Below are positions 1 through 56,784 of a DNA stretch of 56,784 nt, one piece after another. Source of the stretch: an uncultured Candidatus Saccharibacteria bacterium (lineage in GTDB: Bacteria; Patescibacteriota; Minisyncoccia; Sungbacterales; HO2-52-23); NCBI GenBank assembly GCA_964358425.1, contig CAYHON010000002.1, positions 9,350 to 66,133 on the forward strand, written 5' to 3'. Under the pieces are notes generated by a model that was given only the letters and a program-made list of their open reading frames with translations, did no database searches and was not told where the DNA came from. Made by a program: the position numbers and the translations under genes. The first letter of the stretch is position 1, and each line of letters begins with the position of its first letter.

Positions 1-915
1 ACTGTCCCAGTCGTGTATGGAGACGGCTTGAGTTTTTTTGTTGAGTTTTTTTAAAGCGTCCAGCTTTTTTTTCAGTTCTTTTTTATCCACCAAATCGCTT
101 TTGGTCAGAAAGACATATTCCGGCTTCTCGGCCAGCTCCTTACTGTATTTCTTAAGTTCATTTTTTATTATCTTGTAATCTCGGGCGACATTAGCCGACT
201 CGGCCGAGATAAGATGAAATAATATTTTGGTGCGCTCTATGTGCCGTAAAAATTTGATGCCCAGTCCCTTGCCCTCCGCCGCGCCCTCAATCAGGCCGGG
301 AATGTCGGCCAAAATAACTTTATAATACACCCCAAGATTGGGCTCCAAAGTCGTAAATTCATAATTGGCGACTTTGCTCTGCGCTTTGGTAAGCTCGTTG
401 AGCAGGCTGGATTTGCCGGCGTTGGGCAGGCCTATCAGCCCCACATCGGCGATGAGCTTGAGCTCCAGGCGCACGACAAAAGCTTCTCCGGACGTTCCCA
501 TTTTGAACTGTCGGGGGCTGGTGTTGCGCGGAGAGCGGAATTTAAAATTGCCCTTGCCTCCGTATCCTCCCCGGGCAGCTAAAATTTTCTGCCCGACCTC
601 CACTATTTCATATACTGTCTGCGTGTCTAAGTTGGTTATCACCGTCCCCGTCGGGACTTGTAAAACCAGGTCTTCTATATCTATGCCGTCTCTGAATTGA
701 GGCAGGCCGTTTCCTCCGTTTTCGGCTTTAATTTCTTTTTTATATCTGAATTGAGCCAAAGCGCTAAGATTGGAAATACCCTCAAAATAAATATCGCCGC
801 CAGCACCTCCGTCCCCGCCCGCGGGTCCTAAGCTCAACACGTTTTTATTAAAAGCAACGGCGCCTCGTCCGCCGTCTCCCGCTTTTATTTTTATAGTTAT
901 GTCATCTATGAGCAT
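1..915 (-). CDS. obg: GTPase Obg/CgtA (C-terminal end runs off the window)
   Basis: My own translation from the ATG at 915 gives MLIDDITIKIKAGDGGRGAVAFNKN... (Gly-rich Obg fold). It continues into the G domain with LIGLPNAGKSSLL (G1) and DIPGLIEGA (G3). The frame stays open to position 1, and it is missing from the ORF track because it is open at the window edge. Confidence 0.9.
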   Translation of the reverse strand, partial: MLIDDITIKIKAGDGGRGAVAFNKNVLSLGPAGGDGGAGGDIYFEGISNLSALAQFRYKKEIKAENGGNGLPQFRDGIDIEDLVLQVPTGTVITNLDTQTVYEIVEVGQKILAARGGYGGKGNFKFRSPRNTSPRQFKMGTSGEAFVVRLELKLIADVGLIGLPNAGKSSLLNELTKAQSKVANYEFTTLEPNLGVYYKVILADIPGLIEGAAEGKGLGIKFLRHIERTKILFHLISAESANVARDYKIIKNELKKYSKELAEKPEYVFLTKSDLVDKKELKKKLDALKKLNKKTQAVSIHDWDS

Positions 916-939
916 TGAAGTGTTTTAAGAATACAGTTA

Positions 940-1455
940 TTAAATTGCTATACCAGCTGGACGCTCAATCTTTTTCGTTAATTTTTGTAAGTCAGCTTTG
1001 TTAGTCAAAAAAATGCCTACATCCGGTTGAAGGGTATATAAAGTAACGTGAGTAGGCGGATATTCTACAGCTAAACTATACTTTTTATTAATAAAATCAA
1101 AAAATCTATCAAGATTGGATATTCCACAAAAAACCACCACCGAACGCTTCTCGGCTTCAGTTACGAATCTGAAATCATCTTGATAATCGACTAAATCAAT
1201 ACTGGTGGTGCGCACGAACTCGCAGAAATCAGTCACTATTTTTTCTATGAAATCAGGTATGGTTACATGATATTTTTCAATAATTTTACCGATGCAAACC
1301 AGGCTTATGTGGAAAGAAGTTTTTCTTAACAGGGTATATTCTTTAACTTCTATTTTTTCAGGTAAATTTGTAATGGTAACCGGGAGACCTATGGTTTCTC
1401 CCGTCCGACCACCAAGATCGTACTTAGTACCTTCGCAAATAAATTTTTTAGGCAT
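940..1455 (-). CDS. 2H phosphoesterase superfamily protein (LigT/CPDase-like)
   Basis: 171 aa with two H-x-S/T-x motifs in hydrophobic context (FHISLV and THVTLYT), the signature of 2H phosphoesterases. The gene is AT-rich relative to its neighbours. Confidence 0.5.
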   Translation of the reverse strand: MPKKFICEGTKYDLGGRTGETIGLPVTITNLPEKIEVKEYTLLRKTSFHISLVCIGKIIEKYHVTIPDFIEKIVTDFCEFVRTTSIDLVDYQDDFRFVTEAEKRSVVVFCGISNLDRFFDFINKKYSLAVEYPPTHVTLYTLQPDVGIFLTNKADLQKLTKKIERPAGIAI

Positions 1456-1458
1456 AAA

Positions 1459-2046
1459 TTAACTACTCACCTCAAACAACTTTCTTAATTCTTCCCTCTT
1501 TTTCTCGTCGTACTTTGCTTCCAGAAATTTATAAACCACCTCTTTTTCGTAGAAATCCGGGCTGGAGCCGATTTCCAAAAGCTCGTCAAAAGATACGGGT
1601 TTCAACTTTATTTTCTCTCCCGCGTCCAAATTGATATCCGCTATCTTTTTCAACCCCTTGGCGATGAAAGTATACACTGCCCATTCTATTTTGCTGACGG
1701 GCTGTTGGGCATCCCAGAGTATAAAACGCTCGGCCGTATAACCGCTTTCTTCCAGCAATTCTCTTTTGGCGGCCTCCAGCGGGTCTTCACCTTCATCGGC
1801 TCGTCCGCCGGTGGCTCCCATAAAAGACTCTTTGCCGGGCTGCTCCTGCTCGGTAAGCAGGATTTTGCCGTCGGGCAGGACGGGGAAAACTACCACCGTG
1901 TCCGGTCTTTTCAGTTTTTCAAAAGTGGTTTTACTGCCGTCAAAAAGCGTCTGCTCCCATTGGTACACGTCAAAAATCACGCCGCTGAAAACTTTCTTGG
2001 CGGATTCGGGGATGGGCTGTCGTGATTTGGGTCGTTGAATGTCCAT
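1459..2046 (-). CDS. NUDIX hydrolase
   Basis: Nudix box GGRADEGEDPLEAAKRELLEESGY (GX5EX7REUXEEXGU) in a 195 aa ORF. Confidence 0.85.
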   Translation of the reverse strand: MDIQRPKSRQPIPESAKKVFSGVIFDVYQWEQTLFDGSKTTFEKLKRPDTVVVFPVLPDGKILLTEQEQPGKESFMGATGGRADEGEDPLEAAKRELLEESGYTAERFILWDAQQPVSKIEWAVYTFIAKGLKKIADINLDAGEKIKLKPVSFDELLEIGSSPDFYEKEVVYKFLEAKYDEKKREELRKLFEVSS

Positions 2047-2057
2047 TTATATTGATT

Positions 2058-2130
2058 CTGGGGAGCTAGGGCTCGAACCTAGAGTTTCCTGCGCCAAAGG
2101 CAGGCGTGTTGCCAATTACACTACTCCCCA
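2058..2130 (-). tRNA. tRNA-Gln (anticodon UUG)
   Basis: The reverse complement is TGGGGAGTAGTGTAATTGGCAACACGCCTGCCTTTGGCGCAGGAAACTCTAGGTTCGAGCCCTAGCTCCCCAG. It folds as acceptor TGGGGAG/CTCCCCA, D stem GTGT/ACAC, anticodon stem CCTGC/GCAGG with loop CTTTGGC, and T stem CTAGG/CCTAG with loop TTCGAGC. CCA is not encoded. Confidence 0.9.
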
Positions 2131-2240
2131 ATAATTTACTCCAAAAGTTTGTTAAACTCCGCTGGCGATAATTCAATATCTTTTAGAATCTTTTTAAGCA
2201 AATCAGGACCAATTAAAAGAATAGGTAGGCGCGGCATATT

Positions 2241-2471
2241 TTATAAAGTGATTGTATGCAGGCTAAATTCACTAGGCCGGAAAGATTTTAAAATTTCCAG
2301 ATTTTTCTTTTCTTCCAAAACCAGTTTTATGGCTTCACGAATGTTTCTTAAGGCCTCATCTAAGGTTTTTCCTTGAGTATAACAACCTTCAAACAGGGGG
2401 CATTCTACCGTATAAAATTTACCGCCATTTTTTTCTATAAAAATAGGTAGTTGTGAAAAAGCATTAGACAT
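2241..2471 (-). CDS. HicB-like antitoxin / UPF0150 family protein
   Basis: The ORF spans 2241..2501, with the likely start at the internal Met MSNAFSQLPIF. The core YTVECPLFEGCYTQGKTLDEALRNIREAIKLVLEE matches the HicB N-terminal fold pattern. Confidence 0.55.
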   Translation of the reverse strand: MSNAFSQLPIFIEKNGGKFYTVECPLFEGCYTQGKTLDEALRNIREAIKLVLEEKKNLEILKSFRPSEFSLHTITL

Positions 2472-2523
2472 AGCTATATTATACTCCTGATTACTCCCCA
2501 AGTCAATTATTTATTATATAAAA

Positions 2524-3609
2524 TCACCTATTTATCAATTCAATTACGGTCACCTCCAGGGGCAGTTGCGGGATGGGAGTTTTTTTGAAAATCTGCATAT
2601 TTTGCACGATAACATTGAGACTGCGGGAAAGCTCCTCGGCGGTGAAAGCCGGCAGGTGGGAGACGATGCACTCCATTTCATCCAGCAGGAGCTCGTCGGC
2701 GATAAACTTTTTTAGGTTGGGATCAATTTTCAAAAAAAGCGCGTAGCGGAAATAACGGGTCAGAAACTTGGTGAAGTAGCTTAAATCATAGCCCGCGTCG
2801 GTCAACTCCTGTATCAAAGCCAGGGCCGAGAAAGCGTCTTTACGGGCGATAAAGCCAAACATTTTTTTACCTGTCTCGCGGCGTGGGAGGCCCAATATTT
2901 TTTCCGCCTCCTCGCGGGTGATTTTTTTATCCTCCACCGACATTATCTGCCCCAAAATGCTTTCGGCATCGCGGATGCCCCCTTCGGCGGCGAGCGCAAT
3001 CAAGTGCGCCGCCTCTTTATCCAAAATCACGTTTTCCTTTTTGGCCAGATATTCCAGCCGTCCGACGATTTGGGGCACGGTCGGGCGGCGGAAATCGTAG
3101 TGCTGGGTGCGTGAGACGACGGTCGGCAATACTTTTTCAAGCTCGGTCGTGGCTAAAATAAAGACGACATGCGCCGGGGGCTCTTCCAGGGTTTTAAGCA
3201 GAGCGTTGAAAGCTTCTTTGGTGAGCTGATGGACTTCGTCAATGATATATATTTTGTATTTGCCATCGCCGGGATTGAAGCGCACTCCCGCGCGTAACTC
3301 GCGTATCTCATCTATGCCTCGGTTGGAGGCGGCGTCTATTTCCACCAAGTTCATCCCCTGCCCCCGGTTGAAGCGCTCGCAATTGGCGCAGGCGTTGCAG
3401 GGCTTATTGCGCTCCAGACAATTCAGAGCTTTGGCAATCAGGCGTGCGGTGGTCGTCTTGCCCGTCCCGCGGGGGCCGGAAAACAAATAGGCGTGGGCGA
3501 TTTTGCCCATTTTTAGAGAATTTACAATCGGCGTGATTATATGCTTCTGGCCGACGATTTCGGTGAAATCTTTGGGCCTATACTTTCTATATAAAACCTG
3601 TTCGCTCAT
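2524..3609 (-). CDS. dnaX: DNA polymerase III subunit gamma/tau (short form)
   Basis: AAA+ clamp-loader motifs are present: GPRGTGKTT (Walker A), the Zn module CLERNKPCNACANCERF, IIDEVH (Walker B) and SRTQ (sensor). Confidence 0.9.
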   Translation of the reverse strand: MSEQVLYRKYRPKDFTEIVGQKHIITPIVNSLKMGKIAHAYLFSGPRGTGKTTTARLIAKALNCLERNKPCNACANCERFNRGQGMNLVEIDAASNRGIDEIRELRAGVRFNPGDGKYKIYIIDEVHQLTKEAFNALLKTLEEPPAHVVFILATTELEKVLPTVVSRTQHYDFRRPTVPQIVGRLEYLAKKENVILDKEAAHLIALAAEGGIRDAESILGQIMSVEDKKITREEAEKILGLPRRETGKKMFGFIARKDAFSALALIQELTDAGYDLSYFTKFLTRYFRYALFLKIDPNLKKFIADELLLDEMECIVSHLPAFTAEELSRSLNVIVQNMQIFKKTPIPQLPLEVTVIELINR

Positions 3610-3646
3610 CAGTTTGCGTAGTTATTTTCTCTGGAAACTTTAGCAT

Positions 3647-3669
3647 AAAAAAAAACCTTTTGAAAGGTT
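3647..3669 (-). terminator. Intrinsic-terminator-like hairpin with U tract on the minus strand
   Basis: The minus strand reads AACCUU-UCAA-AAGGUU followed by about 9 U. It lies about 40 nt upstream of the dnaX start, so it is either the end of an upstream RNA or an attenuator. Confidence 0.5.
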
Positions 3670-3724
3670 TGCGCTCGCTATCGCGCTTCGCATAAACACG
3701 ACAGACCCAAACAATAAAATATTA

Positions 3725-3764
3725 GAGGCGGCAATCTGTGAAGAGATTACCGCCTCGGTTTTTT
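3725..3764. terminator. Perfect 13-bp hairpin flanked by U/A tracts (bidirectional terminator-like)
   Basis: GAGGCGGCAATCT-gtgaag-AGATTACCGCCTC. On the + strand it is followed by GGTTTTTT. On the - strand it is followed by TAATATTTTATTGTTT. Confidence 0.55.
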
Positions 3765-3767
3765 GCG

Positions 3768-4020
3768 GAGAGAGAGCTCCGCGTCTCGGACATTTAAGGA
3801 TTGCTGACCCTTCTCCTTCTTCCCGGATCAGGTCCTCACGACCGATAGAGAAGCGACGGGTAACGACGCCTGGGACGGACGACCCTGCAGGAAGACCGCC
3901 TGAGGGCCGGCGCGAGCGTCGGCCTGGGATAGGGGTGCCATGGGAACCTCCATAGAAGCACCGGTGGCGGGAACGAGAGTACTCGTCTTGAGCACTCCCA
4001 GGAACATACTCCATCGACGT
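3768..4020 (+). ncRNA. GC-rich structured RNA with RNase P RNA-like (specificity-domain) motifs on the + strand; class and strand not settled
   Basis: There is no credible CDS here, and the tracked 124-aa ORF is low-complexity and Arg/Gly/Pro rich. The + strand carries, in E. coli M1 RNA order, AGGUCC..AUAGAG..GGGUAACGaCGCCUGGG..ACGACC..UGCA..AGACCGCC..[GGCCGGCG-CGAG-CGUCGGCC hairpin]..GAUAGGGGUGC..AGAAGCACC. CCGCC/GGCGG pairing is possible. I could not find the universal GGAAAGUCC and ACAGAA..CGGCUUA P4 strands. The best promoter and terminator signals are on the - strand. Confidence 0.4.
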
Positions 4021-4026
4021 CTTTTA

Positions 4027-4055
4027 TTTTTATACCTTAGAATTTATTTTGTCAA
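4027..4055 (-). promoter_or_regulatory. Sigma-70-like promoter candidate reading into the GC-rich RNA region
   Basis: Minus strand TTGACA (4055-4050), then a 15-17 nt spacer, then TATAAA/TAAAAA (4034-4027). The surrounding sequence is AT-rich, so a chance match is possible. Confidence 0.35.
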
Positions 4056-4090
4056 ATGGGGTTTTTCCACAGGGGTTCATTGGAAGTAAT

Positions 4091-4242
4091 ACCCCAGCCC
4101 TAATTTTGCGGGGCAATAATTTGGCAAAGCGCTTCGCCCATCAAGGTATGGCCTATCCGGCCACGCTCTTTGCTTATATAAAATAAGCTATTCTTAAAAA
4201 AATTAGTTTAACTCTCTAAAAATCGCAAAATTAGGGCGGGGT
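4091..4242. repeat. About 150-bp element bounded by about 19-bp inverted repeats
   Basis: ACCCCAGCCCTAATTTTGCG (4091-4110) pairs with CGCAAAATTAGGGCGGGGT (4224-4242). The 14-nt core GCCCTAATTTTGCG is perfectly complementary. Inner hairpins include TGGCC-tatcc-GGCCA and GCTTAT-ataaa-ATAAGC. Confidence 0.8.
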
Positions 4243-4297
4243 TACTTTTTGTTAGCCAAATTTTCTGCGCTTGTCAGCTTGAAAATTTGGACAAAAA

Positions 4298-4332
4298 CTA
4301 AAAAAAGAGGCGTCCCGTTCGCGAGACGCCTC
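4298..4332 (-). terminator. Rho-independent terminator
   Basis: The minus strand reads GAGGCGUC-ucgcgaacgg-GACGCCUC followed by UUUUUUUAG. Confidence 0.8.
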
Positions 4333-4388
4333 CAATTCTGTTTTTCCGCCTTCTACTGCTTCGCTACCTTGGCACTGCCGGCTTGGTC

Positions 4389-4499
4389 CTACCCGCTCCT
4401 GACCTGGAGCTTCTTCGGGGTCTCGGGCGCTTCCGCAAGGATGAGCCTCTTCTTGGCGGCACGGGTTCCCTGCACGCCGTAGTAACGTCCAGCTGCCAT
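4389..4499 (-). CDS. Candidate 36-aa basic small protein (or part of a small RNA)
   Basis: My own translation is MAAGRYYGVQGTRAAKKRLILAEAPETPKKLQVRSG*. AAAGGAGGTG lies 8 nt upstream of the ATG. The unit has its own promoter-like element and terminator. It is too short for the ORF track and I recognise no family. Confidence 0.4.
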   Translation of the reverse strand: MAAGRYYGVQGTRAAKKRLILAEAPETPKKLQVRSG

Positions 4500-4539
4500 G
4501 GGTTACACCTCCTTTCGTGGCGGGATAAGATCTTTTTAC

Positions 4540-4568
4540 AGGATAACTGTTCTTTGGGGACAGGTCAA
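4540..4568 (-). promoter_or_regulatory. Sigma-70-like promoter candidate for the mini transcription unit
   Basis: Minus strand TTGACC (4568-4563), a 17-nt spacer, then TATCCT (4545-4540), just downstream of the gtrA-like stop. Confidence 0.45.
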
Positions 4569-4587
4569 ATTTTATCCACAACTAGGG

Positions 4588-5190
4588 TTATTTTTTAAAA
4601 ACTATCAATTTATATCCCAAGAAGTTCCAGAACAAAGTTATGGCCGTGGCGGCGACCTTGGCCAAATTGAGCCATGCAGCTTTAGGGAGGCCGTAATGCG
4701 AAGGTATATAAGTAGTGGCCAGGATTATGATGGCGCTATTTATAATCATACCGAGCACCGTTACCACAAGAAACCTCGGCAGATCATGGAAAAAACTTTC
4801 TCGGTCGCGGTCTTTGAAAACCCAAAGCTTGTTCCAGACATAGCTGTTGGAGACGGCTACGAGAAAGCCGGGTATGTTGATGCCTCCCAAGATAAAACCG
4901 GAAGCGACGCCGGATAGCAGGCTTAAAATATTGAGGATGCCGAAATCAATCGTAGTATTTAGCAATCCTACCGCCGCGAAGCGGCTCAATTGCCGGAAGA
5001 TGTTGAATTTTTTCCCCAAAAAATTTCCTATGCCTACGCCGATAATAAAAAGTACCAAGGTTAGCAGGGGCAGGGCAAACAAGATGACCGGCTGTCCTTT
5101 TAAGAATTCCAGATTAACAGCTATAGGGATTAAAAAAACTCCGGTCAGAAAACCCGCCAACGCGCCCACATAATAATCAGTTTTTTGCAT
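4588..5190 (-). CDS. GtrA family membrane protein
   Basis: 200 aa with four predicted TM helices. It has the GtrA-like N-terminal pattern FAAVGLLNTTIDFGILNIL and the C-terminal VWNKLWVFK. Confidence 0.75.
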   Translation of the reverse strand: MQKTDYYVGALAGFLTGVFLIPIAVNLEFLKGQPVILFALPLLTLVLFIIGVGIGNFLGKKFNIFRQLSRFAAVGLLNTTIDFGILNILSLLSGVASGFILGGINIPGFLVAVSNSYVWNKLWVFKDRDRESFFHDLPRFLVVTVLGMIINSAIIILATTYIPSHYGLPKAAWLNLAKVAATAITLFWNFLGYKLIVFKK

Positions 5191-5212
5191 TATTTGTTGT
5201 TACTTAATTTAT

Positions 5213-7669
5213 TTATGATGCCGGGGTATGCTTGGCCAATATTTCCTGCTCTACCTCCTCGCGCGGGCGGCCGTATTTGGTGCGGGAAATTTCTTTGACC
5301 ACCTCCGCTATTTCTTTGTCGCCCTTGCGGGGAGGATAGGTTTTCATGCTGAAAGGCGGAGAGGTCATGCCTCTGGCCAAAAGTTTAACATAACAATTAA
5401 AGTTGTCTATTTGCAGCAAGTCCTGCTCGTTGAAAACAGGCTTGAATTGCTTGGCCATAAATTCGGCGTCGTCGGTGCCGATGCGGAAAGATATGGTGGA
5501 GCCGACGTTGCCGAAGACCGCTTTTTTAATATCCTCTTTCAGCTGGCCGATGAATTGATGGGTGATAATGAGGTCCAGCCGGTATTTACGCGCTTCCGAC
5601 AAAATGGTCGCAATGGAGTTGGTGGTGACGTTTTGGAACTCGTCTATATACAGATAAAAATCTTTGCGCCTGCTTTCCTCCACATCTACCCGCGAGAGGG
5701 CCGACATCAAAAGCTTGCCGACAATAATAAGACCAATGAGCGAAGAATTCAGATCGCCGAGACGTCCTTTGGATAAATTGACCAGCAATATTTTTTGATT
5801 ATCCATCACCTCGCGGAAATTAAAGGCCGATTTTTCCTGGGCGATGATGGGGCGCATAATTTCGTTGGCAATAAAATTATCAAACTTGGAGGCGATGTAG
5901 GGAACCATATTTTGCAGGCTGGCTTCTCCGCCGGCTTTCTCGGCAATCTGGGTCCAGAAATTTTTGACGACGATATTGGTGGTGCGCGACAGCTTCAGGT
6001 CGCGGAAAGGCTTGTCGGTCAGCACCCTTTCAATTTCCAGAAAAGTATTGCCCGAAGACGGGTCATCCAGCACCAGCATCGTCGCGTTGCGGAAATACTG
6101 CTCAAACATCGGCCCTCCGGCGATGGACATATTGTATAGCTTGTCAAAAATACCCAGAAGCTCGTTGACGATGAAAGTTTTCTGCTCCGGATAATTTTGG
6201 TCGTACTCCAGCATATTGAGTCCCATGGGGCGCGAGGTGTCGCCCGGGTTGAAATAAATCACGTCCTGCACGCGCTCGCGCGGGATAAATTCCAGAATTT
6301 TTTCCACCAAGTCGCCGTGGGGGTCAATGACGCACAGGCCCTTGCCGTTTTCCACATCCTGCACAATGAGGTTTTGCAGAAAGGCGGATTTACCGGTGCC
6401 GGTCTGCCCGATGGTGTAGAGATGTCGCCGCCGGTCTTCATCCAGCTGGCGGATTTCCGATTTTTCTCCGCGGAAAGCGTTGTAGCCGAGAATCAAACCC
6501 TCTGTCGGCAAATTTACCGGGGGCGCTGCCTCGCGGGCTTTGAGCTTGCTGATTTTGGGCGTCTCCAGCGGTACGTTGGGGAAATGAAAAATAGAGGTCA
6601 GCTCTTCGGTATTTAAAATTACTAAGCGGCTTTCGTCAAAGTTGCGGAAAGAAAAATTAAAAAGAATTTTTTTGAGCGAGTTGCAGTCTTGTTTAGCAGT
6701 AGTAAAACTATTGGCGTTGGGATCGGCGAATTGCCCGAAAGCGGCTTCCAGCCCTCCGAGGATGGCTTGGGTCCTCTCTACGCTGGGGGCGGAGGCCACC
6801 AGACGGATATTGGTCTCAAACAGGGCTTTATTGGCCTTGCCGTCCAGAGCTTTGACCATTTCCTCCTGCGCGGGAGAAAGTTTTTTCATCTCCGGCGGTT
6901 TAGCGTCGGTAGAAGTCCCCGCCACTGAAACTACTGTCTGCAAAGTTTTTAAAATAATATCGTCATGGTTTTTTTTACCCTCAAAAATATTTTTAGCCGT
7001 TTTCTTTAACTTATTCTTCCATTTGCTTTTAGCCGGCCGCGCGATTATCTGCAGGCAGGCGCCCTCCCCTTCTTTGGCCAGCTTGGTAAAGACATTGGTC
7101 AGGGATTTAACCGGATCCCCTTCCAGTTTTTGGTAAGTGCGGATGGGAAAATATTGATTTTCTTTGAGGGCCGCGCTGGAGGCGGCGGCGACTCCGTCGG
7201 GATTAAAAATATTATAGTCCCGGCATATTTCCAGCTGGGCGTCCGGAAAGATTCCTTGGATTATTTTTTCCACCGAGAGCATCAGGCGCCGGGGAACGGC
7301 CACGTAGAAACTTATTTCTTCGCCCACAGATGGCACGGTCAGCTCTAGGGCGAAAGACGGCCGGCCGTAGAGGATGGTCTGCCACGGTCTGTCCTTGACC
7401 AATCCGAGCGAGGTATAGAATTGCTCCATTAGGGCAATTTTTTCCCGGATTTGCTGGAGATTCATTTCTTGGGTAGTCTGGGCTTGAGAAAAGCGGATGG
7501 CAAAAAGTCCTAGGCTCAAGGACCGGCTTATCAGCCCGCGGCGGATAAAAGTTTTTTTGATGATTACGACGGCGAGAAAACACCCCACCAGGAAAATAAT
7601 CCCTCCGGTGATGTAAGGACCCATCCCTTCGAATAAATCCCCAAAGGAGAAAAATCCGCTTTCTACCAT
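5213..7669 (-). CDS. Membrane-anchored VirD4/TraD/TraG-like coupling-type ATPase
   Basis: 818 aa with an N-terminal TM segment. Walker A is YTIGQTGTGKSAFL, followed by CVIDPHGDL, and Walker B is FYLYIDEFQN. The tail is ITHQFIGQL...GNVGSTISFRIG, typical of TraD/VirD4-type NTPases. The roughly 400-aa N-terminal domain is not recognised. Confidence 0.65.
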   Translation of the reverse strand: MVESGFFSFGDLFEGMGPYITGGIIFLVGCFLAVVIIKKTFIRRGLISRSLSLGLFAIRFSQAQTTQEMNLQQIREKIALMEQFYTSLGLVKDRPWQTILYGRPSFALELTVPSVGEEISFYVAVPRRLMLSVEKIIQGIFPDAQLEICRDYNIFNPDGVAAASSAALKENQYFPIRTYQKLEGDPVKSLTNVFTKLAKEGEGACLQIIARPAKSKWKNKLKKTAKNIFEGKKNHDDIILKTLQTVVSVAGTSTDAKPPEMKKLSPAQEEMVKALDGKANKALFETNIRLVASAPSVERTQAILGGLEAAFGQFADPNANSFTTAKQDCNSLKKILFNFSFRNFDESRLVILNTEELTSIFHFPNVPLETPKISKLKAREAAPPVNLPTEGLILGYNAFRGEKSEIRQLDEDRRRHLYTIGQTGTGKSAFLQNLIVQDVENGKGLCVIDPHGDLVEKILEFIPRERVQDVIYFNPGDTSRPMGLNMLEYDQNYPEQKTFIVNELLGIFDKLYNMSIAGGPMFEQYFRNATMLVLDDPSSGNTFLEIERVLTDKPFRDLKLSRTTNIVVKNFWTQIAEKAGGEASLQNMVPYIASKFDNFIANEIMRPIIAQEKSAFNFREVMDNQKILLVNLSKGRLGDLNSSLIGLIIVGKLLMSALSRVDVEESRRKDFYLYIDEFQNVTTNSIATILSEARKYRLDLIITHQFIGQLKEDIKKAVFGNVGSTISFRIGTDDAEFMAKQFKPVFNEQDLLQIDNFNCYVKLLARGMTSPPFSMKTYPPRKGDKEIAEVVKEISRTKYGRPREEVEQEILAKHTPAS

Positions 7670-7671
7670 AT

Positions 7672-8127
7672 TTATAATTTTTCTATTTTACGCAAAGCCA
7701 GCAATTTGTCGTAGAAATCATCCGTGAGGTGGTCGTGCAGCTCGTCCAGCAGATAGGGGCTAAACTCGCTGGCCGTCTTGACGGCGTCGCGGATGCTTTT
7801 AGTGAGAGCTATCTCCACCAGCTCCTTTACTTGTTCTCCCCGGATATCCTTTCTTTTGGCTTCGTCGGCCTGGACTTTGGTGTCGTCGGACAATACATGT
7901 GTTACGGCCGGAGCAGTACCTGTAGCCGGACTTTCAGTCGGTGGTAAAGCCGCCCTCTCTTCTTCAATATGTTTTTGCAGGACTTCCTTAAAAACCTCCT
8001 TTTCGGGGGGCAGGACTTCAGATTGCGAGCCTGCGGAAAGCTGCTGTTTCTTTTCTTGCAGTTTTCGCTCCAGCTCTTTTATTTCGTCCTCGGGGGAAAT
8101 GTTTAATCCTGTTGGCTTATCGGGCAT
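7672..8127 (-). CDS. Hypothetical protein (charged, coiled-coil-like), tightly coupled to the downstream ATPase
   Basis: 151-aa ORF. Its stop is 2 nt from the start of 5213..7669. I recognise no motif. Confidence 0.45.
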   Translation of the reverse strand: MPDKPTGLNISPEDEIKELERKLQEKKQQLSAGSQSEVLPPEKEVFKEVLQKHIEEERAALPPTESPATGTAPAVTHVLSDDTKVQADEAKRKDIRGEQVKELVEIALTKSIRDAVKTASEFSPYLLDELHDHLTDDFYDKLLALRKIEKL

Positions 8128-8147
8128 ATTTTTATTATAATATAAAT

Positions 8148-9770
8148 ATGAAAAGAAAAGAATATCTACTGCTCTTGCTGGTTATCGTCATAGGGGTCTT
8201 TTTCAGATTTAATCTTATAAAAGAAGTTCCTCTAGGGCTCTATCCGGACGAGGCGATGAACGGCAACAACGCGCTGGAAGCTTTGTCCACGGGTCCGCTG
8301 GCTGGCGGATTTAAGATGTTTTATCCGGAAAATAACGGACGGGAGGGTTTGTTTATAAATATCCAGGCGATTTCGGTGCGCATCTTCGGCAACCAGCCGT
8401 GGGCTTTGCGCGGAGTCAGCGCTTTGTTTGGCGTGCTTACTATCTGGGGATTATATCTTGTTACCCGGGAGCTTTTAAATAAATTTGGGAAGAAAGGCCA
8501 CTGGATTGCTTTACTTTCGTCCTTCTTTTTGGCAACTTCGTACTGGCATATCAACTTCTCCCGCATAGGTTTCAGGGCGATTATGGTTCCTTTTGCCGCT
8601 GTGTTTGCTTTGTATTTTTTGCTGGAGGGTTTCCGGACCGGCCGAACTTTAAGCCTAATTTTGGCAGGAGTTTTTATGGGAGTTGGGTTAAATACTTATA
8701 TCGCCTTTCGTTTTGTACCTTTTGTGATGGCAGTGCCGATTTTGTTTTATTTTCTGCCTCGCTGGAAAGAACATCAGACAAGAAAAGCGGTGATTATATT
8801 TTTGCTGGCTACGTTTATTGTGTCCTTGCCGATAGGGCTTTATTTTTTGAAAAATCCGGCTGATTTCTTGGGGCGCGGAGGACAGGTTTCGGTATTTGCG
8901 GCCTCTAGCCCCGCGCTTGAATTTGTCAAAACCAATGTTGTAACCCTTGGTATGTTTTTTGTGTATGGCGACTGCAACTGGCGCCACAACTACAACTGCC
9001 AGCCGGAGCTGAATCCCCTGGTTACTGTATTTTTTGCCATTGGGCTGTGGCTCGCCCTAAAAAATATTTTTAAGCCCAAATTGCTGGAAAGGCAGACGAG
9101 CGCGCTGCTGCTAGCCTGGATGTTTTTTATGTCTTTGCCGGCTACTCTCACCCGCGAAGGCCTGCCCCACGCTTTGCGTTCCATCGGCATGATACCCCCG
9201 ACAATGATTTTAGCGGGACTTGGCGCTTGGTATATTTTAAATATGGTTTTTCGGAGGCTTGAATGGAGCAAAGATAAATATGAAAATTACGGCAGGCAGA
9301 TTGAGAGGATAAAAAAGGAAGTTATGGTTTTGTTCTGTCTGGTGCTTTTGGCAATTCCGGTAATGACTTACCGAGATTATTTCCGCCGCTGGGCCTACAA
9401 CCCCGCGACATATTATGAATTCAACACCGATCTCCTGCATATCGGCCAGTATCTAAATAATTTGTCTCCGGACACTAAAAAATATGTAGTGGTCAACCGC
9501 GACTCGGGCGTAAAAGTATATGGCCTGCCCATGCCCGCGCAGACGGTGATGTATGCCACCAATACTTTCGTGGATGCGGAAAGAGAAAAGAAAAATTATG
9601 TCTATTTACTGCCGGATCAAATTGACCGGATTTCTATAGAGCCGGGCCGAAGAACGGTAGTATCTTTTTTGAAGGTAGAAGATTTAGAGTTCATAAAATC
9701 CGTGCAAAAAAAATACCCGGAGTTGCGCGTGAGCGTTCCGAGCGATTTTGTGGTTTTACAAGATTTTTAA
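8148..9770 (+). CDS. Glycosyltransferase family 39 / ArnT-like membrane glycosyltransferase
   Basis: Multi-TM protein with the N-terminal loop LYPDEAMNGNNA (the DE motif of GT-C enzymes). The start is set at the ATG MKRKEYLLL; the tracked ORF begins at TTG 8112. Confidence 0.75.
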   Translation: MKRKEYLLLLLVIVIGVFFRFNLIKEVPLGLYPDEAMNGNNALEALSTGPLAGGFKMFYPENNGREGLFINIQAISVRIFGNQPWALRGVSALFGVLTIWGLYLVTRELLNKFGKKGHWIALLSSFFLATSYWHINFSRIGFRAIMVPFAAVFALYFLLEGFRTGRTLSLILAGVFMGVGLNTYIAFRFVPFVMAVPILFYFLPRWKEHQTRKAVIIFLLATFIVSLPIGLYFLKNPADFLGRGGQVSVFAASSPALEFVKTNVVTLGMFFVYGDCNWRHNYNCQPELNPLVTVFFAIGLWLALKNIFKPKLLERQTSALLLAWMFFMSLPATLTREGLPHALRSIGMIPPTMILAGLGAWYILNMVFRRLEWSKDKYENYGRQIERIKKEVMVLFCLVLLAIPVMTYRDYFRRWAYNPATYYEFNTDLLHIGQYLNNLSPDTKKYVVVNRDSGVKVYGLPMPAQTVMYATNTFVDAEREKKNYVYLLPDQIDRISIEPGRRTVVSFLKVEDLEFIKSVQKKYPELRVSVPSDFVVLQDF

Positions 9771-9958
9771 CCTTTTGGTAAAAAAGGCCACGCAACCATG
9801 TATCCCAGTATATATAGAAAACATATTATCATGCACGCTACAATGTAGTTAAAGAAAATCTTGTTAATGTCCCAAGAAACAAATGAGAATAAGAATAGTA
9901 GGACAAATAACAATATAAATAAAACAACAGCACATATTTTGCAGATTTTTTCAAACAT
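9767..9958 (-). CDS. Possible small two-TM membrane protein
   Basis: 63-aa very hydrophobic ORF in an AT-rich spacer between the two GT genes. There is no homology evidence. Confidence 0.25.
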   Translation of the reverse strand: MFEKICKICAVVLFILLFVLLFLFSFVSWDINKIFFNYIVACMIICFLYILGYMVAWPFLPKG

Positions 9959-10030
9959 TTTATAGCGGCTCCTTTTTCGGGGGATATTTCAAACAACTCC
10001 CAATTTCTAACAAATTATTTATACAACCAT

Positions 10031-11920
10031 ATGCAAAATAAGTCAACACCACCACATAACAAGTTATGTGTGGGGTCAATGGTTCGACAAGCTCACCATA
10101 AAATAGCTCTATTTGTGGGTTTTGTGCTCGCGTTGATGCTCTCTCTGATGATAAATTCGGCCAAGCAGGATTCGGCGACGATGGACGAGCTGGCGCATAT
10201 CCCTTCCGGATATAGCTATGTCACCCAGCATGACTACCGCCTCAATCCCGAGCACCCTCCTCTGCTAAAGGCTTTGGCCGGACTCTCGGCGAGGATTTTT
10301 GTAAATCCCCTATTTCCTACGGACACCGCTTCCTGGCAGACCGACGTAAACGGCCAATGGACCGAAGGAGATACTTTTCTTTACCATTCCGGCAACGATG
10401 CGGATGAAATAATTTTCTGGTCGCGCCTGCCCCTGATACTGCTTACTGTCTTTTTTGCCGCGCTGATTTTCTGGTGGACCCGCCGGAAATTCGGCACGGG
10501 CACGGCCTTTCTTACCCTTTTATTTTTTGCCTTCTCCCCGACCGTTTTGACGCACGGGCGTCTCGTGACGACGGACGTAGGAGCAGCTTTCGGTTTTTTT
10601 CTCGGGATTATCGCCTTCATAAGGATGCTGGAAAAACCGACTTGGAAAAACGTTGTTTGGTCGGGTCTCGCTACGGGACTGGCCATGCTTTTAAAGTTCT
10701 CGCTGGTTTTAATCGTGCCGATTTTTGGCCTGATTTTGGCCGGCTGGGTATGGTCCATGCCCCGACAGGACGCGGGCGCGCGCTGGAAACATTTTTTTAG
10801 CCTGATTTGGAAAACTGTGGTCAGCGGACTGGTCGGCATAATTTTAATCTGGGCGGTGTACGCCTATTTTATTTATAACGAACCCCAGGCTAAACAACTA
10901 GCCGATGCGAATTTCATTATTGGCTCTTACCCCTCTAAAACCCTAGCCAATCTCGATCTGGCGCTTATAAAAAATGATTTTACGCGGCCACTGGGCCAAT
11001 ACGTTTTGGGGGTGCTGATGGTAAGCCAGCGCGCCGGCGGGGGCAATACGGCTTTTTTCCGGGGAGAAGTTTCCAATATGGGCTGGCGGTCTTATTTCCC
11101 GCTTTTATATCTGTATAAGGAGCCGCTTGCTCTGCATTTACTGACCTTGCTTGCCTTATGGCTGGGTTTAAATAAAATTTTTACTCGTACCAAGCTAAGC
11201 TTTGAAGAGAAAAAGCTTAGCTTGGTACGTTCTTGGATTTTCCGGCATTTGCCGGAGTTTTCTGGTATGGTAATGATAGTTGTTTATTGGGCATCATCCG
11301 TGACCTCTCCATTAAATTTGGGCATCCGCCACGTCTTGCCGACTTTCCCATTTATCTATCTGCTGGTATCCAGGCAAATCACCGATTGGCTGAAAATAAA
11401 ATTTTCGGGCCCGGCCGGATTTTTGGCAAACTTAAAAAATCTATTCAAAATTTATTTCGGCACCGGCCTTAAATATTTATTTGTAGCAGTACTTATGATC
11501 TGGCTGGTCGTCGGGACATGGTCTGCTTTTCCCCATTTTCTTTCTTATTACAACGCGCTGGCCGGCGGGACGGCCGACGGCTATAAAATCGCGGTGGATT
11601 CCAACTACGACTGGGGGCAGGATTTGCTCCGCTTAAAAAAATTCGTGGAGGATAACGACATAAACGAAATACACCTGGATTATTTTGGCGGCGGAAGCCC
11701 CGGTTATTACTTGGGAGAAAAATTTATGCCGTGGCGCTCCAGCAAGGGATATGTCTCTGGCTGGTATGCGGTATCTTCCGGTTTTCGCGAGCAGGCCTTT
11801 GGCCGACCAGTACCCGGCTTTAACCGCGGAGAGGACGAGACTTACAGCTGGCTCAAGCCGTACGAGCCGGTAGCGCGCGCCGGATATACCATCTGGATTT
11901 ATAGACTCCCTCAGTTGTGA
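10031..11920 (+). CDS. GT-C fold (GT39/PMT_2-like) membrane glycosyltransferase
   Basis: 629 aa, multi-TM, with the motif MDELAHIPSGYSY early in the first loop. The true start may be an internal Met (MVRQAHHK at 10079). Confidence 0.7.
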   Translation: MQNKSTPPHNKLCVGSMVRQAHHKIALFVGFVLALMLSLMINSAKQDSATMDELAHIPSGYSYVTQHDYRLNPEHPPLLKALAGLSARIFVNPLFPTDTASWQTDVNGQWTEGDTFLYHSGNDADEIIFWSRLPLILLTVFFAALIFWWTRRKFGTGTAFLTLLFFAFSPTVLTHGRLVTTDVGAAFGFFLGIIAFIRMLEKPTWKNVVWSGLATGLAMLLKFSLVLIVPIFGLILAGWVWSMPRQDAGARWKHFFSLIWKTVVSGLVGIILIWAVYAYFIYNEPQAKQLADANFIIGSYPSKTLANLDLALIKNDFTRPLGQYVLGVLMVSQRAGGGNTAFFRGEVSNMGWRSYFPLLYLYKEPLALHLLTLLALWLGLNKIFTRTKLSFEEKKLSLVRSWIFRHLPEFSGMVMIVVYWASSVTSPLNLGIRHVLPTFPFIYLLVSRQITDWLKIKFSGPAGFLANLKNLFKIYFGTGLKYLFVAVLMIWLVVGTWSAFPHFLSYYNALAGGTADGYKIAVDSNYDWGQDLLRLKKFVEDNDINEIHLDYFGGGSPGYYLGEKFMPWRSSKGYVSGWYAVSSGFREQAFGRPVPGFNRGEDETYSWLKPYEPVARAGYTIWIYRLPQL

Positions 11921-11959
11921 CACGAGGTTGACATACCAAGGATGGGTATGATACATATG

Positions 11960-12400
11960 TATATAGCGTCAAACTGGTCCGGCAAACCTGCGGGCAGAGT
12001 AAGCTCACCGACGACAGATACGGCTTACCGCGCAGTACCAGTTTGAGGGTGTGGGTCAGTCGGGGAAAACGGGACAGCGCCAAGATGGCGGCTTGCGTCA
12101 GAATAATTGGCGGAGCTAGGATGCCACCCCCGGCGAGGATCTCCGACCAGGAGAAGAGACTGACCCACTTTTTAAGCTCATTGAAATTGCCTCTTGTGTG
12201 TGGTCTGTAGACCAGTCACGGAGGCGGTAACCGAGGCACAGAACACCGGCCTCATAAGCCTGGACAACCCACCCTCGGTAGCGTGCTTAGCACGGGAACC
12301 AGAGGCAGAGCACGCTGCCGAGGCTATAATTCCTACTCCGACAGGTAAAACGAGCCCTTCTCCACGAGAAGGGCTCGCAATTTTTATAAAGATGTTTTGG
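11960..12400. ncRNA. Large GC-rich structured non-coding RNA candidate (class unknown)
   Basis: A roughly 530-nt gap between convergent genes has no credible ORF. Perfect long-range helices are TCAAACTGGT (11969-78)/ACCAGTTTGA (12037-46), with nested CTGCG/CGCAG and GTAAGC/GCTTAC. Further helices are GTGGGTCAGTC (12051-61)/GACTGACCCAC (12158-68), GGTC-tgta-GACC (12202-13) and CGGAG (12219)/CTCCG (12345). The region ends in a terminator hairpin. Confidence 0.5.
12352..12385. terminator. 11-bp terminator-like hairpin
   Basis: GAGCCCTTCTC-cac-GAGAAGGGCTC. It is followed by GCAATTTTTAT on the + strand and by GTTTTACC on the - strand. Confidence 0.6.
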
Positions 12401-12451
12401 CAGGGATGCAGGAACCTTTGATGGAAGCGGTTTTTTTATTTCTATTTTTGA

Positions 12452-13381
12452 TTAAAATTCGGAAGGGGTTGAACTGGCGGCTGTGGCGGATACCGGGTCG
12501 GAGGCGGCTGGCGTGGAGACTGCGGCTGTTTTTTTAAATTTATAAAAAACTTTGTTGCCGAAGCGCAAGTCTATATATTCCAGTTGAGGTTGCTTATCCC
12601 CTATTTCCTTATCCAGGACCACCTTCAATACCTTAAAAACTTTAGAGAAATCATCATTTTTGTTTAAATACAACTTATAGCCTCCGGCACTTACAGCTCT
12701 AAACTCTTCGGGCAGTTTCGAAAAAATTTCATAGCCAATCACAGCCGAACCAACTAAAGAGAGAGACTCTCGGGAGACGGATTCAAATTTTTCCACCAGA
12801 CCACGGTCTATTATCTGGACCCCTATATCCTGCAAGAGGGCATCGGTGTTTATCGTCAGTAATAAAGAACCCTTGGAACTGGGAGATTCTTCATATGCAA
12901 ATCCGGTTTTATCCAGGAAAAAACATTTTTGTCTTTCTGTATCCGAAGAATCTGGTAAACCGCACAAAATACCAAAAAGCTCTCTTTCCTTAATTTTAAA
13001 ACTAAGGGAGTCGGGCAGATGCCGCGAGATCTCTATATTTTCAATACGGGGATATTCTTTTTTAAGCTCGCGGGCCAGTTTGTCCGTACTTACCAAAAAA
13101 TAAAAATCTTTTGGAAGCAGTTTTAAGTATTTTCCTTCCAGGAGGCTTAGGGTTTTTTGCTCCAATTCTTGCCGGTCCAAGGCCACGAGTCCCGAAAACT
13201 CTGTCCTTTTTATTTTAAAATAAGGCAGGCGGGACATATAAATCAGCCCACCGGCCAGAATTAATACAATCAGTACGACTAAGGCTGTTTTCCAGAAATA
13301 TTTACCGCCGTATTTAATCTTGGAAATTCTAAAGCGCGGAGTCGGCGGGTTTAAGGGGGAATAGACAACTCGGCTGGCCAT
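12452..13381 (-). CDS. ftsQ: FtsQ/DivIB-like cell division protein (POTRA domain)
   Basis: N-terminal TM anchor followed by a POTRA-like segment FKIKRTEFSGLVALDRQELEQK. The tail is Ser/Thr/Ala/Pro-rich. Confidence 0.6.
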   Translation of the reverse strand: MASRVVYSPLNPPTPRFRISKIKYGGKYFWKTALVVLIVLILAGGLIYMSRLPYFKIKRTEFSGLVALDRQELEQKTLSLLEGKYLKLLPKDFYFLVSTDKLARELKKEYPRIENIEISRHLPDSLSFKIKERELFGILCGLPDSSDTERQKCFFLDKTGFAYEESPSSKGSLLLTINTDALLQDIGVQIIDRGLVEKFESVSRESLSLVGSAVIGYEIFSKLPEEFRAVSAGGYKLYLNKNDDFSKVFKVLKVVLDKEIGDKQPQLEYIDLRFGNKVFYKFKKTAAVSTPAASDPVSATAASSTPSEF

Positions 13382-13387
13382 GATAAT

Positions 13388-14503
13388 TTAGACTAAAAAT
13401 CTTTTAATAAGCGGATTAAGCCGTGTTAAAAATTCATAGTGGTATCCGGTTTGCATTTGACGGGCAATATCATCGGCCCAGATTTCTTCCTGCCCCTGCC
13501 GGCCCAAAAGAACCGCCTCATCCCCTTCTTTTATTTTAGCAATTTCTGTAACATCCGCCACAATCATATCCATAGAAACCCGGCCTATTATTTTGGCGCG
13601 CTTGCCTCCCGCTAATATCTCGCCGCAGTCGGACAGACGGCGGTCATAACCGTGCCAGTAGCCGACCGGCAAGACAGCTATGCGGGTTGGTCTTTGGGTT
13701 TTAGCCGTGAGACCGTAGCCTACAAATTCGCTCGCCGGCACTTCCTTGAGCTCGCTTATCCGGGTCTTCCAGGATAATACCGGACGAAGGCTTATTTTAG
13801 ATTTTAACTCCAACGAGGGCGGATAGCCATAAAGACCGATGCCCACCCGCACCATATCCAGGGCGGTTTCGGGATGGCCTAAGACTCCTCCGCTAGAGGA
13901 GGCGCTTTTGATAAGATTTTTAAATCCGTTTTCTTGCAGTATTTTTACGGCTGATAAAAATTTTTTAAACTGACTTTCAGTAAATTTTTTATGTCTTGGG
14001 TCGGTGGGTGACGCGAGGTGGGTGTATATACCTAGAGGTGCAAGTCTCGATATTTTTAAATTAGCCAGGAGGCGGAACAGGTCGTCTTCCATAAAACCCT
14101 GCCGATGCATACCCGAATCTATCTTTAAAAAAAATCGGGGACACACGGCGGTTTTGCCGATTTCGGCCAAAAGAGAAAAATTGGATACGGTTACGGTGAT
14201 TTTGTTTTTATGCGCTTCCGAAAGACGGGAGGGTAAGGTCTGCCCCAGCACCAAAAGTTTATTTTTAATGCCTTTTTTTCTTAGGGCCAAGGCTTCTGTA
14301 ATGGAATCAAGACCAAACCAGATTTCCCTGTCTTTTACGGAAGAAAGGACTTGGGCGGTTTCCACCAGGCCATGGCCGTAGGCGTTGGACTTGATTACAG
14401 CCATAAAAATGGTACTCTCAGGAATCAATTGCAAAAAGCTCCTCGTGTTTCCGAGGAGGGCTTTTTGATCTATTTCTATCCAGGTGCGGAGTTTCTCAAT
14501 CAC
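13388..14503 (-). CDS. alr: Alanine racemase
   Basis: PLP-lysine motif AVIKSNAYGHG. The C-terminal beta domain carries VGYG...SMDM. Confidence 0.9.
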   Translation of the reverse strand: MIEKLRTWIEIDQKALLGNTRSFLQLIPESTIFMAVIKSNAYGHGLVETAQVLSSVKDREIWFGLDSITEALALRKKGIKNKLLVLGQTLPSRLSEAHKNKITVTVSNFSLLAEIGKTAVCPRFFLKIDSGMHRQGFMEDDLFRLLANLKISRLAPLGIYTHLASPTDPRHKKFTESQFKKFLSAVKILQENGFKNLIKSASSSGGVLGHPETALDMVRVGIGLYGYPPSLELKSKISLRPVLSWKTRISELKEVPASEFVGYGLTAKTQRPTRIAVLPVGYWHGYDRRLSDCGEILAGGKRAKIIGRVSMDMIVADVTEIAKIKEGDEAVLLGRQGQEEIWADDIARQMQTGYHYEFLTRLNPLIKRFLV

Positions 14504-14506
14504 ACT

Positions 14507-15802
14507 TTATTTTTTCTTGATAATTTTTTGTCCGCTCATATATGGCTGCAAAACCTTGGGTATTTTTATGGAGCCGTCTTTTTGCTGGTAGTTTTCCATA
14601 ATGGCAATCAGGGTGCGGCCTATGGCAAAAGCGGTAGCGTCATTCATATGGGCGAAAACTGTCTTGCCGTCGGCCAGGCGGACTTTGGTATTCAGGCGGC
14701 GCGATTGGTAGTCGGTCATATAGTCGGAAGTATTGGTTTCGCGGTAGCGGTCTTGGCCCGGCAGCCATGTTTCAATGTCTATCTGGCGATAGTCGGGTCC
14801 GCCCATATCTCCGCTGCAGATAGCCACTACCTGGTAAGGAAGTTTGAGGCCCTGAAGCAGGTATTCCTGCACGGCCACGATAAAATCTTGCTCGGCCATA
14901 GATTCCGCGGGAGCGGCGAATGTTTCTATTTCCAGTTTATCGAACTGGTGCACCCGCAGTATGCCCTTGGTGTCCTTGCCGTACGATCCCGCTTCGCGCC
15001 GAAAAGCGGTGGAATACCCAATATAGCGGATAGGCAGATCGGATTGGTTTATCGCCTCATCCATATGCAGGGGTCCTAAAGTATGCTCCGCGCTTCCCAC
15101 TAAATATTGGTCGTCGGAGGCGATATAATATCTTTCCTCGCGGGGTTCCAGGCGGGCCATCCTCTGCATAACTTCCGGCTTGATAAAAATCGGCGGGACT
15201 ACCGGCGTAAATGGTTTGGAGCTAATCTTTAGTTTTGTTTTTTTGATTATTTCCTTAATTACTTTTTCATCGGTTATCCTGTCCAAAGTATATTGGATAA
15301 TAGCAAATTGCATCCTGGCCAGGTCTCCTTTCAGGTAAGCAAAACGGGAACCGGATATTTCACCCGCCCGCTTGGTGTCTATCACTCCCAGCTCCTCTCC
15401 CAATTCCCAATGTTCTCTGGGTTTGAAATCAAAAGTTGTCGTCTCTCCCCATTTTCGGATGACTTTGTTTCCGGACTCATCGTCTCCGACGGGCACGCTC
15501 TCATGGGTAAGATTGGGCAGAGTATTTAATAATTTTTTGAGTTGCTCTTCTTTTTCCTGAAGCTGTTGCTCTTCTTTTTTTATATCTTCCCCTAGTTTTT
15601 TCAGCTTCTTTATCTCTTCCGGACTCGGTCTGCTTTTGCTTTGTTTGTTTAATTCGGCCCGCTTTTTATCTATTTCGGTTATTAATTTTCTTTTCTCCTC
15701 GTCCAATTTCAAAATCTCCCGCACATCTATTTTGCATTTGCGGATTTTATTATTTTTTTCGATTATATCAGGATTTTGTCTGATAAAATTTATATCAAGC
15801 AT
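14507..15802 (-). CDS. serS: Seryl-tRNA synthetase
   Basis: Starts MLDINFIRQNPD with a coiled-coil arm. Class II motifs are FRREAGS...GILRVHQF and TLIAIMENYQ. The tracked ORF is extended upstream to 15874. Confidence 0.9.
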   Translation of the reverse strand: MLDINFIRQNPDIIEKNNKIRKCKIDVREILKLDEEKRKLITEIDKKRAELNKQSKSRPSPEEIKKLKKLGEDIKKEEQQLQEKEEQLKKLLNTLPNLTHESVPVGDDESGNKVIRKWGETTTFDFKPREHWELGEELGVIDTKRAGEISGSRFAYLKGDLARMQFAIIQYTLDRITDEKVIKEIIKKTKLKISSKPFTPVVPPIFIKPEVMQRMARLEPREERYYIASDDQYLVGSAEHTLGPLHMDEAINQSDLPIRYIGYSTAFRREAGSYGKDTKGILRVHQFDKLEIETFAAPAESMAEQDFIVAVQEYLLQGLKLPYQVVAICSGDMGGPDYRQIDIETWLPGQDRYRETNTSDYMTDYQSRRLNTKVRLADGKTVFAHMNDATAFAIGRTLIAIMENYQQKDGSIKIPKVLQPYMSGQKIIKKK

Positions 15803-16049
15803 AATTGTGCGGAAGTTTATTTTCCAAAAATTCGTTGTCCTCCTCCCAAAGGAGGGTGTCCTCTTTTGGACCATTCGTCTTCTCGTTTCATTTTTTCTAA
15901 TTCTTCTTCATCTTCCCAGGCAGAGTCTTGGAGAGGTGGGGAAGATTTTTTATCTTCGGCTTCTTCCGGGGACAATACCGCCTCCGGCGGCAAATTTTCT
16001 TTTATCATATTTTTATTTTTGCGCGGGCCGAGGGGATCGCGCGCACCTA

Positions 16050-17501
16050 TTATTTTGGTTTTAAGGTTGGGAATAGCAAAACCTCACGGATATTTTTTGT
16101 ATCCGTAAGAAACATGACCAGCCGGTCTATGCCGATGCCGAGCCCGGCGGCCGGCGGCAGGCCGTATTCCAGCGCCTCTATGAAATCTCGGTCTACGGGG
16201 TGCGTCTCCTCGTCTCCTCCCGCTTTTTCTTTTTCCTGCTCCTCAAAACGTATATACTGCTCACGCGGATCGTTGAGCTCGGCAAAGGCGTTGGTAAGTT
16301 CCAGGCCGTTTATTATGAGCTGGAAACGCCGCACTTCTCCTTTTTCCTCCGATAGGGTTTTGGCCAAGGGAGATATTTCCTTGGGATGGTTGGTTATAAA
16401 AGTCGGCTGGATAAGATGGGGCCGGCATATTTTTTTATAGATTTCATCCGCTATTTTGCCTTTGGACTCGTGCGCGCTTATATCAATACCGAGTTGTCTG
16501 GCGCGGGTGGCCAGGGCGTCGCGGGTCTCGCGGTCGTAATCCATTATTTGGGCGTAGCGTTTTAAAGCGTCTTTAAAAGGAATCCTGGCAAAAGGTTTTT
16601 TAAAAGATATTTTTTTACTCTCCTCGTTATTTTTATCCAGCAATTTAGCCAAAGCCAAAAATAAATCTTCCACCATATCCATCATATGCTCCTCATCCCA
16701 GTAAGCGGCATAGCACTCCAGCATGGTGAATTCGGGGTTGTGGGTGGCGTCTATGCCTTCGTTACGAAAGTTGCGGCCAATTTCGTACACCCGGTCAAAA
16801 CCTCCCACCAGCAGGCGTTTGAGATATAATTCGGGCGCGATGCGAAGATAAAAATCGGTATCCAGGGCGTTGTGGTGGGTCATAAACGGCTTAGCCAAGG
16901 CTCCTCCGGGAAGCGGATGCAGGAGCGGAGTCTCTACCTCCAGAAAATCTTTTTTATCCAAAAACTCGCGGATGGTTTTTATGATTTTGGTGCGAAGTTC
17001 AAACCTTTCTCTTACCCCTTCATTCATCAGCAGATCCAAATATCTCTTGCGGAATCTTTCTTCCACATCCTGCAGACCGTGCCATTTTTCGGGCAGGGGC
17101 AGGAGCGACTTGGAAAGCATTTTCCACGAGCTTGCCTGCAAAGTTTTTTCTTCTTTTTTGGTTTTAAAAAGGGTGCCCGCTGTCTCTATAAAATCTCCGA
17201 TATCCGCGGTCTCCAAAAATAAATCATAAGATTCCTGCAGGACATCTTTTTTGAAAAAAACCTGTATCTGTCCGCTGCCGTCGCGCAGGTCGACAAAAGT
17301 AGATCCGCCGTGCTCGCGTCTGGCCATTATCCTTCCCGCCAGCACCAGACTTTTTGGTATTTTGGCAAACGCCGCGAATTTTTTTATCGCCTCAATAATC
17401 AAAACACCCCGGCCAGACTTGGCCGGATAGGGATCTATATTTTTACTCTTTAGAGTATCTGCTTTGTTTACTCTTTCCTGTCTTATATCCTCGAGAGCCA
17501 T
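16050..17501 (-). CDS. lysS: Lysyl-tRNA synthetase, class II
   Basis: OB-fold N-terminus plus class II motifs FLEVETPLLH, YEIGRNFRNEG and GLGIGIDRLVM. Confidence 0.9.
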   Translation of the reverse strand: MALEDIRQERVNKADTLKSKNIDPYPAKSGRGVLIIEAIKKFAAFAKIPKSLVLAGRIMARREHGGSTFVDLRDGSGQIQVFFKKDVLQESYDLFLETADIGDFIETAGTLFKTKKEEKTLQASSWKMLSKSLLPLPEKWHGLQDVEERFRKRYLDLLMNEGVRERFELRTKIIKTIREFLDKKDFLEVETPLLHPLPGGALAKPFMTHHNALDTDFYLRIAPELYLKRLLVGGFDRVYEIGRNFRNEGIDATHNPEFTMLECYAAYWDEEHMMDMVEDLFLALAKLLDKNNEESKKISFKKPFARIPFKDALKRYAQIMDYDRETRDALATRARQLGIDISAHESKGKIADEIYKKICRPHLIQPTFITNHPKEISPLAKTLSEEKGEVRRFQLIINGLELTNAFAELNDPREQYIRFEEQEKEKAGGDEETHPVDRDFIEALEYGLPPAAGLGIGIDRLVMFLTDTKNIREVLLFPTLKPK

Positions 17502-17544
17502 ACAATAATGATAAACAGGAAAAGGTTGATTGTAAACCCCGAGG

Positions 17545-18300
17545 CTAAGAGGCCTTTTTTCGGGCTAAAATAACGTTGGCGTCCCCTGTCCCCGGCCAAA
17601 TCTTAGCCAAAACTCTGAATAAGCTTATATAAAATCCGCGGAATCCTTTGCTGAAAAAATCCGGCTTTAATTCTTGTCGATTTTTGCCATATACTATCTC
17701 AAAACCGGACCACTCAAACAGATTTTTTAACTCCTGAATGGTATATTCTCTCCAGTGTCCGACAAAGTTGTCTTCATAGAAAAATTCTTCAATATTATTT
17801 GATGCCGGCCGGCCCAGAAAGAATCTTAGGCGATTTAACAGATGATTGGGGTTGGGGGTGGCAATATACAGCCAGCCCCCGTCTTTAATCATATTTTTTA
17901 ACTTTTCCAAAAAAAATCGTGGATGCTGCTGATGCTCAATGGTGGCTATGCTTACCACCGCGTCATATTTTTTCGGAAGTTCGTCTTTTAGGATGTCAAA
18001 ATCAAGTATATTTAATCCGTTTTGTTTCCAGATACTCCGCAGTTTTTCCAGGTCTTTGACGGTGAAGCTGTTTTTATCGGTAAAGACATATTTGTCGCCT
18101 CCCTCTACTCGATAGTCTAAAAAAGAAAGGGCCAAAGCCAAAACCCCCAGTCCGCAACCCGCGTCAAAAACGGAAGAATTTTTGGGCAGGTGGCGGGTGA
18201 GGGTATGGAGGTGTTTTAAATTGGAGTTCCGCTCCCAGGCCGAGCCTACAAAAGGAGCCAGCAAATCAATGGCCTTTTGCAGAGCGTCTTCGTTGGTCAT
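17545..18300 (-). CDS. Class I SAM-dependent methyltransferase
   Basis: Motif I is VFDAGCGLGVLAL, followed by the acidic post-I pattern. Confidence 0.7.
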   Translation of the reverse strand: MTNEDALQKAIDLLAPFVGSAWERNSNLKHLHTLTRHLPKNSSVFDAGCGLGVLALALSFLDYRVEGGDKYVFTDKNSFTVKDLEKLRSIWKQNGLNILDFDILKDELPKKYDAVVSIATIEHQQHPRFFLEKLKNMIKDGGWLYIATPNPNHLLNRLRFFLGRPASNNIEEFFYEDNFVGHWREYTIQELKNLFEWSGFEIVYGKNRQELKPDFFSKGFRGFYISLFRVLAKIWPGTGDANVILARKKAS

Positions 18301-18337
18301 TCAATTATAATTAAGCGAAGCCTTCGGCGAAGTTTAA

Positions 18338-18802
18338 TTAACTGATTCCCAAAATAGCGTATTTGGTTGTTCCCCGGGGGGTTTTCACCTCAACCGTATC
18401 CCCTATTTTGCGTTCCAGAAACGCCCGGCCCAAAGGAGACTCGTTGGATATCTTTCCCTCGGTCGGACTGGCTTCCTCCGACCCCACGATAGTATAGTAC
18501 TCTTCGCCCTTCTCCGATTTTATGTGGATGGTGGCCCCAACCTGCACTTTATCGGAGGCTCCGTTCTTTTTTATGATTACCGCGTTTCTAACCATCTCTT
18601 CCATTTCGGCGATATGGGCCTCCAGCATGGATTGCTCTTCTTTGGCTTCCTGATATTCAGCGTTTTCCGACAAATCTCCCAGAGATTTTGCATGTTCCAG
18701 ACGCATAGCTATGTCTTTGCGCTTGGCGGTTTTAAGTCCCTGAAGCTCTTTTTTTAACTTCTCCAATCCCTCTTCCGAAACATATTTGGCATCCGGATCC
18801 AT
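18338..18802 (-). CDS. greA: Transcription elongation factor GreA
   Basis: 154 aa with the signature DLSENAEYQEAKEEQ and a C-terminal FKBP-like domain SPLGRAFLERKIGD. Confidence 0.9.
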   Translation of the reverse strand: MDPDAKYVSEEGLEKLKKELQGLKTAKRKDIAMRLEHAKSLGDLSENAEYQEAKEEQSMLEAHIAEMEEMVRNAVIIKKNGASDKVQVGATIHIKSEKGEEYYTIVGSEEASPTEGKISNESPLGRAFLERKIGDTVEVKTPRGTTKYAILGIS

Positions 18803-18856
18803 AAAATGATTTGCTAAAAATAATAAACACTACCTTAAGGTAAAAAAGAAAGCGTG

Positions 18857-20761
18857 TCAATGTTGATAACTACTTTTGGCGCGGTTGGCAAAATACCAGC
18901 TGTATAAATCATAAGCTGTCGGCGCGGCGGCCCTGATACCTTCTCCCGAGTTTTCCACCATCACCGCCAAAACCAATTCAGGATTATTCATCGGGGCTAT
19001 GGTGGTGACCCAAGAGTGCGGTTTGCGGGGGCCGGTTACTTGGGCCGTGCCGGTTTTAGCCGCGACCTCTATCGGCAGTCTGGATAAATTCCTGACGGTT
19101 CCCGATAGTACCGCCTGGCGCATGCCGATTACCACCTGTTTTAAATTGAATTCATCTATGAAGCCTGACGTTACTACCTGCACCGGATCCTCGGCCAGCA
19201 GTCTTGGCTTGTACAGCGTCCCGCCGTTGGCGATAGCCGCCGTGGCCATACCTATCTGCAAAGGGGTAAGTTTCAGCCCTCCTTGGCCGATGGAGGTGTT
19301 GTAAGTATCGCCTATGCGCCAGACGGGGTTTGAGCGGTCAAAATCTTTTTTATTTTCCGGATTGGGCACGAAGCCCGCTTTTTCCCCGGGGAGGCTTATG
19401 CCGGTTTTAGATCCCAGACCAAAAAGTTTGTAATATTTATTTAAATTGTCTATGCCTAAACCTTTTTGGTCCCGATAGCCGCCGCCCAGCATATAGAAAT
19501 AAACGTTAGCCGAAAGGGCCATGGCGTCATAAAAATCTATCCAGCCGTGTTTTCGCCAATCCATAAATATCGCGGCTTGGTCCGGATGGTAGATATTAGG
19601 CACTTCAACAAAACCCTCATCATATATTCTTTTATTGGGATCTATAAGTTTTTCCTGCAGGGCGGCGGCCCCCACCAGTGGCTTGATAACCGAACCGGAT
19701 GGAAACTCTCCGGCAATTACCCGATTGAAAAATGGTTTAAGCGGATCTTTGGCGATTTTATTGTAGGCGGCTTGGGTTATACCCTGACTTAGATCGGTGC
19801 TGTTGAAGCCGGGAAAACTGACCAACGCCAAAATTGACCCGTCGCGGGGGTCTATGGCCGCCAAGCTCCCTCCCTTGGTTCCTTCGGAAGAGTAGTGTCG
19901 GAGGTATTCATAAGCTTTACTTTGCATCTCGCTGTCTATCGTAAGGTGGATATCCTGTCCCGGTATCGGCTCTTCCACCAGCTTAAAACGGGTCTCGCGG
20001 CCCAGAGAATTTACCTCCACTATTTTGCGTCCGCTGGTTCCCCGTAGAATATCGTCAAGCTGCATCTCCAATCCGTTTTTACCGAAACTTTCTTCTTTGC
20101 CCAGCTGGGGATTTTTTTTAAGCTCTTCGGGAGATACCTGGCCGATGAATCCGAGCAGGTGCGAAAAAGCCTCTGGATCTTTATATACCCTTTTATAGCT
20201 TTCAAAAGTTTCGATACCTGGGAGCAGGTCGGCCTGGGCGGCTATGGAGACAACTTCATCTAAAGATAATTCTACCGATAAAAATATATAGGGGGGCAGT
20301 TTTTTGAGGTTGTTGTCTTCCGGAAAACCCGACTCCAAAAAATATTCTCTTGGTTTTCCTAAAGTAAGCTCTAACTTGTTTAACAAAGAAGGCAAATCCT
20401 TTCCGCTTTTTAAAAATTTATCTTTTTCAAAAACAAGTCCAAAAATCGGCTTGTTTTCCACCATGGGTATGCCGTTACGGTCATAAATTATCCCGCGAGG
20501 CGGGAAGATGGGACGGGTTAAAAAACGGTTTTCCTGCGACTTGTCGAACAACGCGTTGCCCGAACGTATCTGCAGCAAAAAAGCATTCCATCCCAGATAC
20601 GCCACACCGGCGCACATAATAAAAAGAAAAAACAAAAAAGGCAGCCGGCTGATGGACCGCTCCAGCTTTCCTTCGGTGGCGAAGCGGGAGCCTATGGCGC
20701 TGATAGAGTCGGCTAGGATTTCATCAGCGTCTAAAAGTTCTGTTTTTTTTATTCTGGCCAT
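18857..20761 (-). CDS. mrdA: Penicillin-binding protein 2 (elongasome transpeptidase)
   Basis: N-terminal TM anchor. Transpeptidase motifs are SGSVIKP (SxxK), SANV (SxN) and KTGTAQ (KTG). It lies directly downstream of mreBCD. Confidence 0.85.
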   Translation of the reverse strand: MARIKKTELLDADEILADSISAIGSRFATEGKLERSISRLPFLFFLFIMCAGVAYLGWNAFLLQIRSGNALFDKSQENRFLTRPIFPPRGIIYDRNGIPMVENKPIFGLVFEKDKFLKSGKDLPSLLNKLELTLGKPREYFLESGFPEDNNLKKLPPYIFLSVELSLDEVVSIAAQADLLPGIETFESYKRVYKDPEAFSHLLGFIGQVSPEELKKNPQLGKEESFGKNGLEMQLDDILRGTSGRKIVEVNSLGRETRFKLVEEPIPGQDIHLTIDSEMQSKAYEYLRHYSSEGTKGGSLAAIDPRDGSILALVSFPGFNSTDLSQGITQAAYNKIAKDPLKPFFNRVIAGEFPSGSVIKPLVGAAALQEKLIDPNKRIYDEGFVEVPNIYHPDQAAIFMDWRKHGWIDFYDAMALSANVYFYMLGGGYRDQKGLGIDNLNKYYKLFGLGSKTGISLPGEKAGFVPNPENKKDFDRSNPVWRIGDTYNTSIGQGGLKLTPLQIGMATAAIANGGTLYKPRLLAEDPVQVVTSGFIDEFNLKQVVIGMRQAVLSGTVRNLSRLPIEVAAKTGTAQVTGPRKPHSWVTTIAPMNNPELVLAVMVENSGEGIRAAAPTAYDLYSWYFANRAKSSYQH

Positions 20762-20766
20762 GTATC

Positions 20767-20929
20767 AAGACTCTCTAAAACCCCTTTATTCTACTGCGAT
20801 TGTATAATTTCGGCTACGCTCTCGTCTGTCCTCGTCAGCGTATATTTCTCATATATGTTTTCCTCGTCCATCCTCGGCTCGCCCGAAATTCTGCAACCTC
20901 GCTACGAAACAGGGGTTTTAGAGAGTCTT
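20767..20929. repeat. 163-bp element with perfect 19-bp terminal inverted repeats (MITE/REP-like) between mreD and mrdA
   Basis: AAGACTCTCTAAAACCCCT (20767-85) pairs with AGGGGTTTTAGAGAGTCTT (20911-29). The inner part (20806-20890, AATTTCGGCTACG...CTCGCCCGAAATT) is homologous to the element at 53541-53634. Confidence 0.9.
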
Positions 20930-20958
20930 ATTAGGGCGTCTAAAAAACTTTTATCCCG

Positions 20959-21465
20959 CTATCTTTTCTTTTTAGACCACGCGTAGGATAACCCCATTAG
21001 AATCAGAGGAAGTAAAACGGACCAAAAAAGCGAAGTGAAAAAAACATGCAACGCCGCCGCCCAGCTTAGGCAAAAACCCGATTGGTCCAGGTATCCGATG
21101 AGGCAGGCCAAGGGATAAATAAAAATGAGAGAGGTAAAAATAAGCAATCCCACGCTTAAACCCTTAGTAAAAAAGGAATCGGTATTGGTGAGGGTCTTGC
21201 GCAGCAGCTCGGTAAGCAGGGCTAGTACCATGAAGACCAGCAGGTGGCTGCCGAAGGGGAACGCCAGCAGAGTATCAAATAGCAACCCTAAGATAATCCC
21301 GCTCAAAACTCTATGCCAAAAAGGCAGTTGCCAAAAAAGAAAAACTATCGCCGAGGTTATGATCGGAGGATCCCAAAACCCGGCCAGCGGTTCCAAGGAC
21401 CATTGGGCAGGTATGCTTACCAGGACGGCTACGACGGCGTAAATTTTTTTACTCGCGGGAATCAT
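20959..21465 (-). CDS. mreD: Rod shape-determining protein MreD (probable)
   Basis: Polytopic hydrophobic protein of about 168 aa starting MIPASKK. Its ATG overlaps the mreC stop (ATGA), and its position in mreB-mreC-X-pbp2 fits mreD. The tracked ORF is extended to 21597. Confidence 0.6.
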   Translation of the reverse strand: MIPASKKIYAVVAVLVSIPAQWSLEPLAGFWDPPIITSAIVFLFWQLPFWHRVLSGIILGLLFDTLLAFPFGSHLLVFMVLALLTELLRKTLTNTDSFFTKGLSVGLLIFTSLIFIYPLACLIGYLDQSGFCLSWAAALHVFFTSLFWSVLLPLILMGLSYAWSKKKR

Positions 21466-22226
21466 TTCAACGAAGAAGGTATTACAAAAACGTTCTGGAC
21501 GGTTTCGGGATAAATGGAGGTCACAGCTTTTATTTTTAGAAAATTGCTGTTTTCTTTCTCCGAGGTCATAACCTCCGCCAGCAAAAATGCGCCCCATCCA
21601 CCCTTGGCCAAAGACAGAAAATCGCCTTTTTCCACAACGGTTCCTTCGGGGACTAGCTTTACGGCAAAAGAGCGGTTTCCTAATCCCTCGGCCAGCGCCC
21701 TCGTATTGTCTTTAGCCAGCTTAATCTCCCAGTTATTACCGGCGTTGGAGGCAATATCTATTTTAGAAAAATTTTCTCTTGTTTCAAATACCGTTCCTAT
21801 TATATTTTGATGGTCATCAATTACCAGGGAACCCTCCTGGATTCCATCCTGAAACCCTTGGTCCACCAGTAAATATTCTTTTCCCAGTTCTTGAGAGTAA
21901 AAAATTACTCGAGCCCCCTTCAAGGGGAGTTTGTTTTCAGATTTAAAGTTTAAAACTTCTTTTAGGGTCTTATTTTCGGCATTGGTTTTTTGCAGATCAA
22001 ATTCCAATTCTTTTATTAGGGCGTCTTTTTCGTCTATCAGCCCCTGATAAAAATCAGTATTTTGGCGCAGGTAATTAGTCAGGCGTAGGACCGGGACCGC
22101 TAAGCTGATTATAGTTTCCCTGATTTTTTTTATGGCAGTCGTACGGCTAAAAAAAATCAGCCCTCCCAGCAGAGCCAGGACGACAATTGTTTTCAGTAAT
22201 TTTTTGGAATGTCTTTTGGAAATCAT
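21462..22226 (-). CDS. mreC: Rod shape-determining protein MreC
   Basis: N-terminal anchor, a coiled-coil segment (LIKELEFDLQKTNAENKTLKE) and then beta-barrel domains. It follows mreB. Confidence 0.75.
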   Translation of the reverse strand: MISKRHSKKLLKTIVVLALLGGLIFFSRTTAIKKIRETIISLAVPVLRLTNYLRQNTDFYQGLIDEKDALIKELEFDLQKTNAENKTLKEVLNFKSENKLPLKGARVIFYSQELGKEYLLVDQGFQDGIQEGSLVIDDHQNIIGTVFETRENFSKIDIASNAGNNWEIKLAKDNTRALAEGLGNRSFAVKLVPEGTVVEKGDFLSLAKGGWGAFLLAEVMTSEKENSNFLKIKAVTSIYPETVQNVFVIPSSLK

Positions 22227-22237
22227 GTTTTGAAAAT

Positions 22238-23299
22238 TTAAGTCGGGACTTGTTCATAGTCGGTGCTGACCAGCACCTCGCGCAGGGCGTCCACGTTTTC
22301 CAGGATTACACCCGTACCGCGGACGACGGCCGTCAGCGGGTCTTCGGCAATTTTTACGGGGATGTGAGTTTCCTCCTGTATCAACTGATCCAGTCCGCGC
22401 AGAAGCGCTCCTCCGCCGGTCAAATTAATTCCCCGATGCATAATATCCGCCACCAATTCCGGCGGGGTTTCTTCCACCACTGATTTGATGGAGCTCACCA
22501 ATACATTTATGGAGTGGCGCAGGGCGAGCCGTATATCGGTATCATCTACCACTATTTCTTTGGGCAGGCCGGTTACCAGATCCCGTCCGCGCATGGTGGC
22601 CTCCATGGGCTCGGGAAGCTCGTGGGCGGAGCCTATGGCGATTTTTACGTCCTCGGCGGTGCGCTCGCCTAAAAGCATTTTGAATTCGTCGCGGGCGAAG
22701 CGGATAATATCTTCGTTGAACTTATCTCCGGCGATACGTAGATTGCGGGAGACGACAATCCCCCCCAGCGAGATTACGGCAATATCCGAAGTTCCCCCGC
22801 CGATATCCACTATCATGGAGCCGATGGCTTCCTGTACCGGCAGGCGGATGCCGATGGCCGCGGCCATGGGTTCTTCCACCAGATACACTTCTCGGGCCCC
22901 AGCTGATCTGGTGGCATCTTCCACCGCTCTTTTTTCAACTTCGGTAACTCCCGAGGGTATGCCGATGACTACTCTTGGCCTAGCAAAAAAGGAAGAAGAC
23001 TCCTCGTGTACTTTGCGGATGAAAAATTTAAGCATCTCCTCCGTCACTTCAAAATCCGAAACTACCCCGGCGACCAGGGGGCGCGTGGCGACAATCTGGG
23101 CCGGCGTGCGACCGACCATACGTTTGGCTTCCTCGCCAATGGCGACAATCTGGCCGGTCTTTTGGTTTATAGCGACTACAGACGGCTCGTTGATGACTAT
23201 CCCCCGCCCGCGCACATAAACTAGGGTACTGGACGTACCCAAATCTATGCCGATGTCTTTAGAAAATTTGCCGAGGAGTTTTTTGAATAACATTGACAA
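22238..23299 (-). CDS. mreB: Actin-like rod shape protein MreB (copy 1)
   Basis: Motifs DIGIDLGTSSTLVY, EPMAAAIG and VDIGGGTSDIAVISLGGIV. Confidence 0.95.
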   Translation of the reverse strand: MSMLFKKLLGKFSKDIGIDLGTSSTLVYVRGRGIVINEPSVVAINQKTGQIVAIGEEAKRMVGRTPAQIVATRPLVAGVVSDFEVTEEMLKFFIRKVHEESSSFFARPRVVIGIPSGVTEVEKRAVEDATRSAGAREVYLVEEPMAAAIGIRLPVQEAIGSMIVDIGGGTSDIAVISLGGIVVSRNLRIAGDKFNEDIIRFARDEFKMLLGERTAEDVKIAIGSAHELPEPMEATMRGRDLVTGLPKEIVVDDTDIRLALRHSINVLVSSIKSVVEETPPELVADIMHRGINLTGGGALLRGLDQLIQEETHIPVKIAEDPLTAVVRGTGVILENVDALREVLVSTDYEQVPT

Positions 23300-23388
23300 A
23301 TGATACTATTAATGATACTAATTGCTTTGAAATATAGGTGTTTGAAATTTTTAATAATGTCTCGCCTAACAATAAGGAGGTTTTTCGG

Positions 23389-23988
23389 ATGGCCGAAACT
23401 TTTGATTTTGGTAAAGGTCCTATTGCTTGCCGAAAGCATAATTTTGGCAATGGGCTAGTTGCTTCTACGGCTCAGGTGGCGGGTACGGTTTGTGTAGGTT
23501 CTGAAAGTGTTGTGGGAGATGAAGCTCTTATTGAAGGACATGTCAGTTTGCTTGGAAGAACTGTTGTAAAAAATCAAGCGGTCATTCGTGGCAAAAATAT
23601 CCGTTTGGAAAACTGTATTCTGGGAGAAAGTTGCCGTATTGGAGATGCAACTACTTTATCAAATGTAACCGTTTGCGGTTATGCCCGAATTGAGAAAGTA
23701 CATATAGACAATAACGGTAGAACTCAACTTGTTATAGATGAAACTCCGGTGGTTGTCACAGGTATTGGTAACTACCCCATCATAATAATCCCTTCGCCAG
23801 TAGCCTTTTTGTTAATTGGATCATACCTCTGGCCGCTGAACAACGAAACGTTCGACATTGCCTATAGATTGGAGCAAATTGGTATAAAGCAACCGGTAGT
23901 AGATTCGATAGTCCGAATTGCTTATGTGGTCATGAAGCTTAGAGGAGCAGAGATGACTGGATATTGGGAATTACTAGGCAACCGATAA
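23389..23988 (+). CDS. Hypothetical beta-helix (hexapeptide-like repeat) protein with a hydrophobic C-terminal half
   Basis: The start MAETFDF is preceded by AAGGAGG. The N-terminal half has imperfect [LIV]-G-x4 repeats (VAGTVCVGSESVVGDEALIEGHVSLLGRTVVKNQAVIRGKNIRLENCILGESCRIGD). It is transcribed divergently from mreB. Confidence 0.5.
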   Translation: MAETFDFGKGPIACRKHNFGNGLVASTAQVAGTVCVGSESVVGDEALIEGHVSLLGRTVVKNQAVIRGKNIRLENCILGESCRIGDATTLSNVTVCGYARIEKVHIDNNGRTQLVIDETPVVVTGIGNYPIIIIPSPVAFLLIGSYLWPLNNETFDIAYRLEQIGIKQPVVDSIVRIAYVVMKLRGAEMTGYWELLGNR

Positions 23989-24031
23989 CTACGATATGAA
24001 CTAACTATACCCGATCTCTTTCAAAAACCGT

Positions 24032-24062
24032 TTGCCCGGCTCCCAAAGGAGTCGGGCAATTT

Positions 24063-24065
<3 letters not shown>
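24032..24065. terminator. Bidirectional terminator between convergent genes
   Basis: TTGCCCGGCTCC-caaa-GGAGTCGGGCAA followed by TTTTTATTT, with an A-rich stretch upstream. It overlaps the proS stop. Confidence 0.7.
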
Positions 24066-25346
<1,281 letters not shown>

Positions 25347-25496
25347 GAATTAATGATACTCCAAAACGCCCCTAAAAATCAAAAATGACAATTCTTGCTT
25401 AATTAAACCAATTTTGCTATCTTGTCCACAAGAAAGTACCCCCGATCTTTTCCAATAAAACTTTTTTCCTAACCATAAAGGAAGGGGGTGATTATA

Positions 25497-26477
25497 ATGC
25501 CTCGCGGCCGATCTAAAGGCAGTGGCAACAAGCTGGATGTAAGTATTTATTCAGAGTTAACCACCATCCAACGCTACCTAAATGATATACCAAATCTGCC
25601 CCTTATCTCGGCCGAAGAGGAGGTCAAGCTCGCTCGGAAAATTAAAGAGGGTGATCTCCACGCTCGCGATAAACTCATTGAGGCCAATCTCCGCTTCGTC
25701 ATCAGCGTCGCGCAACAATATCAGAATTATGGCGTTCTGCTGGCAGATCTTATCGCCGCCGGAAACACAGGTTTAATTACGGCGGCCGAGCGATTTAACG
25801 AGAGCAAGGGATGTAAATTTATTTCCTACGCGGTCTGGTGGGTTCGGCAGGCCATACTCCAAACCCTGACAGATTACCCTCGGGTTGTGCGTCTCCCTCT
25901 CAACCAGATCAATCTCCTGCGTCGCATCTACCGGTTCTCCAATGAGCGACAGCAGGCGACAGAAAAGCTTCCGACCGAAGAGGAAATGGCGAAGGATCTG
26001 GGTGTTTCCGTTAAACATTTAAAAGAGGTACTGGCCAACGGTCGGCGCATCCTGTCACTGGATGCCGCTTTTGGTGACGATAGTGATAATAATACCTTGA
26101 AAGAGATTTTGGCGGACGATCGCCAAGAGCCAGCCGACATCCTGTTGCAACGAAGTTCTCTAAAGGAGGAAATCAAGCTGGCCTTAAGCCAGCTGAAAGA
26201 CCGACGGGGGGCGGAGGTGATACGACTCTATTTTGGCCTGGGAGACATCCCGGAAATGACTCTTGGGGATATAGGAGTCAAGTTTGGTATTACCAGAGAA
26301 CGTGTCCGTCAGATCAAAGAAAAAGCTTTGGGTAAACTCCGTCATCCCAGACACGGCGCGAGAATAAAAGTTTATGCCGAGGAAGATAGTTTGACACCAT
26401 TATCGCCCGACAAGCCCAGGAAACAAAACCATCGCCGGGTGTATAACCGACGAATCACTAACTCTCCCAAGAATTAA
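25497..26477 (+). CDS. RNA polymerase sigma factor, sigma-70 family (RpoD-like)
   Basis: Region 2 is NLRFVISVAQQY...FISYAVWWVRQAI. Region 4 is TLGDIGVKFGITRERVRQIKEKAL. The ATG lies about 10 nt after GGAAGGGGG. Confidence 0.85.
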   Translation: MPRGRSKGSGNKLDVSIYSELTTIQRYLNDIPNLPLISAEEEVKLARKIKEGDLHARDKLIEANLRFVISVAQQYQNYGVLLADLIAAGNTGLITAAERFNESKGCKFISYAVWWVRQAILQTLTDYPRVVRLPLNQINLLRRIYRFSNERQQATEKLPTEEEMAKDLGVSVKHLKEVLANGRRILSLDAAFGDDSDNNTLKEILADDRQEPADILLQRSSLKEEIKLALSQLKDRRGAEVIRLYFGLGDIPEMTLGDIGVKFGITRERVRQIKEKALGKLRHPRHGARIKVYAEEDSLTPLSPDKPRKQNHRRVYNRRITNSPKN

Positions 26478-26494
26478 AACTCGGGAGATTTTTT
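26463..26494 (+). terminator. Terminator-like hairpin after the sigma factor gene
   Basis: TCTCCC-N14-GGGAGA followed by TTTTTT. It overlaps the last codons of the gene. Confidence 0.5.
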
Positions 26495-26521
26495 ATGGAA
26501 TTTTTGTATCAAATTTCGGAT

Positions 26522-27517
26522 TTAAGGTAATCTTTGGAGATGTTCCATAAGAGTGGCCGTGTATCCAGCCTCGTTGTCGTACCAGGAATAGATGGTGGCG
26601 AGATTGCCCGCAACTACTTTAGTAAGGGAAAGATCTATAATTGCGCCGTAAGGTTCACCCAAAATATCGGCGGAGACCAGCGGATCCTCGGTTGTTTTAA
26701 CAGTTTTAGACCAGCGGGGACTTAAGGCTTCTTTTTTAAAAACTTCGTTTATTTCTTTGGCCGATGTTTCTTTTTCAAGCAGGACGGTGGTAACGCTTAA
26801 AGAGCCGGCGATGGTCGGCACGCGCATAGCCACGGCGTCAAATTTTCCGGCCAAGCTGGGGATAGCTTGAATCACCGCCTCGGCCGCGCCGGTGGTGGAT
26901 GGCACAATATTTACGGCCGCCGCTCTCCCCCGCCGCGGGTCTTTATCATCGGGTCCGTCTACCAGTTTTTGAGTAGCGGTATAGCCGTGGATAGTCGCCA
27001 TACTGGCTTTTTGTATACCAAAATTATCCAGCAATATCTGCATCACGGGCGCTACAGAATTGGTGGTGCAGGAAGCGTTGCAGGTGATGGGTCCGGCTAC
27101 GGCAAACTTATCATCATTTACTCCGGCCATAAGAGTGTCCACATCGCCTTTCGCGGGCGCGGTGATGACGACTCTTTTGGCTCCCGCCTCCAGATGCGCC
27201 TTGGCTTTGTCACTGGACGTAAAAAAACCGGTGGATTCTACAACGATGTCTATATCTAAATCTTTCCAGGGGAGCTTGGCCGGATCTTTTTCGGCCAATA
27301 CTTTTATATCTTGGCCGTCCACGGCTATTTTCCCGTCAGCGCTGGTTACGGTTTTACCGTACCGGCCGTAGACCGAATCATATTTGAGCAGATAAGCCAG
27401 GGTTTTGGTGTCGGTAAGGTCGTTGACAGCCACAATATCAAAATCAGCCGAGCCGAAAGCTTGCCTGAAAAACGAGCGACCGATGCGGCCGAAACCATTG
27501 ATGGCAATTTTTTTCAT
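26522..27517 (-). CDS. gap: Glyceraldehyde-3-phosphate dehydrogenase, type I
   Basis: Motifs INGFGRIGR, the active site NASCTTNS, and WYDNE. Confidence 0.95.
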   Translation of the reverse strand: MKKIAINGFGRIGRSFFRQAFGSADFDIVAVNDLTDTKTLAYLLKYDSVYGRYGKTVTSADGKIAVDGQDIKVLAEKDPAKLPWKDLDIDIVVESTGFFTSSDKAKAHLEAGAKRVVITAPAKGDVDTLMAGVNDDKFAVAGPITCNASCTTNSVAPVMQILLDNFGIQKASMATIHGYTATQKLVDGPDDKDPRRGRAAAVNIVPSTTGAAEAVIQAIPSLAGKFDAVAMRVPTIAGSLSVTTVLLEKETSAKEINEVFKKEALSPRWSKTVKTTEDPLVSADILGEPYGAIIDLSLTKVVAGNLATIYSWYDNEAGYTATLMEHLQRLP

Positions 27518-27529
27518 AATCTTATTTTA

Positions 27530-28522
27530 TTACTTTTTGCCGTTTTTAAGCAAATAGCTATAGGCCGCCAATGCCGCTTTGACTGCGTCTCCGGCCGAAA
27601 TATTATTTTGTTTGTAGGGGTCGTCGGTGATATCTCCGGCGGCAAATAGGCCTGGGTGAGAAGTGGTGCCATGTTTGGAGTCAATTATAATCTGGCCGTA
27701 TTTATCCATATCCACCAAGCCCTTTACAATTTCCGAATTGGGTACGGAGCCGATTTCTACAAAAACCCCTTCTACTTTTAAAGTTTTTTCCTCACCGCTT
27801 TTGGTGTCCGTATATTTTAATCCCTCCACAAAAGCGTCTCCCAAAATTTCCGCCGTCTTGGCATTTAAAATTATCTCTATCTTAGGATTTTTTTTGACCA
27901 TTCCCTGGGTTACTACATCTCCTTTCAGGGAATCGGCAAATTCCAGGACATATATTTTTTGGGCATACGGCACAAGGTCTATGGCCGACTCCAATCCGGC
28001 GTTGCCTCCGCCGACCACGGCCACGTCTTTGCCGGAAAATAAAGGCGCGTCGCAGGTGGCGCAGTAAGCGACACCCTTGCCGTTGAGCTTGTCTTCTCCG
28101 GGAAGCCCGAGTTTTCGGCGCCGCGCTCCGGCGGCTAAAATCACAGACTTGGCCTGATAAGTATTTTTATCCGTGGTTACTTCAAAATCGCATATTTTTT
28201 CAGGTGAGCCCTCAACACCAATTTGGTGTACGGGTAAACAGTTTATAGCCTTTATCGCCGTAACCTTTTCTGGCATTTTTATTTCCACATCTTCCGCGAA
28301 TGTCCGCACGTGCTTTTCAAATTTCTGGGCTAAGTCATATCCGGAGATACTTGGCTCCCCTATCCAGTTCTGAATATCGCCCGATACTATGGACTGCCCG
28401 CCGAAAGATTCGGTGATGAGCAGGGTTTTAAGTTTTTTGCGGGCGGTGTAGACGGCGGCCGAGCACCCAGCCGGCCCCCCGCCGATGATTATGACGTCGT
28501 ATAGCATATACCCAACTGTCAT
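27530..28522 (-). CDS. trxB: Thioredoxin-disulfide reductase-like flavoprotein
   Basis: Motifs IIGGGPAG, the redox site CATCDA, VVGGGNAG and AAGD. Confidence 0.8.
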   Translation of the reverse strand: MTVGYMLYDVIIIGGGPAGCSAAVYTARKKLKTLLITESFGGQSIVSGDIQNWIGEPSISGYDLAQKFEKHVRTFAEDVEIKMPEKVTAIKAINCLPVHQIGVEGSPEKICDFEVTTDKNTYQAKSVILAAGARRRKLGLPGEDKLNGKGVAYCATCDAPLFSGKDVAVVGGGNAGLESAIDLVPYAQKIYVLEFADSLKGDVVTQGMVKKNPKIEIILNAKTAEILGDAFVEGLKYTDTKSGEEKTLKVEGVFVEIGSVPNSEIVKGLVDMDKYGQIIIDSKHGTTSHPGLFAAGDITDDPYKQNNISAGDAVKAALAAYSYLLKNGKK

Positions 28523-28582
28523 CCTGAAGGAGCGAAGCGACTGAAGGATCCGTTTTAGATACTTCGCTATGCTCAGTATGAC
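28518..28582. repeat. REP-like hairpin, GTCAT..GAGCGAAG family (copy A)
   Basis: GTCATCCTGAAGGAGCGAAGC-N-TAGATACTTCGCTATGCTCAGTATGAC. The arms are inverted complements. The left end overlaps the trxB start codon. Confidence 0.85.
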
Positions 28583-28591
28583 AAACTCTTT

Positions 28592-29578
28592 TTATTTTTT
28601 TCTATTTATCACTTTCTTCACCGCCTCTTTAATAGCCTCTTTCCCAATTCCAAAATGTTCAATCAGCTCATCACTGGTTCCAGACTCGCCAAACCGATCT
28701 TGGATTCCGATAAACTCCACGGGCACCGGAAAGTTTTTGGCTAAAAATTCGGCCACGGCCGAGCCCATACCTCCGGCTATTTGATGTTCCTCTACCGTAA
28801 TTATCGCGCCGGTCTCGCGGGCGGCGGTTAGCAGTGTTTCTTCGTCTAGGGGTTTAACCGAAGGATTGTTTATAACCCGTACGTCAATATTTTCTTTGGC
28901 AAGTTCCTCGGCGGCCAATAGAGCTCGGTGTAAAAGCATGCCGCAGGCAACTATAGTCGCGTCTTTACCTTGGCGGAAAATTTGGGCTTTGCCTACCGCA
29001 AAGGGGGTGTCTGCAGTAGTAATAATTGACGATTTTTCCCGACCGAAACGGATATACACCGGACCGGGCAGAGTTGCCGCGGCGACAGTTGCTTTTTGGG
29101 CTTCAATCGCGTCGCAAGGTACTAATACAGTCATCCGAGGCAGGACTCGCATAAGAGCAATATCTTCCAGCGCCTGATGGGTGGCGCCGTCCGGCCCCAC
29201 CGAGATACCCGCATGCGCTCCGCCTATTTTTACCGGCACGTTGTTGATACAGGCTGTGGTGCGGATTTGCTCGTTGTTGCGGCCGGGGCTAAAAGCGGCG
29301 TAGGAGGATATAAAAGGTATTTTGCCGTAGCAGGCCAGGCCTGCCGCCACGGTTGCCAAATTTTGCTCGGCGACTCCAATTTCAATAAATCTATCCGGGA
29401 ATTTTTCTTTGAACCAAAGCGACCGGGTAGACTCGGTCAGGTCGGCGCAGAGCACAACCACTTTTCTGTCTTTCTCCCCCGCCTCCACGAGGCCCTTGCC
29501 GTAGCCGTCGCGAGTGGCTACCTGCTCCACATCCGCGTCAAAAATTTTGGGATTAAGTTTTAATTCTTGGTTTAGCAT
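28592..29578 (-). CDS. Transketolase, C-terminal subunit (pyrimidine-binding plus C-terminal domains)
   Basis: Motifs FIEIGVAEQN, GPDGATHQALEDIA and VYIRFGRE, typical of the split transketolase B subunit. Confidence 0.9.
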   Translation of the reverse strand: MLNQELKLNPKIFDADVEQVATRDGYGKGLVEAGEKDRKVVVLCADLTESTRSLWFKEKFPDRFIEIGVAEQNLATVAAGLACYGKIPFISSYAAFSPGRNNEQIRTTACINNVPVKIGGAHAGISVGPDGATHQALEDIALMRVLPRMTVLVPCDAIEAQKATVAAATLPGPVYIRFGREKSSIITTADTPFAVGKAQIFRQGKDATIVACGMLLHRALLAAEELAKENIDVRVINNPSVKPLDEETLLTAARETGAIITVEEHQIAGGMGSAVAEFLAKNFPVPVEFIGIQDRFGESGTSDELIEHFGIGKEAIKEAVKKVINRKK

Positions 29579-29800
29579 AGAAAAAATTTAAAACTAAAAA
29601 CGAAAAAGGAAAAGCAACAACTAAAAACTTAAAACACCTTAAATTATTATTTTACGCTTTTCGTTTTTAACTTTACGCTTATTATCATACCACTTCCTGC
29701 TGATAGCATTGCTCGTCCCCCGCCAATTCCGATTAAGACTCTTAAATAATAGGTGTTTATTCTCGCGGCAGCGCCTAGCGGCAGTTTTTGGTCTCGGGAT

Positions 29801-31333
29801 TCATTCCAAAAGCTTTCTCTGGTGTCTTGATATATCAGTCTCCACTTTTTTTGCTTCTTTGTAATAGGATTCTGACCAAAGAGGCATTTTAGGACGCAGA
29901 CCAATAAGTAAGTCCTTTATAGTGATTATCTGAATTTTAGGAAATTCTTCTTTATGAAATCCATTAAAACTAATTTCAAATTTACCAGAACTTACTGCTT
30001 CTTCCCTCATTGGTCTGGTCGGTTCCTCTAGTGTTAACAGTAGTCCGCCGTCAGCCTTTTCTCGGTCTATATCTCCTTTCAAGGCGGCGATATCTTTTCT
30101 TTGAACTCCCCCGCCTTTTACCTGTACCAAGATTTTTCCATATTCACGGTCTCCATTCTTAATATTTTTTACAATTGTGATAATCCCATCAATTCCTTTA
30201 TCCGCTCCCCGCATATTTTCTTTAGACTTGCTTTGGGCTGGCATGGCGTTTACCAAGTCTAAGGCCCAATATTCAAATTCAAAGGGATCTTTTTTGAATA
30301 ACGATTTAGCACCGGTCAAATCTTTCGGCAGACCATCAACATGAATCTGCATAAACTTGTCAGAAAATTGTTTTTTTAGACGGTGTTTGACTAAATTGAC
30401 AGCTAATGCTGTAATATCAATGCCGACCCAGCGCCTATCTAGTTTTTCAGATACCGCAACAGTAGTTCCGCAGCCACAAAACGGATCTAAAATCCAATCT
30501 CCATTTTTCGAAGAAGCCTCGATAATACGTTCCAGCAATGCTTCTGGTTTTTGTGTTGGGTAACCTAACCTTTCATTTGCATTGCCAGCTATGGTGGGAA
30601 TGTACCAATAATCTGCTATTGGAGTTCCAATAGATTCCTCCTCTTGATCTCTGGATAATCTTTTACCGTCAATAAACGTAGCTTTCTGTTTTTTGCCCTT
30701 ATGTATTTTAATGGTTATATCTGCTAGGGGTTGGTATATGGTATTAAAAGTATAATCCCCCCGCTCGTCTTTTACATAGAAAAAAATTATATCATGCATC
30801 CTCTGAAATGATTTTGATTTAGCAGGCCAGCGTCTATATGTCCAAATAATTTCATTTCTAAAGTTTTGTTTTCCAAAAATCGCATCCATTACTATTTTTA
30901 AATAATGACTCGCGGTCGGGTCGCAATGCAGGTAAATACTGCCTGTATTTTTCAAAACTCTATGCAATTCAATAAGCCGCGTTGTCATCATTGTTAAATA
31001 AGCCAAAACATCGTTGTGGCCTATCATCTTTTCCAGAGCCAGCATGAGATTCGAAATCTGCTCGTTTATTCTTATTTTAGACGGCCTTGCGCCGACCAGC
31101 TGTTCAAAAGTGCTCTGGGCGTCGGCTGTCCAGTGCCAGCTGTCCTCAAACGCCTGAATTTGCGCCTGACTGTCCGCTAAACCCTCCTTAAACAAAACGT
31201 TGTAATTACGATTAGAATTAAATGGCGGGTCTAAATAAATCAAATCAAAATAACCCTCACCGTCAGGTTTGTCCGGAAACTTATCTCGTAAAATATCCAG
31301 GTTGTCCCCAAAATAAAGAGTCCGATTTTGCAT
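29801..31333 (-). CDS. DNA methyltransferase (beta-class N6A/N4C) fused to a C-terminal Mrr-like PD-(D/E)xK nuclease domain
   Basis: Motif IV IYLDPPFNSNRNYN precedes motif I DPFCGCGTTVAV, which is the beta order. The C-terminus GADKGIDGI...ILVQVKGG fits the D...(E/Q)xK restriction-endonuclease core. The start is taken at MQNRTLYFGDN. The gene is AT-richer than the flanking tkt genes. Confidence 0.8.
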   Translation of the reverse strand: MQNRTLYFGDNLDILRDKFPDKPDGEGYFDLIYLDPPFNSNRNYNVLFKEGLADSQAQIQAFEDSWHWTADAQSTFEQLVGARPSKIRINEQISNLMLALEKMIGHNDVLAYLTMMTTRLIELHRVLKNTGSIYLHCDPTASHYLKIVMDAIFGKQNFRNEIIWTYRRWPAKSKSFQRMHDIIFFYVKDERGDYTFNTIYQPLADITIKIHKGKKQKATFIDGKRLSRDQEEESIGTPIADYWYIPTIAGNANERLGYPTQKPEALLERIIEASSKNGDWILDPFCGCGTTVAVSEKLDRRWVGIDITALAVNLVKHRLKKQFSDKFMQIHVDGLPKDLTGAKSLFKKDPFEFEYWALDLVNAMPAQSKSKENMRGADKGIDGIITIVKNIKNGDREYGKILVQVKGGGVQRKDIAALKGDIDREKADGGLLLTLEEPTRPMREEAVSSGKFEISFNGFHKEEFPKIQIITIKDLLIGLRPKMPLWSESYYKEAKKVETDISRHQRKLLE

Positions 31334-31448
31334 ATTTAAATTATAGCCAATTTCGTGGCACAAAACAACATATAGAAGATTTCTATGCTAAGCGGAGGAA
31401 ATTATGCTTTTTGAAACACTCAAAAGACATAATTTCTGAAGCGAAAAT

Positions 31449-32318
31449 TTATTGATGCTCACTCTGTATTTTTCCTCCCAAAGTTCGTAATTCTTCCAAA
31501 AATTTTTTACCCTCTTCCGGTTTTGGCGGTTTGCCGTGCCAGAGGTAATCAAACTCTATTTCGTGTATCCCCTTGCCCGGGATGTTATGTGCGATAATAA
31601 CCGTCGGTTTTTCAAAGATGGCTTTGGCCTGCTCCACGGCGTCCGCAAAATCGCGGATGTTGTTGCCGTCGCAATTCAAAACATGCCACCCGAAAGCTTT
31701 GTATTTATCTTCCAGCGGTTCAAGCGGCATTATATCCTCGGTATATCCGTCTATCTGGATATTGTTGCGGTCAATTACTGCCGTGAGATTGTGCAGTTTG
31801 TTTTTTCCCGCAAACATAGCCGACTCCCAAGTGTTTCCACATTCCTGCTCTGCATCTGACATCAGACAGTAGGTGCGAAAAGTTTTTTTGTCCATTCGGG
31901 CGCCGTAAGCAATTCCGGCGGCCTGTCCCAGACCGGAACCCAGTGGGCCGGAAGTGGTCTCAATCCCCGACAACCTTTCCCGTTCAGGGTGTCCCTGCAA
32001 CCGGCTACCCAGTTTTCTTAAAGTTTTTAATTCCTCTATTGGAAAGTAGCCGGCTTGCGCCATGGACACATAGCGGATGGGAGTGATGTGGCCATTGGAT
32101 AAAATCAGCCGGTCGCGCTCCGGCCAGTCGGGATTTTTGGGGTCGTGATTTAAAATATAAAAATAAAGGGTGGTGAAAATATCCGCCATCCCCAAAGGTC
32201 CGGCGGTGTGACCCGAACCTGCTTCCACCAGCATCTCAATCAAAAGAGTGCGCGCGGTGTTGGCTTTGAGTTCCAGGTCTTTAAGTTTGTCGTCGTGTAG
32301 TTCGGACATTACTTCCAA
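31449..32318 (-). CDS. Transketolase, N-terminal subunit (TPP-binding)
   Basis: Motifs GSGHTAGPLGMADI, LSNGH and GPLGSGLGQAAG...DAEQECGNTWE. Confidence 0.9.
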   Translation of the reverse strand: MEVMSELHDDKLKDLELKANTARTLLIEMLVEAGSGHTAGPLGMADIFTTLYFYILNHDPKNPDWPERDRLILSNGHITPIRYVSMAQAGYFPIEELKTLRKLGSRLQGHPERERLSGIETTSGPLGSGLGQAAGIAYGARMDKKTFRTYCLMSDAEQECGNTWESAMFAGKNKLHNLTAVIDRNNIQIDGYTEDIMPLEPLEDKYKAFGWHVLNCDGNNIRDFADAVEQAKAIFEKPTVIIAHNIPGKGIHEIEFDYLWHGKPPKPEEGKKFLEELRTLGGKIQSEHQ

Positions 32319-32325
32319 AATACCA

Positions 32326-33597
32326 TTATTGCCAAGCTTCTACAACGCGGTTTAAGGCTCTTACATACGCCGCCAGGCGCCAAGATGTATTATATTTTGA
32401 TTTCGTTTCGGCTACTCCCCGGAAGGCTTCGGTCATCTGGGCGTCAATTTTTTCCAGGACTTCCTTTCCGCCCCAATATTTGCCTGATTTGGATTGTATC
32501 CATTCAAAATACGAGCCGACTACTCCCCCGCCGTTGGCCAAGATATCCGGGATTATTTCCACTCCTTTTTTCTCCAATATTTTATCCGCCTCATGGGAGA
32601 CGGGGCCATTGGCCAGCTCCAGAATAACTTTGGCTTTTATTTTATCCGCGTTTTTCTCCGTAATCTGGTTTTCCAGCGCGGCCGGTATCAAAATGTCCAC
32701 GGATAATTCCAGCAGCTCGTCATTGGAAATTTGCTGGCACAAAATACAGGCGTTTTTCTTGTCGCAATCCACCGCGTAACACTTGCCCTGGTCTATCAGG
32801 CCGGTTTTTTCCTTCTCGTCTATGATGCGATTGATGTCTATGCCGTCTGATTCCAGGAGTCCGCCTTTAGAATCGGATATGGCGATGACTTTAAAACCGC
32901 GCTCAAAAAGAAGCTTGGCGATATTGGAGCCCACATTACCGAAGCCCTGCACGGCGACATTTAGGGATGTAGGTTTTAGGTTATAGGTTATGGGGGATTT
33001 TTTTAGATATTCTCGGAGAGTCACGTATCCGCCGAAGCCGGTGGCAACTTCGCGACCCTGCGAACCCCCTTTTTCTATCGGTTTTCCGGTAAATACGGCT
33101 GGCTCCGAGTGACCGACAAGCTTGGAATATTCATCCGCCATCCAGTCCATCATTTGGGCGTTGGAGCCCACATCCGGCGCGGGAACGTCTTTATCCGGTC
33201 CGATATCTTGCCATATTTTTCGGACATAGCCGCGGCAAATCTGCTCAAGCTCTCTTTTACTCAAAGTGTGAGTATCGGCTTGCACGGCTCCCTTCCCTCC
33301 GCCGAAGGGCAGATTGACCACCGAAGTTTTCCAAGTCATTAAGGAGGCCAAAGCTTTTACCTCATCTAAATTAGAATCCGGATGAAAGCGAATACCGCCT
33401 TTATATGGCCCGAGTTTGTCGTTGTGCTGTACCCGCCAGCCGGGAAAATTTTTGGCGGAGCCGTCATCCATTTTGACGGATATTTCAAATTCTAAAACCT
33501 TATCAGGGGTTTCCAGTTTTACCAAAACATCCTTGGAAATACCAGCCAAGGATGCCGCTTCTTTTATAATTTCTTCGGTATTTTCTAGGAAGGACAT
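32326..33597 (-). CDS. gdhA: Glutamate dehydrogenase (Glu/Leu/Phe/Val dehydrogenase family)
   Basis: Motifs KGGIRFHP, the catalytic-Lys region PFGGGKGAV, and the NAD(P) fold VQGFGNVG. Confidence 0.9.
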   Translation of the reverse strand: MSFLENTEEIIKEAASLAGISKDVLVKLETPDKVLEFEISVKMDDGSAKNFPGWRVQHNDKLGPYKGGIRFHPDSNLDEVKALASLMTWKTSVVNLPFGGGKGAVQADTHTLSKRELEQICRGYVRKIWQDIGPDKDVPAPDVGSNAQMMDWMADEYSKLVGHSEPAVFTGKPIEKGGSQGREVATGFGGYVTLREYLKKSPITYNLKPTSLNVAVQGFGNVGSNIAKLLFERGFKVIAISDSKGGLLESDGIDINRIIDEKEKTGLIDQGKCYAVDCDKKNACILCQQISNDELLELSVDILIPAALENQITEKNADKIKAKVILELANGPVSHEADKILEKKGVEIIPDILANGGGVVGSYFEWIQSKSGKYWGGKEVLEKIDAQMTEAFRGVAETKSKYNTSWRLAAYVRALNRVVEAWQ

Positions 33598-33603
33598 TTT
33601 TAA

Positions 33604-33676
33604 GTCATAGTGAGCGGAGCGAAGCTATCTCTAGATTACTTCGTCATCCACCAGCTGGCGGATTTCGCACGATGAC
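33604..33676. repeat. REP-like hairpin, GTCAT..GAGCGAAG family (copy B)
   Basis: GTCATAGTGAGCGGAGCGAAGC-N-TAGATTACTTCGTC...CGCACGATGAC. It shares GGAGCGAAGC..TAGAT(T)ACTTCG with copy A and fills the gdh/pgi spacer. Confidence 0.8.
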
Positions 33677-33678
33677 AT

Positions 33679-34641
33679 TTAGGCTATAAGTTTTTTAAAT
33701 TCTTCCACCATCGGCACCTGCTCCGCCTCCGTGCCGTAAATCAAGGAAAGATAATAAGCGGTCCAATCGGCGAGCTGGAGAGAAGAAAATATTTTATGGA
33801 GCCGATCTTGGCCGGTCAGCTCCATTTCAGTCACTTCCAATCCCCGGTCACGGTATAGTTTGGCCAAAACACTGCTTCTTTTAATATTTTGCGGATGATC
33901 GGACGAATCTTTTAAAATAATAAAATGAAAGGCCCTGGATAATTTTTCAGTGGTATCGGTTGCGTCAAAACCGGTCATCTCGTTGTGATTAAGCTCGGGC
34001 AAGAAATTACAAAAAGCCGGTATTTTGCTAGTCTCGTTTAATTTTATTTTCCAATTATAAGCTATAGCGGCGTTGCGACGGGAGGCGTAGATAACTGGTA
34101 CAAATCCTCGCAGTTTGGCAGATAGCTCCTTGGCCGATTTCTCCACTTCTTCGGAGGATAGGAGCGCGGCCAACTTTTTGGTTTCCGCCAAAGTTTTCTC
34201 ATCCCCCATTATTTTTAAAAGTCCGCGCAGGCTGAAGCCGAGAGCCGAGCGTGGTTGGATGCCGGTATCGGGCATCTGGACATAGGGGATATTATTTTTT
34301 TTGGCTTCTTCAATGAGTTTGCCGCCGATAGCGATAGCAGCTGCGGGTAATTTTTTTTCTAAGGCTATTTTCAGCCCGTCCAGAACTTCTTCGGTGTTGC
34401 CGGAGTAAGAACTGGCGATCACAAAAGCGTTTTGCAGGACGGTTTCCGGAAAAGGCAGGCCGTAATCGGAGTGGACAATTATATCCATATCCGGCTTATA
34501 GGCGGCAAGTAAGTCCGCGGCAAGGTGCGACCCGCCCATGCCAAGCACTATAAAAATTTCTTTGCGCTGGAGCTTGTCCGCGTTTATTATCTCCGGCTCG
34601 TACAGAAACTGCTGGGGAAAATTTTTAATAGCTTCTTCCAT
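33679..34641 (-). CDS. Bifunctional phosphoglucose/phosphomannose isomerase (SIS domain)
   Basis: SIS pattern VLGMGGSHLAADL...ASSYSGNTEE, and the C-terminal ELNHNE motif typical of the PGI/PMI family. Confidence 0.8.
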   Translation of the reverse strand: MEEAIKNFPQQFLYEPEIINADKLQRKEIFIVLGMGGSHLAADLLAAYKPDMDIIVHSDYGLPFPETVLQNAFVIASSYSGNTEEVLDGLKIALEKKLPAAAIAIGGKLIEEAKKNNIPYVQMPDTGIQPRSALGFSLRGLLKIMGDEKTLAETKKLAALLSSEEVEKSAKELSAKLRGFVPVIYASRRNAAIAYNWKIKLNETSKIPAFCNFLPELNHNEMTGFDATDTTEKLSRAFHFIILKDSSDHPQNIKRSSVLAKLYRDRGLEVTEMELTGQDRLHKIFSSLQLADWTAYYLSLIYGTEAEQVPMVEEFKKLIA

Positions 34642-34658
34642 TAAAATAAAATGTTTAA

Positions 34659-35156
34659 TTATTTTTTACGTCTTTGATTATCTGTTATGGAGACTACTAG
34701 ATGTCTTAATTGTTGTATTATCGCCATATTTTTGTATAGAATAATAGAGTTTGCTTTATAAACAGGATGATTGTCTAATTCTTTTATATCTAGTAGATTT
34801 CCATCTTTATCTCTATGGAGATTAATTTCTCTGATTTTTTTATTGCATAAATCTTGTTCTTTGTCTATAGACTCTAACCTATACTCTAATTTATTTACAA
34901 TACTAAACCAAAAATTCCAGCCATATTTTGGGGAATCATTTATATCTCCCAAACTTGGACCATAACGCTCACGCCATTTTTCCCAATTCTCCTCAGATAA
35001 TCTCATTGATTCTCTATTATCTTTACTTTTATACTCAAAATATTCCATTCGCAACCTATCGATCATATATAAATTAGCGAGTTCTTCAGTATCTTTGGGC
35101 GTTTTACATTCAATTAGGTTTTCTATATTTTGTAGTTCTACTATCTTTTCATTCAT
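34659..35156 (-). CDS. Hypothetical protein (AT-rich, no recognised domain)
   Basis: 165-aa ORF, Trp/Glu/Lys-rich. It overlaps the upstream FMN-reductase remnant by 8 nt. Confidence 0.4.
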   Translation of the reverse strand: MNEKIVELQNIENLIECKTPKDTEELANLYMIDRLRMEYFEYKSKDNRESMRLSEENWEKWRERYGPSLGDINDSPKYGWNFWFSIVNKLEYRLESIDKEQDLCNKKIREINLHRDKDGNLLDIKELDNHPVYKANSIILYKNMAIIQQLRHLVVSITDNQRRKK

Positions 35157-35433
35157 GACTTTCTCTAATACTCCTTAAGTCTATTAAAGCTTTACCAAGT
35201 TTAATCAATTCATCCAAAAATTTAGCTGCTTTTTCTTCAAATTTATTGTTTTTTATAACTACGGATTCATCAAACTTGTAGTTATGTTCGTCATGCAGCA
35301 TATCCAATATCAGCTTTAATTCTCCCAGATAGCCGTGATTATATTCCGGCGAGACGATGATGATTCCGTCGGCTTTAGTTATTTTTTCAGCCAATTTTTT
35401 GGCCTGGGAAATTTCTCCGTCGCTATCCGTCAA
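35149..35433 (-). pseudogene. Remnant of an NAD(P)H-dependent FMN reductase
   Basis: It retains ADGIIIVSPEYNHGYLGELKLILD (the PEYN motif) but lacks the N-terminal flavodoxin strand/P-loop and the middle of the fold. It opens only with TTG. A short ATG ORF (MNFPII*) lies just upstream in another frame. Confidence 0.5.
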
Positions 35434-35456
35434 ATAATTGGGAAATTCATATTTTC

Positions 35457-35696
35457 ATGCTAAGCGAGCTTATACTCTTCCGTGGAATTGTGGAGGCACA
35501 GCTAATAAATTACCGAAGCGAGGAGGAAGGGAAACCGGGGCTCCAGTGCTCTACTTTGGAAGACAAGAGATTCTTTCGCTTCGCTCAGAATGACAACTAT
35601 AAGCTTATTAGTAAGTGGAGAACACGGAGGGATTCCCGCCTCCGAGCGAGGATAATTTATCTGTGCCGAAACGTTGGAGCGGAGAGTATGAGCGAG
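35457..35696. repeat. About 240-bp imperfect palindrome (nested inverted repeats), non-coding
   Basis: Outer arms are GCGAGCTTATACTCTTCCG and CGGAGAGTATGAGCGAG. Second-tier arms are GGCACAGCTAATAAATTACCGAAGCGAGGAGG and CCTCCGAGCGAGGATAATTTATCTGTGCC. The centre contains a minus-oriented GTCATTCTGAGCGAAGCGAAAGAAT copy (35570-35594). Confidence 0.8.
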
Positions 35697-35702
35697 TGAT
35701 GT

Positions 35703-35936
35703 CTATAAACCTAAAGCCGTCTGGATGGCCGGCTGGTCAAAACCTACGATTATTTTGCCGTCGATTTCAATCACCGGCACGCCCATCTGGCCGGATTTTT
35801 TAATCATATCCGTGCGCGCTTCGGTATCGGTGACCACATTTTTTTCCTCGTACTCCACTTTATTTTTTTGGAAAAAATCTTTGGCGAGCTTGCAATAAAC
35901 ACAAGTGGGGGTCGTATAAATGGTTACTTTGGACAT
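35703..35936 (-). CDS. Glutaredoxin-like / NrdH-like small redoxin
   Basis: 77 aa with the CVYC active site and a GVPVIEIDG motif. Confidence 0.8.
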   Translation of the reverse strand: MSKVTIYTTPTCVYCKLAKDFFQKNKVEYEEKNVVTDTEARTDMIKKSGQMGVPVIEIDGKIIVGFDQPAIQTALGL

Positions 35937-35951
35937 TTTATTTCTCGGATA

Positions 35952-36716
35952 TTATTTTTTATATTTAAGAGCGTCTTCTATTATAGTTTGGAATCCTTTG
36001 GGTAGCCGCATGGCTTCGGCCTCGCTCTGTAGAAAAGGTACGGCGCCTACCAATCTTTCTCCGTTGACGAAGTTGGTCGGCGTGCCGTCTATTTCCAGGG
36101 TAGTCGCGTCGGCCATATCTTTGGCAATGATTTTTTTAATCTCCTCCGAATCCATATCTTTGACAAACTTGTCGTCGTTTAGTCCGATACTGCGCGCGTA
36201 AGACACGAAAGTGCTTTGCGGATTGGGCAGGCTGGACCATTCGACTTGGCGGACAAAAAGCAGGTTGTGCATCTCCCAGAATTTATCCTGGAGCCTCGCC
36301 GCTTCCGAGGCCTGCGCCGCGGGCAAGGCGTTGGGATGGATGCCGGTCAAGGGGAAATGACGGTACACGAACCTTACTCGCCCGGTTTTTACATATTTTT
36401 CTATGATATCTTTCTCGGCGGTTTGAAAAAATTTATCGCAATAGGGGCACTGAAAATCGCTGAATTCCACTATTGTCACCGGAGCATCGGGTTTGCCCAT
36501 GGAAGCGCTGTTAGCCGCCAGCTGTTCGCCGGTTAAGGTTAAGGCTTCAGCGGGGAGGGCTACCGCCGCGGGCTGTTTGGAAATACGCGGGCCGGTGGAA
36601 TAAATAACTGCTCCGGCTATCAAAACCCCCGCCAAGAGTATAGAGCCGGCTATTACATAAGGGGTCTCTTCTTTCTTATCCGACGCTGTTTTCGCGGTTT
36701 TTTGTTCTTCTTCCAT
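35952..36716 (-). CDS. DsbA-family thiol:disulfide oxidoreductase (membrane anchored)
   Basis: N-terminal TM segment, then FSDFQCPYCDKF (CPYC) in a thioredoxin fold. Confidence 0.8.
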   Translation of the reverse strand: MEEEQKTAKTASDKKEETPYVIAGSILLAGVLIAGAVIYSTGPRISKQPAAVALPAEALTLTGEQLAANSASMGKPDAPVTIVEFSDFQCPYCDKFFQTAEKDIIEKYVKTGRVRFVYRHFPLTGIHPNALPAAQASEAARLQDKFWEMHNLLFVRQVEWSSLPNPQSTFVSYARSIGLNDDKFVKDMDSEEIKKIIAKDMADATTLEIDGTPTNFVNGERLVGAVPFLQSEAEAMRLPKGFQTIIEDALKYKK

Positions 36717-36744
36717 TTTTAAGTTTTAGTTGATTGTAGGAGCT

Positions 36745-37974
36745 TTATTTTATCACCGGTATCTCGTTGATGTCAAAATCAAAAGTGGATAATTTTTGCC
36801 GGTAGGAGCCGATGTTTGTTTTGGTTTCTATAAGCTTGGCTATGGCGTTTTTATCTTTGAAACGGTTTATCAGAAAGGCTCCGGTGATGATGTCTCCTTT
36901 TAAAAATATCCTCTCGTATAGGTCTTTGTAATTATCATAACGCACTATGCTCTCCAAATTGTTTCGGCATTCGCCAAGACAGGTCAGATGGAATCCCAGA
37001 TTGGTAAGAGAATAAAAGGGCAGACTGCTGAAGGGCTCTTTTTGGCCCGCCATATTGAGCCCGACTCTTTTTCCCTGCAGGAAAGCGGTGGTCCAGTTGC
37101 CGCATAGATTGTATTGGCCGAGCGGGGGGTCGTAATACTCGGCGACGTCTCCGGCGGCATATACTTGCGGTTGGCTGGTTTCAAAGAATTCGTTGGTGCG
37201 TATACCTCTGTTTCCGACCTCCACCCCGCTATTTTTGAGAAAATCCATATTGCGCTCTATACCTATGCCCACGGCGATGGCGTCGCAGTTGATATTTGCG
37301 GTTTGATGGGTGGTTATGGCGAGGCCCTGATCCGAACTAAAGATAGAATCTACCCGGTCGTCGGAAATGACCTGTATTCCGTAGCGGGCCATATTTTTTT
37401 TCATCAGCTCGGTGCCTTGTTCTTCCAGCATCCCGCCGAAAAAATTTTCTTCTTTGGTAAGCAGGGTTGTCTCGGACTTGTTGACCGCCAAAATCTCCAA
37501 AAACTCCAGCGCGATAAAAGAGCCGCCCACCACCACAGCTTTTTTTATTTTCTCCAAATTATTAAATAGGCGGTCGGCATCGTCTATCGTCTGCAGGCGG
37601 TAGATAAAATTTTGTCCCTCGTCTTTTTCCCATTTCCGCACTTTTCCGCCGGAGGCGAGCAGCAATTTTTTGAATCCGATAAACTGGCCGGATGACAGCT
37701 CCACCTCGCGGCGGCTCATCTTTATGGAGACGGCCTCCATTTGCGGCAGGAAATCTATCTTTTTTTGGGCAAAATCATCCAGCCTTCTTAAAAATAGTTT
37801 ATCCCGGCTGACGCGCCTCTTTAGATAAGACGGCAAAAGCACCCGGGAATATAAAGGATATGGTTCGGAAGAAATTATGGCGACGGTTGATTCGGGATCT
37901 TTTTCCCGGATAGTTTCTGCGGCGGTGACGCCGGCTACTCCCCCGCCGATTATAAGATAGTCATAGTAAGACAT
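36745..37974 (-). CDS. FAD-dependent pyridine nucleotide-disulfide oxidoreductase
   Basis: Motifs IIGGGVAGVTAA, a second Rossmann fold VVGGSFIALE, and AAGDVAEY. Confidence 0.8.
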   Translation of the reverse strand: MSYYDYLIIGGGVAGVTAAETIREKDPESTVAIISSEPYPLYSRVLLPSYLKRRVSRDKLFLRRLDDFAQKKIDFLPQMEAVSIKMSRREVELSSGQFIGFKKLLLASGGKVRKWEKDEGQNFIYRLQTIDDADRLFNNLEKIKKAVVVGGSFIALEFLEILAVNKSETTLLTKEENFFGGMLEEQGTELMKKNMARYGIQVISDDRVDSIFSSDQGLAITTHQTANINCDAIAVGIGIERNMDFLKNSGVEVGNRGIRTNEFFETSQPQVYAAGDVAEYYDPPLGQYNLCGNWTTAFLQGKRVGLNMAGQKEPFSSLPFYSLTNLGFHLTCLGECRNNLESIVRYDNYKDLYERIFLKGDIITGAFLINRFKDKNAIAKLIETKTNIGSYRQKLSTFDFDINEIPVIK

Positions 37975-37975
37975 A

Positions 37976-38128
37976 CCCCGTATATCAACCTCGATAAGAG
38001 CATTTGTCTTATATCTGCCGCTATCTCAGTTGTAATAAAATCAATAATAAAATACTTAAATTAATCTCACAAATAAATATAATCAAATGCCCCTAGATGT
38101 GGCAGATAATCGAGGTTGTATTACGGGG
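37976..38128. repeat. About 150-bp element bounded by 20-bp inverted repeats (17/20 match) around an AT-rich core
   Basis: CCCCGTATATCAACCTCGAT (37976-95) pairs with ATCGAGGTTGTATTACGGGG (38109-28). A second tier is ATCTGCCGC/GTGGCAGAT. It exactly fills the spacer between rseP and the oxidoreductase. Confidence 0.8.
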
Positions 38129-38132
38129 CATA

Positions 38133-39200
38133 TCAGAAAATTCGGACTATATCCCGATAAGTCACCAAAACCATCAGAGCTATGAGCAAGGCGAAGCTTA
38201 TCAGGTGAGCTAAATTCTCCCATTCTACCTTGACCTTCTTTCCTCTGATTTTTTCAATTATTAAAAATAAAACCCGCCCGCCGTCAAGGGCGGGAATAGG
38301 CAAAAAATTAAGCACGGCCAGATTAACCGAAAGGATGCCGACGAATTGGGTCAGGTAGGCTAGGCCCAGCATCCGGGTGTCGTTGACGAGGAAAAATATG
38401 CCTACGGGTCCCGCCACGGCCGCCACCATCTTTCTTTCCATAACCAGATTTTTCAGAAGTTCGGCCAATCCCAGGATAGTAAGGAAAAGACTGTTGTAGA
38501 GCATTTTGAAACCCTCTATCGGCGCCTTGTACCAAGGCACTTGGCGGAGGGAAATCCTGGCCAAAGCGATGCCCAGCGACCCCTCGTTGGCCGCGATGTC
38601 TTTGCGGGGTGTAGCTTTTATTTCTTGGAGATTTTGACCGCGACGTATAACAAGAGTTATTTCTTCTCCGCGGTGGGTATCGGTGAAATTGCGCACGTCT
38701 TGCTCTGTGCTTATCGGCAGGGAGGTTTTAATATCTCGCATCTCCACAATCTTATCTCCAAATTTTAATCCGGCCTGCTCGGCTGGAGTGTTGGGCAGAA
38801 CTTCAATGATAGACACCGGCAGTACTTCCGTGGATTCATCCACGGCTTCCGGTATGCCGGCCATGCTCCCCGCGCTGAAAAGAACCCAGGCCAGCACCAA
38901 ATTCATAAAAACTCCGGCGGCAAGCACGACAAATCTTTGCCACGCCGGACGGGAGGCAAAACTGTCTTTGTTGTCTTCCCCCTCCCCATGCTCGCCGTAA
39001 ATTTTTACGTATCCTCCAAAAGGTAGCCAGTTTACGGAATAGCGGATGCCGTTTTTGACGCGAGACCAAAGTTTGGGCGGAAAACCAAAGCCGAACTCCT
39101 CTACCCGTATTTTTAAAAATCTGGCCGCGTAAAAATGCCCCAGCTCATGGGCGAGTACCAGAATACTGATAACGATGATTACTAATATGAATGTAAGCAT
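38133..39200 (-). CDS. rseP: RIP metalloprotease RseP (site-2 protease, M50)
   Basis: HELGHF zinc motif in TM1, a PDZ segment, and the C-terminal NLLPIPALDGG motif. Confidence 0.85.
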   Translation of the reverse strand: MLTFILVIIVISILVLAHELGHFYAARFLKIRVEEFGFGFPPKLWSRVKNGIRYSVNWLPFGGYVKIYGEHGEGEDNKDSFASRPAWQRFVVLAAGVFMNLVLAWVLFSAGSMAGIPEAVDESTEVLPVSIIEVLPNTPAEQAGLKFGDKIVEMRDIKTSLPISTEQDVRNFTDTHRGEEITLVIRRGQNLQEIKATPRKDIAANEGSLGIALARISLRQVPWYKAPIEGFKMLYNSLFLTILGLAELLKNLVMERKMVAAVAGPVGIFFLVNDTRMLGLAYLTQFVGILSVNLAVLNFLPIPALDGGRVLFLIIEKIRGKKVKVEWENLAHLISFALLIALMVLVTYRDIVRIF

Positions 39201-39223
39201 TTATATTATTTCTTGAGTAAAGA

Positions 39224-39487
39224 TTATTTATAAATCTCGTGAGTGCCGATGTTTATAAAACCGACATCTTTTTTGTTCACCATAAATTTAAACATAATTC
39301 GATATTGACCGATAATTGTAAAGGATAAATAATCTCTATATTTGCCGTGAAGTTTATGAGTTTCTAATTTCGAATCAAACGGATTATTCAAAAACAAGCT
39401 TTCCTTTTCCAAGAAAGCCTGTTGCACGAATCTCGGCATCTTTTTCAACGATTTCCCGAACTTGGAAGAGTAAAAAACCCGCCGCAT
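39224..39487 (-). CDS. RelE/ParE-superfamily type II toxin (probable)
   Basis: 87 aa. The pattern F..L..NPFD..L..HKLHGKYRDYLSFTI.GQYRIMF fits RelE/YoeB-like mRNA interferases. It is preceded by a small partner ORF. Confidence 0.6.
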   Translation of the reverse strand: MRRVFYSSKFGKSLKKMPRFVQQAFLEKESLFLNNPFDSKLETHKLHGKYRDYLSFTIIGQYRIMFKFMVNKKDVGFINIGTHEIYK

Positions 39488-39501
39488 AATCTTGCACCGA
39501 T

Positions 39502-39729
39502 TTATTTTGATTTTCTAGCTGTGCCGAGTATTTCAGAAAAAGTGGAAGCTTTCTTTAGTTTCTTGTTCTGATATTCCTTTTCAAAAACATGGATGGTTTC
39601 ATCAGTATCTTTTTCTTCACGCAAAAGCCGTTTCTTCAATCCGGTTATCTCATCATATTCAGCGCGGGGAATTATTATAAGCTCACCCTTTTGAGCTAAT
39701 TTTTTGGGTATAGTGAGGATATTGACCAT
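39502..39729 (-). CDS. Putative antitoxin partner
   Basis: About 75 aa starting MVNILTIPKKLAQKGELIIIPRAEYDE (SpoVT/AbrB-like beta start). It lies 14 nt upstream of the toxin. The tracked ORF is extended to 39765. Confidence 0.4.
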   Translation of the reverse strand: MVNILTIPKKLAQKGELIIIPRAEYDEITGLKKRLLREEKDTDETIHVFEKEYQNKKLKKASTFSEILGTARKSK

Positions 39730-39757
39730 AAATAGGATTATAACAGATTTTATTTGT

Positions 39758-41550
39758 TTATACAATCTCGCTATTGTAACAGCTTTCGCAGTATATTATC
39801 TCCTTTCTCTCGGGACTGTAAGAGGTCTCAAACTCGTTGGGACAGGATTGGTCGCTGTGAAAATGAGTAGTTTGGTTTTGATAAATTATTATTGATTCTT
39901 GATTCTGACTTCTGGATTCTTTCCCATTGCACATACATCTCCTCTTCCAGAGCTTCAGGGGATTCCTCTGCTTCAATCGTGAATAATGCCTACAGTTGGG
40001 ACAGAGTCTGGGTAAGGGCAGGTTCATCTTACGGTAGAACTCCAGCTCTTGAGGGATGATACGAAAAGCCGAGGTACATTGTTCGTTACAAGTACCTTGG
40101 TGGCTACAGCCTATGTTTTGGGTAAGAATAGAGTCATCTACGTCTTTGATATGGTCGGGGAGGGATTCGGGGGTCAGGTTTATGGTGTATTCTCTCTTTT
40201 CATCTTCTTTCCAAGTGTAGCCTTGAGCTATGGCTTCCTCCTTAGTCAGAGGGAAGTATTCTTGAGCTATGGTCTCATTGTAGGAGAAGGGAGAGAGTTC
40301 AGGAGGAAAGAACTCTCCATACCTGTATATCCTTCCTTTAGAGTCGGTGTAGGGCATAGAGTTCATATGCTCTATGATCTGGGATATCAGCTTCTCATAG
40401 TCTTCTTTGGAGTATTGGCGGTTGAGGATACAATAGGACTTATTGCGGAGGCCCACACAACCAAATAGATTGTTGGAGTTGTGGCAGTTGAAGGAGTATT
40501 CAACGTCGTGGCTTCTGTAAACAACTATGGTGAATTTTACTCTTGAACCGGATATACCCGAATCTACCGATTCATAAAGCAAATCCACTCCTCCACCAAC
40601 CCCATAGCCATCATAGGAGTCTTTCATACCCATACCCCCCCAGACGGCGTATTTAGAATCCTCTACCCCCACCACATCAAAACACTGATAACAATTTTTA
40701 GTATTGCCAACTATATCCCCCACTACATCCACGATTTTAAAAGAATACATATATTTTCTAGGGAAGTTTAGTATCGTCTGCCCATATGTTTCTTTTAATT
40801 CCGTTAGTTTTTTATAACTTCCCAGATCAAAATTTTTGATGGCTTTTTTATAATCTTCTTTGGAGTAAGGTTTATTAAAAATATAATAAGATTTATTTCT
40901 TAAGCCCGTACAACCGAAACAGTCCGAACAGTTTCGGCAGTCAAACAAAAAAGCCGAGTTACTACAGTCCTCGCAGCCAAAAGAAAATAAAATTTTATAT
41001 GATGTTCCAGAATTGACCGTCTCATAAGATAAGTCCAAGTGGTCAACTAAATATAAATCAGCCGAATCTTTGGAAGAAGCTACTCGGTTGGAATAAAGTA
41101 TGTTTTCACTTCGCCAAGCCGCAGAAATCAAAAAAAGAATTCTTGCTATCTTCGGCGTGGTTGGCGTAATCAGAGTTTACGGCGTTGGTGTTGAACAGGG
41201 CTATGGCTGGAGTATTTTTTAATAGTTCCCCGAACTGGATAAAAAATAATTTTTGGGGCTCATACTTCAAACCAAATTGAATCGGGTCCCATTGATCCGA
41301 CCACCAATATTTTTGGTCATATATCTTAGCATCTGCCCCGGGGTGATAGATAGAAATAACATCTTCCTGATGACCAGGAGCTCGGCATTTATTTTTTATA
41401 TAAAACTCGTTCATTGCGCCAGGCCATTCTTCTAACCATCCGACACTCCGGACACCACGTCGGCGGAGGGACTTTTATTTTGGAATAGAATTGCAGATCA
41501 TCATCAGTGACCTCAAATGAGTTTTTGCAGTTTTGGCACTCTTTGTTCAT
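39758..41550 (-). pseudogene. Cys-rich zinc-ribbon repeat protein gene split in three by two +1 frameshifts at homopolymers
   Basis: The pieces are 41389..41550 (MNKECQNCK...), 41106..about 41395 and 39758..about 41125. They read as one protein if one base is removed from A6 (coding strand, + strand 41392-97) and from T7 (+ strand 41130-36). The module FY.K...P.P..CP.CR occurs at both ends. The internal duplicate is C.NC.DCFGC.GLRNKSY.I.N..YSKEDY. Confidence 0.6.
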
Positions 41551-41559
41551 ATCTTCTCG

Positions 41560-41594
41560 CCCTCCCAAATTTTGCGTAGCAAAACTTGGGAGGG
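41560..41594 (-). promoter_or_regulatory. 16-bp hairpin sequestering the Shine-Dalgarno of the Cys-rich gene
   Basis: The mRNA reads CCCUCCCAAGUUUUGC-uac-GCAAAAUUUGGGAGGG, then 9 nt, then AUG (41550). The GGGAGGG SD is base-paired with a perfect anti-SD CCCUCCC. Confidence 0.6.
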
Positions 41595-41695
41595 TAAATA
41601 AAACAAAAAATCCTCGGGTTCTATTACAAACTCGTTTTGGCAATTCTGGCAGATTTTAGTTTCCGTATTCATTCTTAATTCTTGATTCTTGCTTC

Positions 41696-42493
41696 TTAAT
41701 TCTTTGGAGACATATGTATCAAATATTCTTTATTCCCCTTATCCCCGCGGATGGGCGACTCCATAGTATTTTTTATTTTCCAGCCGTTTGACTCGGCCCA
41801 CTTTTTAAAACCTTCCAGCAGATTTTCCCGGTCCTGATCGGTTTTTATAATTCCGTGATGCAAGAGGCTTTGGTCCCGGGTCTGATACTGGGGTTTGAAA
41901 AGGGCCACTACTTCTCCTTTGGGAGACAAGAATCTACGCACGGCCGGCAGGATGTTTTCCAAAGGAATCAAGGATACGTCAATCGTAACAAGGTCTACTT
42001 CTTCGGGCAACTTGCCCCCACACCATAACGGAGATCGCGTTTCGCGTGAATTCTTATTTATCTCCGTTTGGTGTGGGGGTGAATCCAAACTGCGCACATC
42101 GGTGTCCTCCATCACCACCACTTTGGGATTTTCCCTGATTTTAGGCGCCATTTTTCCGCGGGCCGTATCTATGGCGTATACTTTCTCGGCTTCGTGCAAA
42201 AGCAAAATTTCCGTAAAACCGCCGGTAGCCGAGCCAATATCGGCGCAAATTTTCCCGGTCGGATTTATTTCAAAATTTTTCAGCGCCGCTTCCAATTTCA
42301 AGGCTCCTCGGCCGACGTATTTGAACCGTCCGCGGAACTCTATTTTATCTTTTTCGCCTACCATTTGCGCCGGCGAGATGGCTTTATGGCCATTTAGAAA
42401 AACAGCGCCTTCGGTGACTTTCACGAAAGCGTCTGGTTTGTCTCGGACAAGTTTTTGCTCTATGAGAAACTCGTCTAACCGGCGTTTTTTCAT
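41696..42493 (-). CDS. tlyA: TlyA-family rRNA 2'-O-methyltransferase
   Basis: S4 domain (RLDEFLIEQKLV), FtsJ-like motif I DIGSATGGFTE, and VSLI. Confidence 0.85.
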   Translation of the reverse strand: MKKRRLDEFLIEQKLVRDKPDAFVKVTEGAVFLNGHKAISPAQMVGEKDKIEFRGRFKYVGRGALKLEAALKNFEINPTGKICADIGSATGGFTEILLLHEAEKVYAIDTARGKMAPKIRENPKVVVMEDTDVRSLDSPPHQTEINKNSRETRSPLWCGGKLPEEVDLVTIDVSLIPLENILPAVRRFLSPKGEVVALFKPQYQTRDQSLLHHGIIKTDQDRENLLEGFKKWAESNGWKIKNTMESPIRGDKGNKEYLIHMSPKN

Positions 42494-43029
42494 ACCGTCA
42501 TTATTTCTTTCTCTTTGGCGCGATGTATCTCTTCCAGTTTTTTGTTGGCTTCATCCACTTGTTTTTGGACGTCGTTTTTTTGGCGAAATTTTTCGTCTTC
42601 GGATATTTCTTTGGATTTTTCCCGGCGGTCGGTCTCGCGCAGGGAATCCTCCCGGTCTTTTCTGATGCAGATGCGCGCCTCCTCCAAAAATTTGCCTAAG
42701 GTCTTGACCAAGTCTTTGCGGCGCTCCTCGTTTAAGGACGGGATGGCAAGGCGGATGGAATCTTTATCAACCACAGGGTTCATCCCCAGGGAGGAGGCCT
42801 GTATCGCTTTTTCAATCGGCTGGAGGGCGTTTTTATCCCAGGGTTTGATGAGTAACTGGCGTGGCTCGGGGCAGGATAAAGCCGCCAAAGCCTTTAGCGG
42901 AGTTTTGGAGCCGTAATAATCCACCTCTAAATCCTCCACCAAAGCCGGAGTGGCGCGCCCTGTACGTAAAGACGATATTTCATTTTTGAAATATTCCAGA
43001 GTTTTTTCAAGTTTTTCTTTTAGGTTCAT
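42490..43029 (-). CDS. frr: Ribosome recycling factor
   Basis: 179 aa with RTGRATPALVEDLEVDYYG. It is preceded by AAGGAGGAG. Confidence 0.9.
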   Translation of the reverse strand: MNLKEKLEKTLEYFKNEISSLRTGRATPALVEDLEVDYYGSKTPLKALAALSCPEPRQLLIKPWDKNALQPIEKAIQASSLGMNPVVDKDSIRLAIPSLNEERRKDLVKTLGKFLEEARICIRKDREDSLRETDRREKSKEISEDEKFRQKNDVQKQVDEANKKLEEIHRAKEKEIMTV

Positions 43030-43106
43030 TGTTCTCTCTCCTCCTTTGTGCTAAGCGGGGCAAAGTTTAAATATTTAAAAATATCAGGATATCGACGAGC
43101 GGCTAT

Positions 43107-44279
43107 TTATTGAAACACCGCCAGCATCAGATCCGGTTTCAGCGGATTTATATAAATTGTTTTTATTTTCCGCGAGGACGGCAGGCTGATTATTTTCCAA
43201 TGTATGCCCTGGTCCGCGCTTTTATAAAGCTGGTATCCGGCGCCAACAAAAAGATTGTCCGAATTTTTAGGGTTTAAAACCACCGTACTCAAATCCGAGG
43301 TATCGGGCGGAAGAGGTATCTGCAGGTTTTGCCAGGAGCCTCCCCCATTAAAAGAACGGGCTATCAGATTGGGGAAGCCAACGTATAAAAGTCCGGGGGC
43401 AAGTGGCGACATAGCCAGCGATTCTATATTTCTTCGGAAACTAAAAGGCGAGCCTTTAAGAGTAAAAAGATCTTTGGAGCCGGTTTGCTGGTAGGTGGCT
43501 TGCAAGTCGGCTGCTATTTGAGTGCTTATGTCCGTCCAATTTTCTCCGGTGTCCAGTGTTTTGAGAATTAAAAAAGAGGAGGTCACCAGATACATCTCGC
43601 TTTCGGCCCGCGGATTTACTAAAAGACGAATCAACGACTCACCAAACCATTTCTTGACTCGCCAAGTTTTGCCCCCGTTTACGGTTTCCAAAAATCCTCC
43701 CTGGCCGGTGGTTACGTACACGGTGTCGGCGTTGTATCCGGAGGCGTAGAGATCAAATATGCCGTATCCTTTAGTATTGACGAAATATATTTCGGTAAAA
43801 CTGTCTCCGCCGTCGCTGCTTCTCAAAACTCTTCCCCGGCTGTCCTGATAGACCGCGAGGTAAATAACTTTCGTATTTTGCCGGCTGATAGAAATTTTAT
43901 AAACATCGCTGGCGGGTTTCAACGTACCGGTTTTGTCGGTAACCCTCTGCCAGGTATCTCCGGAGTTGCTGCTTTTCCAAAGACCGGAGGACTTGGTTCC
44001 CAGATATACCGTATTCGGGTTCGTGGGGTGGAAATAAACATTAAGGATTTTGGTGGGGACTTTTTCTCTTTTGTTTTCGGGAGTGTCGGCTTTAGCCCAG
44101 CTTTCTCCGCTATCGCGGGAAATAAGCAGGCCTCCGCTGCCCAGAGCTCCCCGATCCGGTGTCTGACTGGCGCCCGGGAGCCCCAGACCAACAAAATAAA
44201 GCACTCCGGGGATTATGACAAAAAGCGCCAGGACGATGACGAGGATTACCAGAAACAGTCTTTTGGAAAAAGTAGGCAT
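43107..44279 (-). CDS. BNR/Asp-box repeat beta-propeller protein (membrane-anchored or secreted)
   Basis: N-terminal TM segment followed by about seven S/D-x-G-x-x-W boxes: DSGESW, NSGDTW, DGGDSF, NGGKTW, DTGENW, NGGGSW and DQGIHW. Confidence 0.7.
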   Translation of the reverse strand: MPTFSKRLFLVILVIVLALFVIIPGVLYFVGLGLPGASQTPDRGALGSGGLLISRDSGESWAKADTPENKREKVPTKILNVYFHPTNPNTVYLGTKSSGLWKSSNSGDTWQRVTDKTGTLKPASDVYKISISRQNTKVIYLAVYQDSRGRVLRSSDGGDSFTEIYFVNTKGYGIFDLYASGYNADTVYVTTGQGGFLETVNGGKTWRVKKWFGESLIRLLVNPRAESEMYLVTSSFLILKTLDTGENWTDISTQIAADLQATYQQTGSKDLFTLKGSPFSFRRNIESLAMSPLAPGLLYVGFPNLIARSFNGGGSWQNLQIPLPPDTSDLSTVVLNPKNSDNLFVGAGYQLYKSADQGIHWKIISLPSSRKIKTIYINPLKPDLMLAVFQ

Positions 44280-44285
44280 TGTTTA

Positions 44286-45245
44286 TTATTTTATAGTTTC
44301 CAGCAGCAGGGCATCCAAGGCGAGCCGGCTGTTGACGTTGGTTGTCTCCAACAAAGAAAAGATACGGTCTGTTTTTTTTATTTTTTCCGTCAAAATGCGC
44401 GTCTCTTTTTCTTTTCTTTCGAAGGCGAATTTTTTTAGGGAAGATCTTAAAGCCTGAAACGCCAGCTCGGCTATCCGCGCCGTCAATTCCGCATCTTGGC
44501 CGGTCTCCTCTGTCAGCATAAAAAGATGGGATAGGTCTCTCTGGCGAAAGACGAGATCAATTTCTTTGATCAATTTTTCCTCTTGGGCCAGCTGTCCACT
44601 GTCTTCCATAAACTTTCTAGCCCGGCCCGGCCGGCCATACGCGCAGAAAATTATTTTATCCAGCGCATCGGCGGCGAGACCTTCTTTTTTTAACCCGTCG
44701 CGCAGTTCCAAGTCGGCTACGGGATAAAAACCTACGGGTTGAGAGCGCGAAAGAATAGTCGGCAACACGGCCTCGCGATTCTCCGCAATCAGAATAAAAA
44801 GGGCGTTTTCTCCCGGCTCCTCCAATAGCTTCAAAAAAGCATTGGCCGCCTCTGTACTCATTTTATCAGCTTGATTTATTATGGCAATCCTCCACTGAGC
44901 CGACGGGGCGGCTATGGAAAACCGGCGTCTCAACTCCCGGATGTCGTCTATGGGAATATCGCTTCTTTCGTCTTTCTTGGAGACCAGGGTATGCTCCAGA
45001 TCCAGGACCGCGACCCGCGGATGGAGATTGGATTCTATGGCGCGGCAATCATGGCATTCACGGCAGGCGTCGCCCAGAGATTTAGGTTTCTGCGGACAGC
45101 AAAGAGTTTGGGCTAAGATTTTAGCCAAAGTAAACTTGCCCACTCCTTCCGCTCCGTAGAAAAAATAAGCATGGGCAAGTTTGTCTTTTTGCAGGACCTT
45201 ATTAAAATATTCAACCTGGCGAGCGTGGCCGATTATCCTTGACAT
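44286..45245 (-). CDS. holB: DNA polymerase III subunit delta'
   Basis: AAA+-like motif AHAYFFYGAEGVGKFT, a Zn-module-like CCPQKPKSLGDACRECHDC, and SRSQ. Confidence 0.8.
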   Translation of the reverse strand: MSRIIGHARQVEYFNKVLQKDKLAHAYFFYGAEGVGKFTLAKILAQTLCCPQKPKSLGDACRECHDCRAIESNLHPRVAVLDLEHTLVSKKDERSDIPIDDIRELRRRFSIAAPSAQWRIAIINQADKMSTEAANAFLKLLEEPGENALFILIAENREAVLPTILSRSQPVGFYPVADLELRDGLKKEGLAADALDKIIFCAYGRPGRARKFMEDSGQLAQEEKLIKEIDLVFRQRDLSHLFMLTEETGQDAELTARIAELAFQALRSSLKKFAFERKEKETRILTEKIKKTDRIFSLLETTNVNSRLALDALLLETIK

Positions 45246-45315
45246 TTTATATATAATAATACTATTTATTCAGTTTTGAAACACCTTGTCACTTAAATAT
45301 ATTACAACAAAAACC

Positions 45316-46326
45316 CTACCTCTTCGACAAGATACTCCTCTTGTACACATCCAAATGTTCCAACGCGATGCCGGTGCCTTTGGCCACGCACAAAAGCGGT
45401 TCCTCGGCGATGTGCGCCTGCACCCCTATTTCCTGATAAATAAGTTTATCGATATTGCGCAAGAGCGCTCCCCCGCCGGTGACCACGATGCCTTTATTCA
45501 TAATGTCCGCGGCCAGCTCCGGCGGAGTGTCATGCAGAACTGATTTCATCGCCCGGATTATTTCATCCAGCTCGTCGGCGATAGCCACGGTGATTTCCGG
45601 AGAATTTATCTCCACTGTTTTGGGCAGGCCGGTCATCAGGTCGCGCCCTTTTATTTCTATTTTCAGACCATCATCGTCCATCTGCACGGCCGAGCCGATT
45701 TTTATTTTTATGTCCTCGGCGGTGCGGTCGCCGATGGCGAGATTGTAACTTCTTTTTATATAATCCGAGATAGCCTGATCCAGCCGGTTGCCGGCCACCT
45801 TTACGGAAGTGGAGGTCACAATACCACCGAGCGAAATTACGGCAATATCCGCCGTACCTCCGCCGATATCTATGACCATGTGTCCGGCCGGCTCATTGAT
45901 GGGAATGCCTGCGCCGATGGCCGAGAGTACCGGCTCCTTTACCACATAGGCGGCCCGGGCTCCGGCCTGCACCGTGGCCTCTATCACGGCCCGGCGCTCG
46001 GTGGAGGTGACTCCGGCCGGGACCGAGACCATAACATCGGGTTTGAAAAGCCGGACTCTGCCCCCCGCTTTGTTTATAAAATACCGGAGCATAGCTTCGG
46101 TCACGCGGTAGTCGGCAATAACTCCGTCGCGCAAAGGACGGTAGGCCACGATAGTATCGGGCGTACGGCCGATCATATCTCGGGCGGCGCTTCCGACGGC
46201 CAGCACTTTGTTGTCGTCACGGGACACCGCGACCACCGAAGGCTCGTTTATAACCACTCCTCTTTTGGGAACAAAAACCAGCGTGTTGGCGGTTCCGAGA
46301 TCTATACCTATTTTTCTTGTAAACAT
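45316..46326 (-). CDS. mreB: Actin-like MreB (copy 2)
   Basis: Motifs KIGIDLGTANTLVF, EPVLSAIG and IDIGGGTADIAVISLGGIV. It is a second full-length paralog in the window. Confidence 0.9.
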   Translation of the reverse strand: MFTRKIGIDLGTANTLVFVPKRGVVINEPSVVAVSRDDNKVLAVGSAARDMIGRTPDTIVAYRPLRDGVIADYRVTEAMLRYFINKAGGRVRLFKPDVMVSVPAGVTSTERRAVIEATVQAGARAAYVVKEPVLSAIGAGIPINEPAGHMVIDIGGGTADIAVISLGGIVTSTSVKVAGNRLDQAISDYIKRSYNLAIGDRTAEDIKIKIGSAVQMDDDGLKIEIKGRDLMTGLPKTVEINSPEITVAIADELDEIIRAMKSVLHDTPPELAADIMNKGIVVTGGGALLRNIDKLIYQEIGVQAHIAEEPLLCVAKGTGIALEHLDVYKRSILSKR

Positions 46327-46388
46327 AAGTTAAAAGCTAAAAACTAAAAGTATAAAACTAAGGTATCGCTTCGCAATGTATTTATATT

Positions 46389-47747
46389 TTATGTTTTTAA
46401 TTGTTGTTTTTCACTTTTGGTTTTGCGTTCTATATCCGCTCCCAACTCCTTTAGTCTCTCCTCTATCTTCTCATAGCCCCTGTCCACATGGTCTATGCCG
46501 GAAATTTCGGATTGTCCCTCGGCCACCAAAGCAGCGATGATATGGGCCATGCCGGCGCGAATGTCGGTCATGGTGATGGTTTTTCCGCGCATGCGTGTAG
46601 GACCTTCTATGAAGGCGGTATGATTGAAAGATTTTCCCCGATAACGACAAGGCGCGTCCTCCGGGCATTCCGCGCTTATCTCAATTTTAGCCCCCATCCG
46701 TTTTAAGTCCTTGGTATAGCCCAGCCGGTCTTCGTAGACGGTTTCGTGTATTATTGATTTTCCGTGAGCTTGAGTCAATAGTATGCAAAACGGCTGTTGC
46801 CAGTCGGTCATAAAGCCGGGGTGAGGCGAAGTCTCCACAATCGTTGCCCGGTATTCTTTCTGTCCGATAAATTCAAGGCCGCCGTCTTTGTTTTCGCAGA
46901 CACCTCCGACCTCCCGCACTTTTTCCAGAAAATTTTTCAGATAAGCCGAGCTTGGCAGATGCGCGAAATTTATTTCCGAACCTATATTCTTTATTTTTAC
47001 CTTGCCTCGGGTGGCCAGGGCTGCGGAGGCCAAAGACACTATTTCGTTGCGGTCGGGTATGACTTTTATTTTTACCCCGGTAAGTCTCTTTACACCCTCA
47101 ATCTCTATTTTCCGGTTTTCTAAATCTAAAGAAATTTTTGCCCCCATAGCCATAAGCATATCCAGCAGATTTAGTATTTCGGGCTCGATAGCCGCGTTGC
47201 GGATACGGGTTTTGCCTTCCGCTGTGACGGCGGTCAAAATAACATTTTCGGTAGCACCCACCGACGGATAAGGCAAAACCATATCCGCTCCATGCAGTCC
47301 CCGGGTGGTGGCGTAATAAGAATTTTCACGTCGTTCAATTACCACTCCCATCTTGCTCAAGGCCTCCACATGAAAATTAATCGGCCGGTGGCCGATAGGG
47401 CATCCACCCGGCACCGGTATTTCGGCGACTCCCCGGCGGTGCAGAAGCGGGCCCAGGGCGAGCACCGGTATGCGGTTGCGGCGCGATAATTCCGGCACGA
47501 GCGAGTTTTTAATCTCGGGAGATTCTATCCGGCAGGTGTGATTGTCCAACGTAACCCGGCTGCCTATTTTCTCGCAAAGCTCCTTGGTAATCTCGGTATC
47601 CTCCGAACGGGGTATATTTTCCAAAATACACGGCTCCTCCGTAAGCAAAGACGCTACCATCATTTTGGTAGCGGCATTTTTGGATCCTCTTACTTCAGTT
47701 TCCCCCGTCAGGGATACACCTCCTTTTATTAAAAATTTATCGGACAT
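46389..47747 (-). CDS. murA: UDP-N-acetylglucosamine 1-carboxyvinyltransferase
   Basis: Starts MSDKFLIKGG..L.GE..V.GSKNA and shows the EPSP-synthase-like double-domain pattern. The catalytic loop is PGGCPIGHRPI. Confidence 0.9.
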   Translation of the reverse strand: MSDKFLIKGGVSLTGETEVRGSKNAATKMMVASLLTEEPCILENIPRSEDTEITKELCEKIGSRVTLDNHTCRIESPEIKNSLVPELSRRNRIPVLALGPLLHRRGVAEIPVPGGCPIGHRPINFHVEALSKMGVVIERRENSYYATTRGLHGADMVLPYPSVGATENVILTAVTAEGKTRIRNAAIEPEILNLLDMLMAMGAKISLDLENRKIEIEGVKRLTGVKIKVIPDRNEIVSLASAALATRGKVKIKNIGSEINFAHLPSSAYLKNFLEKVREVGGVCENKDGGLEFIGQKEYRATIVETSPHPGFMTDWQQPFCILLTQAHGKSIIHETVYEDRLGYTKDLKRMGAKIEISAECPEDAPCRYRGKSFNHTAFIEGPTRMRGKTITMTDIRAGMAHIIAALVAEGQSEISGIDHVDRGYEKIEERLKELGADIERKTKSEKQQLKT

Positions 47748-47812
47748 TGTTATAATCATACGGATTTTTACCATCTTTTCAAGGACGGTAAAAAATGCTA
47801 AGCTTTTAACTG

Positions 47813-48904
47813 ATGGATATAAGATTTAGGCGTAAAATTTTTTATTTATTGGTGGCTGTTTTTTTATTACTTTCTCCCCTGCTGATAACCTATTCTCTGG
47901 GCTACACTTTTGATTTTTCCAATCGCCGTCTCGACCGCCTCGGCGGTATTTTTATTAAATCCGAAACTTCCAGGTTGGGTGTTTTTTTGAATAATTCTTT
48001 TCAAAAAGAGACTTCTTTTTTGTCCGGCGGGGCGCTTTTAACCGGACTTGAACCCGGGGAGTATTTGCTTCGGCTGGACCGGGCAGGTTTTCAGTCGTGG
48101 TCCAGAACCGTGAAGGTTGATCCGGGTCTGGTGACCGAGCTACGCGATGTTATTTTATTTCCAAACCCCGTCGTTGAATCGGCGGCAACTGCGGAAGAAA
48201 AATCCGTCCTGGCCAATTTATTTTCACCCAGTCTCCCCTACCAGCTGGATAGCCAAAATAATCTTATCCAAAAAACAGCCATATCCTCCAAGATACTAGT
48301 GTCCAATGTAAAATATTTTGCCATGGCCGGAGAAAAAATACTGCTTGTTGACGGCAACGGATTTTTGGCCCGCATCAACCTTCAGGACGGCTCAATCCAG
48401 ACCATCGGGCGTCCCGGATTTGTCTTGAATGATAAAATACCGTTTAGGTTTATGTCCTCCGCCCGGGGTGAGGCGGCGGTCATAGATTCGGCCGAAGGGC
48501 TTTATATGCTGGACAGCGCAGACAAGCTTTATCCTTTGCATGGGGGCGTGATCCAAGTGGCTTATGATATGGAGGGAAATAAACTGCTTATCGTGAGCAA
48601 AAATAGTATGGAGGTTTTATGGCGAGCTGATAATACCAAGCAACCTTTCCAGACTAAAGGGACCAGAGAGCTTATTTTAAAAACCAGCACACCCATTTTA
48701 GACGCGGGGTGGTTTTATCACGACAACGCTCACGTGATTCTGCGTACACTAGAGGGTATTTTTATAACCGAATTGGATGGACGGGGCGGGCGTAATACTA
48801 CGGAGCTGATTACCGGTAAAACCGATAGCCTAAAAACTTCGCTGGATTTCCCGGATAAAATATTTTTCGGCCGCGACAAAAAAATATACAAACTGGAGTT
48901 TTAG
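47813..48904 (+). CDS. Hypothetical membrane-anchored protein with a PEGA-like domain
   Basis: N-terminal TM segment. LEPGEYLLRLDRAGFQSWSRTVKV resembles the PEGA motif. The remainder is predicted to be beta-rich. Confidence 0.45.
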   Translation: MDIRFRRKIFYLLVAVFLLLSPLLITYSLGYTFDFSNRRLDRLGGIFIKSETSRLGVFLNNSFQKETSFLSGGALLTGLEPGEYLLRLDRAGFQSWSRTVKVDPGLVTELRDVILFPNPVVESAATAEEKSVLANLFSPSLPYQLDSQNNLIQKTAISSKILVSNVKYFAMAGEKILLVDGNGFLARINLQDGSIQTIGRPGFVLNDKIPFRFMSSARGEAAVIDSAEGLYMLDSADKLYPLHGGVIQVAYDMEGNKLLIVSKNSMEVLWRADNTKQPFQTKGTRELILKTSTPILDAGWFYHDNAHVILRTLEGIFITELDGRGGRNTTELITGKTDSLKTSLDFPDKIFFGRDKKIYKLEF

Positions 48905-48913
48905 CTAGAAATC

Positions 48914-48940
48914 AAAAATTCCCCGAGAGGGGAATTTTTT
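48914..48940. terminator. Bidirectional rho-independent terminator
   Basis: AAAAATTCCCC-gaga-GGGGAATTTTTT between convergent genes. Confidence 0.85.
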
Positions 48941-49011
48941 GGTGTTAACGTTTTGCCCTAAAACAAAATTCGCCACTATGCAAATTTTGTTCGGACAGCG
49001 CTAAGCGAAGC

Positions 49012-49587
49012 TTAGCGCTTTGCCCATTGCGGCGCTTTGCGGGCTTTTTTGAGGCCGAATTTTTTGCGTTCCTTCATGCGAGGGTCCCGTTTCAGGTAGC
49101 CGGCCCGTTTGAGTCTTTTTCTAAAATCGGGGTTGAAGATTACAAGACAGCGGGCCAGACCGTGGCGGATGGCTTCGGCCTGGGAGTGGATGCCGCCGCC
49201 ATGGATTAAAACCGTTATCTTAAAACGTCCGAAAAGCTTCATTTTCTGCAAAGCTTCTTCGGTAATTCTTTGTAATTCTTGGGTCGGGAAGTAGGAAGTG
49301 TAATGCTTGTTGTTGACCAAAAAATCACCCGGCTTGGTGTAAAGTCTGACCCGGGCGGTGGAAGTTTTGCGGCGTCCGACGCCCTCAAAATATCTTTCGA
49401 TTTTTTTGCCGTTATCGTCAGTCTTGTCCGACAAATCTTCCAGGGTAGCCGGCATAGCTTCGGCTAAAATCTCTTCCTTGGTCTCAACTTCCGCTACTTT
49501 CTCGACCGGCTTTTCTACTTTAACAGCCTCCTTTTTGGAAGGAGTTTTTTTGACCGCTCTTTTTTTTGTGACAGTAGCTTTGACCAT
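49012..49587 (-). CDS. rpsI: 30S ribosomal protein S9 with a roughly 60-aa Lys/Glu/Val-rich N-terminal extension
   Basis: The core is GRRKTSTARVRL...GGG.HSQAEAIRHG.AR...RDPR.KERKK.G...ARK..Q..KR. Confidence 0.9.
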   Translation of the reverse strand: MVKATVTKKRAVKKTPSKKEAVKVEKPVEKVAEVETKEEILAEAMPATLEDLSDKTDDNGKKIERYFEGVGRRKTSTARVRLYTKPGDFLVNNKHYTSYFPTQELQRITEEALQKMKLFGRFKITVLIHGGGIHSQAEAIRHGLARCLVIFNPDFRKRLKRAGYLKRDPRMKERKKFGLKKARKAPQWAKR

Positions 49588-49596
49588 TTTTACAGA

Positions 49597-49953
49597 TTAC
49601 CTCTTTATTTCTCCTTTCAGCATCACCAAATTTTTGATAAATTTGGCCCTTAATTTATTTTTAGGCAGCATACCCATCACCGCTTCTCTCAAAACCAGCC
49701 GCGAATCTCTTTTTAGTAAGTCTTCCAGTTTTTCCTCTTTAAGTCCTCCGTGGTATCCCGAGTGCCTCCGGTAAAGCTTCTGGCCGGTTTTTTTGCCGGA
49801 AAAAGCTAGGCGGTCGGTATTGAAAACAGTAACCACATTGGAGGTAAACCTAGACGGGTCATAGGAGGGATTATTTTTCCCGCGCAACAATATGGCGACT
49901 TCGGTCGCCAGTCTGCCCAATATTTTCTTTTCGGCGTTTATTTCGTAGTTCAT
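49597..49953 (-). CDS. rplM: 50S ribosomal protein L13 (short)
   Basis: Motifs ILGRLATEVAILLRGKN and YRRHSGYHGGLKE. Confidence 0.9.
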   Translation of the reverse strand: MNYEINAEKKILGRLATEVAILLRGKNNPSYDPSRFTSNVVTVFNTDRLAFSGKKTGQKLYRRHSGYHGGLKEEKLEDLLKRDSRLVLREAVMGMLPKNKLRAKFIKNLVMLKGEIKR

Positions 49954-50036
49954 GTATAAGTGACATGTGACACGTGACTTGGAATTTTAGTTTGGTGTAT
50001 TTTCCTTGTCGCTTGTCACTTGTTACTTGTCACTGA
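49954..50036 (-). repeat. Heptad-repeat hairpin element, copy 1 (rplQ|rplM spacer)
   Basis: + strand: gtaTAAGTGACATGTGACACGTGACTTGGAATTTT...TTTTCCTTGTCGCTTGTCACTTGTTACTTGTCAC. It starts right after the rplM start codon complement and ends 2 nt before the rplQ stop. Confidence 0.9.
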
Positions 50037-50038
50037 TT

Positions 50039-50386
50039 CTATTTTACAAGCTCTATTACGGCCATCTTGGCGGAATCGGATTTTCGCTGTCCCAGCTTGG
50101 TGATGCGGGTATAACCTCCCTTGCGGTCGGCCTGTTTTTTACCCACCTCCAGTATTTTTTTGACCAGCTTAGCAGAGAACTGCGACCTTAGCAATCTTTG
50201 GCTGGACAAACTCATTTCCTTGGCTTTGGTTATAAATTTTTCCACGCGTGGGCGGAGTTCTTTGGCTTTGGCCTCGGTAGTGGTTATTTTCCCGAACAGA
50301 AAAAAGGCAGAAGCCAAGTCCCGCATAAGGGCCGATCTTTGCGCCGATTCTCGGCTAAATTTTCTGGGTTTTCGGAGATGCTTCAT
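50039..50386 (-). CDS. rplQ: 50S ribosomal protein L17
   Basis: MKHLRKPRKFSRESAQRSALMRDL....TT..KAKELR; GGYTRI.KLG.R..D.A. Confidence 0.9.
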   Translation of the reverse strand: MKHLRKPRKFSRESAQRSALMRDLASAFFLFGKITTTEAKAKELRPRVEKFITKAKEMSLSSQRLLRSQFSAKLVKKILEVGKKQADRKGGYTRITKLGQRKSDSAKMAVIELVK

Positions 50387-50387
50387 T

Positions 50388-51353
50388 TTACGGTTTTAAG
50401 ATTATGCCAAAGTTACCCAAAGCTTTCTTGATTTCATGTATTCCTTTTTCTCCCAGACCCTCTATTTCTTCCAGCGACTCAACTTTTTTACGAGAAAGCC
50501 CCCCGACGGTTTTTATGCCGGCTTCGCGCAAAGCGTTGAGGGTGCGGCTGGAAAACTTCAAAGTATCAAGTTTAATTTTGTTTGTATCTTCCTCGTCTGT
50601 ATTTTTTTCTTCGGTGGAAGTATCTTCCGCTCCGCGGACCTCGTGTTTTTTATCGGGCGCCTGTTCTTTGGCGGCAAAACCTTCGGCCAAGGCCGAAAAC
50701 TGGTCTACCAATATCTTGGCTGATCTTTGAAAAGCCTCCATCGGAGTCAGCGAGCCATCTGTTTCTATGTGAAATCTGACTTTGTTGTAATCGGTCTTGT
50801 CTCCAACGCGCATATTTTCCACTTCATAATTTACGTGTCTCACCGGGGAGAAAGCCGCATCCAGGGCAATGGTGCCCACCTCCACCTTTTCTTTGCTGCG
50901 GGCCTCCACCGGCACATAGCCCAGGCCGGCTTCCACCACCACCTCGATTTTAAACTTAGATTTTTTGGAAGTCAGGGTGGCGATATGCACCTCCGGGCTG
51001 ACCACCTCTACCTGGGAAGGGGTCTCGAAGTCGTCGCAGGTAACCTCTTTTTCTCCGCTGACGGAAAGCTCAATGGTATGGGGGCCGTCGTCGTTGAGCT
51101 TAAATCTGGCCTGTTTGAGGTTTAGGATTATATCAACCGCATTTTCCAGCACTCCTTCCAGAGTAGAAAATTCATGCCCCACCCCCTCTATTTTAACCGA
51201 GGTGATGGCCGCTCCTTTCAGCGAAGATAACAAAACCCGTCTCAAACTATTGCCGATAGTTTGGCCGTAACCGGGATAGAGGCCGTCCAATTCCAGAACG
51301 GCTTTGTTACCCTCGGAAGATATTATTTTAGGCATAACGGGCAAAGATATCAT
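50388..51353 (-). CDS. rpoA: DNA-directed RNA polymerase subunit alpha
   Basis: The N-terminal domain has GYGQTIGNSLRRVLLSS. The C-terminal domain has LKFSSRTLNALREAGIKTVGGL. Confidence 0.95.
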   Translation of the reverse strand: MISLPVMPKIISSEGNKAVLELDGLYPGYGQTIGNSLRRVLLSSLKGAAITSVKIEGVGHEFSTLEGVLENAVDIILNLKQARFKLNDDGPHTIELSVSGEKEVTCDDFETPSQVEVVSPEVHIATLTSKKSKFKIEVVVEAGLGYVPVEARSKEKVEVGTIALDAAFSPVRHVNYEVENMRVGDKTDYNKVRFHIETDGSLTPMEAFQRSAKILVDQFSALAEGFAAKEQAPDKKHEVRGAEDTSTEEKNTDEEDTNKIKLDTLKFSSRTLNALREAGIKTVGGLSRKKVESLEEIEGLGEKGIHEIKKALGNFGIILKP

Positions 51354-51379
51354 GATGATTTTTTATTAATAAAAATAAA

Positions 51380-51997
51380 TTAGCGAGAGAAGAATTCTTT
51401 TATTTTGGTTAGGTCGGCGGTTAATTCTCCGTCTTCTATTTCCGGAGAACCGGTTACTTGTCCTTCTTTTTTATTTTTATCCAGCGTAAGCCAGCGGGGT
51501 GATTCGTACTTTTTATATTTTGATTCCAAATCTTTAAAAATGGCCAGCCCGGAGGATTTTTCTTTCAGGGAAATCAAATCCCCTTTCTTGGCTTGGTAGG
51601 AAGATATGTTGACGGAGCGGCCGTTTACCCGGATATGCCCGTGGTTTACCAATTGCCGGGCAATGCGCCGGGAGTTGGCCAGGCCCAGGCGGAAAACTAC
51701 ATTGTCCAGTCTTGACTCCAGCAGTTTAAGCAAAACCGCATTAAAAACTCCTCTTTTGAAAACAGCTTTTTGGCTGTATGACTCCACTTCTTTATTGGTC
51801 AGGCCGTAAATAAATCTCACTTTTTGTTTTTCATGCAAAAGCTGGCCGAATTCCGAAGAAGCCCGCCGCCGGCTTTTACCGTGCACACCGGGGGCATAAC
51901 TTCGGCGCGTCAAAGCGCACTTGGGGCCCGAACAGCGGTCCCCTTTCAAAAAAAGTTTTTCTCCCAGCCGTCTTTCTGTTTTTTCTAATATCCTCAT
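51380..51997 (-). CDS. rpsD: 30S ribosomal protein S4
   Basis: Motifs EKQKVRFIYG, an S4 domain LESRLDNVVFRLG.A.SR..ARQLV.HGHI.VNG. Confidence 0.95.
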   Translation of the reverse strand: MRILEKTERRLGEKLFLKGDRCSGPKCALTRRSYAPGVHGKSRRRASSEFGQLLHEKQKVRFIYGLTNKEVESYSQKAVFKRGVFNAVLLKLLESRLDNVVFRLGLANSRRIARQLVNHGHIRVNGRSVNISSYQAKKGDLISLKEKSSGLAIFKDLESKYKKYESPRWLTLDKNKKEGQVTGSPEIEDGELTADLTKIKEFFSR

Positions 51998-52081
51998 ACA
52001 TAAGTGACAGGTGACATGGGACAGGTGACATGGAATCTTTTAATGCATTTCCTTGTCGCTTGTCGCTTGTCGCTTGTCGCT
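51998..52081 (-). repeat. Heptad-repeat hairpin element, copy 2 (rpsK|rpsD spacer)
   Basis: + strand: ACATAAGTGACAGGTGACATGGGACAGGTGACATGGAATCTTTTAATGCATTTCCTTGTCGCTTGTCGCTTGTCGCTTGTCGCT. Confidence 0.9.
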
Positions 52082-52084
52082 ATT

Positions 52085-52519
52085 TTATACCCGGCGCACT
52101 TTTTTGGGACGGGGTCCGTTGTGTGGCAGAGGGGTGACGTCTTTGATGGAGATAATCGTCAGACCCTGGTTGGCCAAAGCTCTGACTGCGGAATCTCGTC
52201 CGGAACCTACCCCGCTGACCCGTATCATTATTTCCTGCAGACCGGATTTTTTGGTTTTTTCAACCACCGTCTCAGCCACGCGGGCCGCCGCATATGGGGT
52301 TGCCTTTTTGGCTCCGGTAAATCCCAAAGATCCGGCTGAAGACCAGGCTAAAACTCCGCCTTGGTCGTCGGCGATGGATATAATGGTGTTGTTGTAAGTC
52401 GCCTGGATAAAGGCTATACCCCGGCTGGCTTTATGGCCCGCCTTAACTTCCGGCGCTTTTTTGACGTCGGTTTTGGAGGACTCACCTTCAGATTTTTGTA
52501 TTATTCTTTTCTTTCCCAT
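52085..52519 (-). CDS. rpsK: 30S ribosomal protein S11
   Basis: Core GIAFIQATYNNTIISIADDQGGVLAWSSAG..GF.G.KK.TPYAA. The start is set at MGKKRI; the tracked N-terminal extension MFLVTCHLY is translation of the repeat. Confidence 0.95.
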   Translation of the reverse strand: MGKKRIIQKSEGESSKTDVKKAPEVKAGHKASRGIAFIQATYNNTIISIADDQGGVLAWSSAGSLGFTGAKKATPYAAARVAETVVEKTKKSGLQEIMIRVSGVGSGRDSAVRALANQGLTIISIKDVTPLPHNGPRPKKVRRV

Positions 52520-52594
52520 ATATAAGTGACATGTGACAAGAAACATGTGACATGGAATTTTTAATTTATCCTTGTCGCTTGTTACTTGTCGCTA
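52520..52594 (-). repeat. Heptad-repeat hairpin element, copy 3 (rpsM|rpsK spacer)
   Basis: + strand: ATATAAGTGACATGTGACAAGAAACATGTGACATGGAATTTTTAATTTATCCTTGTCGCTTGTTACTTGTCGCT. Confidence 0.9.
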
Positions 52595-52597
52595 ATT

Positions 52598-52984
52598 CTA
52601 AGTTGGGCTTGAGGACGGTTTTCGGCCTGATCCCATAGTTTTTCTGGTATTTCCCCGGCGGGTGCGGGAATTGGTCTTGGTTCTTTGACCGCGGACAGGC
52701 AGTCCTCTCATGTGCCGGGTGCCGCGATAAATGGACAGCTCTTTTAATCTTTTGATGTTGGTCATAATCTCCCGGCGCAAATCTCCTTCTATCTTATAAT
52801 TTTTTTCTATAATCTCTCTTATCCGGTTTACTTCCTGGGCCGACAAGTCTTTGGTCCTTTTATCCGGATCCACCTGGGCTATCTTTAAAATCTTACGCGC
52901 GGACGTCAAACCCACGCCATATATATATGGAAGAGAATATTCTATCTTTTTGCTGTCCGGAATGTTTATACCTACAATGCGCAT
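52598..52984 (-). CDS. rpsM: 30S ribosomal protein S13
   Basis: MRIVGINIP...YIYGVG...[21 protein letters not shown]. The start is set at MRIVGI; the tracked extension MSHVTCHLC is translation of the repeat. Confidence 0.95.
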
Positions 52985-53066
52985 GCATAAGTGACATGTT
53001 ACATGTGACACGTGACATGGAATTTTTAATTTATCCTCGTCGCTTGTTACTTGTTACTTGTCGCTA
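52985..53066 (-). repeat. Heptad-repeat hairpin element, copy 4 (rpmJ|rpsM spacer)
   Basis: + strand: GCATAAGTGACATGTTACATGTGACACGTGACATGGAATTTTTAATTTATCCTCGTCGCTTGTTACTTGTTACTTGTCGCT. Confidence 0.9.
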
Positions 53067-53069
53067 ATT

Positions 53070-53186
53070 TTATCCTTGTCTTTGTTTATGTTTGGGATCA
53101 GATTTACATATAACGAATAGCCGACGTTTCCGCCGGACTACCTTGCATTTCGCGCAACGAGCCTTTACAGAAGCTTGAACTTTCAT
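53070..53186 (-). CDS. rpmJ: 50S ribosomal protein L36
   Basis: My own translation is [38 protein letters not shown]. It is too short for the ORF track. Confidence 0.9.
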
Positions 53187-53275
53187 ACATAAGTGACATG
53201 TGACATGTGACATGTGACATGGAATTTTTTAATGCATTTCCCCTTGTCACTTGTCACTTGTTACTTGTCGCTGGT
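53187..53275 (-). repeat. Heptad-repeat hairpin element, copy 5 (infA|rpmJ spacer)
   Basis: + strand: ACATAAGTGACATGTGACATGTGACATGTGACATGGAATTTTTTAATGCATTTCCCCTTGTCACTTGTCACTTGTTACTTGTCGCT. This is the most regular copy, with 4 heptads per arm. Confidence 0.9.
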
Positions 53276-53276
53276 T

Positions 53277-53492
53277 TTATTTCAGCCTAAGAATTATTCT
53301 GCCCTTGGTGTCATCGTAAGGAGACATTTCTACCCTTACTTTGTCTCCGGAAAGAATTTTTATAAAATTTAAGCGCATTTTACCCGAAAGATGACCCAGG
53401 ATTTCACGGCCATCCTCAAGCTTAATTTTAAAAAGGGTACCTGGAAGATTTTCCAAGACTACCCCTTCTATGCTTATCTTTTCTTTGCTCAT
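53277..53492 (-). CDS. infA: Translation initiation factor IF-1
   Basis: [65 protein letters not shown]. The tracked ORF is extended upstream to 53546. Confidence 0.9.
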
Positions 53493-53540
53493 TGGTTGTT
53501 TAGACGAGGTCATCTGTAAACTCTTTTTCGTAATGAGGTT

Positions 53541-53634
53541 GCTCAATTTCGAGCGAGGCGAGGAAAGACGACGAAGGTGTATATAAACCTATATACACCA
53601 AGGAGGAGTAACGATGCCGCAGCCGAAATTGAGC
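53541..53634. repeat. Hairpin element homologous to the core of the 20767-20929 element
   Basis: GCTCAATTTCG (53541-51) pairs with CGAAATTGAGC (53624-34), with inner GGTGTATATA-aacc-TATATACACC. The reverse complement AATTTCGGCTGCGG...TCCTCGCCTCGCTCGAAATT aligns with 20806-20890 (AATTTCGGCTACGC...TCCTCGGCTCGCCCGAAATT). Confidence 0.8.
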
Positions 53635-53721
53635 AAATGTAATAGAAAAGTGAGTTTAGAGATGACCTCAACAGGATAGCAAAACCGGCAGGAGATGTCA
53701 ATCTGCCCAGTCTTTTAACGA

Positions 53722-55317
53722 TTATTCTTGCTTAAATTTTATTTTGGAGGGGTTGCCGGGGGCGCTGGATATCCAAGGAGGGAAAAAGGAAGTACGAAAA
53801 TCGGCCAGCTCGGCGCGGTTTTTAAGGAATTCATTTATCGACCCTTCTTTTTGCCCTTTCAGTATTTGAGCCAAGTCTGAGTCCATAACTTGCGCCTGGG
53901 TTTTGATGGAGCCGTTCAGAGCGACGGCCGCCTTGCCTTTGTTGAAATCGGCATTTTGGACCTGATAACTAAAAGCGGCTGAATCTTCCAAAAGTTTTAG
54001 CGAGGAGACGTCTTTAAGCAAAAGCTCCTTGGAAAGATAAACCATATCGCTTTCCTTGAAAATTAGAACCCTGCCTCGGGCTCCGGCCTCTACGGCAAAA
54101 GTATCAGCCCGGATGTTTTCCGGCGGATAATTCATCTTGACTATTTGAATTTCCCTCAAGCCGTCTACCAGCTTGAAGCCAACAGGTATTTTTTTATCCA
54201 TCTCTGTTTTTAATTCTTCATAAGCCTGCTTAGTTACCTGTTCCTGGGCTTTTTTCAGATCATCTTTGGAAACAACCTTGGTGTTGCCCTTAAACCCCCC
54301 GTTGAAACCTGTGCCGGCCACCGCATAAAAGCCGTCATATTTAGGATTTCCTTTAAAACCCGCTATCTTCAGGCGGATTTCTTTATCAGTATTAAAACTT
54401 TCACCGGGCTGGTCGGCCGCTAAAGCGGCCTCTAAAAACTTCGGCTTTATTTGTCCTTCCTCTATGGTGGCTCCCGGTACGGTGACCGTAGATACCAGCC
54501 GATAAATAGCGCCGTTGTCGGTGACAAAGCGGGTGGAGGACACCAGCTTCTGCGGAGAGGAGCTATATCCGTTATATATTTTCACTTTGCCCGACGCTTT
54601 TTCCTCTACGTATTTGGTGGCGGTGGTCGGGAAGGTCTTGCTTATTTTTTTGGAGAACTCTAAAAGCTCGGCCGGAATTATTTTTGAAGCAACCATGACC
54701 TGCGAGACCGAGGTGTCCAGAGTGGTTACTATATTTTGGAGGGACAGGCTTTCCACTCTCGGCTTGAAGGTTACGGTCAGACTGGCAAAAACCGTAGACA
54801 GCAGGATTACTATGGCCAAAAAAGAAACCGCTCCAGTCCATATCCCAAATTTCTTACCCCTGGGAAGCCGCTTTTTCTTGGGACGGATTAGGTGTTCTTT
54901 TTGTGGCGAGGCATGTTCGAAGAATTTTTCGGTAAAAATATTCTCGGCGGCGGATTCATCCTCGCCTGATGCACAGCGGACCTCCATCGGCTCCGGTGAC
55001 GGCCGGGCTGATTCCCTACCAAATTCAGTATTTCCTCTTGCAACATCCAGTCGCGCATTCATTCTACTGAACTCAGTACTTTCTCGTATCTTCATGCTCG
55101 GCCATCGCTCCTCAACCGCCTCTATAATAGGTTTTTCAAAAAAATCCGCTTTCGGCTCCGGGATAAAAGTTTTGACGGGAGGCTCCGGTATTATTTCCTC
55201 TTCCATAATGACGGGCTCGGGTTTTTTCAAAGGAGCAAGACGAATAACCCGGGTGGAAGGTCGGGGCTGTCTTTGCAGGCGGATGCCGTCGGAATTGTTT
55301 TTATCTTTTTGGGCCAT
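53722..55317 (-). CDS. Hypothetical single-pass membrane protein (large extracytoplasmic domain)
   Basis: 531 aa. It has a charged/Pro-rich N-terminus, a TM segment (IWTGAVSFLAIVILLSTVFASL) and then about 330 aa with no recognised motif. Its start overlaps the stop of the upstream actin-like ATPase gene. Confidence 0.5.
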   Translation of the reverse strand: MAQKDKNNSDGIRLQRQPRPSTRVIRLAPLKKPEPVIMEEEIIPEPPVKTFIPEPKADFFEKPIIEAVEERWPSMKIRESTEFSRMNARLDVARGNTEFGRESARPSPEPMEVRCASGEDESAAENIFTEKFFEHASPQKEHLIRPKKKRLPRGKKFGIWTGAVSFLAIVILLSTVFASLTVTFKPRVESLSLQNIVTTLDTSVSQVMVASKIIPAELLEFSKKISKTFPTTATKYVEEKASGKVKIYNGYSSSPQKLVSSTRFVTDNGAIYRLVSTVTVPGATIEEGQIKPKFLEAALAADQPGESFNTDKEIRLKIAGFKGNPKYDGFYAVAGTGFNGGFKGNTKVVSKDDLKKAQEQVTKQAYEELKTEMDKKIPVGFKLVDGLREIQIVKMNYPPENIRADTFAVEAGARGRVLIFKESDMVYLSKELLLKDVSSLKLLEDSAAFSYQVQNADFNKGKAAVALNGSIKTQAQVMDSDLAQILKGQKEGSINEFLKNRAELADFRTSFFPPWISSAPGNPSKIKFKQE

Positions 55318-56495
55318 TATTGATGGCTGTCTTTATATATCAAAGCGGCTAAATTAAAATCTTCCGGTCCCTGAAGAGCTCCCCCCAAAGAATCGCCGCT
55401 AAACACCGAGTCTCCCCGCAGGATATTTACCTTGGGGTACTCTACATAAGAGAAATTTTTAATCCAATTTCCCCTGATTACCGAATTTACTTCAGGCATA
55501 TTGGCTCCTCCTCCGATAATTATAACCTGAGGAGGTAGAGGACCAAAATGGTAGAAATTTTCAAGAATTTTTATAAACATTTTTTTCCATATCTCCGCCT
55601 CGCAGCGGATAAAATTATGGAGCTGTTTTTGGGTGTCTTGGCTGACAATTCCCTGAGAGTACTGCCGTTTCAGGTCTTCGGCTTCCTCAAAAGATATGGA
55701 GGCTATTTTAGAAATTCCTCTAAGGAAATGTCTTCCTCCCAGAGGAAAAAAGTTGACATGTTCCAATGAGCCGTTTTTAAGAAGCGTTACGGCGGTGGTC
55801 TCTCCGCCGATGTCTATCACCAAGGAGTTGTGTATTTCCAATACTTTAGTCAGGACTTCTTTTTGTGCCAAAAAGCTCGGATAAAAATAAATTTTCAGAC
55901 CGCTCAATCCCTTTTTAACCATATCCAGCGTAGTAGCTATTTCTTGGCTAGCCCGGCGTTCGGTCGCCCTAGGGCTGGCTGGACGCATAACCATGGTTTT
56001 GAAAGAAAATTCTGTATTTGGGGGGAAAGTTGTTGCGGTATGTCTGAGGGGATAACCGTTTAGATAGGAGTCCAGAAGAAATGCGTCTATAATTTCCGGA
56101 TGTTTTTTTTTATTTTCCTGCAGGATTTTGGCAAATTGATTATAAAAGGCTCCGTCATTTTGGCTACTGCCGGAAAATCGGGCAGACCAATTTTCTATGT
56201 TTAAAGCAACTATATCGGGACCAAGTCCTATGGTTATGGTGTCCGGGTGATGCTCCGAGCTTTTAATCATCTCCTGGATGAAATCCGGCAATTTTTTAAC
56301 TATCCAGCCTACATATTCGTCAGGAGTAGGTTTGTCAGTATCGGGAAAGACAGGCGACTTAACCGTTTTCCTATCCAAGACAATAGGATTTTTTCCTATT
56401 ATCACCTCAAAAACAACACCTTTAAGCGAGTGGGTGCCTACGTCTATGGCTATTTTCCTTGGGCCGTATTTTTTCAAAATTTTCCCAAAGATCAT
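55317..56495 (-). CDS. FtsA/PilM-family actin-like ATPase
   Basis: Motifs KIAIDVGTHSLKGVVFE (phosphate 1), VIDIGGETTAVTLLKNGSL (phosphate 2) and IIIGGGANMPE (adenosine). Confidence 0.7.
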   Translation of the reverse strand: MIFGKILKKYGPRKIAIDVGTHSLKGVVFEVIIGKNPIVLDRKTVKSPVFPDTDKPTPDEYVGWIVKKLPDFIQEMIKSSEHHPDTITIGLGPDIVALNIENWSARFSGSSQNDGAFYNQFAKILQENKKKHPEIIDAFLLDSYLNGYPLRHTATTFPPNTEFSFKTMVMRPASPRATERRASQEIATTLDMVKKGLSGLKIYFYPSFLAQKEVLTKVLEIHNSLVIDIGGETTAVTLLKNGSLEHVNFFPLGGRHFLRGISKIASISFEEAEDLKRQYSQGIVSQDTQKQLHNFIRCEAEIWKKMFIKILENFYHFGPLPPQVIIIGGGANMPEVNSVIRGNWIKNFSYVEYPKVNILRGDSVFSGDSLGGALQGPEDFNLAALIYKDSHQ

Positions 56496-56539
56496 GTATA
56501 TATTGTAACACTCAACTAAAAGAATACAATTGCAATCTA

Positions 56540-56784
56540 TTAAGAAATTGTCGCCCGGATTCTTCTTATGCCGGCTGAAGAAGATTCTTCTTTGATGATT
56601 TTAAAATGTCCTATTTCTCCCGTATGGGCCACGTGCGGTCCGCCGCAAAGCTCGCGGGAGAATATTTCTTCCCCCCGGCCTATGGAATATACCTTTACCA
56701 TTTCCGGATAATGTCCTTTATAGAAAAACAGAGCTCCGGATTTTTTCGCTTCTTCAAAAGGCGTTTCTTTTTCCGTGACCGGAT
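56540..56784 (-). CDS. alaS: Alanyl-tRNA synthetase / AlaX-type editing domain, C-terminal end (5' part outside the window)
   Basis: My own translation is ...YSIGRGEEIFSRELCGGPHVAHTGEIGHFKIIKEESSSAGIRRIRATIS*. This is the ELCGG.HV..TGEIG.FKI motif of the AlaRS second additional domain. Confidence 0.7.
   Translation of the reverse strand, partial: PVTEKETPFEEAKKSGALFFYKGHYPEMVKVYSIGRGEEIFSRELCGGPHVAHTGEIGHFKIIKEESSSAGIRRIRATIS

Follow-up and report, generated by a model that had tools for sequence, protein, structure and literature searches.

Five spacers of a ribosomal-protein operon in an uncultured groundwater bacterium are bridged by heptad hairpin elements, which are real, paralogous copies of one family. 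The elements probably belong to an undescribed insertional palindromic repeat of the REP/MITE/RPE kind, with arms of about four 7-nt units and spread at the DNA level. The original prediction, made from the letters of the window (the whole 56,784-nt stretch of DNA analysed here), was partly supported in its interpretation.

Five hairpin elements between stop and start codons

The five copies (69-81 nt) were found where they had been predicted, on the minus (mRNA-sense) strand, in the spacers infA-rpmJ, rpmJ-rpsM, rpsM-rpsK, rpsK-rpsD and rplQ-rplM; the product of the gene downstream of the last was confirmed as L13 (rplM). In the mRNA sense, each element follows the plan (GYRACAA)x3-4, loop, (VTGTCAC)x3-4, and the cores (c1-c5) are bounded by AG[C/T]GAC...GTCACT. 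The described span from stop codon to start codon was borne out, with a stop-to-core gap of 3-4 nt and a core-to-start gap of 5 nt in 5/5 copies. The features are as follows, all on the minus strand, with bit scores from the covariance model.

Copy 1 (c1), infA-rpmJ: spacer 53276-53187, core 53192..53272, 101.6 bits
c1 5' arm: 53272-53244, A + GCGACAA GTAACAA GTGACAA GTGACAA
c1 inner stem and loop: 53243-53221, GGGGAAATGCATTAAAAAATTCC
c1 3' arm: 53220-53192, (ATGTCAC)x4 + T
c1 flanks: AACC after stop TAA; TATGT ahead of ATG at 53186
False rpmJ extension MSHVTCHLC: 53184..53213, from an in-frame upstream ATG within the c1 3' arm
Probable real rpmJ start: ATG 53186-53184
Copy 2 (c2), rpmJ-rpsM: spacer 53069-52985, core 52990..53065, 93.5 bits
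c2 parts: 5' arm 53065-53037, loop 53036-53019 (GGATAAATTAAAAATTCC), 3' arm 53018-52990; flanks AATT, TATGC
rpsM starts: false GTG 53011, probable real ATG 52984; extension MSHVTCHLC in the ORF list
Copy 3 (c3), rpsM-rpsK: spacer 52597-52520, core 52525..52593, 78.4 bits
c3 5' arm, three units: 52593-52572
c3 loop: 52571-52554, same as the c2 loop
c3 3' arm: 52553-52525, one degenerate unit ATGTTTC; flanks AATT, TATAT
rpsK starts: false ATG 52546, probable real ATG 52519; extension MFLVTCHLY in the ORF list
Copy 4 (c4), rpsK-rpsD: spacer 52084-51998, core 52003..52081, 100.9 bits
c4 5' arm: 52081-52053, (GCGACAA)x4
c4 loop: 52052-52032, GGAAATGCATTAAAAGATTCC, subfamily as in c1 and the RecG copy
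c4 3' arm: 52031-52003; flanks AAT, TATGT
Copy 5 (c5), rplQ-rplM: spacer 50038-49954, core 49959..50034, 71.7 bits
c5 5' arm: 50034-50006; loop 50005-49981, 25 nt, divergent
c5 3' arm, three units: 49980-49959; flanks AATC, TATAC

A covariance model built from the element family and run on the window with filters off returned only c1-c5 (E 1e-15 to 1e-23), the next match having E 0.33. Period-7 arrays were called in 10/10 arms by Tandem Repeats Finder, and mutual identity of the copies was 64-89% by direct-repeat alignment. The pattern ATGTCACATGTCAC, allowing up to three mismatches, matched 29 times in the window against 1.3 expected, all but one stray match lying within the five spacers. Three independently assembled Hainich groundwater contigs showed 99.7-100% identity with no indels, and one loop SNP was the only within-element variation between them, ruling out an assembly artefact. 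The terminal A...T and an inner GGAA/TTCC stem are common to all copies, and the number of units is near-constant at about 4+4 per element. One loop is shared by c1, c4 and a copy in a RecG gene, and another by c2 and c3. These shared arms and loop subfamilies indicate copying of whole elements, not convergence.

The predicted spurious N-terminal extensions were present in the ORF list, MSHVTCHLC for rpmJ and rpsM and MFLVTCHLY for rpsK; judging from how L36, S13 and S11 proteins usually begin and from 128-aa homologues, the real starts probably lie downstream, as listed. In four of the five copies, each of the three reading frames contains a stop and, after the stops, a start. The original prediction also contrasted the element-flanked genes with others that possess a Shine-Dalgarno sequence. 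However, only about 10 of the 55 ORFs of the window have any Shine-Dalgarno-like motif and about 80% of genes have none, so the contrast is uninformative.

Occurrence outside the operon and in relatives

The reported absence of the element from the rest of the 57 kb holds for its own family, but other junctions of the window contain other heptad arrays and palindromes. The glutamate dehydrogenase gene contains one more such array or palindrome in frame, and 7 is the dominant tandem-repeat period in the window.

Outside the window, a family member lies in frame in the RecG helicase gene on L129, a contig from the same sample and with the same coverage. The insert of about 26 aa is located between helicase motifs II and III, where the aligned RecG of T. 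maritima (1GM5) shows a gap of 21 residues. On L137, from another Hainich well, a family member fills a response-regulator/pilT-like spacer, and on the JGI metagenome contig L133 one lies ahead of an ATG. The element had been taken as specific for translation genes and tied to gene starts, but a copy exists inside RecG and another between non-translation genes. A reading specific to the ribosomal operon did not stand up to these occurrences, to variability in relatives or to the pairing results below. The Hainich assemblies showed six or seven copies, five of them in a single 3.3-kb operon; such clustering would require copying over short distances or selective retention.

In L150, L151 and L152 (S13 86% identical), orthologues of c2 and c3 are present, the L150 loop being shared with c2 and c3, and spacers of 24 nt and 6 nt stand where the window has c1 and c4; the rpsK-rpsD spacer of L151, the c4 junction, is the 6-nt one. 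In L149 (S13 91% identical), the infA-rpmJ spacer is just 5 nt and the c2 orthologue has decayed, its 5' arm being down to two units. At both rpsM junctions of L153 (S13 96% identical), the hairpins are built of heptads but unrelated to the family, and no elements were found in L126 (S4 68% identical). Unrelated hairpin families bridge the same junctions, from near stop to near start, in L125, L143, L145, L147 and L153. Among the four roles originally proposed, a mobile or insertional element is favoured by the RecG copy, the non-translation spacer and this presence and absence. The shared-operator role loses ground, since near relatives carry other families in place of this one.

Orthologous copies in relatives retain identical gap lengths despite other flanks (CATGT, ACCAG, TTAAG), and all oriented copies (8/8) have the same orientation relative to the gene. 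The exact 5-nt and 3-4-nt gaps would not be expected if insertion into short spacers were random; this, the uniform orientation and the stable number of units, unlike that of a slippage-prone or decaying repeat, are observations that run against an insertional reading.

Related hairpins of the form (GTGACAA)n-loop-(TTGTCAC)n are dispersed in Acidobacteria (Pyrinomonadaceae), in a genome labelled Clostridia and in other phyla, and an 8-kb locus often has two of them. Viral contigs carry them too, one with five of them within 14 kb, all in spacers between co-directional genes. Solitary in-frame (GCGACAA)3-4 arrays were also found in other Candidate Phyla Radiation genes.

Pairing of the arms and alternative explanations

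The expected hairpin is predicted to fold in the mRNA sense (-21.3 to -29.9 kcal/mol), but the predicted fold of the antisense (plus) strand is more stable by 6-22 kcal/mol, at -27.6 to -48.1 kcal/mol (z -4.8 to -8.7); for c4, the values are -48.1 antisense and -26.3 kcal/mol sense. Over eight family members (the five window copies and those of L129, L137 and L133), arm pairing in the mRNA sense comprises 159 Watson-Crick pairs, 3 G.U pairs and 56 mismatches. Arm mismatches had been described at every seventh position only, but in the mRNA sense most heptads have two, the additional one being C.A or A.C. There are 24 transition-type non-Watson-Crick positions, and G.U accounts for 21 of them on the plus strand but for only 3 on the sense strand; paired cells amount to 83.5% on the plus strand versus 76.6% on the sense strand. 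The proposed covariation check detected no covariation of element pairing above shuffles on either strand. The lack of covariation, the weaker sense fold and the decay of the L149 5' arm speak against strong selection for a structure in the mRNA, whereas the strict conservation of the stop-hairpin-start spacing favours the roles proposed at that level (processing, start-codon presentation, coupling).

Could the elements nevertheless be a selected cis-acting mRNA device? This is somewhat unlikely, yet is the foremost alternative: the hairpin might bridge the spacer for termination-reinitiation coupling or serve as an RNase III-type processing site. A ribosome stopping 3-4 nt before the stem foot might be handed, in a manner resembling ribosome shunting, to the AUG 5 nt beyond, and the stem foot at -6 would possibly take the usual place of the Shine-Dalgarno/anti-SD helix, with decoy AUGs buried. 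The invariant geometry at five sites and in orthologues with other flanks, the single orientation, the genome mostly free of Shine-Dalgarno motifs, the all-frame stops and starts of four copies and the unrelated hairpins bridging the same junctions in L125, L143, L145, L147 and L153 are all consistent with such a device, as are the Beggiatoaceae TAACTGA heptamers that abut SD-less starts, including in ribosomal-protein operons (PMC4679880). However, any palindromic insert resembles a bridging hairpin by construction, and neither coupling nor processing applies inside RecG. In addition, pairing shows no covariation, the sense hairpin is the weaker one with about two mismatches per heptad, the L149 arm has decayed, c1 and c4 are missing in relatives (S13 86-91%) with 5-24-nt spacers, and L126 is devoid of elements. 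A repeat mobile at its origin may also have been co-opted later.

A functional plus strand, acting as a terminator of antisense transcription or as a single-stranded DNA form for an HUH/Y1-type enzyme (IS200/IS605-like or RAYT-like), is improbable. It would fit the stronger plus-strand folds, the G.U asymmetry, the larger share of paired cells, the U-rich tails after the plus-strand stem (for example, GGUUUUAUUU) and the missing target duplication, as in IS200/IS605 and REP elements. The asymmetry may, however, stem from one master copy or mutational bias, and its counts are not independent. No antisense promoter was evident, the terminator scan did not call the element sites, no Y1 transposase was seen in the window, and the flanks have no conserved tetranucleotide such as REP or IS608 elements use.

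Very unlikely are DNA-level arrays of 7-bp sites (iterons or operators) for a repeat-binding regulator coordinating the operon. Tandem 7-bp units do form inverted arrays of about four each, and heptads bind proteins at some promoters (TTTTGAT at ctxAB), but the sites are operon-internal and not at a promoter, L153 has heptads of unrelated kinds at junctions that hold the family here, the family extends to RecG and unrelated operons, and no candidate binding protein was found. De novo microsatellite growth, with slippage expanding 7-nt seeds independently in each spacer, template switching producing the palindrome and whole elements never being transferred, is equally hard to credit. It agrees with the dominance of period 7 in the window, the lone in-frame (GCGACAA)3-4 arrays and, as summarised in PMC4679880, the report that heptanucleotides rank first among the long simple-sequence repeats of prokaryotes (Mrazek 2007). 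Against it, non-repetitive loops shared by distant copies (c1/c4/RecG; c2/c3/L150) indicate that whole elements were copied, the 4+4 unit number is almost fixed, and the terminal A...T and inner GGAA/TTCC stem recur in all copies.

Known repeats and the persistence of the elements

Like the present elements, REP/BIME and bacterial MITEs (ERIC, Correia, RUP, BOX, SPRITE) are dispersed non-coding hairpin repeats in operon spacers; they are transcribed along with the operon and affect the mRNA differently according to their orientation. As with the present elements, their hot spots hold different families across related strains. Unlike MITEs, the elements showed no target-site duplication; unlike REP, they have neither a GTAG-type conserved head nor a 20-40-nt GC-rich stem. 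Their arms are periodic heptads with phased mismatches, and no cognate transposase or RAYT was identified. Phage T7 intercistronic RNase III sites and the structures mediating translational coupling within operons of bacteria likewise place a long imperfect stem exactly at polycistronic cistron boundaries. This is a likeness of form only, since neither the sequences nor Rfam showed any similarity.

Rickettsia palindromic elements (RPE; Ogata et al. 2000, as summarised in PMC10969869) are Rickettsia-restricted, about 100-150 bp long and encode conserved peptides. Both RPE and the present family are small palindromic repeats of reduced genomes, found intergenically and in frame in unrelated housekeeping genes, and the peptide tolerated by the RPE host protein corresponds to the RecG insertion. 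RPE are not built of 7-nt tandem units, the comparison being one of kind and context; moreover, a single in-frame case was seen here and most copies carry stop codons. TAACTGA heptamers occur in marine Beggiatoaceae, Cyanobacteria and Bacteroidetes (MacGregor 2015, PMC4679880), and the BOGUAY (Orange Guaymas 'Maribeggiatoa') genome has 169 direct sets versus one indirect set (PMC4679880). Like the elements, they are tandem 7-nt units ending a few nt from SD-less start codons, with sites inside ribosomal-protein operons (S4, L3, S1), sometimes in frame within ORFs and with patchy cross-phylum spread; cyanobacterial STRR and long heptanucleotide simple-sequence repeats share this likeness. They differ in being direct arrays, whereas the elements are discrete (69-81 nt), with two quasi-complementary units inverted about a conserved loop.

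Under the preferred reading, a small non-coding palindromic repeat would spread as DNA, presumably through insertion or copying, in the compact, Shine-Dalgarno-poor genome of this Candidate Phyla Radiation bacterium, a relative of Sungbacteria. How the element would be mobilised is hypothetical, since no target-site duplication, conserved target sequence or candidate transposase was found for the element. Copies would persist only at sites of low harm, namely the few nucleotides between stop and start codons of co-transcribed genes or, for a copy that lacks stops and whose length is divisible by three, a tolerant protein loop. The fixed stop-hairpin-start geometry may have a co-opted role in translational coupling. 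Co-transcribed with the operon, an element would probably form an imperfect mRNA hairpin that loops out about 80 nt and buries the upstream decoy AUGs; with the stop codon 3-4 nt ahead of the stem foot and the start 5 nt past it, translational coupling would survive, and this preserved coupling may be why the elements are tolerated.

Heptad-repeat hairpins in the ribosomal-protein operon

The genes infA-rpmJ-rpsM-rpsK-rpsD-rpoA-rplQ-rplM-rpsI follow one another in this order on the minus strand of the window (Pfam assignments), and five spacers of this operon are each filled by a single element of 69–81 nt. The spacers are as follows, with the flanks between stop codon and core and between core and start codon given in mRNA sense (minus strand):

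Copy 1: infA-rpmJ spacer, 90 nt; flanks AACC and TATGT
Copy 2: rpmJ-rpsM spacer, 85 nt; flanks AATT and TATGC
Copy 3: rpsM-rpsK spacer, 78 nt; flanks AATT and TATAT
Copy 4: rpsK-rpsD spacer, 87 nt; flanks AAT and TATGT
Copy 5: rplQ-rplM spacer, 85 nt; flanks AATC and TATAC

In mRNA sense, the 5' half consists of A followed by three or four units of GCGACAA, GTGACAA or GTAACAA, the centre of GGAA, an A/T-rich loop of 5–17 nt and TTCC, and the 3' half of three or four (A/G/C)TGTCAC units and a final T. The arms form terminal inverted repeats of about 22–29 nt, beginning with AG(C/T)GACAAG and ending with (A/C/G)TGTCACT, so that units of the types GYRACAA and VTGTCAC are set as an inverted pair. 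All ten arms were found to be period-7 tandem arrays of 2.7–4.3 copies (Tandem Repeats Finder), and the five copies were aligned at 64–89% identity by a repeat finder. A two-unit pattern allowing up to three mismatches gave 29 matches versus 1.3 expected, 28 of them within the five spacers, and a family covariance model run with filters off recovered only these five copies in the 56.8-kb window. In addition, three independently assembled contigs from Hainich groundwater were 99.7–100% identical without indels, a single loop SNP being the only difference within the elements. Since repeat-finder, pattern, covariance-model and independent-assembly evidence agree, the elements are real and occupy the spacers named in the original prediction. 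The foot of copy 5, TGTCACTTATACA, agrees with the Tn5 mosaic end at 12 of 13 positions. A sequencing or assembly artefact of this type was rejected, as the three assemblies agree on it base for base, orthologous copies occur in other studies, and the feet of the other four copies differ. A CRISPR array was also rejected, as ribosomal-protein genes stand where its spacers would be and the repeated units are hairpins whose loops vary.

The placement of the elements between stop and start codons is nearly invariant: the core begins 3–4 nt after the stop codon and ends 5 nt before the start codon in all five copies. Each of the three frames of the 3' arm holds AUG or GUG triplets, which accounts for the false N-terminal extensions MSHVTCHLC (rpmJ and rpsM) and MFLVTCHLY (rpsK), both of which were found in the ORF list as predicted. 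Because 7 is coprime with 3, every frame meets a stop codon in the 5' half and then a start codon in the 3' arm, as observed in four of the five copies. The lack of a Shine-Dalgarno (SD) sequence at these genes had been set against its presence at others in the window. No SD-like motif was indeed detected at any of the five genes downstream of the elements; however, only about 10 of the 55 long ORFs in the window (49 on the minus strand) have any such motif within 20 nt upstream and about 80% do not, most starts being preceded by A/T-rich sequence. In lacking an SD motif, the five genes therefore follow the norm of the genome.

The original claim that the element is absent elsewhere in the window was borne out by the covariance model for this family, but other heptad arrays and palindromes were found at other junctions and at further sites, with period 7 dominating the tandem repeats of the window:

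20767–20929 and 53506–53669: palindrome pair, about 165 nt, arms of 46–47 nt that are 78–79% complementary
29589–29675: hairpin of AAAAACT/AGTTTTT-type heptads before a transketolase-like gene, 37-nt arms, 73% complementary
46327–46388: AGTTTTN heptad array with a GCGAAGC mini-hairpin in the murA-mreB spacer, ending at the mreB ATG
about 32960–32995: 21-nt (ATAACCT)x3 array, in frame in a Glu/Leu dehydrogenase (glutamate dehydrogenase) gene
41671–41704: AAGAATY heptad array, from the 3' end of an FtsJ-like gene to the next ATG
39888–39921: AAGAATY heptad array near the 3' end of a 457-aa ORF without Pfam match
41560–41594: hairpin CCCTCCCAA...TTGGGAGGG, pairing an anti-SD-like arm with an SD-like one

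The two members of the palindrome pair are 85% identical over 39 nt and lie in opposite orientation. That at 53506–53669 fills the spacer just upstream of infA and therefore marks a sixth operon junction with a palindromic element, of a different family. A 7.9-unit tandem array at 29582–29635 constitutes the 3' arm (gene sense) of the 29589–29675 hairpin and lies a few nucleotides from the ATG of the transketolase-like gene (29578). The partner arm of the 46327–46388 array appears to reach into the 3' end of murA. The (ATAACCT)x3 array encodes ...PITYNLKPT..., just ahead of the GFGNVG NAD-binding motif. A hairpin like that at 41560–41594 was also observed in the rpsD-rpoA spacer of a relative (L124, about 520–560; S4 94% identical), the same junction of the window being a plain 26-nt spacer.

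Family members and relatives at the same junctions

Metagenome contigs were scanned with a pattern built from the loop and 3' arm, which yielded additional family members besides the source operon; six or seven copies of the family were seen in the Hainich assemblies. Contig L129, from the same sample and with the same coverage, contains a complete 4+4-unit copy with a loop of the copy 1/copy 4 type, in frame inside a RecG helicase gene. This insert adds about 26 residues between motif II (DEQHRFGV) and motif III (SATPIPRT), opposite which the aligned Thermotoga maritima RecG (1GM5) has a 21-residue gap. In L137, from another Hainich well, a 4+4 copy fills the interval between a response-regulator gene, ending in TAA, and the start of a pilT-like gene, and the copy in L133, a JGI contig, ends in TTTT-ATG. 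All eight oriented copies run in the same direction relative to the gene. The family is not restricted to the ribosomal operon or to translation genes, and the specificity first proposed is contradicted by the copies in RecG and at the response-regulator/pilT-like spacer.

Judged by its S4 homologues, the source organism is a Sungbacteria-like CPR (Candidate Phyla Radiation) member with few close relatives. Closer relatives were found through S13 homologues:

L150–152 (S13 86%): copies 2 and 3 have orthologues, the 5-nt distance being kept and the flanks different (CATGT, ACCAG); infA-rpmJ spacer of only 24 nt and rpsK-rpsD spacer of 6 nt
L149 (S13 91%): infA-rpmJ spacer of 5 nt; 5' arm of the copy 2 orthologue down to two units; a different hairpin after rpsM
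L153 (S13 96%): rpsM flanked on either side by unrelated heptad hairpins, of the AAATCCT/AGGATTT and AAAACTA types

At these junctions, more distant relatives (L125, L143, L145/146 and L147) have hairpin families of their own, often as two paralogous copies per operon, and in L143 a third copy of its AAATCCT/AGGATTT family lies in the murA-mreB spacer (8159–8296). L126 has short spacers and no elements. The junctions are thus a hot spot whose occupant changes, appears and decays, which is the behaviour of an insertional repeat and not of a conserved operator or leader; a DNA operator role is a minor alternative. In L147 (Sungiibacteriota CP066690), a GIY-YIG domain gene (12097–12369) was observed between rplQ and rplM, the junction of copy 5 in the window, and a bAvd/23S_rRNA_IVP-type gene lies within an ABC-transporter operon upstream.

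On a wider scale, three 5'-arm units were found at no fewer than 120 loci in many phyla of the genome collection; in a crude scan of ORF distances with imprecise array boundaries, many hairpins at these loci seemed to lie 3–6 nt past a stop codon. CPR genomes contain solitary (GCGACAA)3–4 arrays in frame inside genes (peptide ATSDKRQ...), as at 1325–1360 of L071, about 1763–1790 of L033 and about 682–705 of L064, whose hosts are Liptonbacteria, Yanofskybacteria and Saccharibacteria; the genes, as read from their translations, probably encode ValRS, IleRS and PNPase. Near-perfect (GTGACAA)n-loop-(TTGTCAC)n hairpins occur in Pyrinomonadaceae (chromosome OY969701.1 among them), Blastocatellia, a Clostridia-labelled bin and others, and more than 45 were detected by the covariance model among the loci listed, often two per 8-kb locus. 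Contigs classed as viral contain such hairpins too: on one of them (L217; IMG/VR 3300037043_000420), five of the (GTGACGR)n...(YYGTCAC)n type were found in 14 kb, at 4653–13173, and every one fills a spacer between co-directional genes. The window family is a variant form: A, G or C replaces T at the head of its 3' unit, and its 5' unit is frequently of the GCG type.

Folding and comparison with known RNA families

The mRNA-sense strands of the elements were predicted to fold at −21 to −30 kcal/mol (z-scores −2.3 to −4.6) and the plus strands at −27.6 to −48.1 kcal/mol (z-scores −4.8 to −8.7). The sense stem had been described as complementary except at every seventh position. The phased mismatch, A.A (or A.G, A.C), is present, but where the 5' arm has a GCG or GTA variant, CAC of the 3' arm stands opposite and extra C.A and A.C mismatches arise, making the stem poorer than claimed. 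Eight family members (the five window copies and those of L129, L137 and L133) showed 159 Watson-Crick pairs, 3 G.U pairs and 56 mismatches in sense. The C.A/A.C positions of the sense strand become G.U wobbles on the plus strand: of 24 transition-type positions in these eight members, 21 are G.U on the plus strand versus only 3 on the sense strand. Across 11 family members, 76.6% of cells were paired in sense versus 83.5% in antisense. This folding asymmetry suggests an antisense-strand or single-stranded-DNA role, which we regard as a minor alternative. Covariation in the stem, which the original prediction proposed to test, did not rise above shuffle controls on either strand (pair counts, 11 family members).

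At the gathering threshold, Rfam returned only tRNA and SRP RNA in the window and 18 related loci, no family covering the heptad hairpins and none reaching its gathering score on any of the five copies. Searching the region in E-value mode gave only sub-threshold plus-strand matches to miRNA precursors (generic long hairpins) and, at the rpsM start, a match to Alpha_RBS (RF00140), the alpha-operon leader to which S4 binds, that likewise stayed below its threshold (17.1 bits versus a gathering score of 38; E 0.88). A consensus scan for intrinsic terminators made no call on the elements, whose loops exceed 8 nt; on the plus strand, partly U-rich tails follow the hairpins. The stem length would be adequate for an RNase III site (stem of about 20 bp or more).

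Nature and significance of the elements

What kind of element fills these spacers? The closest precedents are Rickettsia palindromic elements (RPEs), TAACTGA heptamer repeats, REP elements and MITEs. Like MITEs, the window elements have terminal inverted repeats; unlike them, they lack a consistent target-site duplication or conserved target in the flanks of 11 copies inspected by eye, TTA...TTA occurring at copies 2 and 3 only. REP elements are GC-rich imperfect palindromes of 20–40 nt with a GTAG-like 5' tetranucleotide, whereas the present elements are larger, have a GC content of 33–46% and heptad arms, and lack a GTAG head. TAACTGA heptamer repeats adjoin SD-less start codons, including those in ribosomal-protein operons (PMC4679880), and share with the window elements the tandem 7-nt units and arrays ending a few nucleotides from an SD-less start. 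However, the units here are GYRACAA and VTGTCAC in an inverted pair, not TAACTGA or the unit of cyanobacterial heptanucleotide repeats (STRR) in direct arrays. For these reasons, the element falls outside the MITE, REP and TAACTGA/STRR groups. RPEs (PMC10969869) are a precedent for in-frame palindromic insertions, and the copy inside RecG is similar in this respect; the host here is a CPR bacterium related to Sungbacteria. A search for the repeat sequences found no paper containing them in the literature library covered. No transposase or parent insertion sequence with matching ends was seen in the 57-kb window, and the element-encoded peptides ATSDKRQ and MSHVTCH, used as queries, matched only spurious short ORFs that cover heptad arrays on short contigs.

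On balance, we favour the view that the elements are copies of a small palindromic repeat of insertional type, similar in kind to REP, MITE and RPE elements but with heptad arrays as its building blocks. The loops are shared among copies, so the element is copied as a whole; pure slippage is a minor alternative. Copies would be kept where they do no harm, namely in the stop-start gaps between co-transcribed genes or, as in-frame insertions, in protein loops that tolerate them. With the insert looped out as a hairpin, stop and start codons would lie a few nucleotides apart, a plausible reason for tolerance inside an essential operon. A purely selfish model leaves unexplained the exact spacing of 3–4 nt and 5 nt, which orthologues with other flanks retain, as well as the uniform orientation, the stable 4+4 unit count and the presence of five copies in one operon. 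These features leave room for the element having been co-opted to couple translation or to present start codons, a suggestion that we hold only tentatively and consider rather unlikely.

Bolder and more doubtful still is the idea that heptad palindromes constitute a cross-phylum class of frame-independent "stop-restart" couplers, recruited repeatedly, with interchangeable families, to ribosomal-protein junctions. The 5' arm would present TGA or TAA and the 3' arm AUG, each in all three frames since 7 and 3 are coprime, and in the folded hairpin the upstream stop and downstream start would be no more than about 10 nt apart spatially. After termination, a ribosome might thus skip some 80 nt and reinitiate translation 5 nt beyond the stem foot, the stem replacing the missing SD helix. 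Recruitment in SD-poor compact genomes would keep ribosomal-protein synthesis stoichiometric.

The AUG-rich 3' arm is also a warning for annotation, as it places false N-termini on L36, S13 and S11, here and in public protein sets. Public S13 homologues of 137–139 aa (P0242, P0245 and P0262) have the N-terminal extensions MLLVTSHFK and MSLATCYSC (in homologues of 137 aa) and MLHGRMLHVTC. Those of P0242 and P0245 are translated heptad 3' arms (encoded on L149 and L150–152), and that of P0262, to judge from the peptide, probably is as well; the repeat family therefore causes systematic start-codon miscalls. The invariant stop-hairpin-start spacing provides a concrete, testable hypothesis of SD-independent translational coupling. 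Overall, if the insertional-repeat reading is correct, the elements would represent an undescribed palindromic repeat family with heptanucleotide-array arms and close relatives in several phyla and some viral contigs. Such a family would join heptamer simple-sequence repeats with REP/MITE/RPE-type palindromes, which are usually treated apart, and would mean that even the tightly packed ribosomal-protein operons and the housekeeping proteins of CPR bacteria are colonised by such repeats.
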